DNA from: Acidimicrobiales bacterium
GTDB lineage: Bacteria > Actinomycetota > Acidimicrobiia > Acidimicrobiales > SZUA-35
DNA length: 61,182 nucleotides
Assembly: GCA_024638805.1 (NCBI GenBank)
Contig: JAHEJO010000002.1
Location: 1 to 61,182, forward strand
Direction of reading: 5' to 3'
The translations under genes were made by a program, and so were the position numbers. Below the pieces are notes generated by a model, which worked only from the letters and a program-made list of their open reading frames with translations, had not been told where the DNA came from and searched no databases. Shown piece after piece: positions 1 to 61,182 of this stretch. The number at the start of each line of letters is the position of its first letter. The stretch's first letter is position 1.

Positions 1-495
1 GTCAGTGGCTCCACCGGTGCCGGAAAGACGTCGCTGGTGGGTGCACTGATCGATGAACTCGATCCTGACGAACGACTGGTCGTCGTGGAGGACACCGCTG
101 AGCTACGAGTGAGGTCGGCCTCGGCGGTACGTATGGAAGCCCAAACCGCTGGGCCGGAAGGCACCGGCGAGGTGACCCTCCGAACGCTGGTGCGCAACGC
201 CCTTCGAATGCGTCCAGATCGCCTCGTCGTCGGGGAGGTTCGTGGCCCCGAAGCGCTCGATCTTCTCCTCGCCCTCAACACCGGTCACAAAGGGTGCCTC
301 GCCACCTGCCACGGCGCCGACCCGCAGACCGTACTGCACCGGCTCGAAGTGTTGGCCCTGCTCGCCGACGCCTCGGTCGATCGCGCCGCGGTCCGCCCTC
401 TCGTCGACGGTGGCATCGATCTGGTGGTTCATGTCGAGCGCAGAGGTGGGGCGCGCCGGGTGGTCGATGTGCACGAGGTGAGGGCAGGCTGGTGA
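1..495 (+). CDS. cpaF: CpaF/TadA-family pilus-assembly secretion ATPase, C-terminal part (5' end outside window)
   Basis: Frame 1 is open from base 1. It starts with VSGSTGAGKTSLVGAL (Walker A), then LVVVEDTAEL and RMRPDRLVVGEVRGPEALDLLLALNTGHKGCLATCHG, typical of VirB11/CpaF ATPases. TadB/TadC-like genes follow. Confidence 0.85.
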   Translation, partial: VSGSTGAGKTSLVGALIDELDPDERLVVVEDTAELRVRSASAVRMEAQTAGPEGTGEVTLRTLVRNALRMRPDRLVVGEVRGPEALDLLLALNTGHKGCLATCHGADPQTVLHRLEVLALLADASVDRAAVRPLVDGGIDLVVHVERRGGARRVVDVHEVRAGW

Positions 496-497
496 GG

Positions 498-1262
498 ATG
501 CTCGCGGAAACGGCGATGATCGGTGCCGGAGCGTCGCTGATCCCATTGCTCTGGGATGGCGGTCGAGCTCTGGGCCGTCGACAAGCACAGGTGAGCCCGT
601 CGGGTTGGCTCGGCGCCGGATGTGCACTTTCGGTCCTCGGTGCGGTCGCCGTCGGATCCCCCCTCCTCGGGGGTCTCGGCGTGATGGTTGTGATCATCGC
701 AGCCCGGGGTGTACGCACCGAACGGCGACGGCGCGCGCAGCTCCGCCGGGAAAAAGAGCTTCCGGTGGTCGTCGAACTGATCGCTCAACGCCTCCGGGGC
801 GGGTGCGCCGTGGCGACGGCGATCGATGGGTTGTCCGAATCACAGCTCGAGGTGGCCGGATTGGACCGTGTCGCGGCGGAGATCCGTGCCGGTTCGACCC
901 TTTCCGACGCCATGGATCGCTGTTCGGCTGGGAGCGGTTTGTTGAAGGCGGCGTTGGTGGCGGTCGAACGATCCGGCGGTGCCGGCGGCGGCACGGTCGA
1001 GCGGTTGGCCGATCGGCTCCGCCTTTCGGTCGCCGGACGAGCCGATGCCCGCGCCCAGTCGGGTCAACAGCTCTCATCGGCGTGGGTCATGGCGGGCCTC
1101 CCGCCCGTGGTGACCGTCCTCTACGGTCTGACCGATCGCGGGGCGGCAGCGTTCTACCTCCACCATCCGGTGGGGGCGGGTGTGATCGTCGCGTCACTCG
1201 GCCTGTCGGGTCTGTCGTGGTCGTGGATGAACAGGATCCTGCGGACCGGTCGTCTGTGGTGA
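498..1262 (+). CDS. TadB-like pilus assembly membrane protein (T2SS F family)
   Basis: ATG 498 (alt GTG 492) abuts the cpaF stop at 493-495. Hydrophobic N- and C-terminal segments flank a soluble region. Its position after cpaF matches actinobacterial tad loci. The longer track ORF from 294 is an Arg-rich out-of-context extension. Confidence 0.7.
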   Translation: MLAETAMIGAGASLIPLLWDGGRALGRRQAQVSPSGWLGAGCALSVLGAVAVGSPLLGGLGVMVVIIAARGVRTERRRRAQLRREKELPVVVELIAQRLRGGCAVATAIDGLSESQLEVAGLDRVAAEIRAGSTLSDAMDRCSAGSGLLKAALVAVERSGGAGGGTVERLADRLRLSVAGRADARAQSGQQLSSAWVMAGLPPVVTVLYGLTDRGAAAFYLHHPVGAGVIVASLGLSGLSWSWMNRILRTGRLW

Positions 1263-1954
1263 TGACCCTCGGCCTGGCACTCTCGGCGGCGCTGGCAACG
1301 TTTGTCTTCTGTTGCGGACCCGGCGACGGGCGCCCGTTGTCGGACCGCCCCGGAGTCCGCAGCGCGCGATCGAGCCGTGCGGCGATCGTCGGTGTCGGGC
1401 TCGCAACCGGAATCCTCACCGGATCGCTGCTGGTGTCGTTCTTGATCGCCGGCGGCGCGGTTGCGTGGACGCCATTGCAGAAAGCGCGCACGGCTGCTCG
1501 GGTTCGAAGCGAACTGGCCGAGGCCGTGCCCGAGACCGTCGAGATAGTGACCTTGGCGATCAGCGCCGGGATGATGATCGACGATGCCTTCGGGCTCGTC
1601 GTGCAGTGTGGCCCCCGAGCTGTGCGCGCTGCCTTCACCGGCGCGCTGGCACGACTCGGAGCCGGATCGACCAGGAGGGAGGTGATCACCGGCATCCCGC
1701 TTGTCGCCGGGCCCGGATTCACACCCATGGCCCAGGTACTTCTCGCCGCCGAGCGTGACGGCGCGCCCGTCGCGCTGGTGCTGGATCGACTCGCCGGGGA
1801 GGCGATGGTCGCCCACCGTCACGCCGCACGGGAACGTGCCGGTCGAGTGCCGGTCCTTCTCCTCGCTCCGCTGCTCGCGTGCAGTCTTCCTGCCGTCCTG
1901 ATCGGCACCATCGTCCCGTTCGTCATCGTCACGCTCGGACAGACCTCGTTCTGA
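1262..1954 (+). CDS. TadC-like pilus assembly membrane protein (T2SS F family)
   Basis: ATG 1262 overlaps the tadB-like stop (TGATG). Same architecture as the preceding gene: TM, soluble domain, two C-terminal TMs (LLLAPLLACSLPAVLIGTIVPFVIV). Confidence 0.7.
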   Translation: MTLGLALSAALATFVFCCGPGDGRPLSDRPGVRSARSSRAAIVGVGLATGILTGSLLVSFLIAGGAVAWTPLQKARTAARVRSELAEAVPETVEIVTLAISAGMMIDDAFGLVVQCGPRAVRAAFTGALARLGAGSTRREVITGIPLVAGPGFTPMAQVLLAAERDGAPVALVLDRLAGEAMVAHRHAARERAGRVPVLLLAPLLACSLPAVLIGTIVPFVIVTLGQTSF

Positions 1955-2013
1955 TCCGCTCGCAGTGCAGCACTGCCATCGAGTTCTGTGAACAAACGTG
2001 AAAGGACATTCCC

Positions 2014-2211
2014 ATGGCACTTCTCTGGGCCGCCTACCTCCATCCGCTCGTTCGACGCACCGGCGAGCGTGGTCAAGCGACCGTCGAGTACGTGGTCGTC
2101 GTTCTGGCCGCATCGCTGGTCGCCGGACTCCTCATCCGCTGGGTCAACGGGACGGGGAAGATCGGCGAGTTACTCGATCGAGTTCTCGACGCGGTGATCG
2201 GGCAGGTGTGA
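2014..2211 (+). CDS. Flp-like / DUF4244 small pilin-like protein
   Basis: 65 aa with the motif ERGQATVEYVVVVLAASLVAGLL (G/xxxxEY-type prepilin junction plus hydrophobic helix). GAAAGGA Shine-Dalgarno lies upstream of ATG 2014. Located after tadC, like Rv3656c. Confidence 0.65.
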   Translation: MALLWAAYLHPLVRRTGERGQATVEYVVVVLAASLVAGLLIRWVNGTGKIGELLDRVLDAVIGQV

Positions 2212-2621
2212 CGTCGTCGACGGGCGAGAAGCGGGTGCGGCAACGTCCGCGCTCGCCCGCCCGCCAACGCGGTCAAGCCGTTGTGGAGCTGAGCTTGGTT
2301 CTTCCGGTTGTGGCCGTGCTGGCCCTCTTCGTCGCACAGGTTGCCCGCGTGGCGGTCGACTCGCTGCTCGTGCACCATGCGGCTCGCGAAGCAGCGCGGG
2401 CGGCCGCGGTAGAACCTGAACAGAGTTCTGCGGAGCGAGCCGCACGGGCAGCTGCGGTCCTCAGGCCGGACCGGCTGACCGTGCGTCTGGCCGGCGGACG
2501 CTCGCCTGGTGACGCATTGGCCGTCACCGTCGACTATTCAGCTGAGACCGATGTGCCCCTGGTGGGACGTCTCGTCGGTGATATCGACCTGTCTGCGTCG
2601 GTGACGATCCGCGTCGAATGA
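2208..2621 (+). CDS. TadE-like pilus-associated protein
   Basis: GTG 2208 overlaps the preceding stop (GTGTGA). The N-terminus RGQAVVELSLVLPVVAVLALF is the TadE-like signature. Confidence 0.65.
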   Translation: MTSSTGEKRVRQRPRSPARQRGQAVVELSLVLPVVAVLALFVAQVARVAVDSLLVHHAAREAARAAAVEPEQSSAERAARAAAVLRPDRLTVRLAGGRSPGDALAVTVDYSAETDVPLVGRLVGDIDLSASVTIRVE

Positions 2622-2634
2622 TGCGGGCGGTTCG

Positions 2635-5073
2635 TCAGAAGGGGTCGTCGTCTCCCAGAGAGACTCGTAAGAGAGCGACTGCGCCCCACCGGTCGAGCGG
2701 TTCGTTGCCGTTTCCGCATTTCGGGGACTGGACACAACTCGGGCATCCGTTCGTGCAGGTGCATGCCTCGACAAGGTCGGCGGAGGCGATCATCAGTTCT
2801 TCGGCCCGGGAGAAGGCGAGTTCGGCGATGCCTGCCCCGCCGGGGTATCCGTCGTAGATGAACACCGCGGGTAGACCGCTGCTGGGCGAGCGAGGGATCG
2901 ATACGCCGCCGACATCCCATCGATCGCAGATGGCAAACAGGGGGAGCATCCCGATCGCCGCATGCTCGGCGGCGTGCAGCGAGCCGGGAACGGCGAAAGG
3001 CCTTATGCCGGCACGTTGCAGAACCGAGACTTCCCACTCCCACCAGACCGCGGTCGTCTCGAGGCTCTGAGGCGGGAGATCGAGCTCGGTGATCTCCGCG
3101 GTGCCCTGGGTCCCGGGGCTGGCCGATCCGTACTCCTGATAGCCGGTGACGGTGGTCGTGACGCATACGGAGCCAAAATGCAGCATGGACCGACCGAGGG
3201 TCGTGCGTCGCATGACGTCGGTGACCGCGATGTCCACCCGAGAACGGGCCGAGGTCCAACGCTGTGAATCGTCGGGTTCAACCACCGCTCGCCGAGCGTC
3301 GAGGTCCAGATTCGTCACCCGGTAGTTACGGCCCAGGTGCATGTAGAGCGCCCCGGTGTGCACCATTGACGGCGCCCTGGCCTTCTCAACCGTCCCGATC
3401 GGCGTCCCGTGGACATCCACGATCTTCACTTCACCACCCGACGCCGAGCGAAGGCCGATTCGGGTGAACGGCACACCTCGGCCGGTCCACAGCGCCTCGG
3501 GCAGTCGGGTCTCGTCGGTTCGAATCGTCAGCTCGTCACCCCCGACGAGTCGGCGGATTCCGTCGTCGAGTTCAGGCCACCAGGACCCGTCGTTCGGATT
3601 CAGCGGTGACTCGTAGGCCGCGCAGCAGAGGTGGGGGTCGAGGACGTGGGGGTTGGTGACGTTGATGACCGCCGGCTCGGGAGGACGATCGAAGAGATGA
3701 TGGGGGTTCTGCACAAACCACTGGTCCATCTGGTTCTCACCTGCGATCACGACAGCAAGGGAATCTTCGGCCGCCCGCCCGACCCGTCCGATCTGCTGCC
3801 ACAACGACGCAATCGTTCCGGGAAACCCGCAGAGGATGGTGGCATCGAGACCACCGATGTCGACGCCGAGCTCCAAGGCGCTGGTGGCGACGACGACCCG
3901 CACGACCCCCGAGGCGAGCTCTTCTTCGATCTCCCTGCGTTCGGGTGGCAGATACCCGCTGCGATACGAACGAATCGAGTCCGAGAGGGTCGGCGCGACC
4001 GCTCGTCTGATCCCGGATGCGACCCTTTCTGTCATCGCCCGGCTCGGGCAGAAGATGATCGTCCGTCTGCCGGCTTCGGCCAACTCAGCACCCAGCCGGA
4101 TCGCCTCGGTTGCCGGTGACTGGCGCTTGCCTTTCTCGGCATCGATGGTGGCCGGCTGAACGAGGGCGATCGTGCGTTGTGCGCGCGGCGACCCGTCGGC
4201 GCCAATCGCGTCGACCGTTCCGGCGATCAGTTGTCCGGCCAGCTGCTCTGGTTCGCCGATCGTCGCACTGGTGAAGACGAACCGGGGGTGGGATCCGTAC
4301 AGCTCTGCGATTCGTTGAACGCGTCGGAGGAGATGGGCGACGTGTGTGCCGAAGATGCCACGTAGAACATGGAGCTCATCGATGACCACGAACTCGAGGC
4401 GGGTGAAAAACCTCGCCCACCGCCGATGCTGGGGGAGGATGCCGTTGTGAACCATCTCGGGGTTGGTGAGGATCACGTTGGCGTTGTTCCTCAGCCAGCG
4501 GCGGTCGTCGGTGTCGGCGTCACCGTCGTAGGCGCCGGCGATCAGCCCCGGAACCGCCAGTTGGCCCAGGGATCGAAGCTGGTCCCGGGCGAGCGCTTTG
4601 GTGGGATAGATGAGCAATGAGGTTGAAGCTCTCAGGCCGCTGACGATCGATTCTGCGATCGGAAGCTGGTAACACAGCGACTTTCCGCTGGAGGTCCCCG
4701 TGGCGATGACAACCGAGCGCCCATCGCGCACACGGTTGATCGCATCGGCCTGGTGCTTCCACAAGCCGCCGGTGGGGGAGCAGTGCTGGATCGGCTCCGG
4801 CAGCGGATCGTGCAGTTCTCCGAGGCTGAACCGCTGGGCGGGGATGACGCGGTGATGGACCAGTCGACCGTCCGAGGCGAGTGCATCGAGGATCGTCGAC
4901 AGGGGGCGTGCTCCGGGGATGGGTTCGACGGGCGGTGCCGGCCCGACGGCTGCGAGGGTCACCTGAGCATCGTCGCGTCGGCCCCCGGTCGACCGCCGGC
5001 GTCGCCGCCGTGTGCGCGGCACGTATGTCGCCTCGAGCTCCCCGGGGGGAAAGGGCAGTGTCGGAGTCCGCAC
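2635..5073 (-). CDS. DEAD/DEAH-box helicase with C-terminal DUF1998/MZB zinc domain (MrfA/YprA, Rv3649-like)
   Basis: 812 aa. Motif I ATGTSSGKS, motif II VIDELH, motif III TSATI. C-terminal Cys cluster CTCTNGCPSCVQSPKCGNGNEPLD. Same neighbourhood (tad locus to topA) as Rv3649. Confidence 0.9.
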   Translation of the reverse strand: MRTPTLPFPPGELEATYVPRTRRRRRRSTGGRRDDAQVTLAAVGPAPPVEPIPGARPLSTILDALASDGRLVHHRVIPAQRFSLGELHDPLPEPIQHCSPTGGLWKHQADAINRVRDGRSVVIATGTSSGKSLCYQLPIAESIVSGLRASTSLLIYPTKALARDQLRSLGQLAVPGLIAGAYDGDADTDDRRWLRNNANVILTNPEMVHNGILPQHRRWARFFTRLEFVVIDELHVLRGIFGTHVAHLLRRVQRIAELYGSHPRFVFTSATIGEPEQLAGQLIAGTVDAIGADGSPRAQRTIALVQPATIDAEKGKRQSPATEAIRLGAELAEAGRRTIIFCPSRAMTERVASGIRRAVAPTLSDSIRSYRSGYLPPERREIEEELASGVVRVVVATSALELGVDIGGLDATILCGFPGTIASLWQQIGRVGRAAEDSLAVVIAGENQMDQWFVQNPHHLFDRPPEPAVINVTNPHVLDPHLCCAAYESPLNPNDGSWWPELDDGIRRLVGGDELTIRTDETRLPEALWTGRGVPFTRIGLRSASGGEVKIVDVHGTPIGTVEKARAPSMVHTGALYMHLGRNYRVTNLDLDARRAVVEPDDSQRWTSARSRVDIAVTDVMRRTTLGRSMLHFGSVCVTTTVTGYQEYGSASPGTQGTAEITELDLPPQSLETTAVWWEWEVSVLQRAGIRPFAVPGSLHAAEHAAIGMLPLFAICDRWDVGGVSIPRSPSSGLPAVFIYDGYPGGAGIAELAFSRAEELMIASADLVEACTCTNGCPSCVQSPKCGNGNEPLDRWGAVALLRVSLGDDDPF

Positions 5074-5123
5074 CCTCCCAGGCTAGGACGGTCCATCGAC
5101 GCGATGTCGATCGCCGCCGCTCT

Positions 5124-5744
5124 TCAGCGAAGGTGGGCGTCGGTCAACACGGGCCACGGCACGAGACCAGGTCGCCGGATGCGACGTTGTTCGTCCACGT
5201 CGAAACCTGCGTTCTCGAGGATCGCGCGGAGTTGGGCCGGAGGGGTGGCACGGATCGCCCTTCCGGCCACGGAGGTCAACCGTTCGAGCGCAAACGAGCC
5301 CGGACCGGTGATCGTGGCGATCGATGCGATCAGCAACCTGCCCCCCGGTCGGAGTATCTCTGCGAGTTCGGCAGCTGCGGTGCGCTGATCGGGATACCAG
5401 TGGAACGACTCGGTGCACGTGACGACGTCGACGCTCCCCGGTCGGATCGGCACTCGCATCGCGTCCGCCCGCAGCAGGGTGTGATCCTCCGTCGATCCGG
5501 CTCGGCGGAGCATGCCCGGTGAGAAGTCGAGCCCGATCACCCTGGATTGGGGATGGCTGTCCCTCAGCCGGCGGATCAGCTGCCCCGTTCCGCACCCGAG
5601 GTCGACCACGACGGAGAATCGATGACCCTCGAGCCGCTCGATGATCACATCGTGGACCGGCGTGTAGGCGGCGGCCTGAAGAGTTTCACCGTCGTAGGTG
5701 TTCGACCATCGGTCGAACAGAGACGTCGATCGGCTTCCGGGCAT
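5124..5744 (-). CDS. Class I SAM-dependent methyltransferase (small-molecule UbiE/Methyltransf_11-like)
   Basis: 206 aa with motif I VVDLGCGTGQL, post-I IGLDFSPGML and RPGGRLLI. No DNA-methyltransferase DPPY/NPPY-type motif seen. Confidence 0.85.
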   Translation of the reverse strand: MPGSRSTSLFDRWSNTYDGETLQAAAYTPVHDVIIERLEGHRFSVVVDLGCGTGQLIRRLRDSHPQSRVIGLDFSPGMLRRAGSTEDHTLLRADAMRVPIRPGSVDVVTCTESFHWYPDQRTAAAELAEILRPGGRLLIASIATITGPGSFALERLTSVAGRAIRATPPAQLRAILENAGFDVDEQRRIRRPGLVPWPVLTDAHLR

Positions 5745-5775
5745 CGACCCACGCTAGAGCGCCTCGGGTGTCGAC

Positions 5776-6654
5776 GTGATGCGGGCCTTCGGCTCGGCTT
5801 CGAGGGTCCGCCGAATGACCGTCGCCGGGCGGGAAGATACTACGACCATGACCACCACCGGCCCTCCTCTCACGACCGGAGAACAATCGATTCTGATCGC
5901 CAAGGTGGAGCGACTGTGGCGTAAAGCTCGCTCCTCCACGTTTCCGGCCGAGGCCCGCGCCTTCGAAGAGAAGGCGATGTACCTGATGGCCCGGGCGCGC
6001 ATCACCGACGCGATGCTCGATCTGAGCGGTGACCCCGGCCAGATCGTCGACGCCAAGATCGGCGCAGCGCTGCACGGTGGCTACCGCGTCCCGTCCGAGA
6101 CGATCTTCAGTGAGGTCTGCAATGCCTTCGGGTGCAGGGGGTACCTCTACCTGAGTGGCCGCACCAGTCAGCCGGCTGCGGTCGGGTTCTCCTCCGACAT
6201 CGATCGAGTCAGAGTTCTCTGGCCGCTGTTGCACACTGACGCGCTCCGGTCGGCGACCGAACTTCGGGGACGCACGGCGGCACAGACCTCGGCGTTGCGT
6301 CGCTCCTCGATGTACGGCTACGCCGAGGCGATCGCCGAGCGCTTCGCAGCGATCAACACGGTTGCGTCCAGCGATGCCGATCGAGGAGTGGACCAGAGCG
6401 ACAGCGACGATCCGCCGAACCTCGACGGGACGGCCGGTCACGCGTCGGGTTGCCGGTCGGAATCGGCTCTGATCGTGTCGAGCCGCCTGAAGCAGGTCGA
6501 CGATTACTTCGACGAGATGGACATCTCGCGCCGGTCCCGTCGCGTGAGCGGAGGTGCGGGTGGTCACGCCCACGGTCGAGCGGCAGGAATGGCTGCAGAC
6601 CTCACCGGTGGTTCAACGAAGTTGCGCTCGGGCCGACGCGAGCTTGCTGGATGA
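5776..6654 (+). CDS. DUF2786-like protein
   Basis: The N-terminal helix IAKVERLWRKARSSTFPAEARAFEEKAMYLMARARI matches the DUF2786 signature (KI..LLA.A.ST.EAEA). Start is uncertain (ATG 5776, 5815 or 5848). The stop overlaps the next gene (ATGA). Confidence 0.7.
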   Translation: MMRAFGSASRVRRMTVAGREDTTTMTTTGPPLTTGEQSILIAKVERLWRKARSSTFPAEARAFEEKAMYLMARARITDAMLDLSGDPGQIVDAKIGAALHGGYRVPSETIFSEVCNAFGCRGYLYLSGRTSQPAAVGFSSDIDRVRVLWPLLHTDALRSATELRGRTAAQTSALRRSSMYGYAEAIAERFAAINTVASSDADRGVDQSDSDDPPNLDGTAGHASGCRSESALIVSSRLKQVDDYFDEMDISRRSRRVSGGAGGHAHGRAAGMAADLTGGSTKLRSGRRELAG

Positions 6655-7235
6655 GCACGACGGCTCAGCGTGACGTCGACCGCCGACAGGTCTATCGAGC
6701 CGAGGAACTTGCTGCGGAACTGACCATTCTGGACGAGCGGAGGTCGTTGGCCGAGCTGGTGGCGATCGCCGAGCGGCTGCGGTCCGGGTGGTGGTGGCAG
6801 GCACACTTCGGCACCCGAGGGATCGAGGTGAGGACGAACCGCAGTCGCCTCGGTAGCTATTGGAATCCGACCACACGGATCGTGAGCCTGTGTCCTTCGG
6901 CATCGGATCTGTCCACGCTCTGCCACGAGCTGGCCCATGTCGCAGCCACCGATTGGGGACGATCCACCGGGCCACCCCACGGGCCGATGTTTCGAACCTT
7001 GCATGTGGGCGTCCGCCACGCCCTGCTCGGTCAGCGTGCGGGTGACGATCTCGCCGAGGTCTACACCCAGTTCGGCCTGCCACTCCACCGCTTCTCGAGC
7101 GCGATCCACGATCGGCCTGCCTGGGCCGAAACCGCCCTCGATCCCGCCGAGTACACAGCTGAACGCATCGTGAGGGTCGACCGTTTCGACCAGCGGCCGT
7201 CGGGTTCGATTCGTCCGGGTCCAATCGCCCTGTAG
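6651..7235 (+). CDS. SprT/Spartan-like zinc metalloprotease
   Basis: 194 aa. CHELAHV (HExxH) is followed 13 residues later by PHGPMFRTLH. This is the same arrangement as HEMIH...GHGPEF in SprT/Spartan proteases. ATG 6651 overlaps the upstream stop. Confidence 0.65.
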   Translation: MSTTAQRDVDRRQVYRAEELAAELTILDERRSLAELVAIAERLRSGWWWQAHFGTRGIEVRTNRSRLGSYWNPTTRIVSLCPSASDLSTLCHELAHVAATDWGRSTGPPHGPMFRTLHVGVRHALLGQRAGDDLAEVYTQFGLPLHRFSSAIHDRPAWAETALDPAEYTAERIVRVDRFDQRPSGSIRPGPIAL

Positions 7236-7261
7236 GGGCGGCGGGTGGGTCATGATGGGAC

Positions 7262-8506
7262 GTGATGAGCTCGTTGCTCCCCACACCAGAGCCCGATCGC
7301 GACGCGGTCCTCGCTTTCGTGGGTCATCACCTCGCCGGTCTGTACTCAGGCCCTCTGACCGGATCCCACGCATTCGTGGGGGGCCAGAGCCACGCCGACG
7401 CGGCCCTGGCCCGGTTCGACGTCACGGGCTACGCGAACAACCGCAACGAGGTCTGGCCCGCACCGAGACGGGGTGCTTCGGGCCTGTCGCCCTACATCCG
7501 TCACGGTTACCTCCAGCTGTCGCGGGTCTGGAACCACGTGTCCGGCCCGGACGAGGATGTCGCCCGATTTCGTGAAGAACTCATGTGGCAGGAGTACGCC
7601 CGACATTGGTATGCCCGTCTCGGGGGCCGATCTGCGACCAGTGTGCGCAACGATCTGGCGGGGTCGGCCTCGGGAGCAGGGCGGTGGGACAGGTCGATGG
7701 CCTGCCTGGACATGTGCGTCGAAGAGCTGGAGGACGACGGCTGGTTGGTCAACCAGGCCAGGATGTGGCTCGCCTCCCACTGGTCGGTGCGCCAGGGCGG
7801 TCGCTGGGTCGACGGTGAAGACGAGTTCTTCATCCACCTGCTCGATGGCTCGCGTGCGGCAAACCGGCTCGGCTGGCAGTGGACGACCGGCGCCGGCTCG
7901 TCGAAGACGTATGGGTTCAGCCGCTGGCAGGTGGAGAAACGGGCGCCTGGCCTGTGCGGGCAGTGCGACCGCTCGGCCGACTGCCCGATCGAGCATTGGC
8001 CCTCGGACCCCGAGCTCATCAAACTGGAGCCCGAACCCCTGCTGCGCCGCACGATAGATCCGATCGCCGAAGCCGGACCGCACCAAACCGAACGATCCGC
8101 CGACCCTGAGATCGTCTGGTTGACGGGCGAGTCACTGGGGGATGACGACCCGGTTCTGCGAGCCCATCCCGATCTGCCGGTGGTCTTCGTCTTCGATGAG
8201 CCACTGCTCCGACGGCTGGCCCTGTCCGCCAAACGTCTGGTGTTCCTGACCGAGGGCCTGGCCGAACTTGCTGTGGAACGCCCGGTCGAACTACACCGGT
8301 CCCGACCCGGCGTCGCCCTGGCCGGACGGGCTGCCGCGGTCACGTTCGCGCCGGTGCCCGGTTTCCGCAGGCTGCTCGAGCGCCGTGCCGATCCGGTCCA
8401 CGTGGCGGAGTTGCATCCCTACCCTTGGCTTCGGCGTCCCACCGGTGGGACCGTGTCATCGTTTTCGGCCTGGCGGCAACGGGTGAGCGAGCCGGCCGGT
8501 GTCTGA
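7262..8506 (+). CDS. Photolyase/cryptochrome-family FAD-binding protein with atypical domain order
   Basis: Residues ~10-240 align by eye to the photolyase FAD domain (GLSPYIRHGYLQLSRV, ELMWQEYARH, GWLVNQARMWLASHW, LLDGSRAANRLGWQWTTGAGS). Residues ~283-385 (EIVWLTGESLGDDDPVL...PVVFVFDEPLL) resemble the normally N-terminal alpha/beta domain. Confidence 0.8.
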   Translation: MMSSLLPTPEPDRDAVLAFVGHHLAGLYSGPLTGSHAFVGGQSHADAALARFDVTGYANNRNEVWPAPRRGASGLSPYIRHGYLQLSRVWNHVSGPDEDVARFREELMWQEYARHWYARLGGRSATSVRNDLAGSASGAGRWDRSMACLDMCVEELEDDGWLVNQARMWLASHWSVRQGGRWVDGEDEFFIHLLDGSRAANRLGWQWTTGAGSSKTYGFSRWQVEKRAPGLCGQCDRSADCPIEHWPSDPELIKLEPEPLLRRTIDPIAEAGPHQTERSADPEIVWLTGESLGDDDPVLRAHPDLPVVFVFDEPLLRRLALSAKRLVFLTEGLAELAVERPVELHRSRPGVALAGRAAAVTFAPVPGFRRLLERRADPVHVAELHPYPWLRRPTGGTVSSFSAWRQRVSEPAGV

Positions 8507-8927
8507 GCGCCTGCCCATGATCCGGATCGAGATCCCGTCGACGTTCGAACTCGTCAACGTCGTGCGGATGACGATCCTCAACGCGGTGGAGTCCAGCGGC
8601 ACCCTGACCGGAACCCGTTTGGACGACCTGCGGCTGGCGACGTCCGAAGCCGTCACCAATGCCATCCAAGCGAACCTGGCGAACGACCCGGGCCAACGCG
8701 TCGAGATCCGGTGCGAGCTGGAACCGGGTCTGGTCAAGCTCCAGATCACCGATTTCGGTGTCGGCATCCTGAGCCCCGAGAAGCTGCTCCCGCCGCTCTC
8801 GGACCCATCGCGATTGCACACCGAAGGGGGCTTCGGGCTGCCGTTGATACGTTCGCTGAGCAGAGACGGTGTCGAGTTCACGGACAACTCGCCCGGCACG
8901 ACGGTCACGATCTGGATGTCCCAATAA
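8499..8927 (+). CDS. RsbW/SpoIIAB-like anti-sigma factor serine kinase (HATPase_c)
   Basis: 142 aa with Bergerat-fold motifs: N box SEAVTNAI, G1 DFGVG, G2 GGFGLPLIRS. GTG 8499 overlaps the photolyase-like stop by 8 nt (alt ATG 8517). Confidence 0.75.
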   Translation: MSERLPMIRIEIPSTFELVNVVRMTILNAVESSGTLTGTRLDDLRLATSEAVTNAIQANLANDPGQRVEIRCELEPGLVKLQITDFGVGILSPEKLLPPLSDPSRLHTEGGFGLPLIRSLSRDGVEFTDNSPGTTVTIWMSQ

Positions 8928-9044
8928 AAGAATCGCCCTAACGCTCCGATCGGGCTTGCCACTAGTCTGTGTCAGGCCCGTCCGGTGTACGGCGTTGACC
9001 GGGTGAGCTCCTGAAGTCCCTGATTTGTCGCCAGCGAGTGATCG

Positions 9045-10448
9045 ATGTCAGCACACCACAGTCTTCCGATTCGAGATGAGGCCTTCACCGGCAGCGATCA
9101 CGTCATCGCCCGTGGCGTCGTTCGCCCTGTGGCCACTTTCCTTCGACGGGAGACCGCAGCGGGCGTCCTGCTGATCCTGTCGACAGCCGTCGCATTGATC
9201 TGGGCCAATGTGGACATCGAGAGCTACCACCACTTGTGGGAGACCGAGATCGCACTGAAGATCGGCGATTTCGAGCTGACCGAACCGCTCGAAGCCTGGG
9301 TCAACGACGCATTGATGGCGCTGTTCTTCTTCGTGGTCGGTATGGAGATCAAATCCGAACTCGTGCTCGGGGACCTTCGCAACCCTCGAATCGCGGCTCT
9401 ACCTGCGATCGGCGCGCTCGGTGGGATGATCGTGCCGGCCGCCCTCTACTTCGCGCTCAACACCAGCAGTCCGGAGTCGACCGGTTGGGGAATCCCGATG
9501 GCGACCGACATCGCATTCGCCGTCGGCGTCCTGGCCCTGGTCGGGAACCACGTACCCAAACAGCTGTCCCTGTTCCTGCTCACGCTGGCGATCGTCGACG
9601 ACATCGGAGCGATCGCCGTCATTGCGATCTTCTACACCTCGAACCTTCACCTCGACTGGTTGGCCTGGGCGGTAGCCGGACTCCTACTCGTCTTCACACT
9701 GCAGAGGATGCGGGTGTGGTTCGTCCCGGTGTACTCGGTGATCGGCATGTTCGTCTGGTTCGCCACGTTCGAGTCCGGCGTCCACGCCACGATCGCCGGC
9801 GTGGCTCTCGGACTGCTCACGCCCGCCCGCCCGCTGTTGTCGAGCGAAGAGAAATTGGAGTTCGACGCCGCCGACTTCACCAGCTCGGCCAAGGCCCGGG
9901 ACGCTCGCTTCCAGGTGAGGGAGCGGGTTGGGGTGACGTCCCGTCTCATCACCGTCCTCAGTCCGTTCACCAGCTACATCGTCATTCCGATCTTCGCCTT
10001 GGCAAACGCCGGGATTCTGCTCAGCGGCGATGTCGTCAACGATGCCCTTTCCAGTTCGGTCACACTCGGAATCGTGATGGGTCTGGTCATCGGCAAGCCG
10101 CTCGGGATCTATGCATTCGCGCTCGTCGGGATCCGTTCGGGAATCGCAACCCTGCCACCCGCTCTCAAGAAGACGCACATCCTGGGCGCGGGTGCGGTGG
10201 CCGGTATCGGATTCACCGTCGCGCTGTTCATCAACGGGTTGGCCTTCACCGGGCCCGAGCTCGAAGGAATCAAGGACCAGGCAACGATCGGCATCCTCGC
10301 CGCCAGCCTGCTGGCCACGATTGTAGGTTTCGTGATCCTGAGATTGACCGGGGCCGCTCACGAGGGGACACCCGAGGGTGATCTGATCGCCACGATGGTC
10401 GACGCCGACGCCGATGGCACCCCCGATCTCGAGGTGATCAAGCGCTGA
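9045..10448 (+). CDS. nhaA: Na+/H+ antiporter NhaA
   Basis: 467 aa polytopic membrane protein. Has [19 protein letters not shown] (NhaA DD motif) and typical NhaA N-terminal segments. Confidence 0.9.
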
Positions 10449-10521
10449 GATTCCTGCCCTGCCGGGTTCTTGCTCGGTGGCGGCAGCGTTTTGGTGTCGG
10501 CGCTCTCTAGAGTCTGGTCTC

Positions 10522-13293
10522 GTGACCCACTCCCTCGTCATCGTCGAATCTCCCGCCAAAGCCAAGAAGATCGGGGAGTATTTGGGTTCGGCCTACGTCG
10601 TGGAGTCCTCGATCGGGCACGTCCGGGACCTGCCCCGGAACGCCGGAGACGTGCCGGCCGCCTATAGGGGCGAGAAGTGGGCTCGGATGGGTGTCGACGT
10701 CGACAACGACTTCAAGGCGCTGTACGTCACCAATCCCGACAAGAAAGGCCACGTGCGGCATCTGAAGTCGCTCCTGAAGGAAGCGGACGAACTGGTTCTG
10801 GCCACCGATAAGGACCGCGAGGGTGAGGCGATCGCATGGCATCTCCTCGAGATCCTGAACCCCAAGGTCCCGGTGAAGCGGATCGTTTTCAACGAGGTGA
10901 CCAAGGAGGCGATCCAGCGTGCGCTGGACCAGCCGGGTGAGCTGAACCTCAAGGTCGTCGAGGCGCAGGAGGCCCGTCGTCTTCTCGACCGGCTCTACGG
11001 CTATGAGGTGTCGCCGGTTCTGTGGCGAAAGGTGCAGCAGGGTCTCTCGGCCGGGCGGGTCCAGTCCGTGGCCACGCGGATAGTGGTCGAACGCGAACGC
11101 GAGCGCATGGCGTTCGTCTCGGCCAACTACTGGGATCTCATCGCCACGTTCACCGCGGCCAAGAGCGATCGACCTTTCACGGCCAAGATCTTTGCGCTCG
11201 ATGACGCCCGGGTTGCCGGCGGCAAGGATTTCGATTCCACCGGCCAACTCAAGGCGGCCAGGACCGGGCTGGTCCACCTCGATCAGGCTGCGGCGACAAC
11301 GCTGGCGTCGAGCGTCGAGGGTCGGACGGCGATCGTGGAGAGCCGCGAGGCCAAGCCCTACCGCCGCCGCCCTGCGCCGCCGTTCATCACCTCCACCTAT
11401 CAACAGGAGGCTGGACGCAAGCTACGGTTGTCGTCGGCCAACGCCATGCGGGTGGCCCAGGGTCTGTACGAGCGTGGCTACATCACCTACATGCGAACCG
11501 ACAGCACAACGTTGTCGGAGCAGGCGCTGAACGCGTCCCGGAGCCAGATCTCGCATCGCTACGGCGCCGAGTTCGTTCCCGACCTGCCCCGGGTCTACAA
11601 GGGGAAGTCGAAGAACGCTCAGGAGGCCCACGAAGCGATCCGACCGGCCGGGGATCGGTTCCACACCCCCGAGGAGGTTGCCGGTGAGTTGAGCACCCAG
11701 GACCTACGGGTCTATGAGCTGATCTGGCAGCGCACCGTTGCCTCCCAGATGACCGATGCAACGGGCGAAACGGTGACGATCCGGCTCGGCGTCGACACCA
11801 CCGAAGGCAGGCACGCAACGTTCTCGACGAGCGGCACGACGATCCGCCACCAGGGTTTTTTGAAGGTGTATCACGAAGATGTCGACGAGGACGACCAGAG
11901 CGACGACGTCGAGGAGCAGGAGTTGCCTCCGCTGAACGAGGGCGAGTCGGCGACGGTGCGTTCCGCCGAAGCGGAAGGCCACGACACCCAACCACCGGCC
12001 CGCTACACCGAAGCGTCACTCGTCAAGAAACTCGAAGAGCTCGAAGTCGGCAGACCCTCGACCTACGCCAGCATCATGCGCACGATCCAAGACCGCGAAT
12101 ACGTCTGGAAACGAGGTTCGGCCCTGGTCCCCAGTTTCAAAGCGTTCGCCGTCGTGACCCTCCTCGAGGAACATTTTCCGGATCTTGTCGACTACGCCTT
12201 CACCGCCGAGATGGAGAACGATCTCGACGAGATCGCGCTCGGCGGCGAGGAACGGGTGCCCTGGCTCACGCGGTTCTACTTCGGAGCTGACGACGACCCC
12301 GGGTTGAAGGCGAAGGTGAGCGATCGGCTCGACCGGATCGATGCCCGGGCGGTCAATTCCATCCCGATCGGCGTCGACCCCGAAGGCCAGGCGATCGTCG
12401 CCCGCGTCGGTCGCTACGGACCGTACTTGGAGCGGGGCGAGGCCCGTGCGTCGATCCCCAACGACATCCTGCCCGATGAACTCACCGTCGAACGAGCGCT
12501 CGAACTCATCAACGCCCCACAGGGCGACCGGGAGTTGGGGACACATCCCCAGACCGGTCAGCCGATCTTCGTCAAGAACGGGCGCTTCGGCCCGTATGTG
12601 CAACTGGGAGAGCGCGACGAGGAGGCCGGTATCAAGCCCAAGATGGAGTCGCTGTTCAAGACCATGGACCCCGACACCGTGACCCTCGAGCAGGCCCTCG
12701 AGCTTCTCAGCCTCCCGAGGGTCGTCGGCGTGGACGAACTCGGGCAGGAGATCCTGGCCCGCAATGGTCGCTACGGCCCCTACATCGGTCGCACCGTGAT
12801 CGACGGCGACAAAGAAAAGGCCGACAGTCGCAGTCTCGAGACCGAGAAACAGCTGTTCACGATCAGCGAGCCGGAGGCCCGGGCACTGTTCGCGCAACCG
12901 AAACGACGTCGCGGGCAGCAGGCGGCCAAGCCTGGCGTGCCCGTGGGCATCGACCCCGCGACCGACAAACCGATGGAGCTGAAGGAGGGCCGATTCGGTC
13001 CCTATGTCACCGATGGCGCAACGAACGCCAGCCTCCGCAAAGGTGATGATCCCGAGACGATCACGATCGAACGGGCATCGGAGTTGCTCGCCGACCGTCG
13101 AGCGGCCGGTCCGGCCAAGAAACGAAAGAAGGCGGCGAAGAAGAAGAAAACCGCCACCAAGAAGGTAAACGCTCAGAAATCGCCGGCCAAGAAGTCGGCG
13201 AGCAAGAAGTCGCCGAAGAAAGCGGCGGCGAAGAAGGCTGCGAAGCGCCGAGTCGACGATGCGCCGGTCGCCCCGGCTGAGGATCCGTTCTAG
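10522..13293 (+). CDS. topA: DNA topoisomerase I
   Basis: GTG 10522 gives VTHSLVIVESPAKAKKI (Toprim). Active-site region YITYMRTDS. Four C-terminal GR(F/Y)GPY repeats and a Lys-rich tail, as in actinobacterial TopA. Confidence 0.95.
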   Translation: MTHSLVIVESPAKAKKIGEYLGSAYVVESSIGHVRDLPRNAGDVPAAYRGEKWARMGVDVDNDFKALYVTNPDKKGHVRHLKSLLKEADELVLATDKDREGEAIAWHLLEILNPKVPVKRIVFNEVTKEAIQRALDQPGELNLKVVEAQEARRLLDRLYGYEVSPVLWRKVQQGLSAGRVQSVATRIVVERERERMAFVSANYWDLIATFTAAKSDRPFTAKIFALDDARVAGGKDFDSTGQLKAARTGLVHLDQAAATTLASSVEGRTAIVESREAKPYRRRPAPPFITSTYQQEAGRKLRLSSANAMRVAQGLYERGYITYMRTDSTTLSEQALNASRSQISHRYGAEFVPDLPRVYKGKSKNAQEAHEAIRPAGDRFHTPEEVAGELSTQDLRVYELIWQRTVASQMTDATGETVTIRLGVDTTEGRHATFSTSGTTIRHQGFLKVYHEDVDEDDQSDDVEEQELPPLNEGESATVRSAEAEGHDTQPPARYTEASLVKKLEELEVGRPSTYASIMRTIQDREYVWKRGSALVPSFKAFAVVTLLEEHFPDLVDYAFTAEMENDLDEIALGGEERVPWLTRFYFGADDDPGLKAKVSDRLDRIDARAVNSIPIGVDPEGQAIVARVGRYGPYLERGEARASIPNDILPDELTVERALELINAPQGDRELGTHPQTGQPIFVKNGRFGPYVQLGERDEEAGIKPKMESLFKTMDPDTVTLEQALELLSLPRVVGVDELGQEILARNGRYGPYIGRTVIDGDKEKADSRSLETEKQLFTISEPEARALFAQPKRRRGQQAAKPGVPVGIDPATDKPMELKEGRFGPYVTDGATNASLRKGDDPETITIERASELLADRRAAGPAKKRKKAAKKKKTATKKVNAQKSPAKKSASKKSPKKAAAKKAAKRRVDDAPVAPAEDPF

Positions 13294-13902
13294 TTGGCCC
13301 TCTACATCGCGCTCGAAGGAGGAGAGGGGTCGGGCAAGAGTTCCCAGGCCCGGCGGCTCGCCCGGCGGCTCGACGCCGTCCTCACCCGCGAACCCGGCGG
13401 CACGACCCTGGGCTCGGAATTGCGTAAACTACTGCTCGCTCCCGACATGCCGGCGGTCAGCCCGAGAGCCGAAGCGTTGCTCATGGCCGCTGACCGGGCC
13501 GAACACATGGCATTGGTCATCGAACCGGCCCTCGCCGACCGACGCCATGTCGTGTCGGATCGGTCGGTGTACTCCTCGCTCGCCTATCAGGGTGGCGCCA
13601 GGGGGCTCGGCATCGAACAGATCCGACGACTCAACGACTTCGCTGTCGGCGGTGTTCTGCCCGACGTGGTCGTTCTGCTCGAGCTAGCGCCGGAAGTGGC
13701 GGCGTCGCGTCTGAGCGGCATCCCCGACAAGCTCGAGGCGGCGGGCACACGCTTCCACGACACGGTTCTGACGACATACCGCCAACTCGCGGCACGGGAA
13801 CCGGATCGGTTCCTGATCGTTGCCGCGGATGGGGGTTATGCCAAGGTCGAGGCTGCCATATGGGCTCGGATCGAACCGCTGGTCGAGGCCGACTCGCAAT
13901 GA
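13294..13902 (+). CDS. tmk: dTMP (thymidylate) kinase
   Basis: P-loop LEGGEGSGKSSQ; DRSVYSSLAYQG; located after topA. TTG start directly follows the topA stop. Confidence 0.9.
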   Translation: MALYIALEGGEGSGKSSQARRLARRLDAVLTREPGGTTLGSELRKLLLAPDMPAVSPRAEALLMAADRAEHMALVIEPALADRRHVVSDRSVYSSLAYQGGARGLGIEQIRRLNDFAVGGVLPDVVVLLELAPEVAASRLSGIPDKLEAAGTRFHDTVLTTYRQLAAREPDRFLIVAADGGYAKVEAAIWARIEPLVEADSQ

Positions 13903-14948
13903 TGGGCGCGGAGTTGGATTTGTACGCCGCCGTCGTGGGTCAGGAGGAGCCCGTAGCGCGGTTGCGAACCGCTGCGGAGTCCCCTGTGCACGCCTACCTT
14001 CTCGTCGGGAATCCCGGATCGGGATCGCGTGCGGCCGCGCACGCGTTCGCCGGCGAACTTCTTGCCCATGGTCTCCCCGACGCCGCCGCCGATCGAGCTC
14101 GGCAGCTGGCGATCGCCGGCACCCATCCCGATCTCCTGATCGTCGAAGCCGAAGGGGCGGCACTGCGGGTCGGCGAAGCCGAGTTCATCATCAATGTCGC
14201 GTCGACGACGCCGGTCGAGGGTGCTCGCAAGGTGATCCTGATCCACCGGATCGACGTCATCGAGGAGGAGGCGGTCGGCAAGCTCCTCAAGATCGTGGAG
14301 GAACCCCCACCCAGCACGTTCTTCGTGGCGTTGGCCGGCGAGCTGACGCCGGAGTTGTCCACGATCGCCAGCCGTTGTGTGACCGTCGAGTTCGGGCCGC
14401 TGTCAGCCAATGCGATTGAGCGTCAACTGCTCGCCGAAGGAGTTCCCGCCGACAAGGCGACGATGGCGGCGAGCGCCGCCGGTGGCGATCTCGATCGGGC
14501 CCGACTCCTCGCCGACGATCCCGCCATCGCCAGTCGCGCCGAGCTCTGGCAGCGGATTCCCGATCGCCTCGACCGAACCGGTCACACCGCATGGGACCTC
14601 GCCCGCCAGATCCGCGATGCGATGGACGAGGCCGCCGAGCCTCTCGTCGCCCGCCATGTTCAGGAGCTGGTCGAACTGGATCTGCACGCCGAGCAGCGCG
14701 GCGAGCGGGGTCTGGGTCGAGCCCGGGTCATCGCCCGTCACAAACGCGAGCTCCGAAAACTCAGGACCGACGAGATCCGGTTCGGACTGGCAACCCTCAG
14801 CCGGGTCTACCGGGATCGACTGCTGAAAGGACCCGACCCGGTGGCGGTGAAAGCGATGCAGAGAACCCAGTCTGCGGCCGAAGAAATGGTCCGGAACCCC
14901 AACGAGTCGTTGTTCCTTCAGTCTCTGCTCCTCGACCTCGGCGGGTGA
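13899..14948 (+). CDS. holB: DNA polymerase III subunit delta-prime
   Basis: ATG 13899 overlaps the tmk stop (ATGA). VVGQEEPV...HAYLLVGNPGSGSR is the clamp-loader AAA+ N-terminus. tmk-holB synteny. Confidence 0.85.
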   Translation: MMGAELDLYAAVVGQEEPVARLRTAAESPVHAYLLVGNPGSGSRAAAHAFAGELLAHGLPDAAADRARQLAIAGTHPDLLIVEAEGAALRVGEAEFIINVASTTPVEGARKVILIHRIDVIEEEAVGKLLKIVEEPPPSTFFVALAGELTPELSTIASRCVTVEFGPLSANAIERQLLAEGVPADKATMAASAAGGDLDRARLLADDPAIASRAELWQRIPDRLDRTGHTAWDLARQIRDAMDEAAEPLVARHVQELVELDLHAEQRGERGLGRARVIARHKRELRKLRTDEIRFGLATLSRVYRDRLLKGPDPVAVKAMQRTQSAAEEMVRNPNESLFLQSLLLDLGG

Positions 14949-14981
14949 ACGCCGACGAGGATTGCTAGCCTCCAGTGTTCG

Positions 14982-15054
14982 GCCCGAATAGCTCAGTTGG
15001 TAGAGCGACGCTCTCGTAAAGCGTAGGTCACGAGTTCAATTCTCGTTTCGGGCT
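14982..15054 (+). tRNA. tRNA-Thr (anticodon CGT)
   Basis: 73-nt cloverleaf folded by hand. Acceptor GCCCGAA/TTCGGGC, D arm GCTC/GAGC, anticodon stem ACGCT/AGCGT with loop CTCGTAA, T arm ACGAG-TTCAATT-CTCGT. CCA is not encoded. Confidence 0.9.
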
Positions 15055-15061
15055 CCCTCGC

Positions 15062-15307
15062 CTACCCCGCGTTTTCGATGGCAGCCCGAATGCGCTCGGC
15101 CAGGGACGCCGGCACCTCGGTCCGGAGCCGGTCGGCGATCACGTGCCGCAGCTCGGCCTCGAAATCGAAGGCATGACCACATGGTGGGCATTCGTCGAGG
15201 TGGGCCTGGATGCGTAGTCGGCTTTCGTCGGTGATCTCCCGGTCGAGAAAAGTATGGAGCTCATGAACGGTCCTGGAGCAGTCCGGCTTGTGTTGGTAAT
15301 CGGTCAT
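15062..15307 (-). CDS. rsrA: Zinc-associated anti-sigma factor (RsrA/RshA type)
   Basis: 81 aa with the ZAS motif HLDECPPCGH (HxxxCxxC) plus an upstream Cys (KPDCSRT). ATG overlaps the sigH stop (ATGA on the minus strand). Confidence 0.85.
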   Translation of the reverse strand: MTDYQHKPDCSRTVHELHTFLDREITDESRLRIQAHLDECPPCGHAFDFEAELRHVIADRLRTEVPASLAERIRAAIENAG

Positions 15308-15879
15308 GGTCGTGTGGCGGTCGTTCCGTTGCCCAGCAGTCCTCGGTCGACAGCTACGTCGTACAACGCCTTCTGCAGTGCGTTTCTTCCACGGTGGAGA
15401 CGACTCATGACCGTGCCGATCGGTACGTCGAGGATCTCGGCGATCTCCTTGTAGGCGAATCCTTCGACGTCGGCCAGAAGAACCGGTAGTCGATAGTGTT
15501 CGGGCAGTCCGGCGACCGCCTCGGACACCGCCGGCTCGGTCAGGCGATCCATCAGGTCGTCTTCGGCGCTCTGGCTGATGCCTTCGTCGCCCACCCGTCG
15601 GTACAAGTAGAGGTTGTCGACGTCGTCGAGTTCGGCTTCCTGAGGGCGGCGGCTGGCGCTTCGATATCGATTGATGTGGGTGTTGGTGAGAATCCGGAAG
15701 AGCCACGCCCGGAGGTTGGTGCCCTCCTGGAACGAGTCGTAGGCACGGTACGCCTTCAGGTAGGTCTCCTGAACCAGATCCTCGGCGTCGGAGCGGTTGT
15801 TGGTCAGGCGCACCGCAGTGCCGAACAGCGGTCCGACGAACGGTTGGGTGTCCTCGACGAAGGATGCCTGGTCGGCCAC
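15304..15879 (-). CDS. sigH: ECF sigma factor SigH/SigR
   Basis: Region 2 DAEDLVQETYLKAYRAYDSF...NLRAWLFRILTN. Region 4 YKEIAEILDVPIGTVMSRLHRGR. Start chosen at GTG 15879 because codons between 15879 and ATG 15969/15999 have visibly lower GC3. The start remains uncertain. Confidence 0.85.
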   Translation of the reverse strand: MADQASFVEDTQPFVGPLFGTAVRLTNNRSDAEDLVQETYLKAYRAYDSFQEGTNLRAWLFRILTNTHINRYRSASRRPQEAELDDVDNLYLYRRVGDEGISQSAEDDLMDRLTEPAVSEAVAGLPEHYRLPVLLADVEGFAYKEIAEILDVPIGTVMSRLHRGRNALQKALYDVAVDRGLLGNGTTATRP

Positions 15880-15997
15880 ACACTCAGGATAGGACCCCCG
15901 CCGGGTCGGTGGAGACCCACACGGGCCGACCCGATCCGGAGCCGTTCTGTGCAACTCGGCTCCTGCCATGGCCCCACTACCGGGTAGGATGGCGGGC

Positions 15998-16126
15998 ATG
16001 TTGTCGGTTATTTGGCACTACTGGGTAGGGCTTCTTCTCGCGGTGGGCTCGATCGCGGCGATCCTGGGACTCGTCTTCGGCTACATCGTCAAGGTCAAGC
16101 GGATCCAGTACCCAAGGGAGAACTGA
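15998..16126 (+). CDS. Candidate 42-aa single-pass membrane micro-protein (not in ORF track)
   Basis: ATG 15998 to TGA 16124-16126 gives MLSVIWHYWVGLLLAVGSIAAILGLVFGYIVKVKRIQYPREN. About 35 of 42 third positions are G/C. One TM helix plus a basic tail. The stop abuts the GTG of the next gene (TGAGTG), and that gene's AAGGGAG SD lies inside this ORF. Confidence 0.45.
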   Translation: MLSVIWHYWVGLLLAVGSIAAILGLVFGYIVKVKRIQYPREN

Positions 16127-17242
16127 GTGGCGGCAACGGTCGACTGGGCGACCGCGCGGTCGGTCGCCGCCCGAGTCGTGAAGGACGACGGTTTTGCGTC
16201 CACCTACCGCGCCGAGGCATTGCGGGCGGACATGGCCGAACTCACCCCGCAGGCCGAACGGCTGGTCGAACAGGAGACTGGCTTGGTCAGTCTGAACGGC
16301 TCGGCGAGAGCCAAGGTCGTCGATCGGGCGGAATGGGTCGATGCGAATCTCGCCAGCTTCGATCGGCTGATGCGACCCCTGCTGGCCAAGCTCGACAAAT
16401 CCAAGCTCGACCGCCCGGATGCCGAGCCCTCCGCGGTCGGTCAGCTGCTGAGTCCGCTCGGCAAGGTCGTCGCCGGTGCTGCCGGGCGGGTCGGTCCCAA
16501 GATGACCGGCGGAGAGCTGGGTGTTCTCCTGGGATGGATGAGCGGTCGGGTGATCGGGCAGTACGACCTCCTCGTCATAGAGGACGAGCGTCCCGAGGAC
16601 CAGGACTGGGTCTACTACGTTGGACCCAACATGCTCTCACTCGAGGAGCGGTACGGATTCCCCCCCGAGGAGTTCCGTCTCTGGGTCGCCATCCACGAGT
16701 GCACGCACCGGGCGCAGTTCACCGCGGTCCCCTGGCTGCGACCCCACTTCCTCGGGATGGTCAACGAACTGGTCGACGCGGTGGACCCCGATCCGAAACA
16801 CCTGATCGAAACCGTTAAACGGCTCGCCGAGCAGAAACGCAACGGCGGGCAGCTCGCCGACGGCGGCGGGCTGTCGACGCTGTTCGCCACCGACGAGCAG
16901 AAGGAGATCATGGGTCGGATGACCGGACTGATGAGCCTTCTCGAGGGACATGGCGACGTGGTGATGGATCGGGCCGGGCAGAACCTCATCCCCTCACAAC
17001 CTCGCTTCCATCGCGTCTTCGCCAACCGCCGCAAACGGGCCTCGGGCCCCGCCAAGGTGATCCAGCGGCTTCTGGGGCTGGAAGCGAAGATGGCCCAGTA
17101 CGCAGAGGGTGAAAAGTTCGTCGAATCCGTCGAGAACGCCGGCGGGCAGGAGTTGTTCAACAGGGTCTGGGAAGACCCTGCTCACCTGCCCGATGCTCCT
17201 GAGATCAAGGATCCGTCGTTGTGGATTCAACGGATGGCCTGA
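16127..17242 (+). CDS. Zinc-dependent metalloprotease, DUF2342 family (Rv3626c-like)
   Basis: 371 aa with HECTHRAQF (HExxH). Lies upstream of tilS, as in mycobacteria. Confidence 0.85.
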   Translation: MAATVDWATARSVAARVVKDDGFASTYRAEALRADMAELTPQAERLVEQETGLVSLNGSARAKVVDRAEWVDANLASFDRLMRPLLAKLDKSKLDRPDAEPSAVGQLLSPLGKVVAGAAGRVGPKMTGGELGVLLGWMSGRVIGQYDLLVIEDERPEDQDWVYYVGPNMLSLEERYGFPPEEFRLWVAIHECTHRAQFTAVPWLRPHFLGMVNELVDAVDPDPKHLIETVKRLAEQKRNGGQLADGGGLSTLFATDEQKEIMGRMTGLMSLLEGHGDVVMDRAGQNLIPSQPRFHRVFANRRKRASGPAKVIQRLLGLEAKMAQYAEGEKFVESVENAGGQELFNRVWEDPAHLPDAPEIKDPSLWIQRMA

Positions 17243-18150
17243 TCGCCGCCGACTCCCAGACCCAAGCCTGGCTGAGTCGATGCACCTTCGCCTCGCCTGG
17301 CTCCCATGTGGTGTGCGCCGTGTCCGGTGGTGCCGATTCGCTGGCGATGCTGGTGCTGGCCCTCGCCGCCGGTCTGGAGGTCACCGCCGTCCACGTCGAT
17401 CACGGCCTCCGGCCTGGCAGCGCCGACGAGGCCGGCTACGTTGCCGACGTGACACGGCGATGGGGGGTGGAACTGCGGGCCGCGTCGGTGCGGATCGAGC
17501 CTGGCCCGAATCTCGAGGAGCGGGCCAGGACGGCTCGCTACCGGGTCCTTGGCCCCGACGTCCTGACCGGTCACACCGCCGATGACCAGGCCGAAACCGT
17601 CCTTCTCCAGATCCTCCGGGGGGCCGGCGTCGACGGAATCGCCGCCATGGCTCCCGGGCCGACCAAACCGATCCTCGCCCTGCGCAGGACCGAAACCCGA
17701 GGCGTGTGTCAGCATTTCGGGATGCGCTGGTTCGATGACCCGTCGAACGCCGATCCGAGATTCGTGCGGAATCGGGTGCGGCACGAAGTACTCCCGCTGA
17801 TCAACGACATCGCCCGTCGCGATTGTGTCCCCCTTCTCAACCGCACCGCAGCGGCTGCACGTCAGTCGACCGCGGTTCTCCGGTCACTTCTACCCGCGGG
17901 CGACCCGTCCGACACGCGATGGTTGGCGACCCTCCCGGAGGATCAGGCGGTGCTGCTCGTACGCAGGTGGTTGGCCGATCGGACCGGACGCGCCGTGTCG
18001 GCAGCGGCAACCGCCCGGGCCATGACCGTCGTCGAGCACCGTGCCACGGGAACCGAACTCGAGGGTGGCTGGAGCCTTCGACGAACCGACGGCCGCCTGC
18101 GTGTTCACGCCGTCGGTGACGCCCGACCGGCCTCGGGTCCGCCTCGCTAG
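17221..18150 (+). CDS. tilS: tRNA(Ile)-lysidine synthase
   Basis: PP-loop CAVSGGADSLAM; HVDHGLRPGS; GHTADDQAETVLL. Confidence 0.85.
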   Translation: MDSTDGLIAADSQTQAWLSRCTFASPGSHVVCAVSGGADSLAMLVLALAAGLEVTAVHVDHGLRPGSADEAGYVADVTRRWGVELRAASVRIEPGPNLEERARTARYRVLGPDVLTGHTADDQAETVLLQILRGAGVDGIAAMAPGPTKPILALRRTETRGVCQHFGMRWFDDPSNADPRFVRNRVRHEVLPLINDIARRDCVPLLNRTAAAARQSTAVLRSLLPAGDPSDTRWLATLPEDQAVLLVRRWLADRTGRAVSAAATARAMTVVEHRATGTELEGGWSLRRTDGRLRVHAVGDARPASGPPR

Positions 18151-18160
18151 GGTGAAACCG

Positions 18161-19006
18161 ATGCGTCCCCTCGTCATGGGCATTCTCAACGTCACGCCCG
18201 ACTCCTTCTCCGACGGCGGACGCTTCGACACCGTCGATGCCGCGATCGCCCACGCCCGTTCGATGGTCGACGACGGTGCCGACATCGTGGATGTCGGCGG
18301 AGAGTCGACCCGCCCGGGTGCCGCTCCGGTCGGGGTCGATGAAGAACTCGAGCGGGTCCTCCCGATCGTCGGATCGGTCAGCCCGTTCCGCCGGGTGTCG
18401 ATCGACACCAGAAACGAGCCGGTGGCGCGCGCTGCGGTCGAGGCGGGAGCAACGATGATCAACGACGTGTCGGCGTCGCTCGGATCGGTCGCGGCCGAGC
18501 TCGGTGTGGGGTTCGTGGCGATGCACATGAAAGGCCGACCGGACACCATGCAGGAGGCACCGCACTACGACGACGTGGTCGCCGAGGTGCGGGACTTCTG
18601 CGTACAGCGCGCCGTCGCCGCAGTAGACGCAGGCTGCACCGAGGTGTGGATCGATCCCGGATTCGGTTTCGGAAAGACCGAACCACACAACCTCGAGCTG
18701 CTCACCCGGCTCGACGAGATCACCGATGCTGGCTTCGGTGTGGTCGTCGGGACCAGCCGCAAGAGATGGATCGGATCGATGCACACCCGTTCGGATCAGC
18801 GCATTTCGGTCGCGCCGACGCCGCCTGTCGGAGTCCACGACCGATTGGAGGGTTCGGTGGCCACCGCAACCTACGCGATGGCGATGGGGGCAACGATGAT
18901 CCGGGTGCACGATGTCAAGGCGGGCCGGCAAGCCGCAAGCGTTGTTGCGGGACGGACCACTCCCGCCGGTTCCACGGCCTCAGGAGGGCGGTATGGCAAA
19001 AGGTAA
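18161..19006 (+). CDS. folP: Dihydropteroate synthase
   Basis: MGILNVTPDSFSDGG, DVGGESTRPG, and MIRVHDV near the C-terminus. ATG 18161 (alt GTG 18152). Confidence 0.9.
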   Translation: MRPLVMGILNVTPDSFSDGGRFDTVDAAIAHARSMVDDGADIVDVGGESTRPGAAPVGVDEELERVLPIVGSVSPFRRVSIDTRNEPVARAAVEAGATMINDVSASLGSVAAELGVGFVAMHMKGRPDTMQEAPHYDDVVAEVRDFCVQRAVAAVDAGCTEVWIDPGFGFGKTEPHNLELLTRLDEITDAGFGVVVGTSRKRWIGSMHTRSDQRISVAPTPPVGVHDRLEGSVATATYAMAMGATMIRVHDVKAGRQAASVVAGRTTPAGSTASGGRYGKR

Positions 19007-19538
19007 ATGGGCACAGGGAATCCCACCACGGGACTTCAGATGGGTGATCGCGGACAAGTTCGCGATCTGCGAGAAGCTCGGCGGCTACGGAGAACATCAC
19101 CGACCGGTTCGGCGCCAGGAGGAGGTCATCTGGGTTCGCGAACGACGCTTTCGGTATGTCATATCCCTCACACCGGGCGACGACCTGAGCGGCTACGACG
19201 AGTTGGGTGTCCGCTGGAAACACTGGCCGCTGCACGGGACCGCAGATCTCGTGACGTCGCTGGCTGCGATCTACACCGAGTTGCAGCGTCTGCTGCGCAC
19301 CGACTCGCCGATCCTCGTGCACATGGAGGAGGTCAGCGACAGATTGGCGGGGTTCATCGGGGGCTATCTCGTTTTCACCCGGATGGTTCCGGAGGTTTCG
19401 GAGGCGATCCAGTTGACCGAGAAGTTGATGGAACGTCCTCTCGGTCCCGTGGGTCGCCAGATGGTCACGGCCGGGCATCGCGTCGTCGAGGCCAACGAGG
19501 CCGATTCCCAGACGGAGAAGTCCGAGTCCGACGCGTGA
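18993..19538 (+). CDS. Dual-specificity-phosphatase-like protein with degenerate active site (Cys replaced by Met)
   Basis: 181 aa. AGGAGGG SD lies before ATG 18993. SPILVHMEEVSDRLAGFIGGYLV aligns with the DSP P-loop VHCxxGxxR(S/T)G, but with M in place of the catalytic C. Embedded between folP and folB with overlaps on both sides. Confidence 0.6.
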   Translation: MAKGKWAQGIPPRDFRWVIADKFAICEKLGGYGEHHRPVRRQEEVIWVRERRFRYVISLTPGDDLSGYDELGVRWKHWPLHGTADLVTSLAAIYTELQRLLRTDSPILVHMEEVSDRLAGFIGGYLVFTRMVPEVSEAIQLTEKLMERPLGPVGRQMVTAGHRVVEANEADSQTEKSESDA

Positions 19539-19897
19539 CCGACCGCATCGAGATTCGTGGGTTCGAAATCCTTCTCTACTGCGGTGTTCTGCCCGAGGAG
19601 AGGATCCGCCGGCAGCCACTCCGGATCGATCTTGATCTCGAGGTCGATCTGTCCGGGCCGTCCGAGAACGACGTGCTCGACCGGACCGTCGATTACGGTG
19701 CCGTGATCGACCAGGTCGCCACTCGACTCCAGGCGGAACGTTTCGACCTCCTCGAACGAGTTGCCGGGCTCATCGCCGAGGTTGTGTTGTCCGATCGGTC
19801 GGTGTCGGCGGTCGAGGTCGCAGTCCACAAACTCCGACCGCCGGTGGCCCAACATGTCGGGAGTACTGGGGTCCGCCTTCGCCGGGAACAACATTGA
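19535..19897 (+). CDS. folB: Dihydroneopterin aldolase
   Basis: GTG 19535 overlaps the upstream stop (GTGA). IEIRGFEILLYCGVLPEERIRRQPLRIDLDL is a typical FolB N-terminus. Confidence 0.85.
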   Translation: MTDRIEIRGFEILLYCGVLPEERIRRQPLRIDLDLEVDLSGPSENDVLDRTVDYGAVIDQVATRLQAERFDLLERVAGLIAEVVLSDRSVSAVEVAVHKLRPPVAQHVGSTGVRLRREQH

Positions 19898-20364
19898 GCG
19901 AATCGGTCCCGGCAACCCGGGCGTTCCTGGCCCTGGGCTCGAATCTCGGCGATCGCCGGCGATATCTGCGAGATGCGGTCGGTGGTCTCGATGACGTCGT
20001 CGCGGTGAGTCCCGTCTACGAGAGCGAGCCGGTCGGGGGTCCGGATCAGGATCAGTTCCTGAACATCGTCATCGAGGTGCTGACGATCCGGTCCCCGGAG
20101 CGGTTGCTCGCCGTGTGTCACGAACTCGAACGGTCCGCTCAGCGCACCCGGACGGTCCGCTGGGGTCCTCGAACGCTCGATGTGGACGTGGTCTGGATCG
20201 ACGGCCACACCTCGGACGATCCGCACCTGACGGTCCCACATCCCCGGGCCCACGAGCGCAACTTCGTCATGATCCCATTGTTCGATCTCGCCCCCGGTCT
20301 GATGATTCCCGGGTACGACCCGGCAGGAGCGCTCGGCACGGTACACAATCGGGGACCGTTGTAG
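19894..20364 (+). CDS. folK: 2-amino-4-hydroxy-6-hydroxymethyldihydropteridine diphosphokinase
   Basis: TTG 19894 overlaps the folB stop (TTGA). AFLALGSNLGDR, RWGPRTLDVDVV, PHPRAHERNFV. Confidence 0.9.
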   Translation: MSESVPATRAFLALGSNLGDRRRYLRDAVGGLDDVVAVSPVYESEPVGGPDQDQFLNIVIEVLTIRSPERLLAVCHELERSAQRTRTVRWGPRTLDVDVVWIDGHTSDDPHLTVPHPRAHERNFVMIPLFDLAPGLMIPGYDPAGALGTVHNRGPL

Positions 20365-20412
20365 ACAACACTCTGACCACGGCCAGTCGTCATCGAAAGT
20401 GCAGAAGCTCCC

Positions 20413-21984
20413 ATGGCAACACTCGACCTGCTCGTCATCGGTAGTGGCGTCTCAGGTCTTTCGGCTGCGGTGCGTGCCGCCAGCGCGCACCGGCTCCGCG
20501 TCGGGGTCATCACGAAAGGGCAGCTTCACCAGACGACCACCCGATGGGCCCAGGGTGGCGTCGCCGCCGTTCTCGGCGGCACCGACGATCCGGACTCGAC
20601 CGATCTTCATCTGGCGGACACGCTGGCCGCAGGAGCCGGGTTGTGCGACCTGGACGCCGTTCGGGTGCTCGTGGACGAAGGACCTGTCGGCGTCAGCGAC
20701 CTCATCGCTCTGGGCGCCATCTTCGACCGAGATCACGACGGTGACTTCATGCGCGCACGAGAGGGAGGCCACAGCCTGCCCCGCATCCTCCACGCCAAGG
20801 GGGATGCAACCGGAGCCGAGATCGAACGGGCGCTCGTGGTCGCGGTGCACGATACGGCGGCCTCGTTGGTCGAACATGCTTTCGCCGATTCGCTGCTGGT
20901 CGAGGACGGTCGATGCGTCGGCGTCCGCTACCAGAACGCCGCCGGAGACCTCCACGAGATGGAGGCTGTCCATGTGCTCCTGGCCGCCGGCGGCGCCGGC
21001 CAGCTGTATTCGGTGACGACCAATCCGGTCGAGGCGACCGGCGACGGCATCTCGATGGCCTTGGCCGCCGGGGCTGCGCTCGGCGACATCGAGTTCGTAC
21101 AGTTCCATCCGACCGCCCTGCACCACCCTTCCATGCCCCGACCCCTGCTGTCCGAAGCGCTCAGAGGTCACGGTGCGGTGTTGCGCGATTCCAACGGCGA
21201 TCGGTTCGTCGACGAACTTCAGCCTCGGGACGTGGTCAGTCGAGCGATGATGCTGACGATGATCGACCAGGAGGTCGACCATCTCTATCTGGACGCCACC
21301 GGTCTCGAGAATTTCGCCGCCCGATTCCCCACCATTCATCGATCCCTCCAGGTTGTCGGTCTCGACGCGACGACCGACCTCCTGCCGATAGCACCGGCCG
21401 CCCACTACGCATGCGGCGGCGTGATCACCGATCTTCGTGGCGCGACCACGCTCCCGGGCCTCTGGGCAGCTGGCGAGGTCGCGTGCTCGGGTGTCCACGG
21501 AGCAAACCGACTGGCGTCCAATTCGCTTCTCGAGGGCATGGTCTTCGGGCCTCGGGCGATCGACGCGATCGCCGAAGGGGTGACAGGTGCCGAGCCCACC
21601 GGCGCCATGCGCACGGTGCTCACGCCCGACGAAGCAGCGGTACGGGGCAAAAGGCTCGCACCGCCGCCGCCCCCCCGGTGGGGACCTGCCGATGCCGACC
21701 CCGGCGAGGTTCGCCGTGAAGCACAGAACGCGATGACCAGGGGGGCCGGCGTCTTCCGGGACGCGGACTCGTTGGCGGAAACCGCAGCCGTGCTCGACCG
21801 GGTAGCGGCGCATGTGCCGGCGGTCGATCGTGACCCGGCCTGGCTCGAGGTGCGCAATCTGATCACGCTGGGCCGCGCCGTGGTGGCCGCTGCGGCGTCG
21901 CGCACCGAGAGCAGAGGCGCACACAGCCGGGAGGACTTCCCTGACACCTCCGACGAGTGGATGCTGCGACAGGTCATGGTCTGA
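20413..21984 (+). CDS. nadB: L-aspartate oxidase
   Basis: 523 aa. FAD motif DLLVIGSGVSGLSAA; HYACGGV; GANRLASNSLLEG; SRGAHSRED. Confidence 0.92.
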   Translation: MATLDLLVIGSGVSGLSAAVRAASAHRLRVGVITKGQLHQTTTRWAQGGVAAVLGGTDDPDSTDLHLADTLAAGAGLCDLDAVRVLVDEGPVGVSDLIALGAIFDRDHDGDFMRAREGGHSLPRILHAKGDATGAEIERALVVAVHDTAASLVEHAFADSLLVEDGRCVGVRYQNAAGDLHEMEAVHVLLAAGGAGQLYSVTTNPVEATGDGISMALAAGAALGDIEFVQFHPTALHHPSMPRPLLSEALRGHGAVLRDSNGDRFVDELQPRDVVSRAMMLTMIDQEVDHLYLDATGLENFAARFPTIHRSLQVVGLDATTDLLPIAPAAHYACGGVITDLRGATTLPGLWAAGEVACSGVHGANRLASNSLLEGMVFGPRAIDAIAEGVTGAEPTGAMRTVLTPDEAAVRGKRLAPPPPPRWGPADADPGEVRREAQNAMTRGAGVFRDADSLAETAAVLDRVAAHVPAVDRDPAWLEVRNLITLGRAVVAAAASRTESRGAHSREDFPDTSDEWMLRQVMV

Positions 21985-22031
21985 CACTCATGACGTAGAG
22001 GTGCGGGCTCGGTCAAGGCCATGCGGGATCT

Positions 22032-22964
22032 ATGCGGTGCCGGTCGGCGTCTATCGTGCTCGAGGTGCTCGACATACTGGTTTCGGTCATCGGACCGGTC
22101 GTCGCCATCGTCGCGGTCGGTGCAGTGGTCGGCCCCGGCTTGGGTCTCGAGACCGCCACGCTGTCCAGACTCGCTTTCTGGATCCTCGGGCCTGCGTTCA
22201 TCTTCGACGGCCTCGCCGAGGCGGACCTACCGCGCGAAACCGTGCTCGGCCTCGCCGCCGCGTCGGTCGCAGGTATGGTCGCCGCCGGGCTGGTCGGCGC
22301 GGGAATCTCCAAGCTGTTGGGCAACGGCTTCGAGAACATCTCAGTCGATGTCGTTTCCTCCACTTATGGGAACGTGGGCAATACCGGCATCGCCATCTGC
22401 GTGTTCGCCCTCGGTGACGAGGTTCGTCCGGCGGCAACGGTCGTGTTGGTTGTCGTTAACACGATCGGTGTGATCGTCGGTGTCTCACTGGCGACCGCCC
22501 GAACCGGCACACCGAGCGCAGCGTTTCGAGCGGCGTTGAAGACCCCTTTGGCTCTCGCTGCGTTGGCTGCCCTTCCCATCAACGTTCTCGACATCCAACT
22601 CCCGGCCTGGGTCGATCGCCCGGTCGGCCTTGTTGCCGGCGCCCTCATCCCGGTGATGCTGCTGACCCTGGGCCTCCAACTCCGGGCTGTCGACGTCAGC
22701 CGTCCCGAGCCCGGAGTCCTCGCGTCCGGTCCGTCGAAACTGTTGGTCGCACCTCTGATCGCGTGGACCGTCGGTGGCCTCGTGGGACTGGACTCGATCG
22801 ACCAGGGGGTGGTGCTCATTCAGGCATCCATGCCTCCGGCGGTTTTCACCATGCTCGTCGCACTCGAACACGATCTGGGTCCGAAACGAATGACCAGTGC
22901 TCTGGTGAGCATCACCGCGCTGTCTCTGCTGACCGTTCCGATCGCGGTTGCGATCGCCCGGTAG
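22032..22964 (+). CDS. AEC (auxin efflux carrier) family transporter
   Basis: 310 aa, about 10 hydrophobic segments in two halves. Overall pattern resembles AEC permeases. Start uncertain. Confidence 0.75.
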   Translation: MRCRSASIVLEVLDILVSVIGPVVAIVAVGAVVGPGLGLETATLSRLAFWILGPAFIFDGLAEADLPRETVLGLAAASVAGMVAAGLVGAGISKLLGNGFENISVDVVSSTYGNVGNTGIAICVFALGDEVRPAATVVLVVVNTIGVIVGVSLATARTGTPSAAFRAALKTPLALAALAALPINVLDIQLPAWVDRPVGLVAGALIPVMLLTLGLQLRAVDVSRPEPGVLASGPSKLLVAPLIAWTVGGLVGLDSIDQGVVLIQASMPPAVFTMLVALEHDLGPKRMTSALVSITALSLLTVPIAVAIAR

Positions 22965-23002
22965 CTCCATCACCTCACCGGATGCACACCCCAAGGCCTA
23001 CG

Positions 23003-23902
23003 ATGCACGGGATGCGGAGAGACCTGTTGCCCCCGGTTGCCGACGTGCGCACTCTCGTCGCCCTCGCGCTGGCCGAGGACCTCACGCCGTTGGGTGATCT
23101 GACCTCATCTTTGCTCGACCCGGCGACGGTGGCCTCAGCGGAGTTTCGGGCCCGCCAACCCGGCGTGGTCGCCGGATGTCTGTGCGTGGAGGAGACCTTC
23201 CAGGCGGTCGATTCGGCTCTGTCGGTCGAATGGGACAGGACCGACGGTGACGCCGTCGAGATCGATGATGTGATCGGCGTGGCCACCGGCCCGCTGTGCA
23301 CCCTTCTCACCGCGGAGAGGACGGCGCTCAACTTCCTGGGCTCGCTGAGCGGCATCGCATCGAATGCAGCACGATGGGTCGACGTGGCCGCCGGTCGAGT
23401 GACCGTGTGGGACACCCGCAAGACCACACCCGGATATCGGAGTCTTCAGAAGGCGGCGGTACGGGCCGGCGGGGCGGCCAATCACCGCGGCAATCTGAGC
23501 GACTGGTTGATGCTCAAGGACAACCATCTGACCGGCACGACGATCGCCGCCGCCGTCGCGACGGCACGTCTGCGGTGGCCCGGGCGGACCGTGCACGTGG
23601 AGGTGGATCATCGCGATCAGATGTTCGAAGCGCTGGGGGCGGCCGCCGACATCATCCTGCTGGACAACTTCGGGCCCGAGGAGTTGACCGGGCTGACCGC
23701 CCGAGCCCGGCGCTGGGCCGTGGAGAACCGGACGAAACCGCCGTTGCTGGAGGCCAGCGGCGGTATCACCTTGGAGACGCTCGACGCCTACGCCGCCAGT
23801 GGCGTCGACCTCGTGTCCTCGGGTTCGCTCACCAATGCTGCCGGTGTCCTCGACATCGGCCTCGATATCCGAACGGCGCCGCTCGCCGCCCAGACGGACT
23901 AG
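23003..23902 (+). CDS. nadC: Nicotinate-nucleotide diphosphorylase (carboxylating)
   Basis: LAEDLTPLGDLTS, TAERTALNFL, NHRGNLSDWLMLKDNH, LLDNF. ATG 23003 (alt 23012). Confidence 0.9.
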   Translation: MHGMRRDLLPPVADVRTLVALALAEDLTPLGDLTSSLLDPATVASAEFRARQPGVVAGCLCVEETFQAVDSALSVEWDRTDGDAVEIDDVIGVATGPLCTLLTAERTALNFLGSLSGIASNAARWVDVAAGRVTVWDTRKTTPGYRSLQKAAVRAGGAANHRGNLSDWLMLKDNHLTGTTIAAAVATARLRWPGRTVHVEVDHRDQMFEALGAAADIILLDNFGPEELTGLTARARRWAVENRTKPPLLEASGGITLETLDAYAASGVDLVSSGSLTNAAGVLDIGLDIRTAPLAAQTD

Positions 23903-23912
23903 AGCACCTCCG

Positions 23913-25379
23913 ATGAAGCAGGAGATCCCGTACCGATTCGAACCGACCGCCACCTCCGCCCAGCTGGGGGTGGATTACGGGGACCTCGATGCCGGAGTGG
24001 AAACAGGGGTGACCGTGACCGTCGCCGGGCGGCTGATGCTGCGCCGGACCCAGGGCAAACTCGCATTCGGCACGCTCCAGGACTCGGACGGGCGGATCCA
24101 GTTGTTCGCTCCCTCCAAGGTCACCCCTGACTTCGACCGGTTCACGGGCCTGTCGCTGGGCGACTGGATCGGTGTGACGGGCGAGGTCATGACGACAAAG
24201 AGGGGTGAGCTCAGCATCAAGGTCCAGGACTGGACGCTTCTGGCCGAGACCCGGCGGCCGTTCCCCGACAAGTTCCACGGCATCTCCGACCCCGAACTGC
24301 GGTACCGGCAGCGCTACCTCGACCTGTGGGTCACCCCTGAGGCGCGCCGCGTCGTCGTGATGCGCTCCAGAATGTTGAGCCTGACCAGACGCTGGCTCGA
24401 GGACCGAGGATTTCTCGAGGTCGAAACGCCGGTGTTCCACCCAATTCCCGGTGGTGCCCTGGCCCGTCCGTTCACAACCCATCACAATGCGCTCGACTCG
24501 GAGTTCTTCCTCCGGATCGCGCCGGAGCTGTATCTGAAGCGTTTGGTTGTCGGTGGGCTCGAACGGGTCTTCGAGATCGCCCGGGTGTTCCGGAACGAAG
24601 GCATCAGCACCCGGCACAACCCCGAGTTCACGATGCTCGAGCTGTATCAAGCCTACGCCGACTACCACGACATCATGCGACTCGTCGAGGAGTTGATCGA
24701 GTTCCTGGCCGTCGAGCTGGTCGGCTCCGCCGTTGTCACCTACGACGGCCGCTCCCTCGATCTCAGCGCACCGTGGCGACGGGCCACCTTGGTCGAGCTG
24801 ATCGAGGAGTACACCGGCGAGGCGCTCGGTGTCGACACGCCGATCGACGCGCTCCGGAAGGCGTGCGCTGATCATGACGTGCCTGTCGATGACGGTGATG
24901 GACGCGGCAAACTCCTGCTCGAACTCTACGAAAAGACCGTCGAGGGGAACCTCTGGGGTCCGGTGTTCGTGACGGACTACCCCGAAGAGGTTTCGCCCCT
25001 GGCCCGCGCCCATCGCACCAGGCCGGGGTACGCAGAGCGCTTCGAGGCCATCATCGCCGGGCGCGAGCTCTGCAATGCGTTCAGCGAGTTGATCGATCCC
25101 GATGATCAGAGGAGGCGATTCGAAGAACAGGCGGCGGCCAAGTCCGGCGGTGACGCCGAGGCGATGCCGGTCGACGAGGATTTCCTGCGCTCGCTGGACT
25201 ACGGCTTGCCTCCGACCGGAGGCCTCGGCATCGGGATCGACCGGCTGGTCATGCTGCTGGCCGATGTTCAGACGATTCGAGATGTCGTTCTGTTCCCGAC
25301 CCTCAAACCCGAGGTCTTCGATGGCGCCGAGGACTCCGGGGTCGCGATCGCGGCCCCTGACGTCGGCCCCGACGTGTGA
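23913..25379 (+). CDS. lysS: Lysine--tRNA ligase (class II)
   Basis: OB-fold N-terminus VTVAGRLMLRRTQGKLAFGTLQD. Class II motifs FRNEGISTRHNPEFTMLE and GLGIGIDRLVM. Confidence 0.95.
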   Translation: MKQEIPYRFEPTATSAQLGVDYGDLDAGVETGVTVTVAGRLMLRRTQGKLAFGTLQDSDGRIQLFAPSKVTPDFDRFTGLSLGDWIGVTGEVMTTKRGELSIKVQDWTLLAETRRPFPDKFHGISDPELRYRQRYLDLWVTPEARRVVVMRSRMLSLTRRWLEDRGFLEVETPVFHPIPGGALARPFTTHHNALDSEFFLRIAPELYLKRLVVGGLERVFEIARVFRNEGISTRHNPEFTMLELYQAYADYHDIMRLVEELIEFLAVELVGSAVVTYDGRSLDLSAPWRRATLVELIEEYTGEALGVDTPIDALRKACADHDVPVDDGDGRGKLLLELYEKTVEGNLWGPVFVTDYPEEVSPLARAHRTRPGYAERFEAIIAGRELCNAFSELIDPDDQRRRFEEQAAAKSGGDAEAMPVDEDFLRSLDYGLPPTGGLGIGIDRLVMLLADVQTIRDVVLFPTLKPEVFDGAEDSGVAIAAPDVGPDV

Positions 25380-25882
25380 GGAACCGCCGAACGTTCGTGG
25401 GTGCCGAGGTTGCCTATCATCGTCCGGTGGATCTGATCTGGGGACTGCCTGCGCATCCGCTGATGGTTCATGCGCCCGTCGTGTTGTTGCCCCTGTCCGT
25501 GGTCGGTTCGATCATCTTGGCCACGTCGGCCAAACACCGCGATCGGTACGATCTGCTCGTCGGTGCCGGTGCTGTCGTGGCCCTCGTCTCGACCTTTCTG
25601 GCCACCAAATCCGGTGAGCGATTGAGCGAACGGCTGGCGGTCGAGGCAGCCGTCGAACGTCACGAGGATCTCGCCGGGACGACCCTCGTACTGGCGGCCG
25701 CCTTTGCGGTTCTCACCCTCGTCAATGCCGCCACATCCAGAATCCGTGCGTTCGACCGATCCACGGTCTCTGGTGCGATTCTGCCGGTCGTCGCGGCGTG
25801 TATCGGCGTCCTGGCAACGATCTGGATGATCCGGACCGGCCACGAGGGCGCCCGGCTCGTGTGGGAGAACGTCGTCGAGTAG
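25376..25882 (+). CDS. Membrane protein, DUF2231-like
   Basis: Four hydrophobic helices. The N-terminal HPLMVHAPVVLLPLS resembles the DUF2231 HP..VH.P motif. Start uncertain (GTG 25376 or 25427). Confidence 0.55.
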   Translation: MRNRRTFVGAEVAYHRPVDLIWGLPAHPLMVHAPVVLLPLSVVGSIILATSAKHRDRYDLLVGAGAVVALVSTFLATKSGERLSERLAVEAAVERHEDLAGTTLVLAAAFAVLTLVNAATSRIRAFDRSTVSGAILPVVAACIGVLATIWMIRTGHEGARLVWENVVE

Positions 25883-27480
25883 TGCTCGACCTCAGTGTGC
25901 CGGCAGGCGTCTCACCAACCGGGACCCACCACAATGGGGTCGTGTCTTCCGTTCCTCCGATCCACTTCGCCCAGTCCGACGGCGCCCGGATCGCCTACCA
26001 GGTGTTTGGTTCCGGCTCGGCCCCGGTCCTGGCCGTACCCCCGCTCGCCCAGAACATCGAGGTGGCCTGGGAGCGCCCCGAGATTCGGCGCATGCTCGAG
26101 CGTCTCGGTTCGTTCTGTCGGTACGTCCATTTCGACAAGCGAGGAACCGGGAGTTCGGACCGACGGATCCGGGTCCCGGTCGCCGATGAACGGGTGGAGG
26201 ACGTACGGGCGGTGATGGACGACGCCGGCTTCGACAGCGCCCACCTGCTCGGGGCGTCCGAGGGAGCGCCGACCGCCCTGCTCTTCGCCGCCACCTATCC
26301 CCGCCGGGTGCTGAGCGTCACGCTCCAAGGGACGGGGGCGAGCGAGTATCCGCCCGGATTCTCCGAGGCCGACCGCGCTGGGCGGCGCAAGCTGCACGAG
26401 CGGTTCGTGGCTCTCTGGGGAACCCCCGAATCGCCGATGGCGCGCGATCTTGCGCCGTCGCTGGCCGGCGACGCCGGGTTCGCCAGCTGGCACCAACGGT
26501 ACGAACGGCTGTCGGCTGATCAGGACTCACTCAGAGAACTACTCGAACTGACCTTCGACAACGACGTGCGAGAGGTCGTGGGCTCGATCAGGGCACCGCT
26601 GTTGGTGCTGCACAGGATCGATGACCGCGTCGTCCCGATCGCACGGTCGCGGGAACTCCTCGAACTCAACCCTCGGGCCCGTCTGATCGAACTGGACGGA
26701 TCCGACCACGTCTTCTATGCCGGGGACACCGAGGAATGGTTGCGGGCGTTCGAACACTTCGTCACCGCAGCCGTCCGGCCCAGACCCGTCTCCAGCCTTC
26801 GGGCTAACCGGGCGACGATCGAATTGATGGGTGGTTTCGCCGTGAAGATCGGTAGGGACGAGGTCCCCTCCAGTGCCTGGGGGTCGAGGAAGGCCAGGAC
26901 CTTGTGTCAACGATTGGCGGTGGCGCAGGGCCGGCCCGTGCGCCGGGAGGAGCTGATCGACATTCTCTGGCCCGATGGAACCGACCCGGTTCGGTTGTCG
27001 GCGAGGCTTTCGGTCCAGCTGTCCTCGGTGCGACGGATCCTGAACGGCGGTGTGATCGCCGACCGCAGCACCGTTCGGCTGGACACCGAAACGGTCGAGG
27101 TCGATCTGATCTCTTTCATGGAAGCAGCCGACGACGAGCAGGTCGTCCGCAGCTATGGCGGCTCCGTGCTAGCCGAGGAGCCCGACGCCCGGTGGATGGC
27201 AGGCGTTCGCGTCGACGCCATCGGCCGCTTCCTCCGGTCGGCCGAACGGTTCGGCCATCTACTGCTCGACCGGGGTGATCCGATCGGCGCTGGCGAGGTC
27301 GCCCGCAGAATGATCGACACCGACGGGTGGGATCCACGAGGGCATGCGTTGCTCATCGCATCACTTCTCCTCGCCGGTGAGGAACGGCAGGCCCGCCTCG
27401 CCCACCAGGAATGGGAGCGCCTGTCCAGCGAGCTTGGCGTCCCGGTAGGCGACCTCGACTCCTTTCGAAAGGATTCCTGA
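25882..27480 (+). CDS. Alpha/beta-hydrolase domain fused to SARP-type (winged-helix + BTAD) transcriptional regulator
   Basis: The N-terminal half (IAYQVFGSG..., HLLGASEGA nucleophile elbow GxSxG, LVLHRIDD) is hydrolase-like. The C-terminal half (IELMGGFAVKIG...RKARTLCQRLAV...REELIDILWPDG, then a helical BTAD) is SARP-like. Start uncertain (GTG 25882, 25897 or 25942). Confidence 0.75.
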   Translation: MLDLSVPAGVSPTGTHHNGVVSSVPPIHFAQSDGARIAYQVFGSGSAPVLAVPPLAQNIEVAWERPEIRRMLERLGSFCRYVHFDKRGTGSSDRRIRVPVADERVEDVRAVMDDAGFDSAHLLGASEGAPTALLFAATYPRRVLSVTLQGTGASEYPPGFSEADRAGRRKLHERFVALWGTPESPMARDLAPSLAGDAGFASWHQRYERLSADQDSLRELLELTFDNDVREVVGSIRAPLLVLHRIDDRVVPIARSRELLELNPRARLIELDGSDHVFYAGDTEEWLRAFEHFVTAAVRPRPVSSLRANRATIELMGGFAVKIGRDEVPSSAWGSRKARTLCQRLAVAQGRPVRREELIDILWPDGTDPVRLSARLSVQLSSVRRILNGGVIADRSTVRLDTETVEVDLISFMEAADDEQVVRSYGGSVLAEEPDARWMAGVRVDAIGRFLRSAERFGHLLLDRGDPIGAGEVARRMIDTDGWDPRGHALLIASLLLAGEERQARLAHQEWERLSSELGVPVGDLDSFRKDS

Positions 27481-27578
27481 AGGGTCCCGTAGCAGGATCG
27501 CACGCATATTTCAGCACCACTCAGGACCGTGCACGCACGGTTGGGTGGCGACAGCGCGGGAGCCGTAACCTCTCAGGG

Positions 27579-28571
27579 GTGGCCACCAATCCTCTCACCA
27601 CCCTTCCGACGGCGGCGGCTGACACCCTGCGGGTCGAGGAGACGCTTCTCTCGACGGTGCACATCGATGGCGACCCATATCTCACCGAGGTCGCATCGCA
27701 TTTGATCAAGGCCGGTGGAAAACGGTTGCGACCCCGGTTTGCGATCGCTGCCGCCGGATGTGCGCTGCCCGATGGAGTCCCGGTGTCCCTGGATGTCGTC
27801 CGCGGCGGCGTCTCGGTCGAACTCGTGCACATCGGGAGCCTGTACCACGACGACGTCATGGATGAGGCGGTCCTGCGCCGACAGGTCGAGAGCGTCAACG
27901 CCCGGTGGGGCAACCTGCGAGCGATTCTCGCCGGCGACTACCTCCTGGCCAAGGCGTCCGAGATCGCAGCCGATCTCGGAGTCGAGGTCGCCGGGCTGCT
28001 CGCCACCACGATCGGCAAACTGTGCCAGGGTCAGGTGGCGGAGCTCCAGACCCTCTACGACACACAGCGCAGCGAAGACCAGTACTTTCCGAGCATCGAA
28101 GGCAAGACCGCGTCGCTCTACTCAGCGGCGGCCCGGATCGGCGGCATCGTCAGCGAACAGCCAGACGCCGCCGTGGATGCGCTCACCGAGTTCGGCCGTC
28201 TGTACGGCATGGCCTTCCAGGTGGTCGATGACATCCTCGACGTGACCGCATCGGACGTGCAGCTCGGCAAACCGGCCGGCAACGACATGCTCGAGGGTGT
28301 GTATTCACTTCCGGTCATCCACACCCTCCACTCGTCGCTCGGCCCCGATCTACGCCCGCTCCTCAGCGACGAGATGACCCAGACCGATCGCCTCGATGCC
28401 ATCGAGCTCGTCCGCAACGGCCCCGGCGTCGCCTCGGCCTTGGCGGTTGCGGAACGTTTCGTCGGACAAGCCAAAACCGTCGTCGGCGCCGTCGGCACCA
28501 ACGACGCTGCGTGCGCATTGGGAGCAGCGTGCGACCATCTGCTCGAATCTGTCGCCGCAGTGACCGCCTGA
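27579..28571 (+). CDS. Polyprenyl diphosphate synthase
   Basis: GGKRLRPRF. First DDxxD at LYHDDVMDE, second at FQVVDDILD. GTG 27579. Confidence 0.9.
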   Translation: MATNPLTTLPTAAADTLRVEETLLSTVHIDGDPYLTEVASHLIKAGGKRLRPRFAIAAAGCALPDGVPVSLDVVRGGVSVELVHIGSLYHDDVMDEAVLRRQVESVNARWGNLRAILAGDYLLAKASEIAADLGVEVAGLLATTIGKLCQGQVAELQTLYDTQRSEDQYFPSIEGKTASLYSAAARIGGIVSEQPDAAVDALTEFGRLYGMAFQVVDDILDVTASDVQLGKPAGNDMLEGVYSLPVIHTLHSSLGPDLRPLLSDEMTQTDRLDAIELVRNGPGVASALAVAERFVGQAKTVVGAVGTNDAACALGAACDHLLESVAAVTA

Positions 28572-28760
28572 TCCGGATGCCAGGGCGGACCTCGGCCGGA
28601 GGCGTCCGTGCGTGGAACAATCATTCGATGGGGATCGTTGTGAAGGACACAGGCCCGGCCCGAGGGGGCCGAATGGCTCATCCCCGTACTCTCCGAGCCG
28701 ACCTTCTCCTTAGAGGGCCGGTAGACTCACCCCACGTGCCTCGCACACCCTGGAGGACCC

Positions 28761-31292
<2,532 letters not shown>

Positions 31293-31337
31293 TCAACCCC
31301 GGCTCGTGATGGCGGCGGCGATGGCGGTCCCATCGCT

Positions 31338-32909
31338 GTGGCGGGCTCGTTCGGCGATCTAGTGTTGGCTACCGTGGCCCAGCATTACGCAGTTCGATGC
31401 CGTCGACTTCTGCTGTTGCTGGCCGTCCTGCTGGTGTCGGCGTGCAACGCCGAGGTGCTGACCACGGTGACCGTCGAAGAGGACGGATCGGGCCAGGTCG
31501 AGGTGGCGCTGGTGATGGAACCGGAGCTGGCCGCCCAACTCCCCGATCTGCAAAGTGCCGGGATCGCATTGGCTGATGCGAGGGCGAGCGGATGGGTGGT
31601 GGAACCACGTGAACTCACCGACGACGGCAGCACCCGGATTCGGGCCACCAAGGAATTCGCCAATCCCGATCAGTTCAGCGAGGTGATCAACGAGGTCAGC
31701 GGGTCGGACGGGCTGTTCCGGGACTTCGAGCTGGAACGGGTCAGCAGCTTCGCCCAGGTCTCGTATCGGTTGACCGGTCAGCTCGCGCCGGCCGGGTTCA
31801 CGTCGTTCGGAGACGCTGACCTCGATGCCCTGCTCGGTGAACCGCTCGACTCCTTCGTCCAACGGATCGGCGCCGATCCGGCGGCGACGACGGTCCGGTT
31901 GGCATTGACCCTGCCCGGTGAGGTGCCGCCGGACGGGTCGAACGGCACTCGCCTGGACCAGGCGTCGGACTCGACTACCCGATTCTGGAGGGTCACCTTG
32001 GCATCGACCCAGCCGGTCTCGGTCCGATCCGAGAGCACCACGCGTGAGATCGCCGCTCTGGTCGCTCTGGGTGTCGCGGTGCTGACCGGTGTGGTCGCAT
32101 TGTTGCTCGCCCTCGCCGTCGTGCTGCGTCTCGTCCAATCCCGGCAGAAGCCCACGCCGACGCCGACGAACCGTCCCTCGGCCCGGGCACCGCGCAAAGT
32201 CGAGACCGAGTCCCCACCCGGCGAGTTCGACGGCGCCACGGAATCGATGGTGGCGACCAACCCGACCGTCGTGGCCCTGGACGGGATGGGCGTGCTGTAC
32301 GGCTCGGGCGCCGACATCGACGAGTTTCTGGTGCCGTTCTGCTTCGAGAAGGGTTCGACGCTGACCGCCGACGAGATCGCCGGCCGGGCCCGGCAATTGA
32401 GCCTTGGCCGTATCGAACCGTCGGCGTTCTGGCACTTGGTGGGCGTGGACGGCAACCCGGACGATCTCGACGACGAGTATCTCGCCAAACACGCGCTCAA
32501 ACCGGGGGTGGTGAAGTTCCTGAGGTCGCTGCGTGACCGTGGGGTCAGGGTCGCCTGCATCACCAACGACTCGGCGCTGTGGGCTCGCAAGCTACGCCAG
32601 CGGCACAGCCTCGACACCCTGATCGACCCCTGGGTGGTGAGCGGCAGCGTGGGCGTCCGCAAGCCGGATCGACCGATCTTCGAAGTCCTGCGCCGTCTCA
32701 CCGGCGAGGCGCCGGCCAACATCCTGATCGTCGACGATCAGTTGCACATTCTCGATGCCGCCCGGGCCCTCGGCTACCGGACCGCGTGGTTTGCTCCCGA
32801 CGGAGAGGCCACCGACGCGAGGGGACATGCCATCCTCCGCAGCTTCGACGTGCCCGAACAGAAACCCCGACCGGAATCGGCGTCGGCTCCTCAGCCATCA
32901 TCGCCCTGA
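31338..32909 (+). CDS. Lipoprotein-like (LppM/DUF3153-like) domain - TM - HAD-family hydrolase fusion
   Basis: Lipobox-like LLVSAC. Extracytoplasmic domain TVTVEEDGSGQVEVALVM. TM IAALVALGVAVLTGVVALLLALAVVL. C-terminal HAD motifs VVALDGMGVLY, ITNDS, VRKPDRPIF, IVDD. Confidence 0.65.
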   Translation: MAGSFGDLVLATVAQHYAVRCRRLLLLLAVLLVSACNAEVLTTVTVEEDGSGQVEVALVMEPELAAQLPDLQSAGIALADARASGWVVEPRELTDDGSTRIRATKEFANPDQFSEVINEVSGSDGLFRDFELERVSSFAQVSYRLTGQLAPAGFTSFGDADLDALLGEPLDSFVQRIGADPAATTVRLALTLPGEVPPDGSNGTRLDQASDSTTRFWRVTLASTQPVSVRSESTTREIAALVALGVAVLTGVVALLLALAVVLRLVQSRQKPTPTPTNRPSARAPRKVETESPPGEFDGATESMVATNPTVVALDGMGVLYGSGADIDEFLVPFCFEKGSTLTADEIAGRARQLSLGRIEPSAFWHLVGVDGNPDDLDDEYLAKHALKPGVVKFLRSLRDRGVRVACITNDSALWARKLRQRHSLDTLIDPWVVSGSVGVRKPDRPIFEVLRRLTGEAPANILIVDDQLHILDAARALGYRTAWFAPDGEATDARGHAILRSFDVPEQKPRPESASAPQPSSP

Positions 32910-32970
32910 AGCCGGCCACCGTCGGCCCGGCAGCGGAGCGACTGTCACACCCTCTGACGAGGCTGGGGTC

Positions 32971-34314
32971 ATGAGTTCGAGAGAAACGACCCACCGATGC
33001 AACGAGTGTGGGTACGTCCACCACAAATGGCAGGGCCGCTGCGCAGGATGCGGCCAGTGGGGCACCCTGCCGGACAAGCCATCGTCGCTGCCGTCGATCT
33101 TCGCTGACGCACCGCTCAGACGCCTCGACGAGGTGGACGGGACGCAATCCATACCGATACCCACGACCGTCGCCGAGATCGACCGCGTTCTCGGCGGCGG
33201 ATTCGTACCCGGGTCCGTTTCGCTGCTCTCGGGCGAACCGGGGATCGGAAAGAGCACCCTCACCCTCCAGCTCGCGTTGCGGATCGCTCGCAGCGGGGCC
33301 GCGGTCGTGCTGGTCACCGGCGAGGAGGCACCGACCCAGGTGGCGGCCCGAGCCGGGCGGATTCACAGCAGACCGATTCCTTCCTCCCTGGCCGTGCTCG
33401 ACACGCTGGAGACCGACCGGGTGGTGCACATCATCGAGGAGAATCGTCCGCAGATGGTCATCGTCGATTCTGTGCAGACGTTGCGACTGGGCGAGGAAGG
33501 CAGCCCGGGGTCCGCCTCCCTCTTGCGCAGCGTCGCCGGCAGACTCGCCGAGGCGGCCAAGAAGCACACGGTGTCGCTGTTGCTGATCGGCCATGTCACA
33601 AAGGACGGCGGCCTGGCCGGCCCCCGGACACTGGAGCATCTGGTCGACACCGTGCTGTCCTTCGAAGGCGACCGCAGCACCGATCTCCGGTTCCTGCGAT
33701 CGGTCAAACACAGATTCGGTGCGACGAGCGAAGTCGGACTGTTCGAAATGGTCGGCACCGGACTTCGTCCTGTTCAGGACCCGAGCGCGCGGTTTCTCGC
33801 CGATCGCCACCCCGACCTTCCCGGATCTTCTGTCGCTCCGGTCCTGGAGGGGCGCCGACCGGTCATGGTCGAGATTCAGGCTCTGGTCGCCAAACACAGC
33901 GAGAACACCGGTGTGTTGGCTCATGCCGTGCCGTCCGGTCGTCTGCGTGTGGTCACCACCGTCGCCGGACAGTACCTCGACGGGGCGTTGACCCGGTCCG
34001 ACATCCTGGTGTCGGCTGCCGGAGGAGCCAAGGTGTCCGACCCCGGAGCGGATCTCGCGATGCTCCTGGCGATGATCTCGGCCGAGACCGGCGTTCGGGT
34101 TCCGACCGGACTGGCAGCGTGCGCCGAAATCGGTCTGAGCGGCGAACTCCGGCGAGTCACAACCATGGAACAGCGACTGCACGAAACGTTTCGCCTCGGC
34201 TTCACCGAATGTGTCGTCCCTCGTTCGTGCCCCGAGGGTCCCACCGGCCTGCGACTCCTGCGCTGCTCCACGGTCAACGACGCGGTTCAGGCGCTGATCG
34301 GGGCAAAGGTCTGA
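32971..34314 (+). CDS. radA: DNA repair protein RadA
   Basis: Zn finger CNECGYVHHKWQGRCAGCGQWG. Walker A GEPGIGKST. VKHRFGAT (KNRFG motif). Lon-like C-terminus. Confidence 0.95.
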   Translation: MSSRETTHRCNECGYVHHKWQGRCAGCGQWGTLPDKPSSLPSIFADAPLRRLDEVDGTQSIPIPTTVAEIDRVLGGGFVPGSVSLLSGEPGIGKSTLTLQLALRIARSGAAVVLVTGEEAPTQVAARAGRIHSRPIPSSLAVLDTLETDRVVHIIEENRPQMVIVDSVQTLRLGEEGSPGSASLLRSVAGRLAEAAKKHTVSLLLIGHVTKDGGLAGPRTLEHLVDTVLSFEGDRSTDLRFLRSVKHRFGATSEVGLFEMVGTGLRPVQDPSARFLADRHPDLPGSSVAPVLEGRRPVMVEIQALVAKHSENTGVLAHAVPSGRLRVVTTVAGQYLDGALTRSDILVSAAGGAKVSDPGADLAMLLAMISAETGVRVPTGLAACAEIGLSGELRRVTTMEQRLHETFRLGFTECVVPRSCPEGPTGLRLLRCSTVNDAVQALIGAKV

Positions 34315-34326
34315 CGTGTCGTCACA

Positions 34327-35424
34327 TTGCGCATCTACACTTCGGCAATGGGCCAGTCCGATCGAGCGCTACTGAAGGTTCTCGCTCAGATCGCGCCGGG
34401 TACTCCGTTGCGGGAAGGGTTGGATCGGGTGCTGCAATCCGGTAGGGGCGGTCTGATCGTCGTCGGCGACAGCCCGGAGGTTCTCAACATCTGCTCGGGT
34501 GGGTTCCTGCTGGACTCGGCCTTCACCCCCCAGCGTCTGGCCGAGGTGGCCAAGATGGACGGTGCGATCATCCTGGCACCGGATGCGGTACGGATTGCCC
34601 GCGCCAACGTCCACCTCGTACCCAACCCCAACGTGCCCACCACCGAGACCGGGACCCGTCATCGGACCGCTGAACGCGTCGCCCGGTCTCTTGACGTTCC
34701 TGTCGTCGCCGTTTCCCAGAGCCGCAAGGAAATCCAGGTGTACGTGTCGGAGGACCGCCATGCACTAGAACCGGTGAGTCGCCTGCTCGAACGCTCCAAC
34801 CAGGCAATTCAGACCCTCGAACGCTATCGCAGCCGCCTGGCCACCGTGTCGGCCAACCTGTCGGCTCTGGAGGTCGAGAACCTGGTCACCCTCCGAGATG
34901 TGATCGAAGTGCTTCAACGCACCGAGATGGTCGCCCGAATCGCCAAGGAGGTCGAACTGAACCTGGTGGAGTTGGGTTCGGACGGCCGACTCGTCCGGTT
35001 GCAGCTCGAGGAACTGATGGGCGGGGTCATCGACGATCGTCGATTGCTCATTCGCGACTACTTCACCGAGGATGCCGGGTTCCACATCGAGCAGGCCATG
35101 GACGCCCTCGCCGAACTCAGCAACGACGCACTGTTCAACGAGGAGGTTCTGGCCAAGACATTGCATCTCTCAGCGTCGGTGACCGACCTTGACGGCTCGT
35201 TGGAGTCACGGGGTTATCGTCTGCTGTCCAAGGTTCCGCGCCTGACCTCGATGATGGTCGATGAAATCGTCGAACGGTTCGAGAGCCTCGACGCCGTTCT
35301 GGCCGCCACGACCTCCGAGCTACAGGAAATCGACGGCATCGACCCGTTCCGCGCCCGCGGCGTCAAGGAAAGTCTCACCCAGCTCGTGGAAACATCGATA
35401 CTCGATCGTCTCCAGCGCAGCTAG
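34327..35424 (+). CDS. disA: DNA integrity scanning protein DisA (diadenylate cyclase)
   Basis: LAQIAPGTPLREGLDRVL, GGLIVVG, DGAIIL, TRHRTAER. C-terminal HhH region. radA-disA synteny. TTG 34327 or ATG 34348. Confidence 0.92.
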   Translation: MRIYTSAMGQSDRALLKVLAQIAPGTPLREGLDRVLQSGRGGLIVVGDSPEVLNICSGGFLLDSAFTPQRLAEVAKMDGAIILAPDAVRIARANVHLVPNPNVPTTETGTRHRTAERVARSLDVPVVAVSQSRKEIQVYVSEDRHALEPVSRLLERSNQAIQTLERYRSRLATVSANLSALEVENLVTLRDVIEVLQRTEMVARIAKEVELNLVELGSDGRLVRLQLEELMGGVIDDRRLLIRDYFTEDAGFHIEQAMDALAELSNDALFNEEVLAKTLHLSASVTDLDGSLESRGYRLLSKVPRLTSMMVDEIVERFESLDAVLAATTSELQEIDGIDPFRARGVKESLTQLVETSILDRLQRS

Positions 35425-35428
35425 CGTC

Positions 35429-36103
35429 CTAGCGGGCCCGTAGCTCCAACTGGGGTCGGTTCCGGATGTGGTAGCGCCGGTCGCGCTGTTCGATCCAGCC
35501 GAGTCGGACGAAACTTGCGATCGCCTTGTTCACCCGTTCGCGACTGGCTCCCACCATGCCCGCCAACTCCTCTTGGGTCACCGGTAGCGCGAACTCGTCG
35601 GTGTCACCGGCGATCTCCAATAGCCGTTTTGCGGTCCGGCCGGTGACGTCGAGGAAGACCGAATCGGCGAGCACGCCGTCCATGGCTCTCAGGCGAGCTG
35701 CCAGGAGTGCGACCACCCGCCAGAGCTGTTCGGGCTGGTCCTCGTAGAGGCGCCGCAGCGGCTCATATGGAATGACGAGGACTTCGGACGGTTCGAGTGC
35801 ACGACCGTCGGTCGACCGGTTTCGTTGATCGAACAGAGGCATCTCCCCGAAGAGGTCGCCCCTCTCCATGAGCGCGACGACACTCTCTCGACCATCGATC
35901 GAGCGGTTGACCATCGCCACCCGACCGCTGAGGGTCACGAAGAGATCGTTGGGTTCGTCGTCCTCGCTGAACAGCACATCACCCCTCTTGAGCTTGCGGC
36001 TCTCAGATTGGGTGGCGATGACCGCCAGCGTGTCCGACTCCAATCCGGAGAAGAGCTCTACGTCGGAAAGCAAGGCCGGGTCGATCACCCCACCACCGTA
36101 CAT
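35429..36103 (-). CDS. Crp/Fnr family transcriptional regulator
   Basis: cNMP-binding domain (LFSGLESDTL..., GDLFGEMPLFD) and HTH TQEELAGMVGASRERVNKAI. ATG 36103 chosen; the Arg/Ser-rich extension up to 36205 looks non-coding. Confidence 0.85.
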   Translation of the reverse strand: MYGGGVIDPALLSDVELFSGLESDTLAVIATQSESRKLKRGDVLFSEDDEPNDLFVTLSGRVAMVNRSIDGRESVVALMERGDLFGEMPLFDQRNRSTDGRALEPSEVLVIPYEPLRRLYEDQPEQLWRVVALLAARLRAMDGVLADSVFLDVTGRTAKRLLEIAGDTDEFALPVTQEELAGMVGASRERVNKAIASFVRLGWIEQRDRRYHIRNRPQLELRAR

Positions 36104-36109
36104 CGCTGG

Positions 36110-36125
36110 AGTGGAAAATGTCACA
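36110..36125. promoter_or_regulatory. Candidate Crp/Fnr-type operator (aGTGG-N6-TCACa)
   Basis: AGTGGAAAATGTCACA resembles TGTGA-N6-TCACA (right half perfect, left half 3/5). It lies in the 59-nt divergent region between the crp-like gene and ispD. Confidence 0.35.
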
Positions 36126-36162
36126 GTCCAGAAGACGCCGGTCCATGCCCTATCGTTGATCT

Positions 36163-36804
36163 GTGGAGTTGTGCTCGATCGTCGTTTCCGGAGGATCGGG
36201 GACACGGATCGGGGGCAGCGCGCCCAAACAGCTCCATCGGATCGGCGCCCATCGAATTCTGGACTGGTCGGTCCTGGCCGTCGCGCGGGTCAGTGCTCGT
36301 ATCGTCGTCGTTGCGCCGGAAGATTCTGTCGACGACCACCGTCCGGCCGTTGAACTCACGGTCCCCGTCGAGGTGGTCACCGGAGGACCGACGAGATCAG
36401 CGTCGGTTCGGGCCGGCCTGTCGGCTCTCGAACGGCGCCATCCCACGCATGTCCTGATCCACGATGCTGCCCGACCGGCGGTACCGGCGGCGGTGGTCGA
36501 TCGGGTTGTCGCTCGCCTTGCCGATGGTGCCGCCGCGGTCGTGCCGGTCATCCCCGTCACCGACAGCCTGCGCTACGTCGAAGGTGGCAGCGTCGACCGC
36601 AACGAATTGTGCGCTGTCCAGACCCCCCAGGGTTTCACCTTCGAACTCATCCGCAAAGCCCACGGGGGCGACGCGGATGCGACCGACGACGCCTCTCTCG
36701 TCGATGCGATGGGAGTTCCGGTCGTCCATGTGGAGGGTGATCCACACAACGTCAAGGTCACGGTTGCCTCCGATGTCGCGCTTGCCGGGATACTGCTGGG
36801 ATGA
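36163..36804 (+). CDS. ispD: 2-C-methyl-D-erythritol 4-phosphate cytidylyltransferase
   Basis: VVSGGSGTRIGGSAPKQ, HDAARP, VQTPQGF. Confidence 0.9.
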   Translation: MELCSIVVSGGSGTRIGGSAPKQLHRIGAHRILDWSVLAVARVSARIVVVAPEDSVDDHRPAVELTVPVEVVTGGPTRSASVRAGLSALERRHPTHVLIHDAARPAVPAAVVDRVVARLADGAAAVVPVIPVTDSLRYVEGGSVDRNELCAVQTPQGFTFELIRKAHGGDADATDDASLVDAMGVPVVHVEGDPHNVKVTVASDVALAGILLG

Positions 36805-37292
36805 ATCCAGTTCCCGATCTCGGTCGGCTTCGCACCGGCCACGGCTTCGACGTCCACCGGTGGTCCGCCGACCCTTCCCGGCCCCTGGTCCTCGGTGGGG
36901 TCCTGTTCACTGATTCGCCGGGTCTGGTGGGCCACAGCGATGCCGACCCGATCGCCCACGCCATAATCGACGCCATGCTAGGGGCCGCGGGCATGGGCGA
37001 TATCGGCCAGATGTTCCCGGACACCTCCGATACCCATGCCGGAGCGAACAGCGTCGAACTGCTGCGGTCCGCCGCCGGCAAGCTCCGTGATCACGGATGG
37101 CGGCTCATCAACGTGGACTGCACCGTCGTGTGCGACGCACCCCGGATTGCGCCTGAGCGATCACGCATGGAGGAGCTGTTGTCGCAGGCTGCAGGCGGGC
37201 AGGTGACGATCAAGGGCAAGAGAACCGAAGGGGTGTCGGGCTTGGGCGAGGGTATCCGGTGTCATGCGTCGGCCCTGCTGGTCGGACCATGA
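36801..37292 (+). CDS. ispF: 2-C-methyl-D-erythritol 2,4-cyclodiphosphate synthase
   Basis: ATGA overlap with ispD. GHGFDVHRW, GHSDADPIAHAI. Confidence 0.93.
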   Translation: MNPVPDLGRLRTGHGFDVHRWSADPSRPLVLGGVLFTDSPGLVGHSDADPIAHAIIDAMLGAAGMGDIGQMFPDTSDTHAGANSVELLRSAAGKLRDHGWRLINVDCTVVCDAPRIAPERSRMEELLSQAAGGQVTIKGKRTEGVSGLGEGIRCHASALLVGP

Positions 37293-38164
37293 GTCCAGGA
37301 GCGAAGGGGCAGGGTCGGGGCCGTTCCCGGAAACCGACGCGAAAGCGCTCGAGACGACCAGCCGGCGGTGGCCGCCCCGTCGGATCGGACGCCGACCGGC
37401 AGCCCGCTCGGCGTCGCCGGACCACCCGCGGCCTGGGTGGTGAACAGGTCGAGGGACGCCAGGCGGTTCGAGAGCTGCTGCTCGCACGTCGCCGTCCGGT
37501 CAGCGAGATCCTGATGGTCGACGACCTCGACGATGCGCCGATTCTTGTCGACATCAGGGAACTCGCGGCGGACATGAACATCCCCCTCAAGTCCGTGACA
37601 CGACGTCGCTTCGATGCAGACGCGCTCACGTCGAGCCATCAAGGCGTGCTGGCCAAGGCCAAAGCCCTCCAGGAGCGTTCCTTGACCGACCTGCTGACCG
37701 CAGCGGCGCCGTTCCTTCTCGTACTCGACGGCATCACCGATCCCCAGAATCTCGGGGCGATCCTGCGAATCGCTGAATGTGCCGGTGTCAACGGTGTCGT
37801 CCTTCCCCGTCATCGCGCCGCCCATGTGACGGCAACCGTGACCAAGACCGCTGCCGGAGCGGTCGAACACCTCCCGATGGCGCTCGTCGGCGGGATCCCG
37901 AGCGCCATCACCGAGTTGAACGAGGCGGGCGTCCTGACCGTCGGGCTCGACGCCGACGCGCCGACCTCGCTCTACGAGGTGGACCTCGGGGGCCGTCGCC
38001 CGGTGGCCCTCGTGCTCGGAGCCGAAGGATCGGGACTGGGCCGGCTCGTTCGTCAGCGAGTCGAGGTCCTGGCCAGTCTGCCCCTCCGGGGTGAACTCAA
38101 CAGTCTGAACGTTGCGATGGCCGGAGCGGCCGCCTGCTTCGAGGTTGTCCGCCGGCGGTCGTAG
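37289..38164 (+). CDS. rlmB: 23S rRNA (guanosine-2'-O)-methyltransferase RlmB (SpoU/TrmH family)
   Basis: ATGA overlap with ispF. Basic N-terminal tail, GRQAVRELL, DPQNLGAILR, LVLGAEGSGL, LNVAMAGAA. Confidence 0.85.
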   Translation: MSPGAKGQGRGRSRKPTRKRSRRPAGGGRPVGSDADRQPARRRRTTRGLGGEQVEGRQAVRELLLARRRPVSEILMVDDLDDAPILVDIRELAADMNIPLKSVTRRRFDADALTSSHQGVLAKAKALQERSLTDLLTAAAPFLLVLDGITDPQNLGAILRIAECAGVNGVVLPRHRAAHVTATVTKTAAGAVEHLPMALVGGIPSAITELNEAGVLTVGLDADAPTSLYEVDLGGRRPVALVLGAEGSGLGRLVRQRVEVLASLPLRGELNSLNVAMAGAAACFEVVRRRS

Positions 38165-38180
38165 AACCGGCTCCATGGGC

Positions 38181-38396
38181 TCAGTCGTCTCTGCTGGTGA
38201 ACTGCTGATAGGCGTAGAAGGCGCCCACGATGACGGCGACCACGATCCCCAGCTGGATGATCGTCCACAGAACCCCGAAGAGCCAGCGGATCAGCAGCAA
38301 CGCCACGACGATGGCAGCGACAGAAGCGACGACCCTCACCGTCAACGGAGTCGAAGCGGTAGTCAGATCATTCTTGCCGGACGGGCTGATCGCCAT
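38181..38396 (-). CDS. Small two-TM membrane protein (hypothetical)
   Basis: 71 aa: MAISPSGKNDLTT...VVASVAAIVVALLLIRWLFGVLWTIIQLGIVVAVIVGAFYAY. ATG 38396 lies 14 nt after the glycerate kinase stop. The longer track ORF extension is Arg-rich and implausible. Confidence 0.5.
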   Translation of the reverse strand: MAISPSGKNDLTTASTPLTVRVVASVAAIVVALLLIRWLFGVLWTIIQLGIVVAVIVGAFYAYQQFTSRDD

Positions 38397-38410
38397 CGTC
38401 GCATGGTAGC

Positions 38411-39412
38411 TCAGGTCCGTTTCGCTAGTTCGACGCGGGCGACCTCGGCCACCAGCGGTGCGGTGTCGCGCAGGGCACGATCCAGTCCGAAGCGCTCGGT
38501 CAGGGAGATCACCTCGACATGATCGGGTATCTCGCGATCGTCGAGGTCGGCCCCGCCCACGATCGCCACGACCGGGGTACGGGTTCGCTCGGACCATCTC
38601 GAAACGCCACCGACCACCTTGCCCCGAAAGGACTGCGTATCACAGAAACCCTCACCGGTCAGCACGACATCGGCAGCCTCCAGAGCCGAGTCGAGGTGCG
38701 CCTTCTCAGCGAGGAAATCGAAGCCCGAGACGATCGAGGCTCCAACGGCGGCCAGGCCTCCGGCCAAACCGCCTGCAGCACCCGAACCAGGAACCGAACG
38801 TACATCGATGCCGTATTTCTCCTGGTAGGTGACCGCCAAGCTCTCGAGCCGCCGTGTCAGCAGCTCGACTTGGGCTCGACCGGCACCCTTCTGGGGACCG
38901 AACACGGCCGCAGCGTCGATGAACAAGGTGTCGACGTCGGTGGCCGCAACCAGCTCGACGGACTTGAGGCGGGGCGGAAGCGGCATCGCCCGCTGGGCAC
39001 CCAGACCCCCATCGGTCGTCGCCGATCCCCCGAGGAAGACGGTGATCTCCCGTGCTCCCGCCTCGTAGGCGAGCGAGACCAGTTCGCCCGTTCCGTAGGT
39101 GCTGGCCGCCAGGGGTTCGTTGCCCTGGGCGCCGCCGACCAAACGCAGTCCGCTGGCCTGTGCCATCTCGATGAATGCCGATGTCGCATCGAGGCGCCAT
39201 CCCGCGTCGACCAGATCGCCCAGAGGGCCGGTGACGACCGACCAACGGTTCGGTCCTCCGAGCGCGTCGAGGGAACCCTCTCCGCCGTCGCTCAGCAGGC
39301 ACTCATCTACGAAATGGCCGCGCTCGGTCAAGGCTGCGGCGAGCCGATCGTGGAGCTGACGCTGCGTGGCCGTCCCGCGGAACTTATCGAATGCGAGGAG
39401 AACTCGGATCAG
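38411..39412 (-). CDS. Glycerate kinase (probable non-canonical CTG/ATC start)
   Basis: LSDGGEGSLDAL, VTGPLG, FIEMAQASGL, GGSATTDGGLG, FGPQKGA, GSGAAGGLAGGL, VLTGEGF. The family N-terminal motif (IRVLLAFDKFRGTA) is encoded in frame upstream of the first canonical start (TTG 39331). Confidence 0.85.
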   Translation of the reverse strand: MIRVLLAFDKFRGTATQRQLHDRLAAALTERGHFVDECLLSDGGEGSLDALGGPNRWSVVTGPLGDLVDAGWRLDATSAFIEMAQASGLRLVGGAQGNEPLAASTYGTGELVSLAYEAGAREITVFLGGSATTDGGLGAQRAMPLPPRLKSVELVAATDVDTLFIDAAAVFGPQKGAGRAQVELLTRRLESLAVTYQEKYGIDVRSVPGSGAAGGLAGGLAAVGASIVSGFDFLAEKAHLDSALEAADVVLTGEGFCDTQSFRGKVVGGVSRWSERTRTPVVAIVGGADLDDREIPDHVEVISLTERFGLDRALRDTAPLVAEVARVELAKRT

Positions 39413-40020
39413 ATGTCGATCTTGCCGTCGAGGCCGACGATCACGATCACGTGCGCGTCACCAGGTTCGTCGACATTGAGAGGATCCGGGAACGGCACGA
39501 CGACGCTTTCGTCGAGTCCGAATGCCTGGGCGACCCCGACGGCGTCGAACTCGTAACCCGGGGCGTATTGAACCTCGGTTTCCTGGTCCTGTATCGCGTT
39601 GTCGGGTTCGAGCGAGGTGTAGCCCGCCTGTTCGACGATCTTTGCGCCACGTCCGGCGATGCCAGGTTTGCCGACGGCAGCATTGAGCACCAGTACATTG
39701 ACCTCGGCCTGCGGGCGAGCGGTCGGCGCCGGTGCGGTGCTGGTGGTCGTGGTCGTCGCCTCGGTGGACGTCGTGGAACCGCCGTCGCCGGAGGCGGTCT
39801 CGCCATCGTCGGTCGTCTGAGCCGCGTCGTCGCTGCCGCCGTCGTCGGACACCTGAGCTGAGTCGTCGCCGGTCGCCTCGACGTTGTCGTTGGAGTAGCC
39901 GAGCCACATCAGCAGTGCGCCGACCGCCACCGCCGCCAGGATCACCGCCACACCCCGAGCTGCGTTGGCTCCCACCGATTGCGTGAAACCGCCTCCAGCG
40001 TCATGTGCTCCGGTGTTCAT
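39409..40020 (-). CDS. LytR_C domain membrane-anchored protein
   Basis: N-terminal TM VAVILAAVAVGALLMWL. Low-complexity D/T/S linker. C-terminal VNVLVLNAAVGKPGIAGRGAKIVEQAGY...VIVIVG is typical of the LytR C-terminal domain. Confidence 0.75.
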   Translation of the reverse strand: MNTGAHDAGGGFTQSVGANAARGVAVILAAVAVGALLMWLGYSNDNVEATGDDSAQVSDDGGSDDAAQTTDDGETASGDGGSTTSTEATTTTTSTAPAPTARPQAEVNVLVLNAAVGKPGIAGRGAKIVEQAGYTSLEPDNAIQDQETEVQYAPGYEFDAVGVAQAFGLDESVVVPFPDPLNVDEPGDAHVIVIVGLDGKIDI

Positions 40021-40066
40021 ATGCGCAAGAGCTTAGCCCTCCTTGCGTGGTAGTTTCTTCGCACCC

Positions 40067-40140
40067 GCCCGAATAGCTCAGTTGGCCAGAGCGCTGCTCT
40101 TGTAAAGCAGATGTCGTGGGTTCGAATCCCACTTCGGGCT
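40067..40140 (+). tRNA. tRNA-Thr (anticodon TGT)
   Basis: 74-nt cloverleaf. Acceptor GCCCGAA/TTCGGGC, anticodon stem CTGCT/AGCAG with loop CTTGTAA, T arm GTGGG-TTCGAAT-CCCAC. CCA is not encoded. Confidence 0.9.
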
Positions 40141-40217
40141 CGTTCTGGCGGGGATCCATGCACCCGCGGTGACCGGTGTGCCGCCCCATCCCCCGACGGG
40201 GCCCTACCCTCGTTCGG

Positions 40218-42524
40218 GTGAAGCGTGTTGTGGAACACGATCCGTGGCGGATCGTCCAGAACGGATTCGATCCCGAGAACAACCGGATCTACGAGAGCCT
40301 GTTCTCCCTCGGCAATGGCCACTTCGGCGGCCGCGGCAATCACGAGGAGACCTACACCGGGGATTCTCTGCCGGGCAACTATCTGGCCGGGGTCTACTAT
40401 CCCGATCCGACCCGGGTTGGGTGGTGGAAGAACGGTTACCCGGAGTACTTCGCCAAAGTGCTGAACGCGGCGGATTGGAAACGGTTGCGCATCACCGTCG
40501 ATGGCGACGAACTGGATCTGGCCACCGCCGAGGTGACCGACTTTCGGCGGGTGCTCCACATGGATCATGGAACGCTCGATCGAAGGTTCAGCGCCACCTT
40601 GTCCAACGGTGCGGTGGTCACCGTCGAAGTCCTCAGGTTCGTCAGCCTGCCCGATCCCCAACTCGGCGCGCTCCGTTACAGGCTCACCTGCCAGCGTGCA
40701 GCCGACGTGACGATCACCTCCGCCGTCGAGGGCGATGTCGTCAACGAGGACTCCAACCATGACTTCGGGTTCTGGGATCCGGTGGAAGAGATTGCGATCG
40801 GGAGCCGCACGATCGTCATGGCGAGGACGAAGAAGACCCGATTCGTCGCTGCGGTCGGCTCCGACGTCTCGGTGGCGCTCGATGACGCCGAGGTGACGTT
40901 CGACCCAACGCCATTCACCCGCTCACTCTCCGCGGCAAGCACGATCTCGTTGTCCGTCGATTCGGGCCGAACGGTCGAGATCGTGAAGTACGGCTCGAAT
41001 GTGACGTCGAGGGACGTGGAGCCCCCTCGGATACTCCAGAGGTCCAACGAGGTGCTCGATCGTGCAGCATCGGTCGGCTTCGACGGACTGCTCGCACAGC
41101 ACATCGACGCCTGGAGGCACAAGTGGGAAACGAGTGACGTGGTCATCGAAGGCGACGTTGCCGCCCAGCAGGGCATTCGATTCAGCATCTTCGGCCTGAA
41201 CAGCACGTTCACCGGTGACGACCCCGACCTGAACATCGGGCCAAAAGGATTCACGGGCGAGAAGTACGGGGGTGTCACCTACTGGGACACCGAGGCGTTC
41301 TGTTTGCCGTTCTATCTGGCCACCTCCGAACCCGAGGTGAGCAAGAACCTGCTCCGCTACCGACATCGGCAGCTCCCGAAGGCGATCGAGAACGCCACCA
41401 AGCTGGGCTTCTCCGGCGGTGCGGCGCTGTTCCCGATGGTGACGATCAACGGCGAGGAATGCCACAACGAGTGGGAGATCACATTCGAGGAGATCCACCG
41501 CAACGGCGCGATCGCATTTGCCATCCTCAACTACATCCGCCACACCGGCGATGCCCACCATCTCCTCGAAGGTGGGCTCGAGGTGCTCATCGCCATCGCC
41601 CGGTTCTGGTCGCAGCGGGTGTCGTGGTCCGAGGTCCGTTCGGCGTGGGTGATGCTCGGCGTCACGGGTCCCAACGAATACGAGAACAACGTCGACAACA
41701 ACTGGTACACCAACCTCTTGGCTCAGTGGACCCTGCGGTACACACTCGACGCGATCTCCCAGGCCCGATCGCTCGACGAGAACCTGACCGATCAGATCCT
41801 CGTTTCGGTCGGATTCGACGAACCGACCGAACCGGCCCGGTGGTCGGTGATCGCCGACACCATCCACCTGCCCGAAGATCCCGAACGCGGTGTCTTCCTG
41901 CAACAGTCCAACTATCTGGACAAGGAGCAGGTGACCGTCGAGGACCTTGACCCCGCCCACCGACCGATCAACAAGCATTGGTCATGGGACCGGATCCTCA
42001 GGTCGCCGTATATCAAGCAGGCTGACGTCCTACAGGGTTTGTGGGTGTTCGAGGATGACTACCCACTCGATGTTCTGGCTCGCAACTTCGACTTCTATGA
42101 ACCTCGAACGGTTCACGAATCCTCGCTCTCACCGTCGATCCATGCCGTGCTCGCCGTCCGATTGGGCCGTCTCGACAAGGCGCTCGAGATGATGCTCCGG
42201 ACAGCTCGATTGGACCTCGACGACTACAACGACGACACCGACGACGGGTGCCACACGACGAGCATGGCCGGTACTTGGATCGCGGCCGTCTTGGGCTTCG
42301 GTGGAATGCGGGTGATCGGGGACGAACTGCACCTCGATCCGATCCTCGCTCCGGGCTGGACCGAACTGACGTTCCAGATCCTGTTTCGGGGCACACGACT
42401 GAGGGTCTCGGTAGACGAGGCAGGAGTGCGGATTCAGAACCAATCAAAGAGTGACGTGTCCGTCGTCCTGGCGCAGGAACGGCTGAGCGTCGGCGGCGGA
42501 CAGATCATGATCGTGGCGACCTGA
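40218..42524 (+). CDS. Glycoside hydrolase family 65 phosphorylase (maltose/trehalose/kojibiose phosphorylase type)
   Basis: ESLFSLGNGHFGGRGNHEE, GFTGEKYGGVTYWDTE, TGPNEYENNVDNNWYTN. About 770 aa. GTG 40218 (the track ORF starts at 40176). Confidence 0.9.
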   Translation: MKRVVEHDPWRIVQNGFDPENNRIYESLFSLGNGHFGGRGNHEETYTGDSLPGNYLAGVYYPDPTRVGWWKNGYPEYFAKVLNAADWKRLRITVDGDELDLATAEVTDFRRVLHMDHGTLDRRFSATLSNGAVVTVEVLRFVSLPDPQLGALRYRLTCQRAADVTITSAVEGDVVNEDSNHDFGFWDPVEEIAIGSRTIVMARTKKTRFVAAVGSDVSVALDDAEVTFDPTPFTRSLSAASTISLSVDSGRTVEIVKYGSNVTSRDVEPPRILQRSNEVLDRAASVGFDGLLAQHIDAWRHKWETSDVVIEGDVAAQQGIRFSIFGLNSTFTGDDPDLNIGPKGFTGEKYGGVTYWDTEAFCLPFYLATSEPEVSKNLLRYRHRQLPKAIENATKLGFSGGAALFPMVTINGEECHNEWEITFEEIHRNGAIAFAILNYIRHTGDAHHLLEGGLEVLIAIARFWSQRVSWSEVRSAWVMLGVTGPNEYENNVDNNWYTNLLAQWTLRYTLDAISQARSLDENLTDQILVSVGFDEPTEPARWSVIADTIHLPEDPERGVFLQQSNYLDKEQVTVEDLDPAHRPINKHWSWDRILRSPYIKQADVLQGLWVFEDDYPLDVLARNFDFYEPRTVHESSLSPSIHAVLAVRLGRLDKALEMMLRTARLDLDDYNDDTDDGCHTTSMAGTWIAAVLGFGGMRVIGDELHLDPILAPGWTELTFQILFRGTRLRVSVDEAGVRIQNQSKSDVSVVLAQERLSVGGGQIMIVAT

Positions 42525-42545
42525 AGATCGACTCGTCCAAAGCGC

Positions 42546-44390
<1,845 letters not shown>

Positions 44391-44582
44391 CGGTCAAGGC
44401 TACTGCCGGGCGAGTATCAGGAGATCCCGGCTGCTCGAGAGGTGCCAAACGTCTCGATGTGGCCTAGGGAGGCGCCGAGCGCCGGGCGATCACAAAGCCA
44501 GGGGTGGGGCTCAAGTCTCGACGATCGGATCTCCGATGAAGGATGCACAAGCGCCCGGCACCGTGGGTGCTCTGACCCGGGA

Positions 44583-44867
44583 GTGATCGTGACACCGCTG
44601 ACACCCTTCGTGGACAACCCCACCGGTCGACTGACCGAACTCGTGTATCTGCTGTCCGGTCGCCCTCTGTCGTTGGTCCATGAGGCGGTCCTCGACGCTC
44701 GATCAAGGACGGCGAGTCACGACCCCTGGGAACTGGTGGCCAACGCGCTCCACCGGCTTCAGTCCATGACCGAAGCTTCGATCGAGCAGCGCCACCCACA
44801 GCGTAGCCGCGACGCCGCGGGGCCCGCTGCGACGCCCTCGAAGCAGGAGAAACTGCTGGTCCTCTGA
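44583..44867 (+). CDS. Hypothetical protein (weak call)
   Basis: 94-codon ORF from GTG 44583 with fairly high GC3. No recognisable motif. It lies between typA and the groEL regulatory region. Confidence 0.3.
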   Translation: MIVTPLTPFVDNPTGRLTELVYLLSGRPLSLVHEAVLDARSRTASHDPWELVANALHRLQSMTEASIEQRHPQRSRDAAGPAATPSKQEKLLVL

Positions 44868-44911
44868 GTTGTGCGCACCACCGAGGCGGGGTCTTCGGAC
44901 CATCGTGTTGA

Positions 44912-46753
<1,842 letters not shown>

Positions 46754-46777
46754 CCGCTCGGTCGGCCCGGCCGTTGA

Positions 46778-46820
46778 AACGAGCCCGATCGAGGCGCCAT
46801 TGGCCCTCATCGGGTTCGTT
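46778..46820. terminator. Hairpin between convergent groEL and fdhD (possible bidirectional terminator)
   Basis: AACGAGCCCGAT(C)GAGG - 10-nt loop - CCTCATCGGGTTCGTT. About 16 bp with one bulge and one G-U pair. No T-tract. Confidence 0.35.
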
Positions 46821-46840
46821 CGCGAGTCCGCCTCCGCGCG

Positions 46841-47665
46841 TCAGATGCCTTCGATCGGGCTGTAGAGGGTTCCGGTCCCTCCCCTGGCGAACCCGATCAG
46901 CGTCATCCCCGCCCGCCGAGCGGTTTGCACGGCCAGAACCGATGGCCCGCTGGCCGCGACGAGGGCGCTGCAACCGGCCGCCCAGGTCTTCTGCACCATT
47001 TCGAAGCTGGCTCGTCCGCTGACGACGAGGGCGGCGTCGGTTGCCGGCAGCCGACCGTCCAGGAGCAGGCGACCGATGACCTTGTCCAACGCGTTGTGGC
47101 GGCCGATGTCCTCTCGAACAACGAGGCGGGAACCATCCCGGGCCACGGCTGCCGCGGCATGCGACGACCCGGTGCGGTTGAACAGTGTCTGTTCGGTCCG
47201 CAGATCCTCGGGTAGCGACAGCAATCGTTGCAGACTCCATGGTTCGTGCGGGGGTAGGACCCTGAGCGTCTCGGTCAACTCGTCGATCGCATCGGCTCCG
47301 CAGATCCCACACGACGAGGTGGTGTTCCCGAGCCGCGGTGTTGGTTCCGGTGCTCGACCCCCGGTGTCGACGGTGACGACGTTGTAGTCGGAGTCGGCGG
47401 CGGATCCTGTGCCGCAGTAGCGAATGCCGAGCACGGGTGCACCGGCCAGGAGGTTCTCGGTGAAACAGAAACCGACAGCCAATTCGAAGTCGTGACCTGG
47501 CGTCCGCATCGTTGAGGAGACCAACGTCCCGTCGAGCTGGATGCTGAGTGGCTCCTCGACCAACATGCGATCGGGTCCTTTGGTGGTGGAACCGTCAGCG
47601 TGCAGCCGTCTGCTGAAGAGCTCGGTCGATGTAGAGCGCTGCATGGGCCTACGGTACCGGCTCAT
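46841..47665 (-). CDS. fdhD: Formate dehydrogenase accessory sulfurtransferase FdhD
   Basis: TMRTPGHDFELAVGF, SSCGICG, DIGRHNALDK. Start is ATG 47665 or 47644. Confidence 0.88.
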   Translation of the reverse strand: MSRYRRPMQRSTSTELFSRRLHADGSTTKGPDRMLVEEPLSIQLDGTLVSSTMRTPGHDFELAVGFCFTENLLAGAPVLGIRYCGTGSAADSDYNVVTVDTGGRAPEPTPRLGNTTSSCGICGADAIDELTETLRVLPPHEPWSLQRLLSLPEDLRTEQTLFNRTGSSHAAAAVARDGSRLVVREDIGRHNALDKVIGRLLLDGRLPATDAALVVSGRASFEMVQKTWAAGCSALVAASGPSVLAVQTARRAGMTLIGFARGGTGTLYSPIEGI

Positions 47666-47692
47666 CGGCGCAGCATCGGTAGGCTCGATAGC

Positions 47693-48418
47693 ATGACCAC
47701 GACCGAGGATCCGCAGGCCAGCACAGCCGACGAGGAGATCGACGGCGCCGAGCCGCGAGAGGGTCTCGGGGTGGTCCATCTGTTCTTCCGGACAACGGTT
47801 CTCGCCGATCGGGAGTCGATTCTCACCGCCTTCGAGCATCTCGAAGCGGGGGGCGATCAGGTGATCACGGTGTCCATGCTCGGGCACAAGGCCGACATCG
47901 CGGTGATGGCGCTCGGGAACAACCTGTGGCGGCTGCGTCGTCTACAAACCGAGCTGACCGGTGCCGGTCTCGAGTTGGTCGACAGCTATGTCAGCATCAC
48001 CGAGGTGAGCGAATACGCAGCGGGGGTACCGGACCGCATGAAGCAGGACCGGCTCTATCCCCGGCTCCCGCCGGCTGGCAAGAACGCCTGGTGCTTCTAC
48101 CCGATGAGCAAGCGGCGGTCGCAGGTGGGCAACTGGTACGCGCTTCCCTTCGAGGATCGCCGGGAGCTCATGATGGATCACGGCAAGAGCGGCAGGAACT
48201 TCGCCGGTCGCCTCGTGCAGCTCATCACCGCATCCACCGGCCTCGACGATTACGAGTGGGGTGTCACGCTCTTCGCCGAACGCCCCGACGACCTCAAAGA
48301 GGTGGTGTACACGATGCGCTTCGACGAAGCGTCGGCCCGTTATGCCGAATTCGGTGCCTTCTACACCGGTGTCGTTGCCACGCCGCCAGACGTGCTGACC
48401 TCGGTCGGAGTCGACTGA
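47693..48418 (+). CDS. hemQ: Coproheme decarboxylase HemQ/ChdC (chlorite dismutase family)
   Basis: HKADIAVMALG, WCFYPMSKRR, NWYALPFEDRRELMMDHG, TLFAERPDDLKEVVYTMRFDE. Confidence 0.88.
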   Translation: MTTTEDPQASTADEEIDGAEPREGLGVVHLFFRTTVLADRESILTAFEHLEAGGDQVITVSMLGHKADIAVMALGNNLWRLRRLQTELTGAGLELVDSYVSITEVSEYAAGVPDRMKQDRLYPRLPPAGKNAWCFYPMSKRRSQVGNWYALPFEDRRELMMDHGKSGRNFAGRLVQLITASTGLDDYEWGVTLFAERPDDLKEVVYTMRFDEASARYAEFGAFYTGVVATPPDVLTSVGVD

Positions 48419-48463
48419 ACCTCACGATCGGCCCGGCTGCGCCGAGCGCAGTACCGTGGAGGT

Positions 48464-49714
48464 ATGTCAGAAACCCAGTCCGGACCTGACACAAACCATT
48501 CCAGCGACAGTCCCCAGGGTGCTGTCGGACCCAGGGTCGATGACGCCGGGGCAAAGGCCGCCGCCGAGTCCCCCGCGCCTGACCCTCCGCCGTCGGCGGG
48601 CGATGAAACCGTTCACCTGTCGGCGCCCGACATCGCCGGTGAACCAGCGATGGCCGCTCCCCCCGTAGAAGGGAACCGACCGCAGCCGTTGATCGCCAAG
48701 GTGCCGCCGCCGGCGCCGCTGATGATGCAGATTCTCGGTGGGACCGTGACATCGGTGAACGACCGGGAGGTCGAACTCACCCTCGACGACGGTCGCCCCG
48801 CCGTCATCCACCGAGAGAATTTCGATCTCGCCCAGACCGATCCGACGACGGTTCTGCAGGTCGGCGACGGGGCGGAAGGAGCGGTCCTGTCCAGGGAGGA
48901 TCCCAAGGACCGGGTCGTGCTCTCCCGGAAATGGCTTCTGAGAGACCGAGCGTGGAAACGGGTCACCTCGGCATCGGAGGACCATTCCGCACTGCACTGC
49001 AGAGTGACGTCGATTTCGAAAAAGGGTGCCGTGGTCGACGTGTCGGGTTTGCGTGGTTTCGTCCCGCTGAACCACCTCCAACTCATCGAAGAGGCGCCGT
49101 CCCCGGAACTCGTCGGCCAGATGCTCGATCTCCAGGTGATCGCCGCGGACCGGCAGAAGGACCGGCTGCTCCTGTCACGACGCTCCGCTCTCCTCAAGGA
49201 GCAGCGTCGAGCTGAACTCGAGGCGTTCCAGTCCCTCGAAGTGGGTGGTACCTACACCGGCGTGGTCGAACAGCTCACCGGATTCGGCGCTTTCGTGAGT
49301 GTCAACGGCGTCAGGGGACTGCTGCACAACACCGAGATGAGCTGGGACCGGGTCAGCTCGCCCAAGGGTGTCGTGGCGGTCGGCGACACGTTCCCGGTGA
49401 AAGTGATCGACCTGAAGGTCAAGAAACGGCGCCTTTCGCTTTCGAGACGAGCTCTTCTCGAGGACCCGCTGGCCGCCATCGAAGTCGGTTCGATCCACAC
49501 GGGCACGGTCACGCGGTTGGTCGACTACGGCGTCTTCGTCGACATCGGACCCGCCGAGGGCATGGTGCATCTGAGCGAGTTGGCCGAACATCGCCCCCAT
49601 CATCCTTCCGAGATCGTTCTTTGCGGGGATCAGGTGCAGGTGAAGGTCCTCAAGGTGAACCGGGCCAAGCGGCGGATCGAGCTGTCGATACGCCAGGCGC
49701 TGTACGCGCCGTGA
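48464..49714 (+). CDS. S1 RNA-binding domain protein (multiple S1 repeats, disordered N-terminus)
   Basis: At least three S1-like repeats, e.g. GTYTGVVEQLTGFGAFVSVNGVRGLLHNTEMS and GSIHTGTVTRLVDYGVFVDIGPAEGMVHLSEL. The ~100-aa Pro/Ala-rich N-terminus is unlike canonical RpsA. Confidence 0.8.
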   Translation: MSETQSGPDTNHSSDSPQGAVGPRVDDAGAKAAAESPAPDPPPSAGDETVHLSAPDIAGEPAMAAPPVEGNRPQPLIAKVPPPAPLMMQILGGTVTSVNDREVELTLDDGRPAVIHRENFDLAQTDPTTVLQVGDGAEGAVLSREDPKDRVVLSRKWLLRDRAWKRVTSASEDHSALHCRVTSISKKGAVVDVSGLRGFVPLNHLQLIEEAPSPELVGQMLDLQVIAADRQKDRLLLSRRSALLKEQRRAELEAFQSLEVGGTYTGVVEQLTGFGAFVSVNGVRGLLHNTEMSWDRVSSPKGVVAVGDTFPVKVIDLKVKKRRLSLSRRALLEDPLAAIEVGSIHTGTVTRLVDYGVFVDIGPAEGMVHLSELAEHRPHHPSEIVLCGDQVQVKVLKVNRAKRRIELSIRQALYAP

Positions 49715-50523
49715 GCTCAGCTTCGCCGGCCGAGGACGCTGCGCTACTGGCCGACCGTGCCACGGCTCTGTGCGAAGCACTCCGGAAGGTCGTCCCCGAC
49801 TGGGCGGCCGCACTCGTGCGCCGACTCGGTTCGGGCCACAACGACGCGTCGGCGATCGACGCCGGCGCCGGGCGCATGCACGACTATGCGGCGGGGCCCG
49901 TTCTGGCCCAGGTGAAGCTTCTCCTGGCAACCGACATCGATGAACAGTGGACCAGCCCGCTCGAACTGGTACGCCAGGTCGTCGTGCCCGCCACCGCCGA
50001 GCTGCGGGCGCTGGGTATTCCACCGGTTCCACGCGACGCTCACTCGATCCAGCTGCACCCGGAGGACATCTACGACCTCACGCCGGCGACGTTCGCCGAG
50101 ATCCACCCATCCCTCCACGAACCCGGCCTCGCCTGGGGGGCAGCGAAGGCGCACATGCACCTTCGACGTCATCGACCCTCGCCATCGGAGGCGTCGCCAC
50201 CGGATCCTCAGCTGGTCGTGGTCGTGTTTGCGCCCGACCTCGGGGACCGGAGCCGGTTCGACGCCTACAACGTCACCCACGTGCGTTCCGCAGCGATGTT
50301 GGTGGACCTCGACGACGAACCGGACCTGCTGATCGTCGACCTCGACCGGGCGTCCGATCCCGCTGCCTTCTGGCTCGAGAACGCCCACGTGGTCGGCTTC
50401 GGTTCCCATGTCGCAACCGACACTCAGAGGGTGGCGCACAGCGTCGGGTACGACGCCGTGATGGCGAGGTCGGTCTTCTTTCGTCGATTACCTGAACTTC
50501 TCGCCCCGGTGCTCCGACGGTGA
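49711..50523 (+). CDS. Hypothetical protein with receiver-like C-terminal region
   Basis: GTG 49711 overlaps the upstream stop (GTGA). The C-terminal part (LVVVVFAPDLGD...DLLIVDLD...VGFGSHV...GYDAVMARSVFFRRL) resembles a degenerate CheY-like receiver. The N-terminal part is not recognised. Confidence 0.55.
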   Translation: MSSASPAEDAALLADRATALCEALRKVVPDWAAALVRRLGSGHNDASAIDAGAGRMHDYAAGPVLAQVKLLLATDIDEQWTSPLELVRQVVVPATAELRALGIPPVPRDAHSIQLHPEDIYDLTPATFAEIHPSLHEPGLAWGAAKAHMHLRRHRPSPSEASPPDPQLVVVVFAPDLGDRSRFDAYNVTHVRSAAMLVDLDDEPDLLIVDLDRASDPAAFWLENAHVVGFGSHVATDTQRVAHSVGYDAVMARSVFFRRLPELLAPVLRR

Positions 50524-50548
50524 TGGTGACACCTACGCTTCGACCGAC

Positions 50549-52843
50549 ATGACAACCACGACGTCCGACCTGATCTCCGGCCATGACCTCCGAGGCGCCG
50601 ACTACTGCCGGGCTCGCTCCGATGCAGCCGACGCCTGGCTCCTCGAGCTCTTCGCCACGGCGGTCGGCGACGACGCCCGGAAGGTGGCACTCGTCGCCGT
50701 CGGTGGCTACGGACGCGGTGTCCTGTGGCCGCAGAGCGATCTCGACCTGGTCCTGTTTCACAATCGACGGCGAGACATCGCAGCGATCGCCGAGCGGCTC
50801 TGGTACCCGATCTGGGACCGGAACCTCAAGCTCGGTCATGCGGTGCTGACCTCCAAGGAGGCCGCCCAGGTGGCGAGCGCCGAACTCGAGCGGGCGACCG
50901 CGTTTTCGGCGATGCGTCTGATCGCCGGTGATCCGCAGGTGTTGCACGACGTGGAGTCCGCTGTCGTCAAGACGAGGTCAAAGCGCGCATCCTCCCATTT
51001 GCGGGAGCTGGCCCGCATGGTCGACGATCGGCACGTCGAGGCGGGTGACGTTGCGTTCCTACTCGAACCCGACATCAAAGAAGGACGGGGTGGCCTCCGC
51101 GACCTCGATTCGCTGCGCTGGGCCGAAACGATGCACCCGGGCTTCGCGGCCGACCTGCTCGACGGCCTCGACGATGCCGCCGAACTCCTCGGGAGGGCTC
51201 GGGTCGAGTTGCATCGTTCCACCGGCCGCACCAGCAATCGGCTGACCCTCGATGAACAGGATGTCGTGGCTCGAGCGCTCGGCATCGATTCGGGTCAACA
51301 ACTCATGAAGGACATCTCGCAGGTCGCCCGGCGGGTGGCCTGGAACTCCGACGAGGCATGGCGGCGCTGGCGTCGAGCCGAGCGGGACAGAGCCGCCCCC
51401 CGCCGCGATCGCGATCAGCTCGTGACCGACGACATCCAGATCCGACAGGGAGCCCTGGCGCTGACCATAACTGCAAATCCGGCGCAACGTCCCGAGCTGT
51501 TGCTCGAATTGGCCGTGCATGCTGCCACCAGATCCCTGCCGATCGATCGGTCCACGTTGCGCCGGCTGGCCCTCGAGCGTCCGAGCCTCGACGACGCGTG
51601 GGACGAACGCACCCGCCAACTGCTGGCCGAGTTGTTCCTGGCCGGTCCGGTCGCTCTCTCGGTTGTGGAAGACCTGGATCACTTCGACCTGATGACCCTG
51701 ATCCTCCCCGAATGGGAAGCGGTCCGAAGCCTTCCGCAACGCAACGTGCTGCACACCTTCACCGTCGATCGTCACCTGTGCGAAACGGCGGTCAAAGCGG
51801 CAGCCCTGGCCGATCGCGTCCACCGGCCCGATCTTCTGGTGATCGGCTCGCTTCTTCATGACATCGGCAAGGGATTCCCGGGCGACCACACCGAGACCGG
51901 AATGGAGGCCATCCACCGGATCGCCGGCCGGATGAAGTACTCCGACGCCGACACAGCGGTCCTGGTCGATCTGTGCCGCCACCATCTCCTTCTCTCCGAC
52001 GTGGCGGTCCGAAGGAACCTCAGCGACGAAGGGACGATCCGCAGCGTTGCCGCCGCGGTCGATTCACCGGAGTTCCTCCACCTGCTGGCGGCCATGAGCG
52101 AAGCCGATTCCATCGCGACCGGACCTGCCGTCTGGGGTTCGTGGAAGAAGGGCCTGTTGGCTGAGTTGGTCTATCGCACCGAGGCGCTGCTGAACGACGG
52201 AACGCTCGGCGACGATCCACCCGAGTTCCCGTCGGCCGAGATCCTTGATCTCATGGGCCGGCACCGTCGACACATCGAGGTCAGCGGCAGCCGGATCACC
52301 GTGGTCGAACGCAATCAGCCGGGTGTGTTCGCAGCGATTGCCGGTGTCCTGGTGATGCAGGGGCTCGACGTGATCGAAGCGGCTTCCGCGACCGCAGGCG
52401 ACATGTCGGCGAACACCTTCATGGTGACCACGGGAGGCGACCATCACATCGACTGGGAACCCGTGACCCCTCTGCTCGAGCGGGCGCTCGACGGACGTCT
52501 TGCGCTGTCGGCACGGGTGGCGCGACGGGCCGAACAGCTCCAGAAGTATCAGCGCCGGCTGTCAGCCACCCCACCGGTCACTTCCGTGACCCTCGACAAT
52601 CACCTCTCCTCGGTAGCCACGGTGGTCGACGTGCACGCCCCCGACTCGGTCGGTCTGTTGTATCGGGTCACCCGGGCCTTCGCCGACCTGCGGCTGGACA
52701 TCGGCAAAGCGACCGTGCAAACGTTGGGCCCTCAAGCGGTCGACAGTTTCTATCTCACCGATGCTGAAGGTCGAAAGCTCGATGGGCCGATGCTCAAGGA
52801 GTTGCGACTGGCCATACTCCATGCGGTGGAGGTGGATCAGTGA
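50549..52843 (+). CDS. glnD: [Protein-PII] uridylyltransferase/uridylyl-removing enzyme
   Basis: NTase VALVAVGGYGRGVLWPQSDLDLVLF. HD domain SLLHDIGKG. Two C-terminal ACT-like repeats (GVFAAIAGVL, GLLYRVTRAF). Confidence 0.9.
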   Translation: MTTTTSDLISGHDLRGADYCRARSDAADAWLLELFATAVGDDARKVALVAVGGYGRGVLWPQSDLDLVLFHNRRRDIAAIAERLWYPIWDRNLKLGHAVLTSKEAAQVASAELERATAFSAMRLIAGDPQVLHDVESAVVKTRSKRASSHLRELARMVDDRHVEAGDVAFLLEPDIKEGRGGLRDLDSLRWAETMHPGFAADLLDGLDDAAELLGRARVELHRSTGRTSNRLTLDEQDVVARALGIDSGQQLMKDISQVARRVAWNSDEAWRRWRRAERDRAAPRRDRDQLVTDDIQIRQGALALTITANPAQRPELLLELAVHAATRSLPIDRSTLRRLALERPSLDDAWDERTRQLLAELFLAGPVALSVVEDLDHFDLMTLILPEWEAVRSLPQRNVLHTFTVDRHLCETAVKAAALADRVHRPDLLVIGSLLHDIGKGFPGDHTETGMEAIHRIAGRMKYSDADTAVLVDLCRHHLLLSDVAVRRNLSDEGTIRSVAAAVDSPEFLHLLAAMSEADSIATGPAVWGSWKKGLLAELVYRTEALLNDGTLGDDPPEFPSAEILDLMGRHRRHIEVSGSRITVVERNQPGVFAAIAGVLVMQGLDVIEAASATAGDMSANTFMVTTGGDHHIDWEPVTPLLERALDGRLALSARVARRAEQLQKYQRRLSATPPVTSVTLDNHLSSVATVVDVHAPDSVGLLYRVTRAFADLRLDIGKATVQTLGPQAVDSFYLTDAEGRKLDGPMLKELRLAILHAVEVDQ

Positions 52844-53523
52844 GCGATCGTGACGTGAGCGCCCAAGATCTGTTGCGGTGGTCCGAGGCCCTCGCCGGCA
52901 TCGCCCAGACCGGCCTGGCGTTCTCCGAGGTCACCTTCGAACGCGAACGGTACGAGGAGATTCTCAACGTGGCCGGTGAGATCAAGGCCCGGGCCGCCGC
53001 CGGCGATCCGGCGGCATTCGTCGACGAATGGATGACATCGACCCGCGAAGGACTGGCCGGCTACGCCACCCCCAAGATCGCCATCGGGGCGGTTGTCGGC
53101 AACGATGCCGGAGAAATGCTGATGATCCAGCGGGCCGACAGCGGCATTTGGCTCTATCCCACCGGCTGGGCCGATGTGGGCTATTCAGCAGCCGAGGTCG
53201 CCGAGAAAGAGGTCGCCGAGGAAACCGGGATCGTGTGTGAGGCGATCCGACCTCTCGGGGTCTTCGACGGTCTCCGGCTCGGCTTCACCCGGATCCCTCT
53301 CTATTCGATCGTGTTCCACTGCCGGGCTGTCGGTGGTGATCTCCAGGCACATCCTCATGAAGTGGCGGACCTTGGATGGTTCACGCCGGACAACCTGCCG
53401 ACTCCCATCGCCAGCCAGGACCGCTGGCTCGATCTCGCCTTCGCCGCCGTTCGAGGCGAGTCGATCGACGTCTACTTCGACAAACCCCGCCCCAACGTCT
53501 GGTTGAGTCCTGACCAGGAGTGA
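52840..53523 (+). CDS. NUDIX hydrolase with N-terminal Nudix_N_2-type helical domain
   Basis: GTGA overlap with glnD. LLRWSEALAGIAQTGLAFSE. Nudix box GWADVGYSAAEVAEKEVAEETGI. Confidence 0.85.
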   Translation: MSDRDVSAQDLLRWSEALAGIAQTGLAFSEVTFERERYEEILNVAGEIKARAAAGDPAAFVDEWMTSTREGLAGYATPKIAIGAVVGNDAGEMLMIQRADSGIWLYPTGWADVGYSAAEVAEKEVAEETGIVCEAIRPLGVFDGLRLGFTRIPLYSIVFHCRAVGGDLQAHPHEVADLGWFTPDNLPTPIASQDRWLDLAFAAVRGESIDVYFDKPRPNVWLSPDQE

Positions 53524-53546
53524 TCCTTACCTGCCGCTCCGGACTG

Positions 53547-55118
53547 TCAGAAGTCGGTCTTGACACCACCTTCGGCCACCCTGCGGGCAACGTAGTCATC
53601 GAGTTCGGCAATTCGGTCCTCGGGAAGCGCAGGCGTGCGGTAGGCCTCGAGAAACTCGCCCACCAAGGTCTCCGCTTTCTGCTCGACCGTCGGCCGACCG
53701 GCTTCATCCCAGCTCTCGAAGTTGCGCCAGTCCGACAGCATCGGGGAATAGAAGGCATTCTCGTAGCGCGCCTGTGTGTGGGCGACCCCGAAGAAGTGCC
53801 CGCCCGGGCCCACCTGGGCGATCGCCTCGAAGGCCAACGTGGTGTCGTCGACGATCAGCGGCTCCAGGAAGGTCTGCAACATCTGGAGCAGGTCCGCGTC
53901 CATCACCATCTTTTCGAAGGATGCTCGAAGACCTCCCTCCATCCAGCCGGCGGCGTGGAAGATCATGTTGGCACCTCCCATCACCGCTCCCCACAGGCTG
54001 AACACGGTCTCCCATGCCGCCTGGGCGTCGAGGGCGTTGGCGGCACACACACCTGAGGATCGGTAGGGAATCCGATACCGGCGGGCCAGTTGGCCGCCCA
54101 ACAGAGCGGCTTGCATGTATTCGGGGGTACCGAAGGCGGGGCTGCCGGACTTCATGTCGACGTTGCTGGTGAAGCCGCCGTACATGACCGGGGCTCCCCG
54201 GCGCACGACCTGCGTCATCACGATACCCGCCAGCGCTTCGGCGTTCTGCTGGGCGACGGCGCCGGCGATGGTCACCGGTGCCATCGCGCCGGCAAGGGTG
54301 AAGGGAGTGATGACGATGAGTTGATTGCGGGCCGAGAACTCCATGATGCCTTGCAGCATCGGTATGTCGAGCCGCAGCGGCGATGAGGTGTTGATGATGC
54401 TGAGGACCGATGGTTCGATGTCCAGCCGCTCGTCGTCGAGCCCCCGGGCGATCCGCACCATCTCGAGGCAATCACGGTTGCGTTGGCGCCCGAGCGAATA
54501 GGCGTGGATGACCTTGTCGCTCAGGGTCAGCAGATCGCGGGTGCAGTGCAGATGTCGGACCGAGGAATGGATGTCGGTGGGCTCGACCGGGTAGCCGCCG
54601 TGCAGGTGAACGGCGTTGAGCACATGGCTGAGCTTCACGAGGTTGCGAAAATCTGCCGTGTTGCCCGAGCGACGATCGCCGGCGATGTCCGATGCGTTGG
54701 GTGTGCTGGCCACCGCCCCGAATGCTGTGTGGCGACCACCCATGCGCAGGTTCCGTTCGGGGTTGACGGCGTGCAGCGTGAACTCGGCAGGAGCGCTTGC
54801 CACGTAGTCCAACACCATTTCTCGACCGAACCGGACGCGCTCGCTGTCGGCGTCGACGTCGGCGCCGGCCGCGCTCAGAAGATGACGCGCATCGGTGTCG
54901 AGGACATCCATACCGATGTCCTCGAGGATCGACAGCGATGCGATGTGGATCGCCTCGAGCTGGTCGTCGCTGACGAGGCGGGTCGGCTCGAACGCAAGAG
55001 AGGGCTGTCGCCACGGCAACTGTGAGGGACCCGCAGCGCTGGCTCGATCGGCCCGTTTCGAGCTACGGCCGCCCCGGCGACGACGCCCGCCGCTTGCGTC
55101 GACGGTGTCATCGCCCAC
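53547..55118 (-). CDS. MttB-superfamily (trimethylamine methyltransferase-like) protein, non-pyrrolysine type
   Basis: 523 aa, continuous ORF with no in-frame TAG. IHIASLSILEDIGMDV, GGFTSNVDMKSGSPAFGTPE. The overall pattern fits MttB/MtgB-like proteins. Confidence 0.85.
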   Translation of the reverse strand: MGDDTVDASGGRRRRGGRSSKRADRASAAGPSQLPWRQPSLAFEPTRLVSDDQLEAIHIASLSILEDIGMDVLDTDARHLLSAAGADVDADSERVRFGREMVLDYVASAPAEFTLHAVNPERNLRMGGRHTAFGAVASTPNASDIAGDRRSGNTADFRNLVKLSHVLNAVHLHGGYPVEPTDIHSSVRHLHCTRDLLTLSDKVIHAYSLGRQRNRDCLEMVRIARGLDDERLDIEPSVLSIINTSSPLRLDIPMLQGIMEFSARNQLIVITPFTLAGAMAPVTIAGAVAQQNAEALAGIVMTQVVRRGAPVMYGGFTSNVDMKSGSPAFGTPEYMQAALLGGQLARRYRIPYRSSGVCAANALDAQAAWETVFSLWGAVMGGANMIFHAAGWMEGGLRASFEKMVMDADLLQMLQTFLEPLIVDDTTLAFEAIAQVGPGGHFFGVAHTQARYENAFYSPMLSDWRNFESWDEAGRPTVEQKAETLVGEFLEAYRTPALPEDRIAELDDYVARRVAEGGVKTDF

Positions 55119-55560
55119 CGGTTCCTCCGCCGGGCAGGTTGTGACGGTAGACGTTGGTGTTCCTGGGTTCGAACCCCAGCCGCTGGTAGAGACGATTGGC
55201 GGCCTCCCGACTGGGCCGGCTGGTCAGGTCGACCGACACCGCGCCGTGGTCGCTGGCCATGTCCAGCGCATACCGGTTGAGCAGCTCGCCGACGCCCATC
55301 CCGCGGGCTGCACCATCGACGACGACATCTTCGATCCAGGCCCGTACGCCGGTCGGGATCCGGAAGATCACGAGGGTCAGACAGCCGACGATGCTGCCGT
55401 CGTCGTCGGTGGCGACGAGGAGATGCGAGGCGTCCGATTGGACGAGGTCAGCCAGCTCCTCGGTCGTCGGGGGAGGGTTCGAGGTGGAGAGTTGCGGGAT
55501 CAGATGTTTCATGGCGTCGGTCAGGGACGGAGTGACGTCGGAAGCCTCTGCTATCTGCAC
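55108..55560 (-). CDS. GNAT family N-acetyltransferase
   Basis: 150 aa. VVVDGAARGMGVGELLL (acetyl-CoA binding Q/RxxGxG/A), ANRLYQRLGF. The 3' end overlaps the MttB start by 11 nt. Confidence 0.85.
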   Translation of the reverse strand: MQIAEASDVTPSLTDAMKHLIPQLSTSNPPPTTEELADLVQSDASHLLVATDDDGSIVGCLTLVIFRIPTGVRAWIEDVVVDGAARGMGVGELLNRYALDMASDHGAVSVDLTSRPSREAANRLYQRLGFEPRNTNVYRHNLPGGGTGGR

Positions 55561-55591
55561 TCCCCAAGTATGGGGCCGGTACCGTGAGCTT

Positions 55592-56422
55592 GTGGCATTA
55601 CTGGACTACTCCGACAAGCCCGAGTTCCACTCACCGGTTCTGATCATGGCCTTCGAGGGTTGGAACGACGCCGGCGACGCTGCCTCATCGGCTGCCCACT
55701 ACATCTCACAACAAGTGAACGCCGAGGTCTTCGCTCGCATGGATCCCGAGCCGTTCTACGATTTCCAGAACACCAGACCTCTGGTCCGCCTCGACGGCTC
55801 GTCACGTCTGATCGACTGGCCGGACAACACCTTCGGCCACGGCTCTCTCGGCGGCCGGGATCTGATCATCCTCCGGGGAATCGAACCGCAGTTGCGTTGG
55901 CGAACCTATTCCGAAACGATCAGCGAACTCGCCTCTGCCGTAGGCGTGGACATGGTCGTCAGCCTCGGTGCTCTCATCGCCGATGTGGCCCACACCCGGC
56001 CCTCCACGATCTACGGATCGGCGATCACCCCTGACCTGCGCAAGCGGCTCGATCTCGAACCGTCGACCTATGAAGGACCGACCGGAATCGTCGGCGTCGT
56101 TCACACCGTGATGCACAACGCCGGACTCGATTCGGTCTCGTTGTGGGGTGCGGTACCGAGCTACGTGCCCCATGCCCGCTCGCCCAAGGTCGCCAGAGCA
56201 CTGGTGGAGAGGGTGTCTCGACTGCTCGATCTGCCGATCGAGGTCGACGAGCTGATGGTGGCCGCCGAGGACTACGAGCGTCAGATCAACCTCATGATCG
56301 CCGACGACGAGGACATGGCCGAATACGTCGCCAATCTCGAGTCCGAATACGACGCAGCCATGAGTTCGGGGTCGGGCAACGAGCTGATCAGCAAGATCGA
56401 GGACTTCCTCAAGGACCAATAG
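55592..56422 (+). CDS. PAC2 (proteasome assembly chaperone 2-like) family protein
   Basis: PVLIMAFEGWNDAGDAAS, IILRGIEPQLRW, GPTGIVGVV. Acidic C-terminus. GTG 55592. Confidence 0.8.
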   Translation: MALLDYSDKPEFHSPVLIMAFEGWNDAGDAASSAAHYISQQVNAEVFARMDPEPFYDFQNTRPLVRLDGSSRLIDWPDNTFGHGSLGGRDLIILRGIEPQLRWRTYSETISELASAVGVDMVVSLGALIADVAHTRPSTIYGSAITPDLRKRLDLEPSTYEGPTGIVGVVHTVMHNAGLDSVSLWGAVPSYVPHARSPKVARALVERVSRLLDLPIEVDELMVAAEDYERQINLMIADDEDMAEYVANLESEYDAAMSSGSGNELISKIEDFLKDQ

Positions 56423-56424
56423 GG

Positions 56425-57099
56425 TCAGACCAGCCCAGCCAGCGAGATCGCGTCGGCGTGGAGCAATCCCTTGATGCGTTCGAGGTTGGTGCCGCGGCGC
56501 GCCGCCGCCGCTCGTGCCACACCGATGGCCACCCCGGTCAGTTCTTCGATGGGAGCCAGCTGATGGACAACCCCGGCCGCCATCTGTTGAGGCGGTCCGA
56601 GCCGTTCGGCGGTGACCATGAGGCGGGCGGCGCTCTGCCGGCCGAGGACATCGGCGAAGAGGGCGACCATCCCCGGAGAGAACGGCATTCCCAAGTCGGC
56701 TTCCGGGAGACACCAGAAGCCCCGTTCGGTGCGTCCGATGCGCAGGTCGCCGGCCAGGCTGAGCATGGCGCCGGCACCGAACGCGTGACCGTTGAGAGCG
56801 GTCACGACGGTGTACGGCGCGCCGAGCAGTCGGGCCCAGATTTTCTCGGTCTCACCGACGAACTGCATCGTCATGTCGCCGAGGGTGGTGAGCGCCTCGA
56901 TGTCGAAACCATTGCTGAAGTACTTGCCGGTACCGGTGAGGACGAGCGAGCCGATCCCATCGTCGGCTTCGACCTGGTCGAGCAACTGGTTGACGCGGGC
57001 GTTCATCTCCGGGGTGAAACGATTCTCGCCGTTGTCCATACGAAGGATGGCGACGGAGTCCTCCGGTCGTTCGAGCCGTATCTCGCTATTGAGAACCAT
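56425..57099 (-). CDS. Enoyl-CoA hydratase/isomerase (crotonase) family protein
   Basis: VAILRMDNGENRF, LVLTGTGKYFSNGFD, ALNGHAFGAGAMLSLAGDLRI. Confidence 0.85.
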   Translation of the reverse strand: MVLNSEIRLERPEDSVAILRMDNGENRFTPEMNARVNQLLDQVEADDGIGSLVLTGTGKYFSNGFDIEALTTLGDMTMQFVGETEKIWARLLGAPYTVVTALNGHAFGAGAMLSLAGDLRIGRTERGFWCLPEADLGMPFSPGMVALFADVLGRQSAARLMVTAERLGPPQQMAAGVVHQLAPIEELTGVAIGVARAAAARRGTNLERIKGLLHADAISLAGLV

Positions 57100-57153
57100 T
57101 CCGGGGATCGTATGCGCCTCCGGTGGGCTCCGCGCCGGGTCGTCCGCACCCGT

Positions 57154-57867
57154 TCACCGCAGCTCGAACCGGATGCGTTTGTTGCCCTTGCCCTTCGATT
57201 CGGTCTTGGTGATGATGAACTCGCCGATCTCCCCGGTCGAGCCGACATGGGTTCCGCCGTCGGCCTGCTTGTCGAGACCGACGATGTCGACCACCCGGAT
57301 CTCACGCACGGACTCGGGGATCATGTTCACCTTGGTGCGGATCAGATCCTCATCGGCGAGGGCGACGTCGCGGGGCAGGAAACTCACGTCGATCCGTCGA
57401 TCGGCTGCGATCTCGGCGTTCACCGCCTCGGTCAGTTCGGCCGCGAAACCGTCGGGCAGCGGATCGAATTCGAGGTCCATGCGGGCTTTCAGCGGATCCA
57501 TGTTGTTGCCCGTGCACAGGACTCCGTAACGCTGGTAGACCACGCCTCCGAGCACGTGCATCGCCGAGTGGGTGCGCATCAAGCTGTAACGCCTGTCCCA
57601 GTCGATCGATCCGACGACAACGATGCCCGGCTCCGGCAGTGGACCGTCGAGCGTGTGCCATACGACCTCGCCCTGTTTGGTGACCGACGTGACCCTCGCC
57701 GATGCGTCGTCCCAACTGATGACCCCGGTGTCGTGCGGTTGCCCGCCACCCTGCACATAAAAGGCGGTTGCGTCGAGTTCGATGCGGTGTGCATCCTCAT
57801 CGACGACGGTCACCTTCGCGGTGAAAGTACGAAGCAGGGCGTCACGCAGGTATATCAGATCGGTCAT
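57154..57867 (-). CDS. Alanyl-tRNA editing protein (AlaX-like)
   Basis: FYVQGGGQPHDTG, HSAMHVL (HxxxH), ADGGTHVGSTGEIG. 237 aa. Confidence 0.8.
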   Translation of the reverse strand: MTDLIYLRDALLRTFTAKVTVVDEDAHRIELDATAFYVQGGGQPHDTGVISWDDASARVTSVTKQGEVVWHTLDGPLPEPGIVVVGSIDWDRRYSLMRTHSAMHVLGGVVYQRYGVLCTGNNMDPLKARMDLEFDPLPDGFAAELTEAVNAEIAADRRIDVSFLPRDVALADEDLIRTKVNMIPESVREIRVVDIVGLDKQADGGTHVGSTGEIGEFIITKTESKGKGNKRIRFELR

Positions 57868-57937
57868 GGCTGTCGATCCTAGAGCGGGGCCGGCGCCGGT
57901 CGACGGCTGCCCACCGCGGTACCGTTACGCTTCGCTC

Positions 57938-59284
57938 GTGAGCGGTGGCACCATCACGATCGAGCAGGCAGAAGCGGCGCTGACCGCGGACCAGCGGAGC
58001 GAGATCTTCGGATGGAAGATGTACGACTGGGGATGGTCGGCCTTCAGCACGACCGTGACGACCGCTCTGCTCGGTCCCTACCTCCTGGCGTTGGGCGAGG
58101 ATGCCGGCGGTGTCCGCCTCCTGGGCTACACGATCGATGAGGCCAGCTTCTACCCGTACGTGGTGAGCCTGTCCGCACTGCTCCAGATCATCGTCCTGCC
58201 GCTGGTCGGAGCAGCGGCGGACTACACCGACCGGAAGAAGAAGCTGATGCTCGGCCTCTCCTACCTGGGGTCGATCGCGACGGCTGGTCTCTTCTTCGTG
58301 CGGGAACCCACCATCGTTCTCGGCGGCGTCCTGTTTCTTGTGGCCGCCGTGGCGTTCTCGGCCGCATCGGTGATCTACAACTCCTATCTACCCGACATCG
58401 CTCCTCCGGTCTTGCGTGATCGGATCAGTTCGGCCGGCTTTGCCGTCGGATATCTGGGCGGCGGTCTGTGGCTCGCCGCCAACTTCGTGCTGATCGCAGT
58501 CCTCGATGATGGTGTCGCCGTGCGACTCAGCCTCGGCGGCACCGGACTGTGGGCGATGTACTTCATCTGGCGATATCCGGGACGGTTGCTGCAACCGCGA
58601 CCGGCGGCCCGGGTCAAGCCGGCCGGAGTTCGGTGGTTGACCCTCAGCGTCGGTTCGGTGTTCACGACCCTGCGGGAGCTCAAGCGGGACCATCCCGTCA
58701 CCTTCCGCTATCTGATTGCGTACCTCGTCTTCAACGATGGGATCGCGACGGTGATCACCGTGGCGACCTCGTTCGCAGCCGACGAACTCGACGCGTCCGC
58801 CACCACTCTGCTCCTGCTCGTCCTGCTGATCCAGTTCGTCGCCATTCCCGGTGCGGTTGCATTCGGTCGGCTGGCGGAACGGATCGGTGCGAAACGTGCA
58901 CTGATGGCCAACCTCGTCGTCTGGGTTCTCCTCGTCGTGTACGCCTATGTCCTACTGACCTCGGTCGCCCAGCTGTGGGTGATGGGCGTGGTGCTCGCCC
59001 TGGTGCTCGGCGGGTCCCAAGCGCTCAGTCGATCGTTGTACGCCCAGATGGTCCCCGGCGACAAGGAGGCCGAGTACTTCGGGTTCTACGAGATCGCCGC
59101 CCGGGGCACGTCCTGGATCGGACCACTCGCCTTTGCTGTCGCCAACGACATTCTCGACTCCCAGCGGCAGGCGATCCTCGTGTTGGTCGTGTTCTTCATT
59201 CTGGGTCTTGGGTTCCTCGCCCCTGTTCAGGTTCGACGGGGCATGCTCGACGCCGGCCAGGATCCCACCGGCGTCGTGCTCTGA
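57938..59284 (+). CDS. MFS transporter (UMF1/Atg22-like)
   Basis: GWKMYDWGWSAFSTTV is the family-typical N-terminus, followed by about 12 TMs. Start is GTG 57938, or ATG 57866 (which would overlap the divergent alaX start). Confidence 0.8.
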   Translation: MSGGTITIEQAEAALTADQRSEIFGWKMYDWGWSAFSTTVTTALLGPYLLALGEDAGGVRLLGYTIDEASFYPYVVSLSALLQIIVLPLVGAAADYTDRKKKLMLGLSYLGSIATAGLFFVREPTIVLGGVLFLVAAVAFSAASVIYNSYLPDIAPPVLRDRISSAGFAVGYLGGGLWLAANFVLIAVLDDGVAVRLSLGGTGLWAMYFIWRYPGRLLQPRPAARVKPAGVRWLTLSVGSVFTTLRELKRDHPVTFRYLIAYLVFNDGIATVITVATSFAADELDASATTLLLLVLLIQFVAIPGAVAFGRLAERIGAKRALMANLVVWVLLVVYAYVLLTSVAQLWVMGVVLALVLGGSQALSRSLYAQMVPGDKEAEYFGFYEIAARGTSWIGPLAFAVANDILDSQRQAILVLVVFFILGLGFLAPVQVRRGMLDAGQDPTGVVL

Positions 59285-59310
59285 GCCAGGGTGTGAGCCA
59301 GTTGGCGCTA

Positions 59311-59326
59311 TCGAACAAACGTTCGA
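59311..59326 (+). promoter_or_regulatory. LexA (SOS) box, perfect actinobacterial consensus
   Basis: TCGAAC-AAAC-GTTCGA, extended to 9-bp arms (CTATCGAAC/GTTCGATAG, 59308-59329). TTGGCG (59302-59307) lies upstream and TAGTGT (59327-59332, TANNNT) abuts it. Confidence 0.7.
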
Positions 59327-59338
59327 TAGTGTTGGGCG

Positions 59339-59491
59339 ATGGAACAACCACCCGTGACACACGCCGACACCGCCGAGGACTGGGAACAGGTTCGCCGTTC
59401 GGTCGCCATGTTGCCCCCCGGTGCCTGGGCCCTCAAACGTGAACAGGCGCTTCGTGCCCTCGCCGCCCTGATCCGCCTCCTCAAGGAGTAG
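59339..59491 (+). CDS. Candidate 50-aa leaderless micro-ORF downstream of the SOS box (not in ORF track)
   Basis: ATG 59339 is the first start after an in-frame TAG (59327-59329) and lies 7 nt after the -10-like TAGTGT. Product: MEQPPVTHADTAEDWEQVRRSVAMLPPGAWALKREQALRALAALIRLLKE. 37 of 50 third positions are G/C. No SD. Confidence 0.35.
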   Translation: MEQPPVTHADTAEDWEQVRRSVAMLPPGAWALKREQALRALAALIRLLKE

Positions 59492-59594
59492 CCAGCAGCC
59501 CGGGCGACAGACTACACCGGCCACGTCGGTCCGGGGAGTGCTCCGAACCGCTCGGGTGAGCGACCCGAACACCTCGGTGGGTTAGGGTCTTGGC

Positions 59595-60587
59595 GTGCGC
59601 CTGGTGGTCTTCTCCATCTGCAAAGATGAGGAGGAAACGATCGGTGAGGTGCTGGCGGGTATTCCCCGGTCGATCCTGGGTATCACCGAGATCATCACGC
59701 TGGTGGTGAGCGACGGGTCAACCGATCGAACGGTCGAGATCGCCGAGGCGCACGGCGCCCTCACGATCGCCGGCAGAGTGCAGCGGCGTCTTGCCTATCG
59801 TTTCCAGCAGGCGGTCGACCGGGCGTTGGAGTTACAGGCCGATATCGCCGTCAACATCGATGGCGACATGCAGTTCGATCCCGCAGACATCCCCTCCCTG
59901 ATCGCTCCGATCGTGGCCGGCGAGACGCAATTCGTGGCCGCCGATCGGTTCACCGACCCTGCCACCGGGAACAGACACAAGCCTGACGACATGCCGAGCG
60001 ACAAGTATTGGGGAAACCTGCTTGGAGCCAAGGTTGTCGGTGCGCTGACCGGGCAGCGGTTCAACGACGTCACGTGCGGATTCCGTGCCTACGGCCGCGA
60101 GGCGCTGCTTTCATTGAACATCAACACCAAGCACACCTACACCCAGGAGTCGTTTCAGGTGCTCGCTCAGGCCGGAATCCACATCGAGACCCTTCCCACA
60201 CGGGTTCGCTACTTCCCGGACCGTCAGTCCAGAGTGGTCACGGGCTTCTGGAGCTTCCTCGCAACGAGCGGCATCAACATCCTGCGCGCCTACCGGGACT
60301 TCGCCCCGCTCCGTTTCTTTCTCGCCTTGGGGATACTCCCTCTGGTTCTCGGGTTCGTCGGTGCGACATTCGTCGGGGGTCACTGGCTGGTGACCGGTCG
60401 AACGTCGCCGTACACGAGCCTTGGGATTCTCGGCGCCTACTCCTTCTCGCTCGGGCTCATGCTGTTCGTTGTAGGTCTGCTGGCCGACATGCAGGTCCGG
60501 TCAGCGAGGAATCAGGAGAAGATCCTCCGGCTACTCAAGGGAATCGTCCTCGCTCGAGATCGAAACGACTCGACCCTCGATCGGTGA
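59595..60587 (+). CDS. Family 2 glycosyltransferase with C-terminal TM segments
   Basis: VVFSICKDEEETIGEVL, VSDGSTDRT, NIDGDMQFDP. Two C-terminal hydrophobic helices. GTG 59595. Confidence 0.85.
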   Translation: MRLVVFSICKDEEETIGEVLAGIPRSILGITEIITLVVSDGSTDRTVEIAEAHGALTIAGRVQRRLAYRFQQAVDRALELQADIAVNIDGDMQFDPADIPSLIAPIVAGETQFVAADRFTDPATGNRHKPDDMPSDKYWGNLLGAKVVGALTGQRFNDVTCGFRAYGREALLSLNINTKHTYTQESFQVLAQAGIHIETLPTRVRYFPDRQSRVVTGFWSFLATSGINILRAYRDFAPLRFFLALGILPLVLGFVGATFVGGHWLVTGRTSPYTSLGILGAYSFSLGLMLFVVGLLADMQVRSARNQEKILRLLKGIVLARDRNDSTLDR

Positions 60588-61182
60588 GGTCCACGACCGT
60601 CCGGGTGCTCCACGTGGTCGCATACCGAGACCCCGGCTATGTGCGTACGAAGGTGCTCACCGCTTCACTGGATCGGCCCGATGTCGACCTGACCGCTGCG
60701 AGGAACCGGTCCGTTGGCGTCCGACGCTACGCCGAGACTCTGGGCGAGTTCCATCGGCAACTGCGGATCGCCAGGCCCGATGTCGTGCTGCTGGGGTTCC
60801 GGGGCTACGAGATCTTTCCGATCGTGCGCCGGCTCACGCGAGATGTCCCCCTGGTATTCGATGCCTTTCTCTCCCCTACCGACGCTCTCGTGAGGGAACA
60901 GAAACTGGGGATCATCGGGGCGGTGACCGGTCGCCTACTCGAGCCGGTCGAACGCTCGATCCTGGCGGCCAGCGACGCGGTTCTCACCGACACCGATGCG
61001 CTCGGCGACCGCTTCGCCAATCGTTTCGCTCTGGATCGAAACCTATTTCACACGGTGTACGTCGGAGCCGACCCCGCCACCAAGCGCAGCCCGCGGAGAT
61101 CATCCACCGATGACCGACCGTTGCAGGTGCTGTTCTACGGATCGTTCCTGCCACTCCACGGGGTCGACGTGATCATCGGCGC
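60584..61182 (+). CDS. Glycosyltransferase (GT1/GT4-like), N-terminal part; 3' end outside window
   Basis: GTG 60584 overlaps the GT2 stop (GTGA) and the frame stays open to the window end. VLHVVAYRD...ARPDVVLLGFRGYEIFPIV...VLFYGSFLPLHGVDV. Absent from the track because no stop is reached. Confidence 0.6.
   Translation, partial: MRSTTVRVLHVVAYRDPGYVRTKVLTASLDRPDVDLTAARNRSVGVRRYAETLGEFHRQLRIARPDVVLLGFRGYEIFPIVRRLTRDVPLVFDAFLSPTDALVREQKLGIIGAVTGRLLEPVERSILAASDAVLTDTDALGDRFANRFALDRNLFHTVYVGADPATKRSPRRSSTDDRPLQVLFYGSFLPLHGVDVIIG

Follow-up and report, generated by a model that had tools for sequence, protein, structure and literature searches.

The gene at positions 7262 to 8506 of the window (the whole 61,182-nucleotide stretch analysed here, from an uncultured sediment member of the Acidimicrobiales) raises the question whether a photolyase-like flavoprotein carries its two domains in reversed order and, if so, whether it repairs DNA or serves as a sensor. 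Our analysis points, with a probability of roughly 0.85, to an iron-sulfur-type member of the NewPHL/SPL class, i.e. a flavoprotein photolyase for cyclobutane pyrimidine dimers (CPDs) with inverted domain order. The first-pass annotation of this DNA could be read as implying that such an architecture is new. The inverted topology was, however, already published as NewPHL in 2020, and since the inverted class NewPHL/SPL was described in 2020-2021, the protein is regarded here as a further, uncharacterised representative of a family that was already known.

The open reading frame is real and spans 7262..8506 on the plus strand, as do all further features described below on that strand. The ORF list and the sequence give 414 aa from GTG 7262 to the TGA stop at 8504-8506, while the publicly annotated gene begins with the next codon, ATG 7265, and yields 413 aa, over which P0001 is 100% identical. 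The annotation itself had raised the alternative that a misassembly or a recent rearrangement at around 8000-8100 had fused two parts into a non-functional chimera. We found nothing in favour of this reading and consider its probability negligible. The same architecture recurs in thousands of homologues with 57-69% identity over 97-99% of the length, and in 589 loci across independent genomes, with both domains conserved and many residues invariant. In addition, contigs from three independent sediment metagenome sequencing runs cross the junction at 8000-8100 with no joints there. The family is large, with 4372 homologues at E<=1e-3, the best 120 of which are all full length with about 400 aa, and 429 clusters at 50% identity (E<=1e-10). 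It is abundant in Acidimicrobiia of sediment and water, and Acidimicrobiia predominate among the 589 loci detected in GTDB genomes; the best 80 of these 589 loci were examined, all belong to Acidimicrobiia, and Rhodococcus fascians is not among them. One family member (P0385) is fused to a uracil-DNA glycosylase.

Homology searches and the helices of the AlphaFold2 (AF2) model assign the first approximately 245 residues (aa 1-247, 7262..8002) to the catalytic, all-alpha FAD-binding domain, the counterpart of residues ~205-400 in canonical class I photolyases. Pfam PF03441 matched aa 104-216 with an E-value of 1.8e-8, above its cut-off, and TIGR03556 aligned aa 43-212 with model positions 209-395. 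In the PDB the class I photolyases 1owl and 1tez aligned aa 56-215 with chain residues 227-400 at E 3e-10, and the best sequence matches (1owl, 1tez and 4u63, E 3e-10 to 2e-9) were class I/III CPD photolyases, with no close relative of the window protein retrieved by this search. In Foldseek the catalytic region matched photolyases and cryptochromes, with alignments of 210-260 columns. Assignment to the canonical class I CPD photolyases (PhrB) was considered and rejected, as the NCBIfam scores of 37 and 33 bits for TIGR03556 and PRK10674 fall far short of their equivalog cut-offs (884.6 and 506), and the domains come in the opposite order. The alignments reach the catalytic domain after only ~35-43 residues, and residues 1-245 of the AF2 model are helical without an N-terminal sheet; by alignments and model alike, the alpha/beta antenna domain is absent upstream of the catalytic domain. 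The earlier proposal that the FAD domain starts about 10 residues from the N-terminus agrees with a predicted helix at aa 12-22, but detectable homology begins only at about aa 35-43, because the TIGR03556 and PDB alignments start there or later.

The active site is retained throughout. BLASTP against E. coli Phr (29% identity over 117 aa) equates E106 and W109 of an ELMW motif (7577..7588) with the lesion-contacting E274 and W277 of that enzyme; the corresponding residues of RfSPL from Rhodococcus fascians are E112 and W115 (PMC8476157). The segment N164-Q165-A166-R167-M168 (7751..7765) contains the equivalents of N341, R344 and M345, which contact substrate and FAD (RfSPL N171, Q172, R174 and M175; PMC8476157). 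A third block, D195...A200-N201...G204-W205-Q206-W207 (7844..7882), corresponds to D372, A377, N378, G381, W382 and W384 and covers the FAD pocket, the proximal tryptophan (W205) and a substrate tryptophan (W207), and W182 (7805-7807) is the equivalent of W359; the RfSPL counterparts of these residues are D202, A207, N208, G211, W212, W214 and W189 (PMC8476157). In an alignment of 59 close homologues (A1), which underlies all our statements on invariance, the CPD set (E106, W109, N164, M168, W207), the FAD set (R167, D195, A200, N201, G204) and the tryptophan dyad W205 and W182 are invariant. No tryptophan is aligned at the position of the distal E. coli W306 in the BLASTP alignment.

The C-terminal part of the protein is less easily recognised. 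A linker (aa 248-280, 8003..8101), poorly conserved save for an AGP motif in the close homologues and in a diverse set of about 30 distant relatives (A4) and mostly coil in the AF2 model, leads to the so-called Z-domain (aa 281-408, 8102..8485), which is conserved in the 59 close as well as the roughly 30 distant homologues. The full AF2 model has a pLDDT of 94.7 and a pTM of 0.93, and over aa 281-408 the pLDDT is mostly >90. It presents the Z-domain as an ordered five-stranded alpha/beta domain in beta-alpha-beta order that is predicted to pack on the catalytic domain. Structure comparison agreed with a photolyase origin: when the isolated Z-domain was compared with 350,542 chains by Foldseek, the five best matches were class II photolyases, among them the enzyme of M. 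mazei at E 8e-3 and a TMq of 0.54-0.56 over 141 columns.

Sequence searches gave a mixed outcome that followed the depth of the profile. The single full-length sequence matched the FAD domain alone in Pfam, NCBIfam and the PDB, with no match for the C-terminal segment, and a Z-domain profile built from a narrow set (A2; 33 sequences with ~58% identity) found no photolyase in the PDB, its hit to BCAR1 at E 0.87 being spurious. In contrast, a Z-domain profile from diverse relatives (A5) returned 38 PDB matches, 37 of them photolyases or cryptochromes (best E 1.7e-4; 1tez at 1.3e-3). [quoted passage not shown] Direct comparison with E. coli, whose N-terminal domain the annotation had named as the likeness, succeeded in part. 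Here hhalign paired IVWLTGESLG with LVWFRQDLRL and VVFVFD with the second strand, which is the expected register, yet comparison of the Z-domain profiles with a profile of the Phr N-terminal domain from enterobacteria (A3) gave E-values of 0.21 and 0.062, which are non-significant. The limited depth of A3 stems from its word-index search, in which a 148-aa E. coli fragment retrieved enterobacterial fragments only. In statistical terms the resemblance of the Z-domain to the canonical N-terminal domain is therefore borderline to moderate, depending on profile depth.

Independent recruitment of a generic, unrelated Rossmann-like or HUP domain as the C-terminal part, which would leave a truncated photolyase under a new cap and not a permuted arrangement of the same two domains, is improbable in our estimation. 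Such an origin would be in line with the lack of significant matches for single sequence and narrow profile alike, with the non-significant hhalign comparison to the E. coli Phr N-terminal profile and with a Foldseek E-value of just 8e-3 in a list that also holds USP, PIN and methyltransferase folds; Emmerich et al. moreover reported a predicted order of secondary structure unlike the Rossmann fold (PMC7736829). However, no Pfam family other than PF00875 was hit by two or more members of the narrow set, the hits to PF00875 being weak (7 of 33 members, best E 0.023), and the five best of all structural matches are photolyases. The covariation contact maps of Emmerich et al. also resemble the antenna domain (PMC7736829). 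Since the matches of the diverse profile and the Foldseek ranking of class II photolyases agree, the swapped order is confirmed, the catalytic FAD domain preceding the antenna-domain homologue. The central claim of the annotation, a permuted domain order, thus stands, and homologues with the same order number in the thousands.

The segment between both domains had been described as a Cys-containing linker. Its sequence CGQCDRSADC is indeed present (Cys232-x2-Cys235-x5-Cys241, 7955..7984), but it is not a mere linker, as three cysteines of a conserved set of four lie in it, the fourth being Cys148 (7703..7705), the counterpart of C155 in RfSPL and C350 in PhrB (PMC8476157). All four are invariant in the 59 close homologues, Cys148 is also conserved in at least 90% of the diverse set, and the spacing C-x83-C-x2-C-x5-C is that of RfSPL, for which iron and acid-labile sulfide were shown experimentally (C155, C239, C242, C248; PMC8476157). 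When published residue numbers are compared, rather than an alignment, 20 of 20 functional residues of RfSPL recur in the window protein at a constant offset of 7 (6 for the first two). Besides the residues named above, this set includes R228, Q230 and K233 (PMC8476157), and it spans CPD binding, FAD binding, the tryptophan dyad, DNA-backbone contacts and the four cysteines. Because of this recurrence we consider CGQCDRSADC a probable Fe-S site, and by its sequence the window protein would belong to the Actinobacteria-type subgroup of NewPHL/SPL with four cysteines; the SPL subgroups that contain Fe-S are Ac and C.

A four-cysteine arrangement like that of PhrB, together with the PhrB-type structures 5lfa, 4dja and 9q8f among the Foldseek matches, might suggest a (6-4) photolyase related to FeS-BCP instead of a CPD photolyase. 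This seems very improbable to us: PF04244 gave no match to the window protein even at E<=10, the closest sequences are class I/III CPD photolyases, the active site has the CPD-type E/W/N/M/W set, and 6-4 photoproducts are not repaired by RfSPL (PMC8476157).

For a CPD photolyase of the NewPHL/SPL class the following mechanism may be proposed. The N-terminal helical domain would hold FAD in the U-shaped photolyase pocket, with a salt bridge between R167 and D195 and with N201 at N5. Blue or UV-A light would photoreduce the flavin via a shortened tryptophan chain (W205 to W182) and excite FADH-, and the electron would then pass to a dimer gripped by E106, W109, N164, M168 and W207, which is split. 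Judging from characterised members, single-stranded DNA is probably preferred as substrate. Where the catalytic domain ends, C148, C232, C235 and C241 could carry a [4Fe-4S] or [3Fe-4S] cluster, much as the FeS-BCP (6-4) photolyases do, and the Z-domain, as the relocated antenna alpha/beta homologue packed on the catalytic domain, may seal the FAD site.

The genomic neighborhood bears on the suggestion that the protein is a sensor. Upstream and on the same strand lie a DUF2786 protein gene (5776..6654) and an HExxH SprT-like/Rv0185-like metallohydrolase gene (6651..7235), which starts at ATG 6651 within an ATGA overlap and ends 26 nt before the photolyase gene; the same upstream order is found in one related locus (L001). 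This SprT-like metalloprotease and an MrfA-type helicase, which also adjoins the photolyase gene, give the region a DNA-repair flavour, as does for the family the uracil-DNA glycosylase fused to P0385. Downstream follows an RsbW/SpoIIAB-like anti-sigma factor kinase gene (HATPase_c_2, 8499..8927), which begins at GTG 8499, in overlap with the stop codon of the photolyase gene, or alternatively at ATG 8517. No canonical photolyase was found by tblastn of E. coli Phr in the 61-kb window and 83 related loci, and a sigma-70 promoter scan of 5000-10600 gave 0 promoters, with terminators at chance level.

A light or redox sensor that relays the state of its FAD and/or Fe-S cluster to the RsbW-like kinase for sigma control, with repair as a vestige, could draw on this abutting gene, which is next downstream in 17 of the 83 related loci, sometimes a few hundred bases off. 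It could also draw on the RfSPL knockout, which had no significant photoreactivation phenotype, and on the cryptochrome-like role that its authors raise (PMC8476157). We nevertheless judge it unlikely. The residues for CPD binding are all invariant, whereas they are typically lost in signalling cryptochromes and NewCRY (PMC7736829), and about 80% of related loci have no RsbW-like neighbour (e.g. L003). The conserved block also holds the housekeeping genes nhaA and topA and therefore looks like lineage synteny and not like a functional module. Neither a STAS partner nor a gene for a sigma factor adjoins the photolyase gene, and the characterised members of the class are active photolyases. A signalling cryptochrome or NewCRY was rejected as a candidate since the lesion-binding residues E106 (E274) and N164 (N341) are not lost but retained and invariant, contrary to the loss criterion for these groups (PMC7736829). 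As every repair residue is invariant, FAD contacts included, and characterised members repair CPDs (PMC7736829, PMC8476157), the idea of a sensor instead of a repair enzyme found no support. The abutting gene leaves a small opening for a signalling role. There is a slim chance that in this Acidimicrobiales lineage the Fe-S NewPHL shares a transcript with the RsbW/SpoIIAB-type kinase, is coupled to it in translation and gives light or redox input to a partner-switching/sigma pathway, replacing or besides photorepair of single-stranded DNA. If true, this would be a real bacterial cryptochrome with inverted topology.

The Z-domain also matters for photolyase evolution. Both founding papers place NewPHL/SPL near the ancestor of the superfamily, partly for its seeming lack of an antenna domain (PMC7736829, PMC8476157). 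Since the Z-domain has detectable homology to the antenna domain (A5 profile against the PDB, AF2 and Foldseek), NewPHL/SPL is a two-domain enzyme with swapped order and not a single-domain precursor, which constrains the ancestor hypothesis. This homology extends a hint in the Fig. 5 legend of Emmerich et al. (PMC7736829) and is no discovery; the literature searched contained no solved NewPHL/SPL structure and no later work on the fold of the Z-domain. For annotation, "SPL/NewPHL-type CPD photolyase, Fe-S subgroup" would be a better name than "FAD-binding domain-containing protein".

Among known systems, the FeS-BCP/CryPro enzymes (A. fabrum PhrB 4DJA, R. sphaeroides CryB) share structural similarity by Foldseek and four comparable cysteines at the end of the catalytic domain, but have the canonical order, a DMRL antenna and 6-4 repair, while the window protein has no PF04244 match. 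With the class I/III CPD photolyases (E. coli Phr 1DNP, S. elongatus 1TEZ/1OWL, A. tumefaciens 4U63) both domains are homologous and the substrate and FAD residues of E. coli Phr are identical; in contrast to these, the window protein has reversed domain order, no distal tryptophan of the triad and no long interdomain loop, and ~60-90 residues at the C-terminal end of the canonical helical domain are replaced by the Cys-rich putative Fe-S segment. [quoted passage not shown] 2020, PMC7736829). They are alphaproteobacterial members of subgroup A without the four cysteines or the Fe-S cluster (PMC8476157), whereas the window protein has the cysteines. The divergent relatives retrieved in our searches, some of which may be of the DsNewPHL/MmNewPHL kind, have only ~25-35% identity to the window protein. 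NewPHL and SPL form one class according to Xu et al. (PMC8476157), whose RfSPL (subgroup Ac; Xu et al. 2021) resembles the window protein in size (406 versus 414 aa), in an N-terminal catalytic domain followed by a C-terminal region of ~150 aa, in a tryptophan dyad without the distal tryptophan, in the CPD-type active site and in the cysteine spacing. RfSPL binds FAD and Fe-S and repairs CPDs in oligo(dT)16, with weak activity (PMC8476157). Both hosts are Actinomycetota, that of RfSPL belonging to the Actinomycetes and that of the window protein to the Acidimicrobiia, and the C-terminus that was an unmodellable 'extension' in RfSPL (PMC8476157) is here a homologue of the antenna domain.

Our analysis located the photolyase-class gene on the plus strand at positions 7262 to 8506, where it encodes a protein of 414 aa that carries the motifs listed in the first-pass annotation. 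Residue numbers here take the GTG at 7262 as position 1; they are one higher than in the public gene call, the AlphaFold2 model and the alignment of 59 close homologues, all of which start at the ATG at 7265. Single-sequence searches of Pfam, NCBIfam and PDB detected the catalytic domain only. Specifically, PF03441 (FAD_binding_7) matched aa 104-216 (E 1.8e-8), NCBIfam photolyase models aligned aa 43-212 with model positions 209-395 (scoring 37 bits where the cut-off is 884.6), and the class I/III CPD photolyases 1owl, 1tez and 4u63 aligned over chain positions 227-400 with aa 56-215 (E about 3e-10). These match positions place the FAD domain at the N-terminus, as had been proposed, and sequence searches of the protein found no antenna-like segment before it.

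All 20 residues named for RfSPL, a short photolyase-like protein from Rhodococcus fascians (PMC8476157), recur with an offset of 7 (6 for the first two). They comprise the CPD pocket (RfSPL E112, W115, N171, M175, W214; here E106, W109, N164, M168, W207), the FAD pocket (R174, D202, A207, N208, G211; here R167, D195, A200, N201, G204), the Trp dyad (W212, W189; here W205, W182), the DNA-backbone contacts (Q172, R228, Q230, K233; here Q165, R221, Q223, K226) and four cysteines (C155, C239, C242, C248; here C148, C232, C235, C241). Equivalences with E. coli Phr (sequence from NC_000913.3) were confirmed by BLASTP for E274, W277, N341, R344, M345, W359, D372, A377, N378, G381, W382 and W384. Across the 59 homologues there is no variation at the aligned CPD-pocket, FAD-pocket and Trp positions or at any of the four cysteines. 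Given the match to RfSPL and this invariance, the segment first read as a Cys-containing linker is better described as the probable source of three of the four ligands of an Fe-S cluster.

We conclude that the window protein is a light-driven CPD photolyase, drawing on its own homology, residue conservation and predicted fold, and on characterised relatives for cofactors, single-strand preference and capping. By analogy, the N-terminal domain would house FAD, photoreduction would run through the W205-W182 dyad, and excited FADH- would pass an electron to a flipped-out dimer gripped by E106, W109, N164, M168 and W207. C148, C232, C235 and C241 would hold an Fe-S cluster with a structural or redox role, and the relocated alpha/beta domain may cap the flavin. 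A (6-4) photolyase is very improbable; RfSPL repaired the CPD in oligo(dT)16 and left 6-4 lesions unrepaired (PMC8476157).

AlphaFold2 with the 59-sequence alignment returned a two-domain model of very high confidence (pLDDT 94.7, pTM 0.93) that is helical to about residue 245, followed by a linker and five beta-strands alternating with helices (283-286, 306-311, 341-346, 357-360 and 380-384 in model numbering). Foldseek aligned the whole model with photolyases and cryptochromes over about 210-260 columns, the catalytic domain only, as expected when a sequential aligner meets a permutation. When the C-terminal domain was predicted separately (pLDDT 84.5), the top five matches among 350,542 PDB chains were all chains of the class II CPD photolyase from Methanosarcina mazei, with E from 8e-3 to 2.4e-2 and TMq of 0.49-0.56 over 130-150 columns. 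The sequence signal for antenna homology rises with profile depth. A narrow profile of this domain (Z-domain, aa 281-408) gave no antenna match. Singly, 7 of 33 profile members weakly matched PF00875 (best E 0.023), which is Pfam's model for the N-terminal domain of photolyases and was the only Pfam family matched by more than one of the 33. Relatives down to about 25% identity were then gathered by exhaustive representative search, and the rebuilt profile of 28 sequences (hmmsearch, all PDB sequences) gave 38 matches, 37 of them from the photolyase/cryptochrome superfamily: animal-like CRY, class I (1tez, 1owl), mammalian and insect CRY1/2, (6-4) photolyases, CRY-DASH and class II (best E 1.7e-4; 1tez 1.3e-3). 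[quoted passage not shown] The register suggested by eye, IVWLTGESLG against LVWFRQDLRL, was reproduced by hhalign with an enterobacterial Phr profile, but this profile is shallow and the alignment was not significant. A significant profile hit and a fold match thus bear out the antenna-like C-terminal segment, and the permuted domain order was correctly recognized. Together they argue that the Z-domain is an antenna-domain homologue, and explicit evidence for this homology is our modest addition; an unrelated Rossmann-like cap, recruited independently, is quite unlikely.

In a diverse family set, the stretch from the third to the fourth strand (aa ~345-360, nt ~8294-8341) is shorter by about 8-10 residues in Acidimicrobiia-type Z-domains, including this one, than in other subgroups, which indicates a truncated helix there.

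A misassembly at about 8000-8100, which the first-pass annotation had wished to see checked, is excluded by relatives, GTDB loci and run contigs spanning the junction. Database searching turned up 4372 relatives at E<=1e-3; the best 120 are all of about 400 aa, with 57-69% identity and 93-100% query coverage. Exhaustive search of clusters at 50% identity gave 1691 hits with E<=1e-3, of which 429 reach E<=1e-10 and 78 reach E<=1e-30. A GTDB scan with one genome per species yielded 589 loci, of which the best 80 are nearly all from Acidimicrobiia/Acidimicrobiales MAGs. Logan contigs from three runs of sediment metagenomes span positions 6500-8157, 7877-8348 and 7867-8321, crossing the suspected junction with no joints within 8000-8100, and the probability of an assembly chimera is negligible. 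The nearest genomes are uncultured Acidimicrobiales MAGs, and almost identical DNA occurs in sediment metagenome runs.

The gene lies in a tight plus-strand string behind a DUF2786 protein gene (5776-6654) and an HExxH metallohydrolase gene (SprT-like/TIGR04338 Rv0185-like; ATG at 6651, to 7235), the latter two joined by an ATGA start/stop overlap. These three genes, whose order recurs in related loci L001, L002, L004 and L005, probably form one operon. The string ends with an RsbW/SpoIIAB-like anti-sigma factor kinase gene (HATPase_c_2, 136-142 aa; 8499-8927, plus strand), starting either at a GTG with an 8-nt overlap with the photolyase stop codon or at an ATG 11 nt past it. Only this abutting gene and the fact that RfSPL has a weak phenotype in vivo would favour a sensor rather than a repair enzyme, as initially suggested. 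However, only 17 of 83 related loci have the RsbW-like gene as the next downstream neighbour, in some of them a few hundred bases away and always inside a larger syntenic block with nhaA and topA, and the repair residues are invariant, so that a sensor is unlikely. No STAS or sigma factor gene adjoins the RsbW-like gene. The housekeeping genes for the NhaA Na+/H+ antiporter and topoisomerase I (TopA) lie within 9045-13293 (plus strand), and two tRNA-Thr genes at 14981-15057 (CGT) and 40067-40141 (TGT). Divergent from the string are genes for a class I SAM methyltransferase (5124-5744, minus strand) and an MrfA-type DEAD-box helicase of a DNA-repair helicase family with a C-terminal MZB zinc-binding domain (2635-5073, minus strand), the helicase being syntenic in 16 of 83 loci. 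The 690-aa family representative P0385 ties the family to DNA repair, since a uracil-DNA glycosylase domain is fused at its C-terminal end (PF03167, E 9e-17, GQDPYH motif). This fusion, the tight gene string and the divergent helicase gene lend context to the photolyase reading.

The NewPHL class was defined by Emmerich et al. in 2020 (PMC7736829), who left the Z-domain fold unknown, and was named independently as SPL by Xu et al. in 2021 (PMC8476157), who treated the C-terminal part as an unmodellable extension. Antenna homology of the Z-domain argues against placing this class as a primordial photolyase with a single domain. [quoted passage not shown] SPL subgroups C and Ac, about one third of members, have four cysteines resembling those of FeS-BCP, and RfSPL (406 aa) holds FAD, iron and acid-labile sulfide (PMC8476157). 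The divergent family members P0348, P0360, P0365 and P0361 lack the C-x2-C-x5-C motif, which fits the Fe-S-less subgroups of the literature. The architecture of the window protein is exactly that of the published NewPHL/SPL class, known since 2020-2021, and the protein is an uncharacterised Acidimicrobiales member of its Fe-S subgroup.

Follow-up and report, generated by a model that had tools for sequence, protein, structure and literature searches.

A conserved gene for a 50-residue protein in Acidimicrobiia with a predicted LexA operator over its promoter and a predicted leaderless start

A small gene and its putative SOS box

The 61,182-nt stretch of Acidimicrobiales DNA that was analysed in its entirety (hereafter the window) carries on its plus strand a gene for a predicted cytoplasmic protein of 50 residues (MEQPPVTHADTAEDWEQVRRSVAMLPPGAWALKREQALRALAALIRLLKE; 59339-59491), the reality of which is attested by homologues and by purifying selection. 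Upstream, 27 nt separate the end of a gene for an Atg22-like MFS transporter from a sequence with the hallmarks of an SOS box, and downstream follows the co-directional gene of a GT2 glycosyltransferase (59595-60587; plus strand), which starts about 104 nt after the small open reading frame; genes for an enoyl-CoA hydratase and an AlaX-like editing protein are found nearby on the minus strand. The window otherwise has the character of a housekeeping chromosome (TopA, HolB, ClpC, RadA, DisA, GroEL, RpsA, GlnD, PAC2). Acidimicrobiia are abundant in soil, freshwater, oceans and activated sludge, and are almost uncultured. The closest relative in the genome collection is the metagenome-assembled genome (MAG) MFD03551.bin.2.24 (locus L001); its small protein is 100% identical to that of the window, and its promoter DNA differs at a few bases.

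The candidate SOS (LexA) box, TCGAAC-AAAC-GTTCGA (TCGAACAAACGTTCGA), occupies positions 59311-59326 and is assigned to neither strand; relative to the A of the ATG start codon (+1), it extends from -28 to -13. It matches the SOS box of the clade, TCGAAC-N4-GTTCGA (CGAACRNRYGTTYC), at 16 of 16 positions, and the binding of LexA to it is predicted from this motif match. The sequence-only reading had described it as the sole perfect SOS-box match in the window, and a scan of all 61,182 nt did return the site at 59311-59326 alone; the only other GAAC-N4-GTTC sequence of the window is situated at 42363 within a GH65 gene, and the core 14-mer has a chance of about 1.1e-6 per base at this composition. 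The same reading had noted that the arms of the palindrome reach 9 bp. Such arms are present in the window (CTATCGAAC and GTTCGATAG; 59308-59329), but their extension is lost even in L001, and the conserved unit of the box is aaTCGAACAnnTGTTCGAta. This shorter footprint agrees with the motif reported for actinobacterial lexA promoters, aaTCGAACacatgtTCGAACat (PMC2248561), and the SOS boxes of Streptomyces start with TCGAAC as well (PMC9380542).

From position 59302 onward the site reads TTGGCG-ct-a-TCGAACAAACGTTCGA-TAGTGT-tgggcg-ATG. The -10 hexamer TAGTGT (59327-59332; plus strand) is of the TANNNT type and directly adjoins the box, so that the operator overlaps the core promoter, as deduced from its geometry, by filling the spacer and touching the -10 element. 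The proposal that the box lies between a -35 and a -10 element holds in so far as both hexamers are present; yet the -35-like hexamer TTGGCG (59302-59307; plus strand) is a doubtful element, as it is separated from the -10 hexamer by a long gap of 19 nt and its position exhibits no conservation across 53 aligned promoters. It is the -10 hexamer and the geometry of the start that argue for the putative promoter. A generic sigma-70 scan reported no promoter at this site, a result that is to be expected for an actinobacterial promoter of the TANNNT type.

In the reading frame of the small gene, no start codon intervenes between a TAG, itself part of the -10 hexamer, and the ATG codon at 59339-59341 (plus strand); in the geometry of a leaderless mRNA, this ATG would also be the transcription start. 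As had been noted from the sequence, it follows closely on the -10 element; the 6-nt gap (tgggcg) contains no Shine-Dalgarno sequence. The rule for leaderless mRNAs of actinobacteria was taken from PMC4633059, and the M. tuberculosis lexA mRNA is leaderless (PMC2897130). A leaderless mRNA beginning at ATG 59339 is predicted on these grounds. The predicted operator, the -10 hexamer and the putative leaderless start are packed within 30 bp.

The spacer between the small gene and the GT2 gene (59492-59594; plus strand) is without a recognisable terminator. Its RNA does not fold better than shuffled sequence (z = -0.36), and a terminator scan found no terminator-like site within it. Since no terminator is evident in the spacer, read-through from the small gene into the GT2 gene is possible in this particular genome. 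A search of the region 59100-59700 against Rfam gave no match.

Conservation of the gene, the box and the start geometry

The GC content at third codon positions of the 50-codon open reading frame had been called coding-like, an assessment that is borne out by the numbers: the GC content at codon positions 1, 2 and 3 amounts to 0.76, 0.47 and 0.75, respectively, similar to the values of the flanking genes. A word-indexed search yielded 47 homologous protein clusters with 57-100% identity, all of them hypothetical proteins from MAGs of Acidimicrobiales/Actinomycetota or from metagenomes, and 59 genome loci were retrieved (one genome per species), nearly all of which are labelled as MAGs of Acidimicrobiia/Actinomycetota; loci L030 and L043 stem from complete Acidimicrobiia genomes (OZ245048.1 and OZ244139.1). 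A profile search of 1.84 billion representatives extended the family to 330 clusters at 50% identity, and the lengths of nearly all of these proteins fall between 40 and 140 amino acids. The nucleotide entropy of the conserved core in 58 loci is 0.88, 0.59 and 1.48 at codon positions 1, 2 and 3, and the corresponding pairwise differences number 17,789, 11,876 and 30,866. This excess of variation at third positions points to selection on the protein. Judged by its pattern of substitution, the open reading frame is a real gene under purifying selection, and the call for its conservation in relatives to be checked has been answered by the 47 clusters, the 59 loci and their third-position-biased variation.

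Where the small protein is annotated elsewhere, it is entered as an unnamed hypothetical protein. Many database entries of the family, and of the second subfamily described below, begin too far upstream and read through the operator, which is consequently translated as IEHxF, SNxCS or RTxVR, depending on the frame. By its distribution in sequence collections, the gene looks class-wide in Acidimicrobiia and constitutes an unannotated candidate member of an SOS regulon.

The box travels with the gene. A perfect CGAAC-N4-GTTCG sequence is present upstream (within 260 nt of the core motif) in 52 of the 59 loci; among the remaining seven, L006 and L059 carry a box with a single mismatch, three contigs end before the promoter is reached, L057 is spurious and L050 is boxless. 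Conservation of the box among relatives, a check that the sequence-only reading had asked for, is evident from these 52 perfect copies and from their fixed distances from the start codon. No further CGAAC-N4-GTTCG box was found in the 415,665 nt of these loci, in which 0.46 would be expected. When 53 promoters are aligned on their boxes, conservation is confined to aaTCGAACAnnTGTTCGAta and the -10 element, and further upstream it falls to background.

A second subfamily, divergent from the first and characterized by the core VENRRRSIAMLPxGAPALNRDEAL, comprises 351 clusters from soil metagenomes. The best named relatives of an epimerase encoded next to the small gene on one contig of this subfamily are from Acidimicrobiia, and from this neighbouring gene we infer that the second subfamily belongs to Acidimicrobiia too. 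Among its loci with enough upstream sequence, for which metagenomes were scanned with the subfamily alignment A4, 40 of 65 possess a perfect box and five more a box with one mismatch, in the layout box-cc-TATGCT-6 nt-GTG; other boxes are absent from the 183,127 nt of these loci. About a quarter of the copies are boxless and have a different N-terminus; these are probably paralogues or decaying copies.

The geometry of the start is conserved along with the box. As a proxy for leaderless transcription, we took a TANNNT -10 hexamer whose end lies 6-8 nt ahead of the start codon, in combination with the lack of a Shine-Dalgarno sequence. A TANNNT hexamer at this distance from an in-frame ATG or GTG occurs in 82 of 100 box-bearing loci, in 60 of them at exactly 6 nt, as compared with a background of 1.3% for random ATG/GTG codons; the leaderless layout predicted for the window is conserved to this extent. 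In most loci the box is 13-15 nt from the start codon and is directly followed by the TANNNT hexamer. Three clades deviate from this arrangement. In one of them, the box covers the -35 region at a distance of 32 nt from the start codon, and the promoter has a TAGGTT hexamer of its own 6 nt before the start; in another, box and start codon are 21 nt apart and the promoter has its own -10; in the third, the -10 hexamer TATGTT is inside the spacer of the box, and the ATG follows 4-5 nt after the box. In each of these spacing classes (21, 32 and 4-5 nt), a -10 of its own is present at the same distance from the start codon.

The regulated gene and its regulator

The genes next to the small gene differ between loci. 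The gene upstream may encode an MFS transporter or a sugar dehydrogenase-like protein, or else it may run divergently, and in this last case we read it, without a family search, as encoding an undecaprenyl-diphosphatase. Downstream, convergent genes are the most frequent (GNAT, dehydrogenase) and unrelated ones also occur, and the GT2 gene is a downstream neighbour in the window and in L001 only. A conserved operon partner is ruled out by this variability, from which it also follows that the regulation is aimed at the small gene itself. None of the fetched loci, and no part of the window, encodes a lexA/recA-like protein (GDSM motif). The wider neighbourhood is a stable chromosomal one that includes PAC2, NUDIX and GlnD genes, and searches for copies of the family on phages, plasmids and IMG/VR viral contigs gave no match. 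A mobile or phage-borne SOS-controlled gene was considered and set aside, in view of this stable chromosomal neighbourhood and the absence of phage, plasmid and viral copies.

Two alternative explanations would deprive the small gene of its operator. The palindrome might merely be the terminator of the upstream Atg22-like MFS gene, with a fortuitous likeness to an SOS box. Its RNA can indeed form a 12-pair hairpin located 24 nt past the MFS stop codon, and the region, which holds a second hairpin as well, is more stably folded than its shuffled versions (z = -3.8). However, there is no U-tract or T-run behind the palindrome, which is followed by GTGTTGGGCG; its hairpin has 4 G-C among 9 pairs; and it is absent from the results of the terminator scan. 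Moreover, the palindrome persists in loci that have a gene of another family, or a divergent one, on its upstream side, its distance from the start of the small gene is fixed, and it is the bases of its arms, not their pairing alone, that are conserved, with a spacer that fits the LexA consensus (A at position 6, T at position 9). The sequence-only reading had itself named the terminator as a way in which it could fail; with no U-tract present, and with the box retained where there is no co-directional upstream gene, we reject this explanation, to which we attach next to no credence, and regard a secondary role of the palindrome as an RNA hairpin as conceivable. Equally, the true target could be the downstream glycosyltransferase operon (59595 onward), with the 50-codon open reading frame as an untranslated or incidental leader, a possibility suggested by the co-directional GT2 gene that follows after about 104 nt without a recognisable terminator in both the window and L001. 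Against this speaks that the GT2 gene is next door only in the window and its closest relative and is replaced elsewhere by a convergent or unrelated gene, and that the open reading frame is under purifying selection at the protein level across hundreds of clusters. This explanation is very unlikely in our estimation; the GT2 gene may be reached by read-through as a local side effect.

A further alternative accepts the small gene as the target and replaces the regulator: a protein other than LexA, dedicated to the small gene, might share the same CGAAC-N4-GTTCG specificity. What lends this idea some substance is that no second box was seen in the approximately 660 kb of Acidimicrobiia sequence examined. 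Because no other box was found there, the SOS regulon of these bacteria may be small, or the motif may belong to a dedicated regulator. Yet the DNA sampled is small in relation to whole genomes, and a regulon of a few dozen sites would yield few matches in it; the footprint, including its flanks, fits the LexA motif of Actinobacteria and Firmicutes; LexA has been reported in Acidimicrobiales (PMC10205998); and no regulator gene is linked to the locus of the small gene. We hold a dedicated regulator to be improbable, if somewhat less so than a regulated glycosyltransferase operon.

The preferred interpretation is that of a LexA-repressed micro-protein translated from a leaderless mRNA, and the comparative data support it: they show that the gene, the predicted operator over its promoter and the leaderless layout of its start are conserved. 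LexA binding and induction by DNA damage we infer from the motif match (PMC2248561) and from the report that Acidimicrobiales genomes carry both LexA and RecA (PMC10205998). A literature search for a description of the SOS regulon of Acidimicrobiia returned none. In undamaged cells, a LexA dimer would sit on the palindrome TCGAACAAACGTTCGA, which takes up the whole spacer of the promoter as far as the -10 hexamer, and RNA polymerase would be excluded as a result. Upon DNA damage, the RecA-stimulated self-cleavage of LexA would free the promoter, transcription would begin at the A of the ATG or within one base of it, and the resulting leaderless mRNA would be translated without a Shine-Dalgarno sequence into the soluble 50-residue protein. 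As an explanation of the whole, we consider a single-gene SOS unit of this kind to be probable.

This arrangement corresponds closely to what is known from better-studied actinobacteria. The LexA-regulated genes of M. tuberculosis and Streptomyces have the same class of operator, TCGAAC-N4-GTTCGA, over their core promoters (PMC3381160, PMC9380542), and leaderless mRNAs that start with ATG or GTG, as predicted here, are found among actinobacterial SOS genes (PMC2897130, PMC4633059). The SOS regulons described for M. tuberculosis and Streptomyces do not contain the small-protein family, for which there is no Pfam or NCBIfam model either. The predicted regulation is that of an ordinary actinobacterial SOS promoter, and the product is outside the described families of SOS proteins.

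The small protein and its possible roles

An AlphaFold2 model based on the alignment of 47 sequences (pLDDT 83) depicts the protein as a disordered segment (residues 1-11) followed by a helix (residues 12-23), a PPG turn and a second helix (residues 27-49); the N-terminal residues 1-11 are variable among family members, also in length. The sequence-only reading had predicted an amphipathic helix without a transmembrane segment. Of this, the second part stands, since the protein is hydrophilic (GRAVY -0.31), with a maximal Kyte-Doolittle mean of 0.58 over 19 residues and no transmembrane segment, but the single helix has given way to two helices and a disordered N-terminus.

The alignment of the 47 clusters reveals an invariant core, E..RRSVAMLPP..A..RE, with invariant positions E13, E16, R19-R20-S21-V-A-M-L-P-P27, A31, R34-E35, L41 and L44; among 146 diverse members, the residues E16, R19, R20, S21, A23, M24, L25, R34, A37 and L41 are nearly invariant. 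Read from the helix periodicity of the model, A23, M24, L25, A37 and L41 probably form a packing face, and the charged residues would form an exposed patch beside the turn. A conserved polar surface (E16, R19, R20, S21, R34) on such a very small fold suggests the binding of a partner. One family member, P0065, is a natural tandem duplication; its model, computed from a single sequence and of medium confidence (pLDDT 73), is a helical bundle, which hints at dimerisation.

Searches for known relatives were negative. In a Pfam scan of 14 family members, none scored above a family threshold, and searches of NCBIfam, PADLOC and PHROGs with the protein and its distant relatives gave nothing above threshold. 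A profile search of the PDB found no sequence match with E below 0.3, and Foldseek comparisons of the monomer model and of the tandem-repeat member with the PDB gave no match with E below 0.7. The near-threshold matches across the family and fold searches (an interferon fragment, helices of ribonucleotide reductase, and ZapB with E = 0.019) were dismissed as chance similarities of short helices.

Operators of great strength are found in E. coli and B. subtilis with products that do harm when leaked, such as sulA and yneA. The operator of the small gene is near-perfect and strongly conserved, and for this reason tight repression is suggested; by analogy, the product may be harmful when it is made without need. 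The most likely role, again by analogy, would be that of a tightly repressed SOS effector that binds a partner, either as a checkpoint protein or as a modulator of RecA or LexA. Our first-ranked, albeit tentative, suggestion among the specific roles is a damage checkpoint, in which a cytoplasmic peptide would block cell division or replication. Held more tentatively still is its elaborated form, in which a cytoplasmic helix-hairpin of approximately 40 conserved residues would serve as the SOS checkpoint effector of Acidimicrobiia by directly blocking a component of the divisome or replisome. Such an effector would be chromosomally encoded, of a structural class new for this role, and unrelated to SulA, YneA/ChiZ/SosA and SidA/DidA, a set of attributes that we put forward just as cautiously.

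Known division inhibitors of the SOS response include SulA of E. coli, YneA of B. subtilis, ChiZ/Rv2719c of M. tuberculosis, DivS of C. glutamicum, SosA of S. aureus and SidA/DidA of Caulobacter. They are LexA-repressed, mostly small and lineage-restricted, and harmful when their production is unscheduled. None of them is homologous to the small protein, and the likeness consists of predicted LexA repression and small size; a product harmful when unscheduled would suit the very strong, conserved operator of the small gene. YneA, ChiZ, SosA, SidA and DidA possess a transmembrane segment or a LysM domain, whereas the small protein has neither; furthermore, yneA, chiZ and divS are divergent from lexA, and the small gene is not adjacent to lexA. 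The membrane-toxin and YneA/ChiZ types were discarded as models for the small protein, given that a transmembrane segment, a LysM domain and a lexA neighbour are all missing. Similar in format, by analogy, are the FtsZ inhibitors Kil of phage lambda, gp0.4 of T7 and MciZ of B. subtilis, which are likewise soluble proteins of 40-50 amino acids without a membrane anchor. Kil and gp0.4 come from phages, and control by a LexA box in the same manner is not known for any of the three; they share no sequence similarity with the small protein, the family of which has no phage copies. The type I toxins of the SOS response, such as TisB and DinQ, are encoded by tiny LexA-controlled reading frames, as is predicted for the small protein; the TisB/DinQ type consists of hydrophobic membrane peptides with antisense RNA antitoxins, in contrast to the hydrophilic small protein (GRAVY -0.31) with no transmembrane segment.

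A possibility that we rank second, and consider rather unlikely in absolute terms, is that of a feedback modulator of the SOS response that binds RecA filaments or LexA in the manner of DinI, RecX or GIL01 gp7. DinI, RecX, PsiB and GIL01 gp7 are small soluble proteins that belong to the SOS circuit and work solely through their binding of RecA or LexA (PMC4551915, PMC3062782), and the small phage-encoded, LexA-binding gp7 offers a precedent (PMC4551915). The small protein fits this description in its size, solubility, helical structure and predicted SOS induction, and it carries the acidic residues E13 and E16 next to a patch of basic ones (R19, R20, R34). However, it displays no homology or fold match to DinI, RecX, PsiB or gp7, nor does it resemble any PDB entry in sequence or fold; it is linked to neither recA nor lexA, whereas the mycobacterial recX gene is situated immediately downstream of recA (PMC3062782). 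By analogy, modulators would not usually need an operator this tight. Less probable again is a small dimer that binds nucleic acids, for instance to regulate transcription or translation once it is induced by damage; it would contact its target through the invariant RRS and R34 patch close to the turn of the hairpin. The clustering of invariant basic residues at the turn, the basic C-terminal tail of many family members, the leucine pattern of helix 2, which suits dimerisation, and the helical bundle modelled for P0065 can be cited in its favour; the bundle is, though, a single-sequence model of medium confidence (pLDDT 73), and the family and fold searches returned neither helix-turn-helix nor ribbon-helix-helix proteins, nor any other DNA-binding family or fold. 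The remainder of the probability belongs to roles other than a checkpoint protein, a modulator or a nucleic-acid binder.

The predicted mechanism of regulation is conventional, and for an assignment made by computation alone its support is unusually good. The locus also represents a clean natural case of the compact packing of a predicted operator, a -10 element and a putative leaderless start. The Streptomyces regulon paper (PMC9380542) describes the link between DNA damage and the cell cycle in that genus as still unidentified. With the small gene, Acidimicrobiia gain one firmly predicted LexA target, and this target is something other than a repair enzyme. Knowledge of SOS regulons comes from a handful of model organisms in culture, in which DNA damage has time and again proved to be coupled to the cell cycle by small SOS-induced proteins specific to the lineage. 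The protein described here, a soluble candidate of 50 residues with an invariant surface motif, would be easy to synthesise and to test as a damage-checkpoint candidate of this class of bacteria.

Genomic setting of the small gene and the end of the MFS transcript

The small gene (59339-59491, forward strand) has a stable chromosomal neighbourhood without an operon partner. Genes for GlnD, a PAC2 protein and a predicted NUDIX hydrolase, the latter assigned by eye only, are found within a few kb of it in the window (50549-56422) and, at loci L013-L042, which carry homologues of the small gene, in many other species; the order and orientation of these genes vary. A full-length MttB-family (trimethylamine methyltransferase-like) gene is present at 53547-55118 on the reverse strand. 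Just 5' of the hairpin formed by the predicted LexA box (TCGAAC-AAAC-GTTCGA, 59311-59326), a second hairpin, GUCGUGCUCUG-AGC-CAGGGUGUGA (59270-59300), spans the stop codon of the upstream gene for an Atg22-like MFS transporter. When both hairpins are folded jointly, z = -3.8 relative to shuffled sequence is obtained, and the second hairpin may be the structure in which MFS transcripts actually end.

A clpC-radA-disA run and two DNA-damage genes in the window

In a co-directional run of genes (28761-35424), positions 28761-31292 code for a ClpC-like ATPase, 31338-32909 for a HAD-family hydrolase, 32755-34314 for a RadA/Sms-like protein and 34327-35424 for DisA; the clpC-radA-disA arrangement is common in Gram-positive bacteria. 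No match to the looser box core, GAAC-N4-GTTC, is found near this run. The window also contains two DNA-damage genes: one for an MrfA-like (mitomycin repair factor type) protein that combines a DEAD-box helicase with the MrfA zinc-binding domain (2635-5073, reverse strand), and one whose product includes a photolyase FAD-binding domain (7262-8506, forward strand). The SOS box is absent from both.

Start codons, box-less copies and a tandem duplication in the family

Many predicted proteins of the family, including P0043, P0045, P0048, P0059, P0077, P0078 and P0117, have been assigned starts that lie too early, and the resulting open reading frames read through the predicted LexA box, which is translated, depending on which of the three frames is used, as IEHxF, SNxCS or RTxVR. 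These predicted leaderless genes appear to be mis-started systematically by gene callers looking for a Shine-Dalgarno sequence. At locus L061 (ENA contig_63439), the small gene is surrounded by sigma-factor domains that are split and by numerous gene calls of very short length, a pattern suggestive of assembly frameshift errors.

Several copies of the divergent soil-metagenome subfamily 2 (L065, L080/L087/L092, L093/L104, L089/L117, L119/L120, L127 and L132/L133) lack the box; they retain the conserved core, and their N-terminus and upstream region are replaced. These copies may be paralogues under different control, or they may be decaying.

In the metagenomic protein P0065 (114 aa), the small-protein domain is naturally duplicated in tandem within one polypeptide. 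AlphaFold2, run on the single sequence, predicts a helical structure for it (pLDDT 73) in which one beta-bridge joins the two G-x-x-[AV]-[LF] segments, a modelled contact hinting that monomers of the small protein may pair via this segment.
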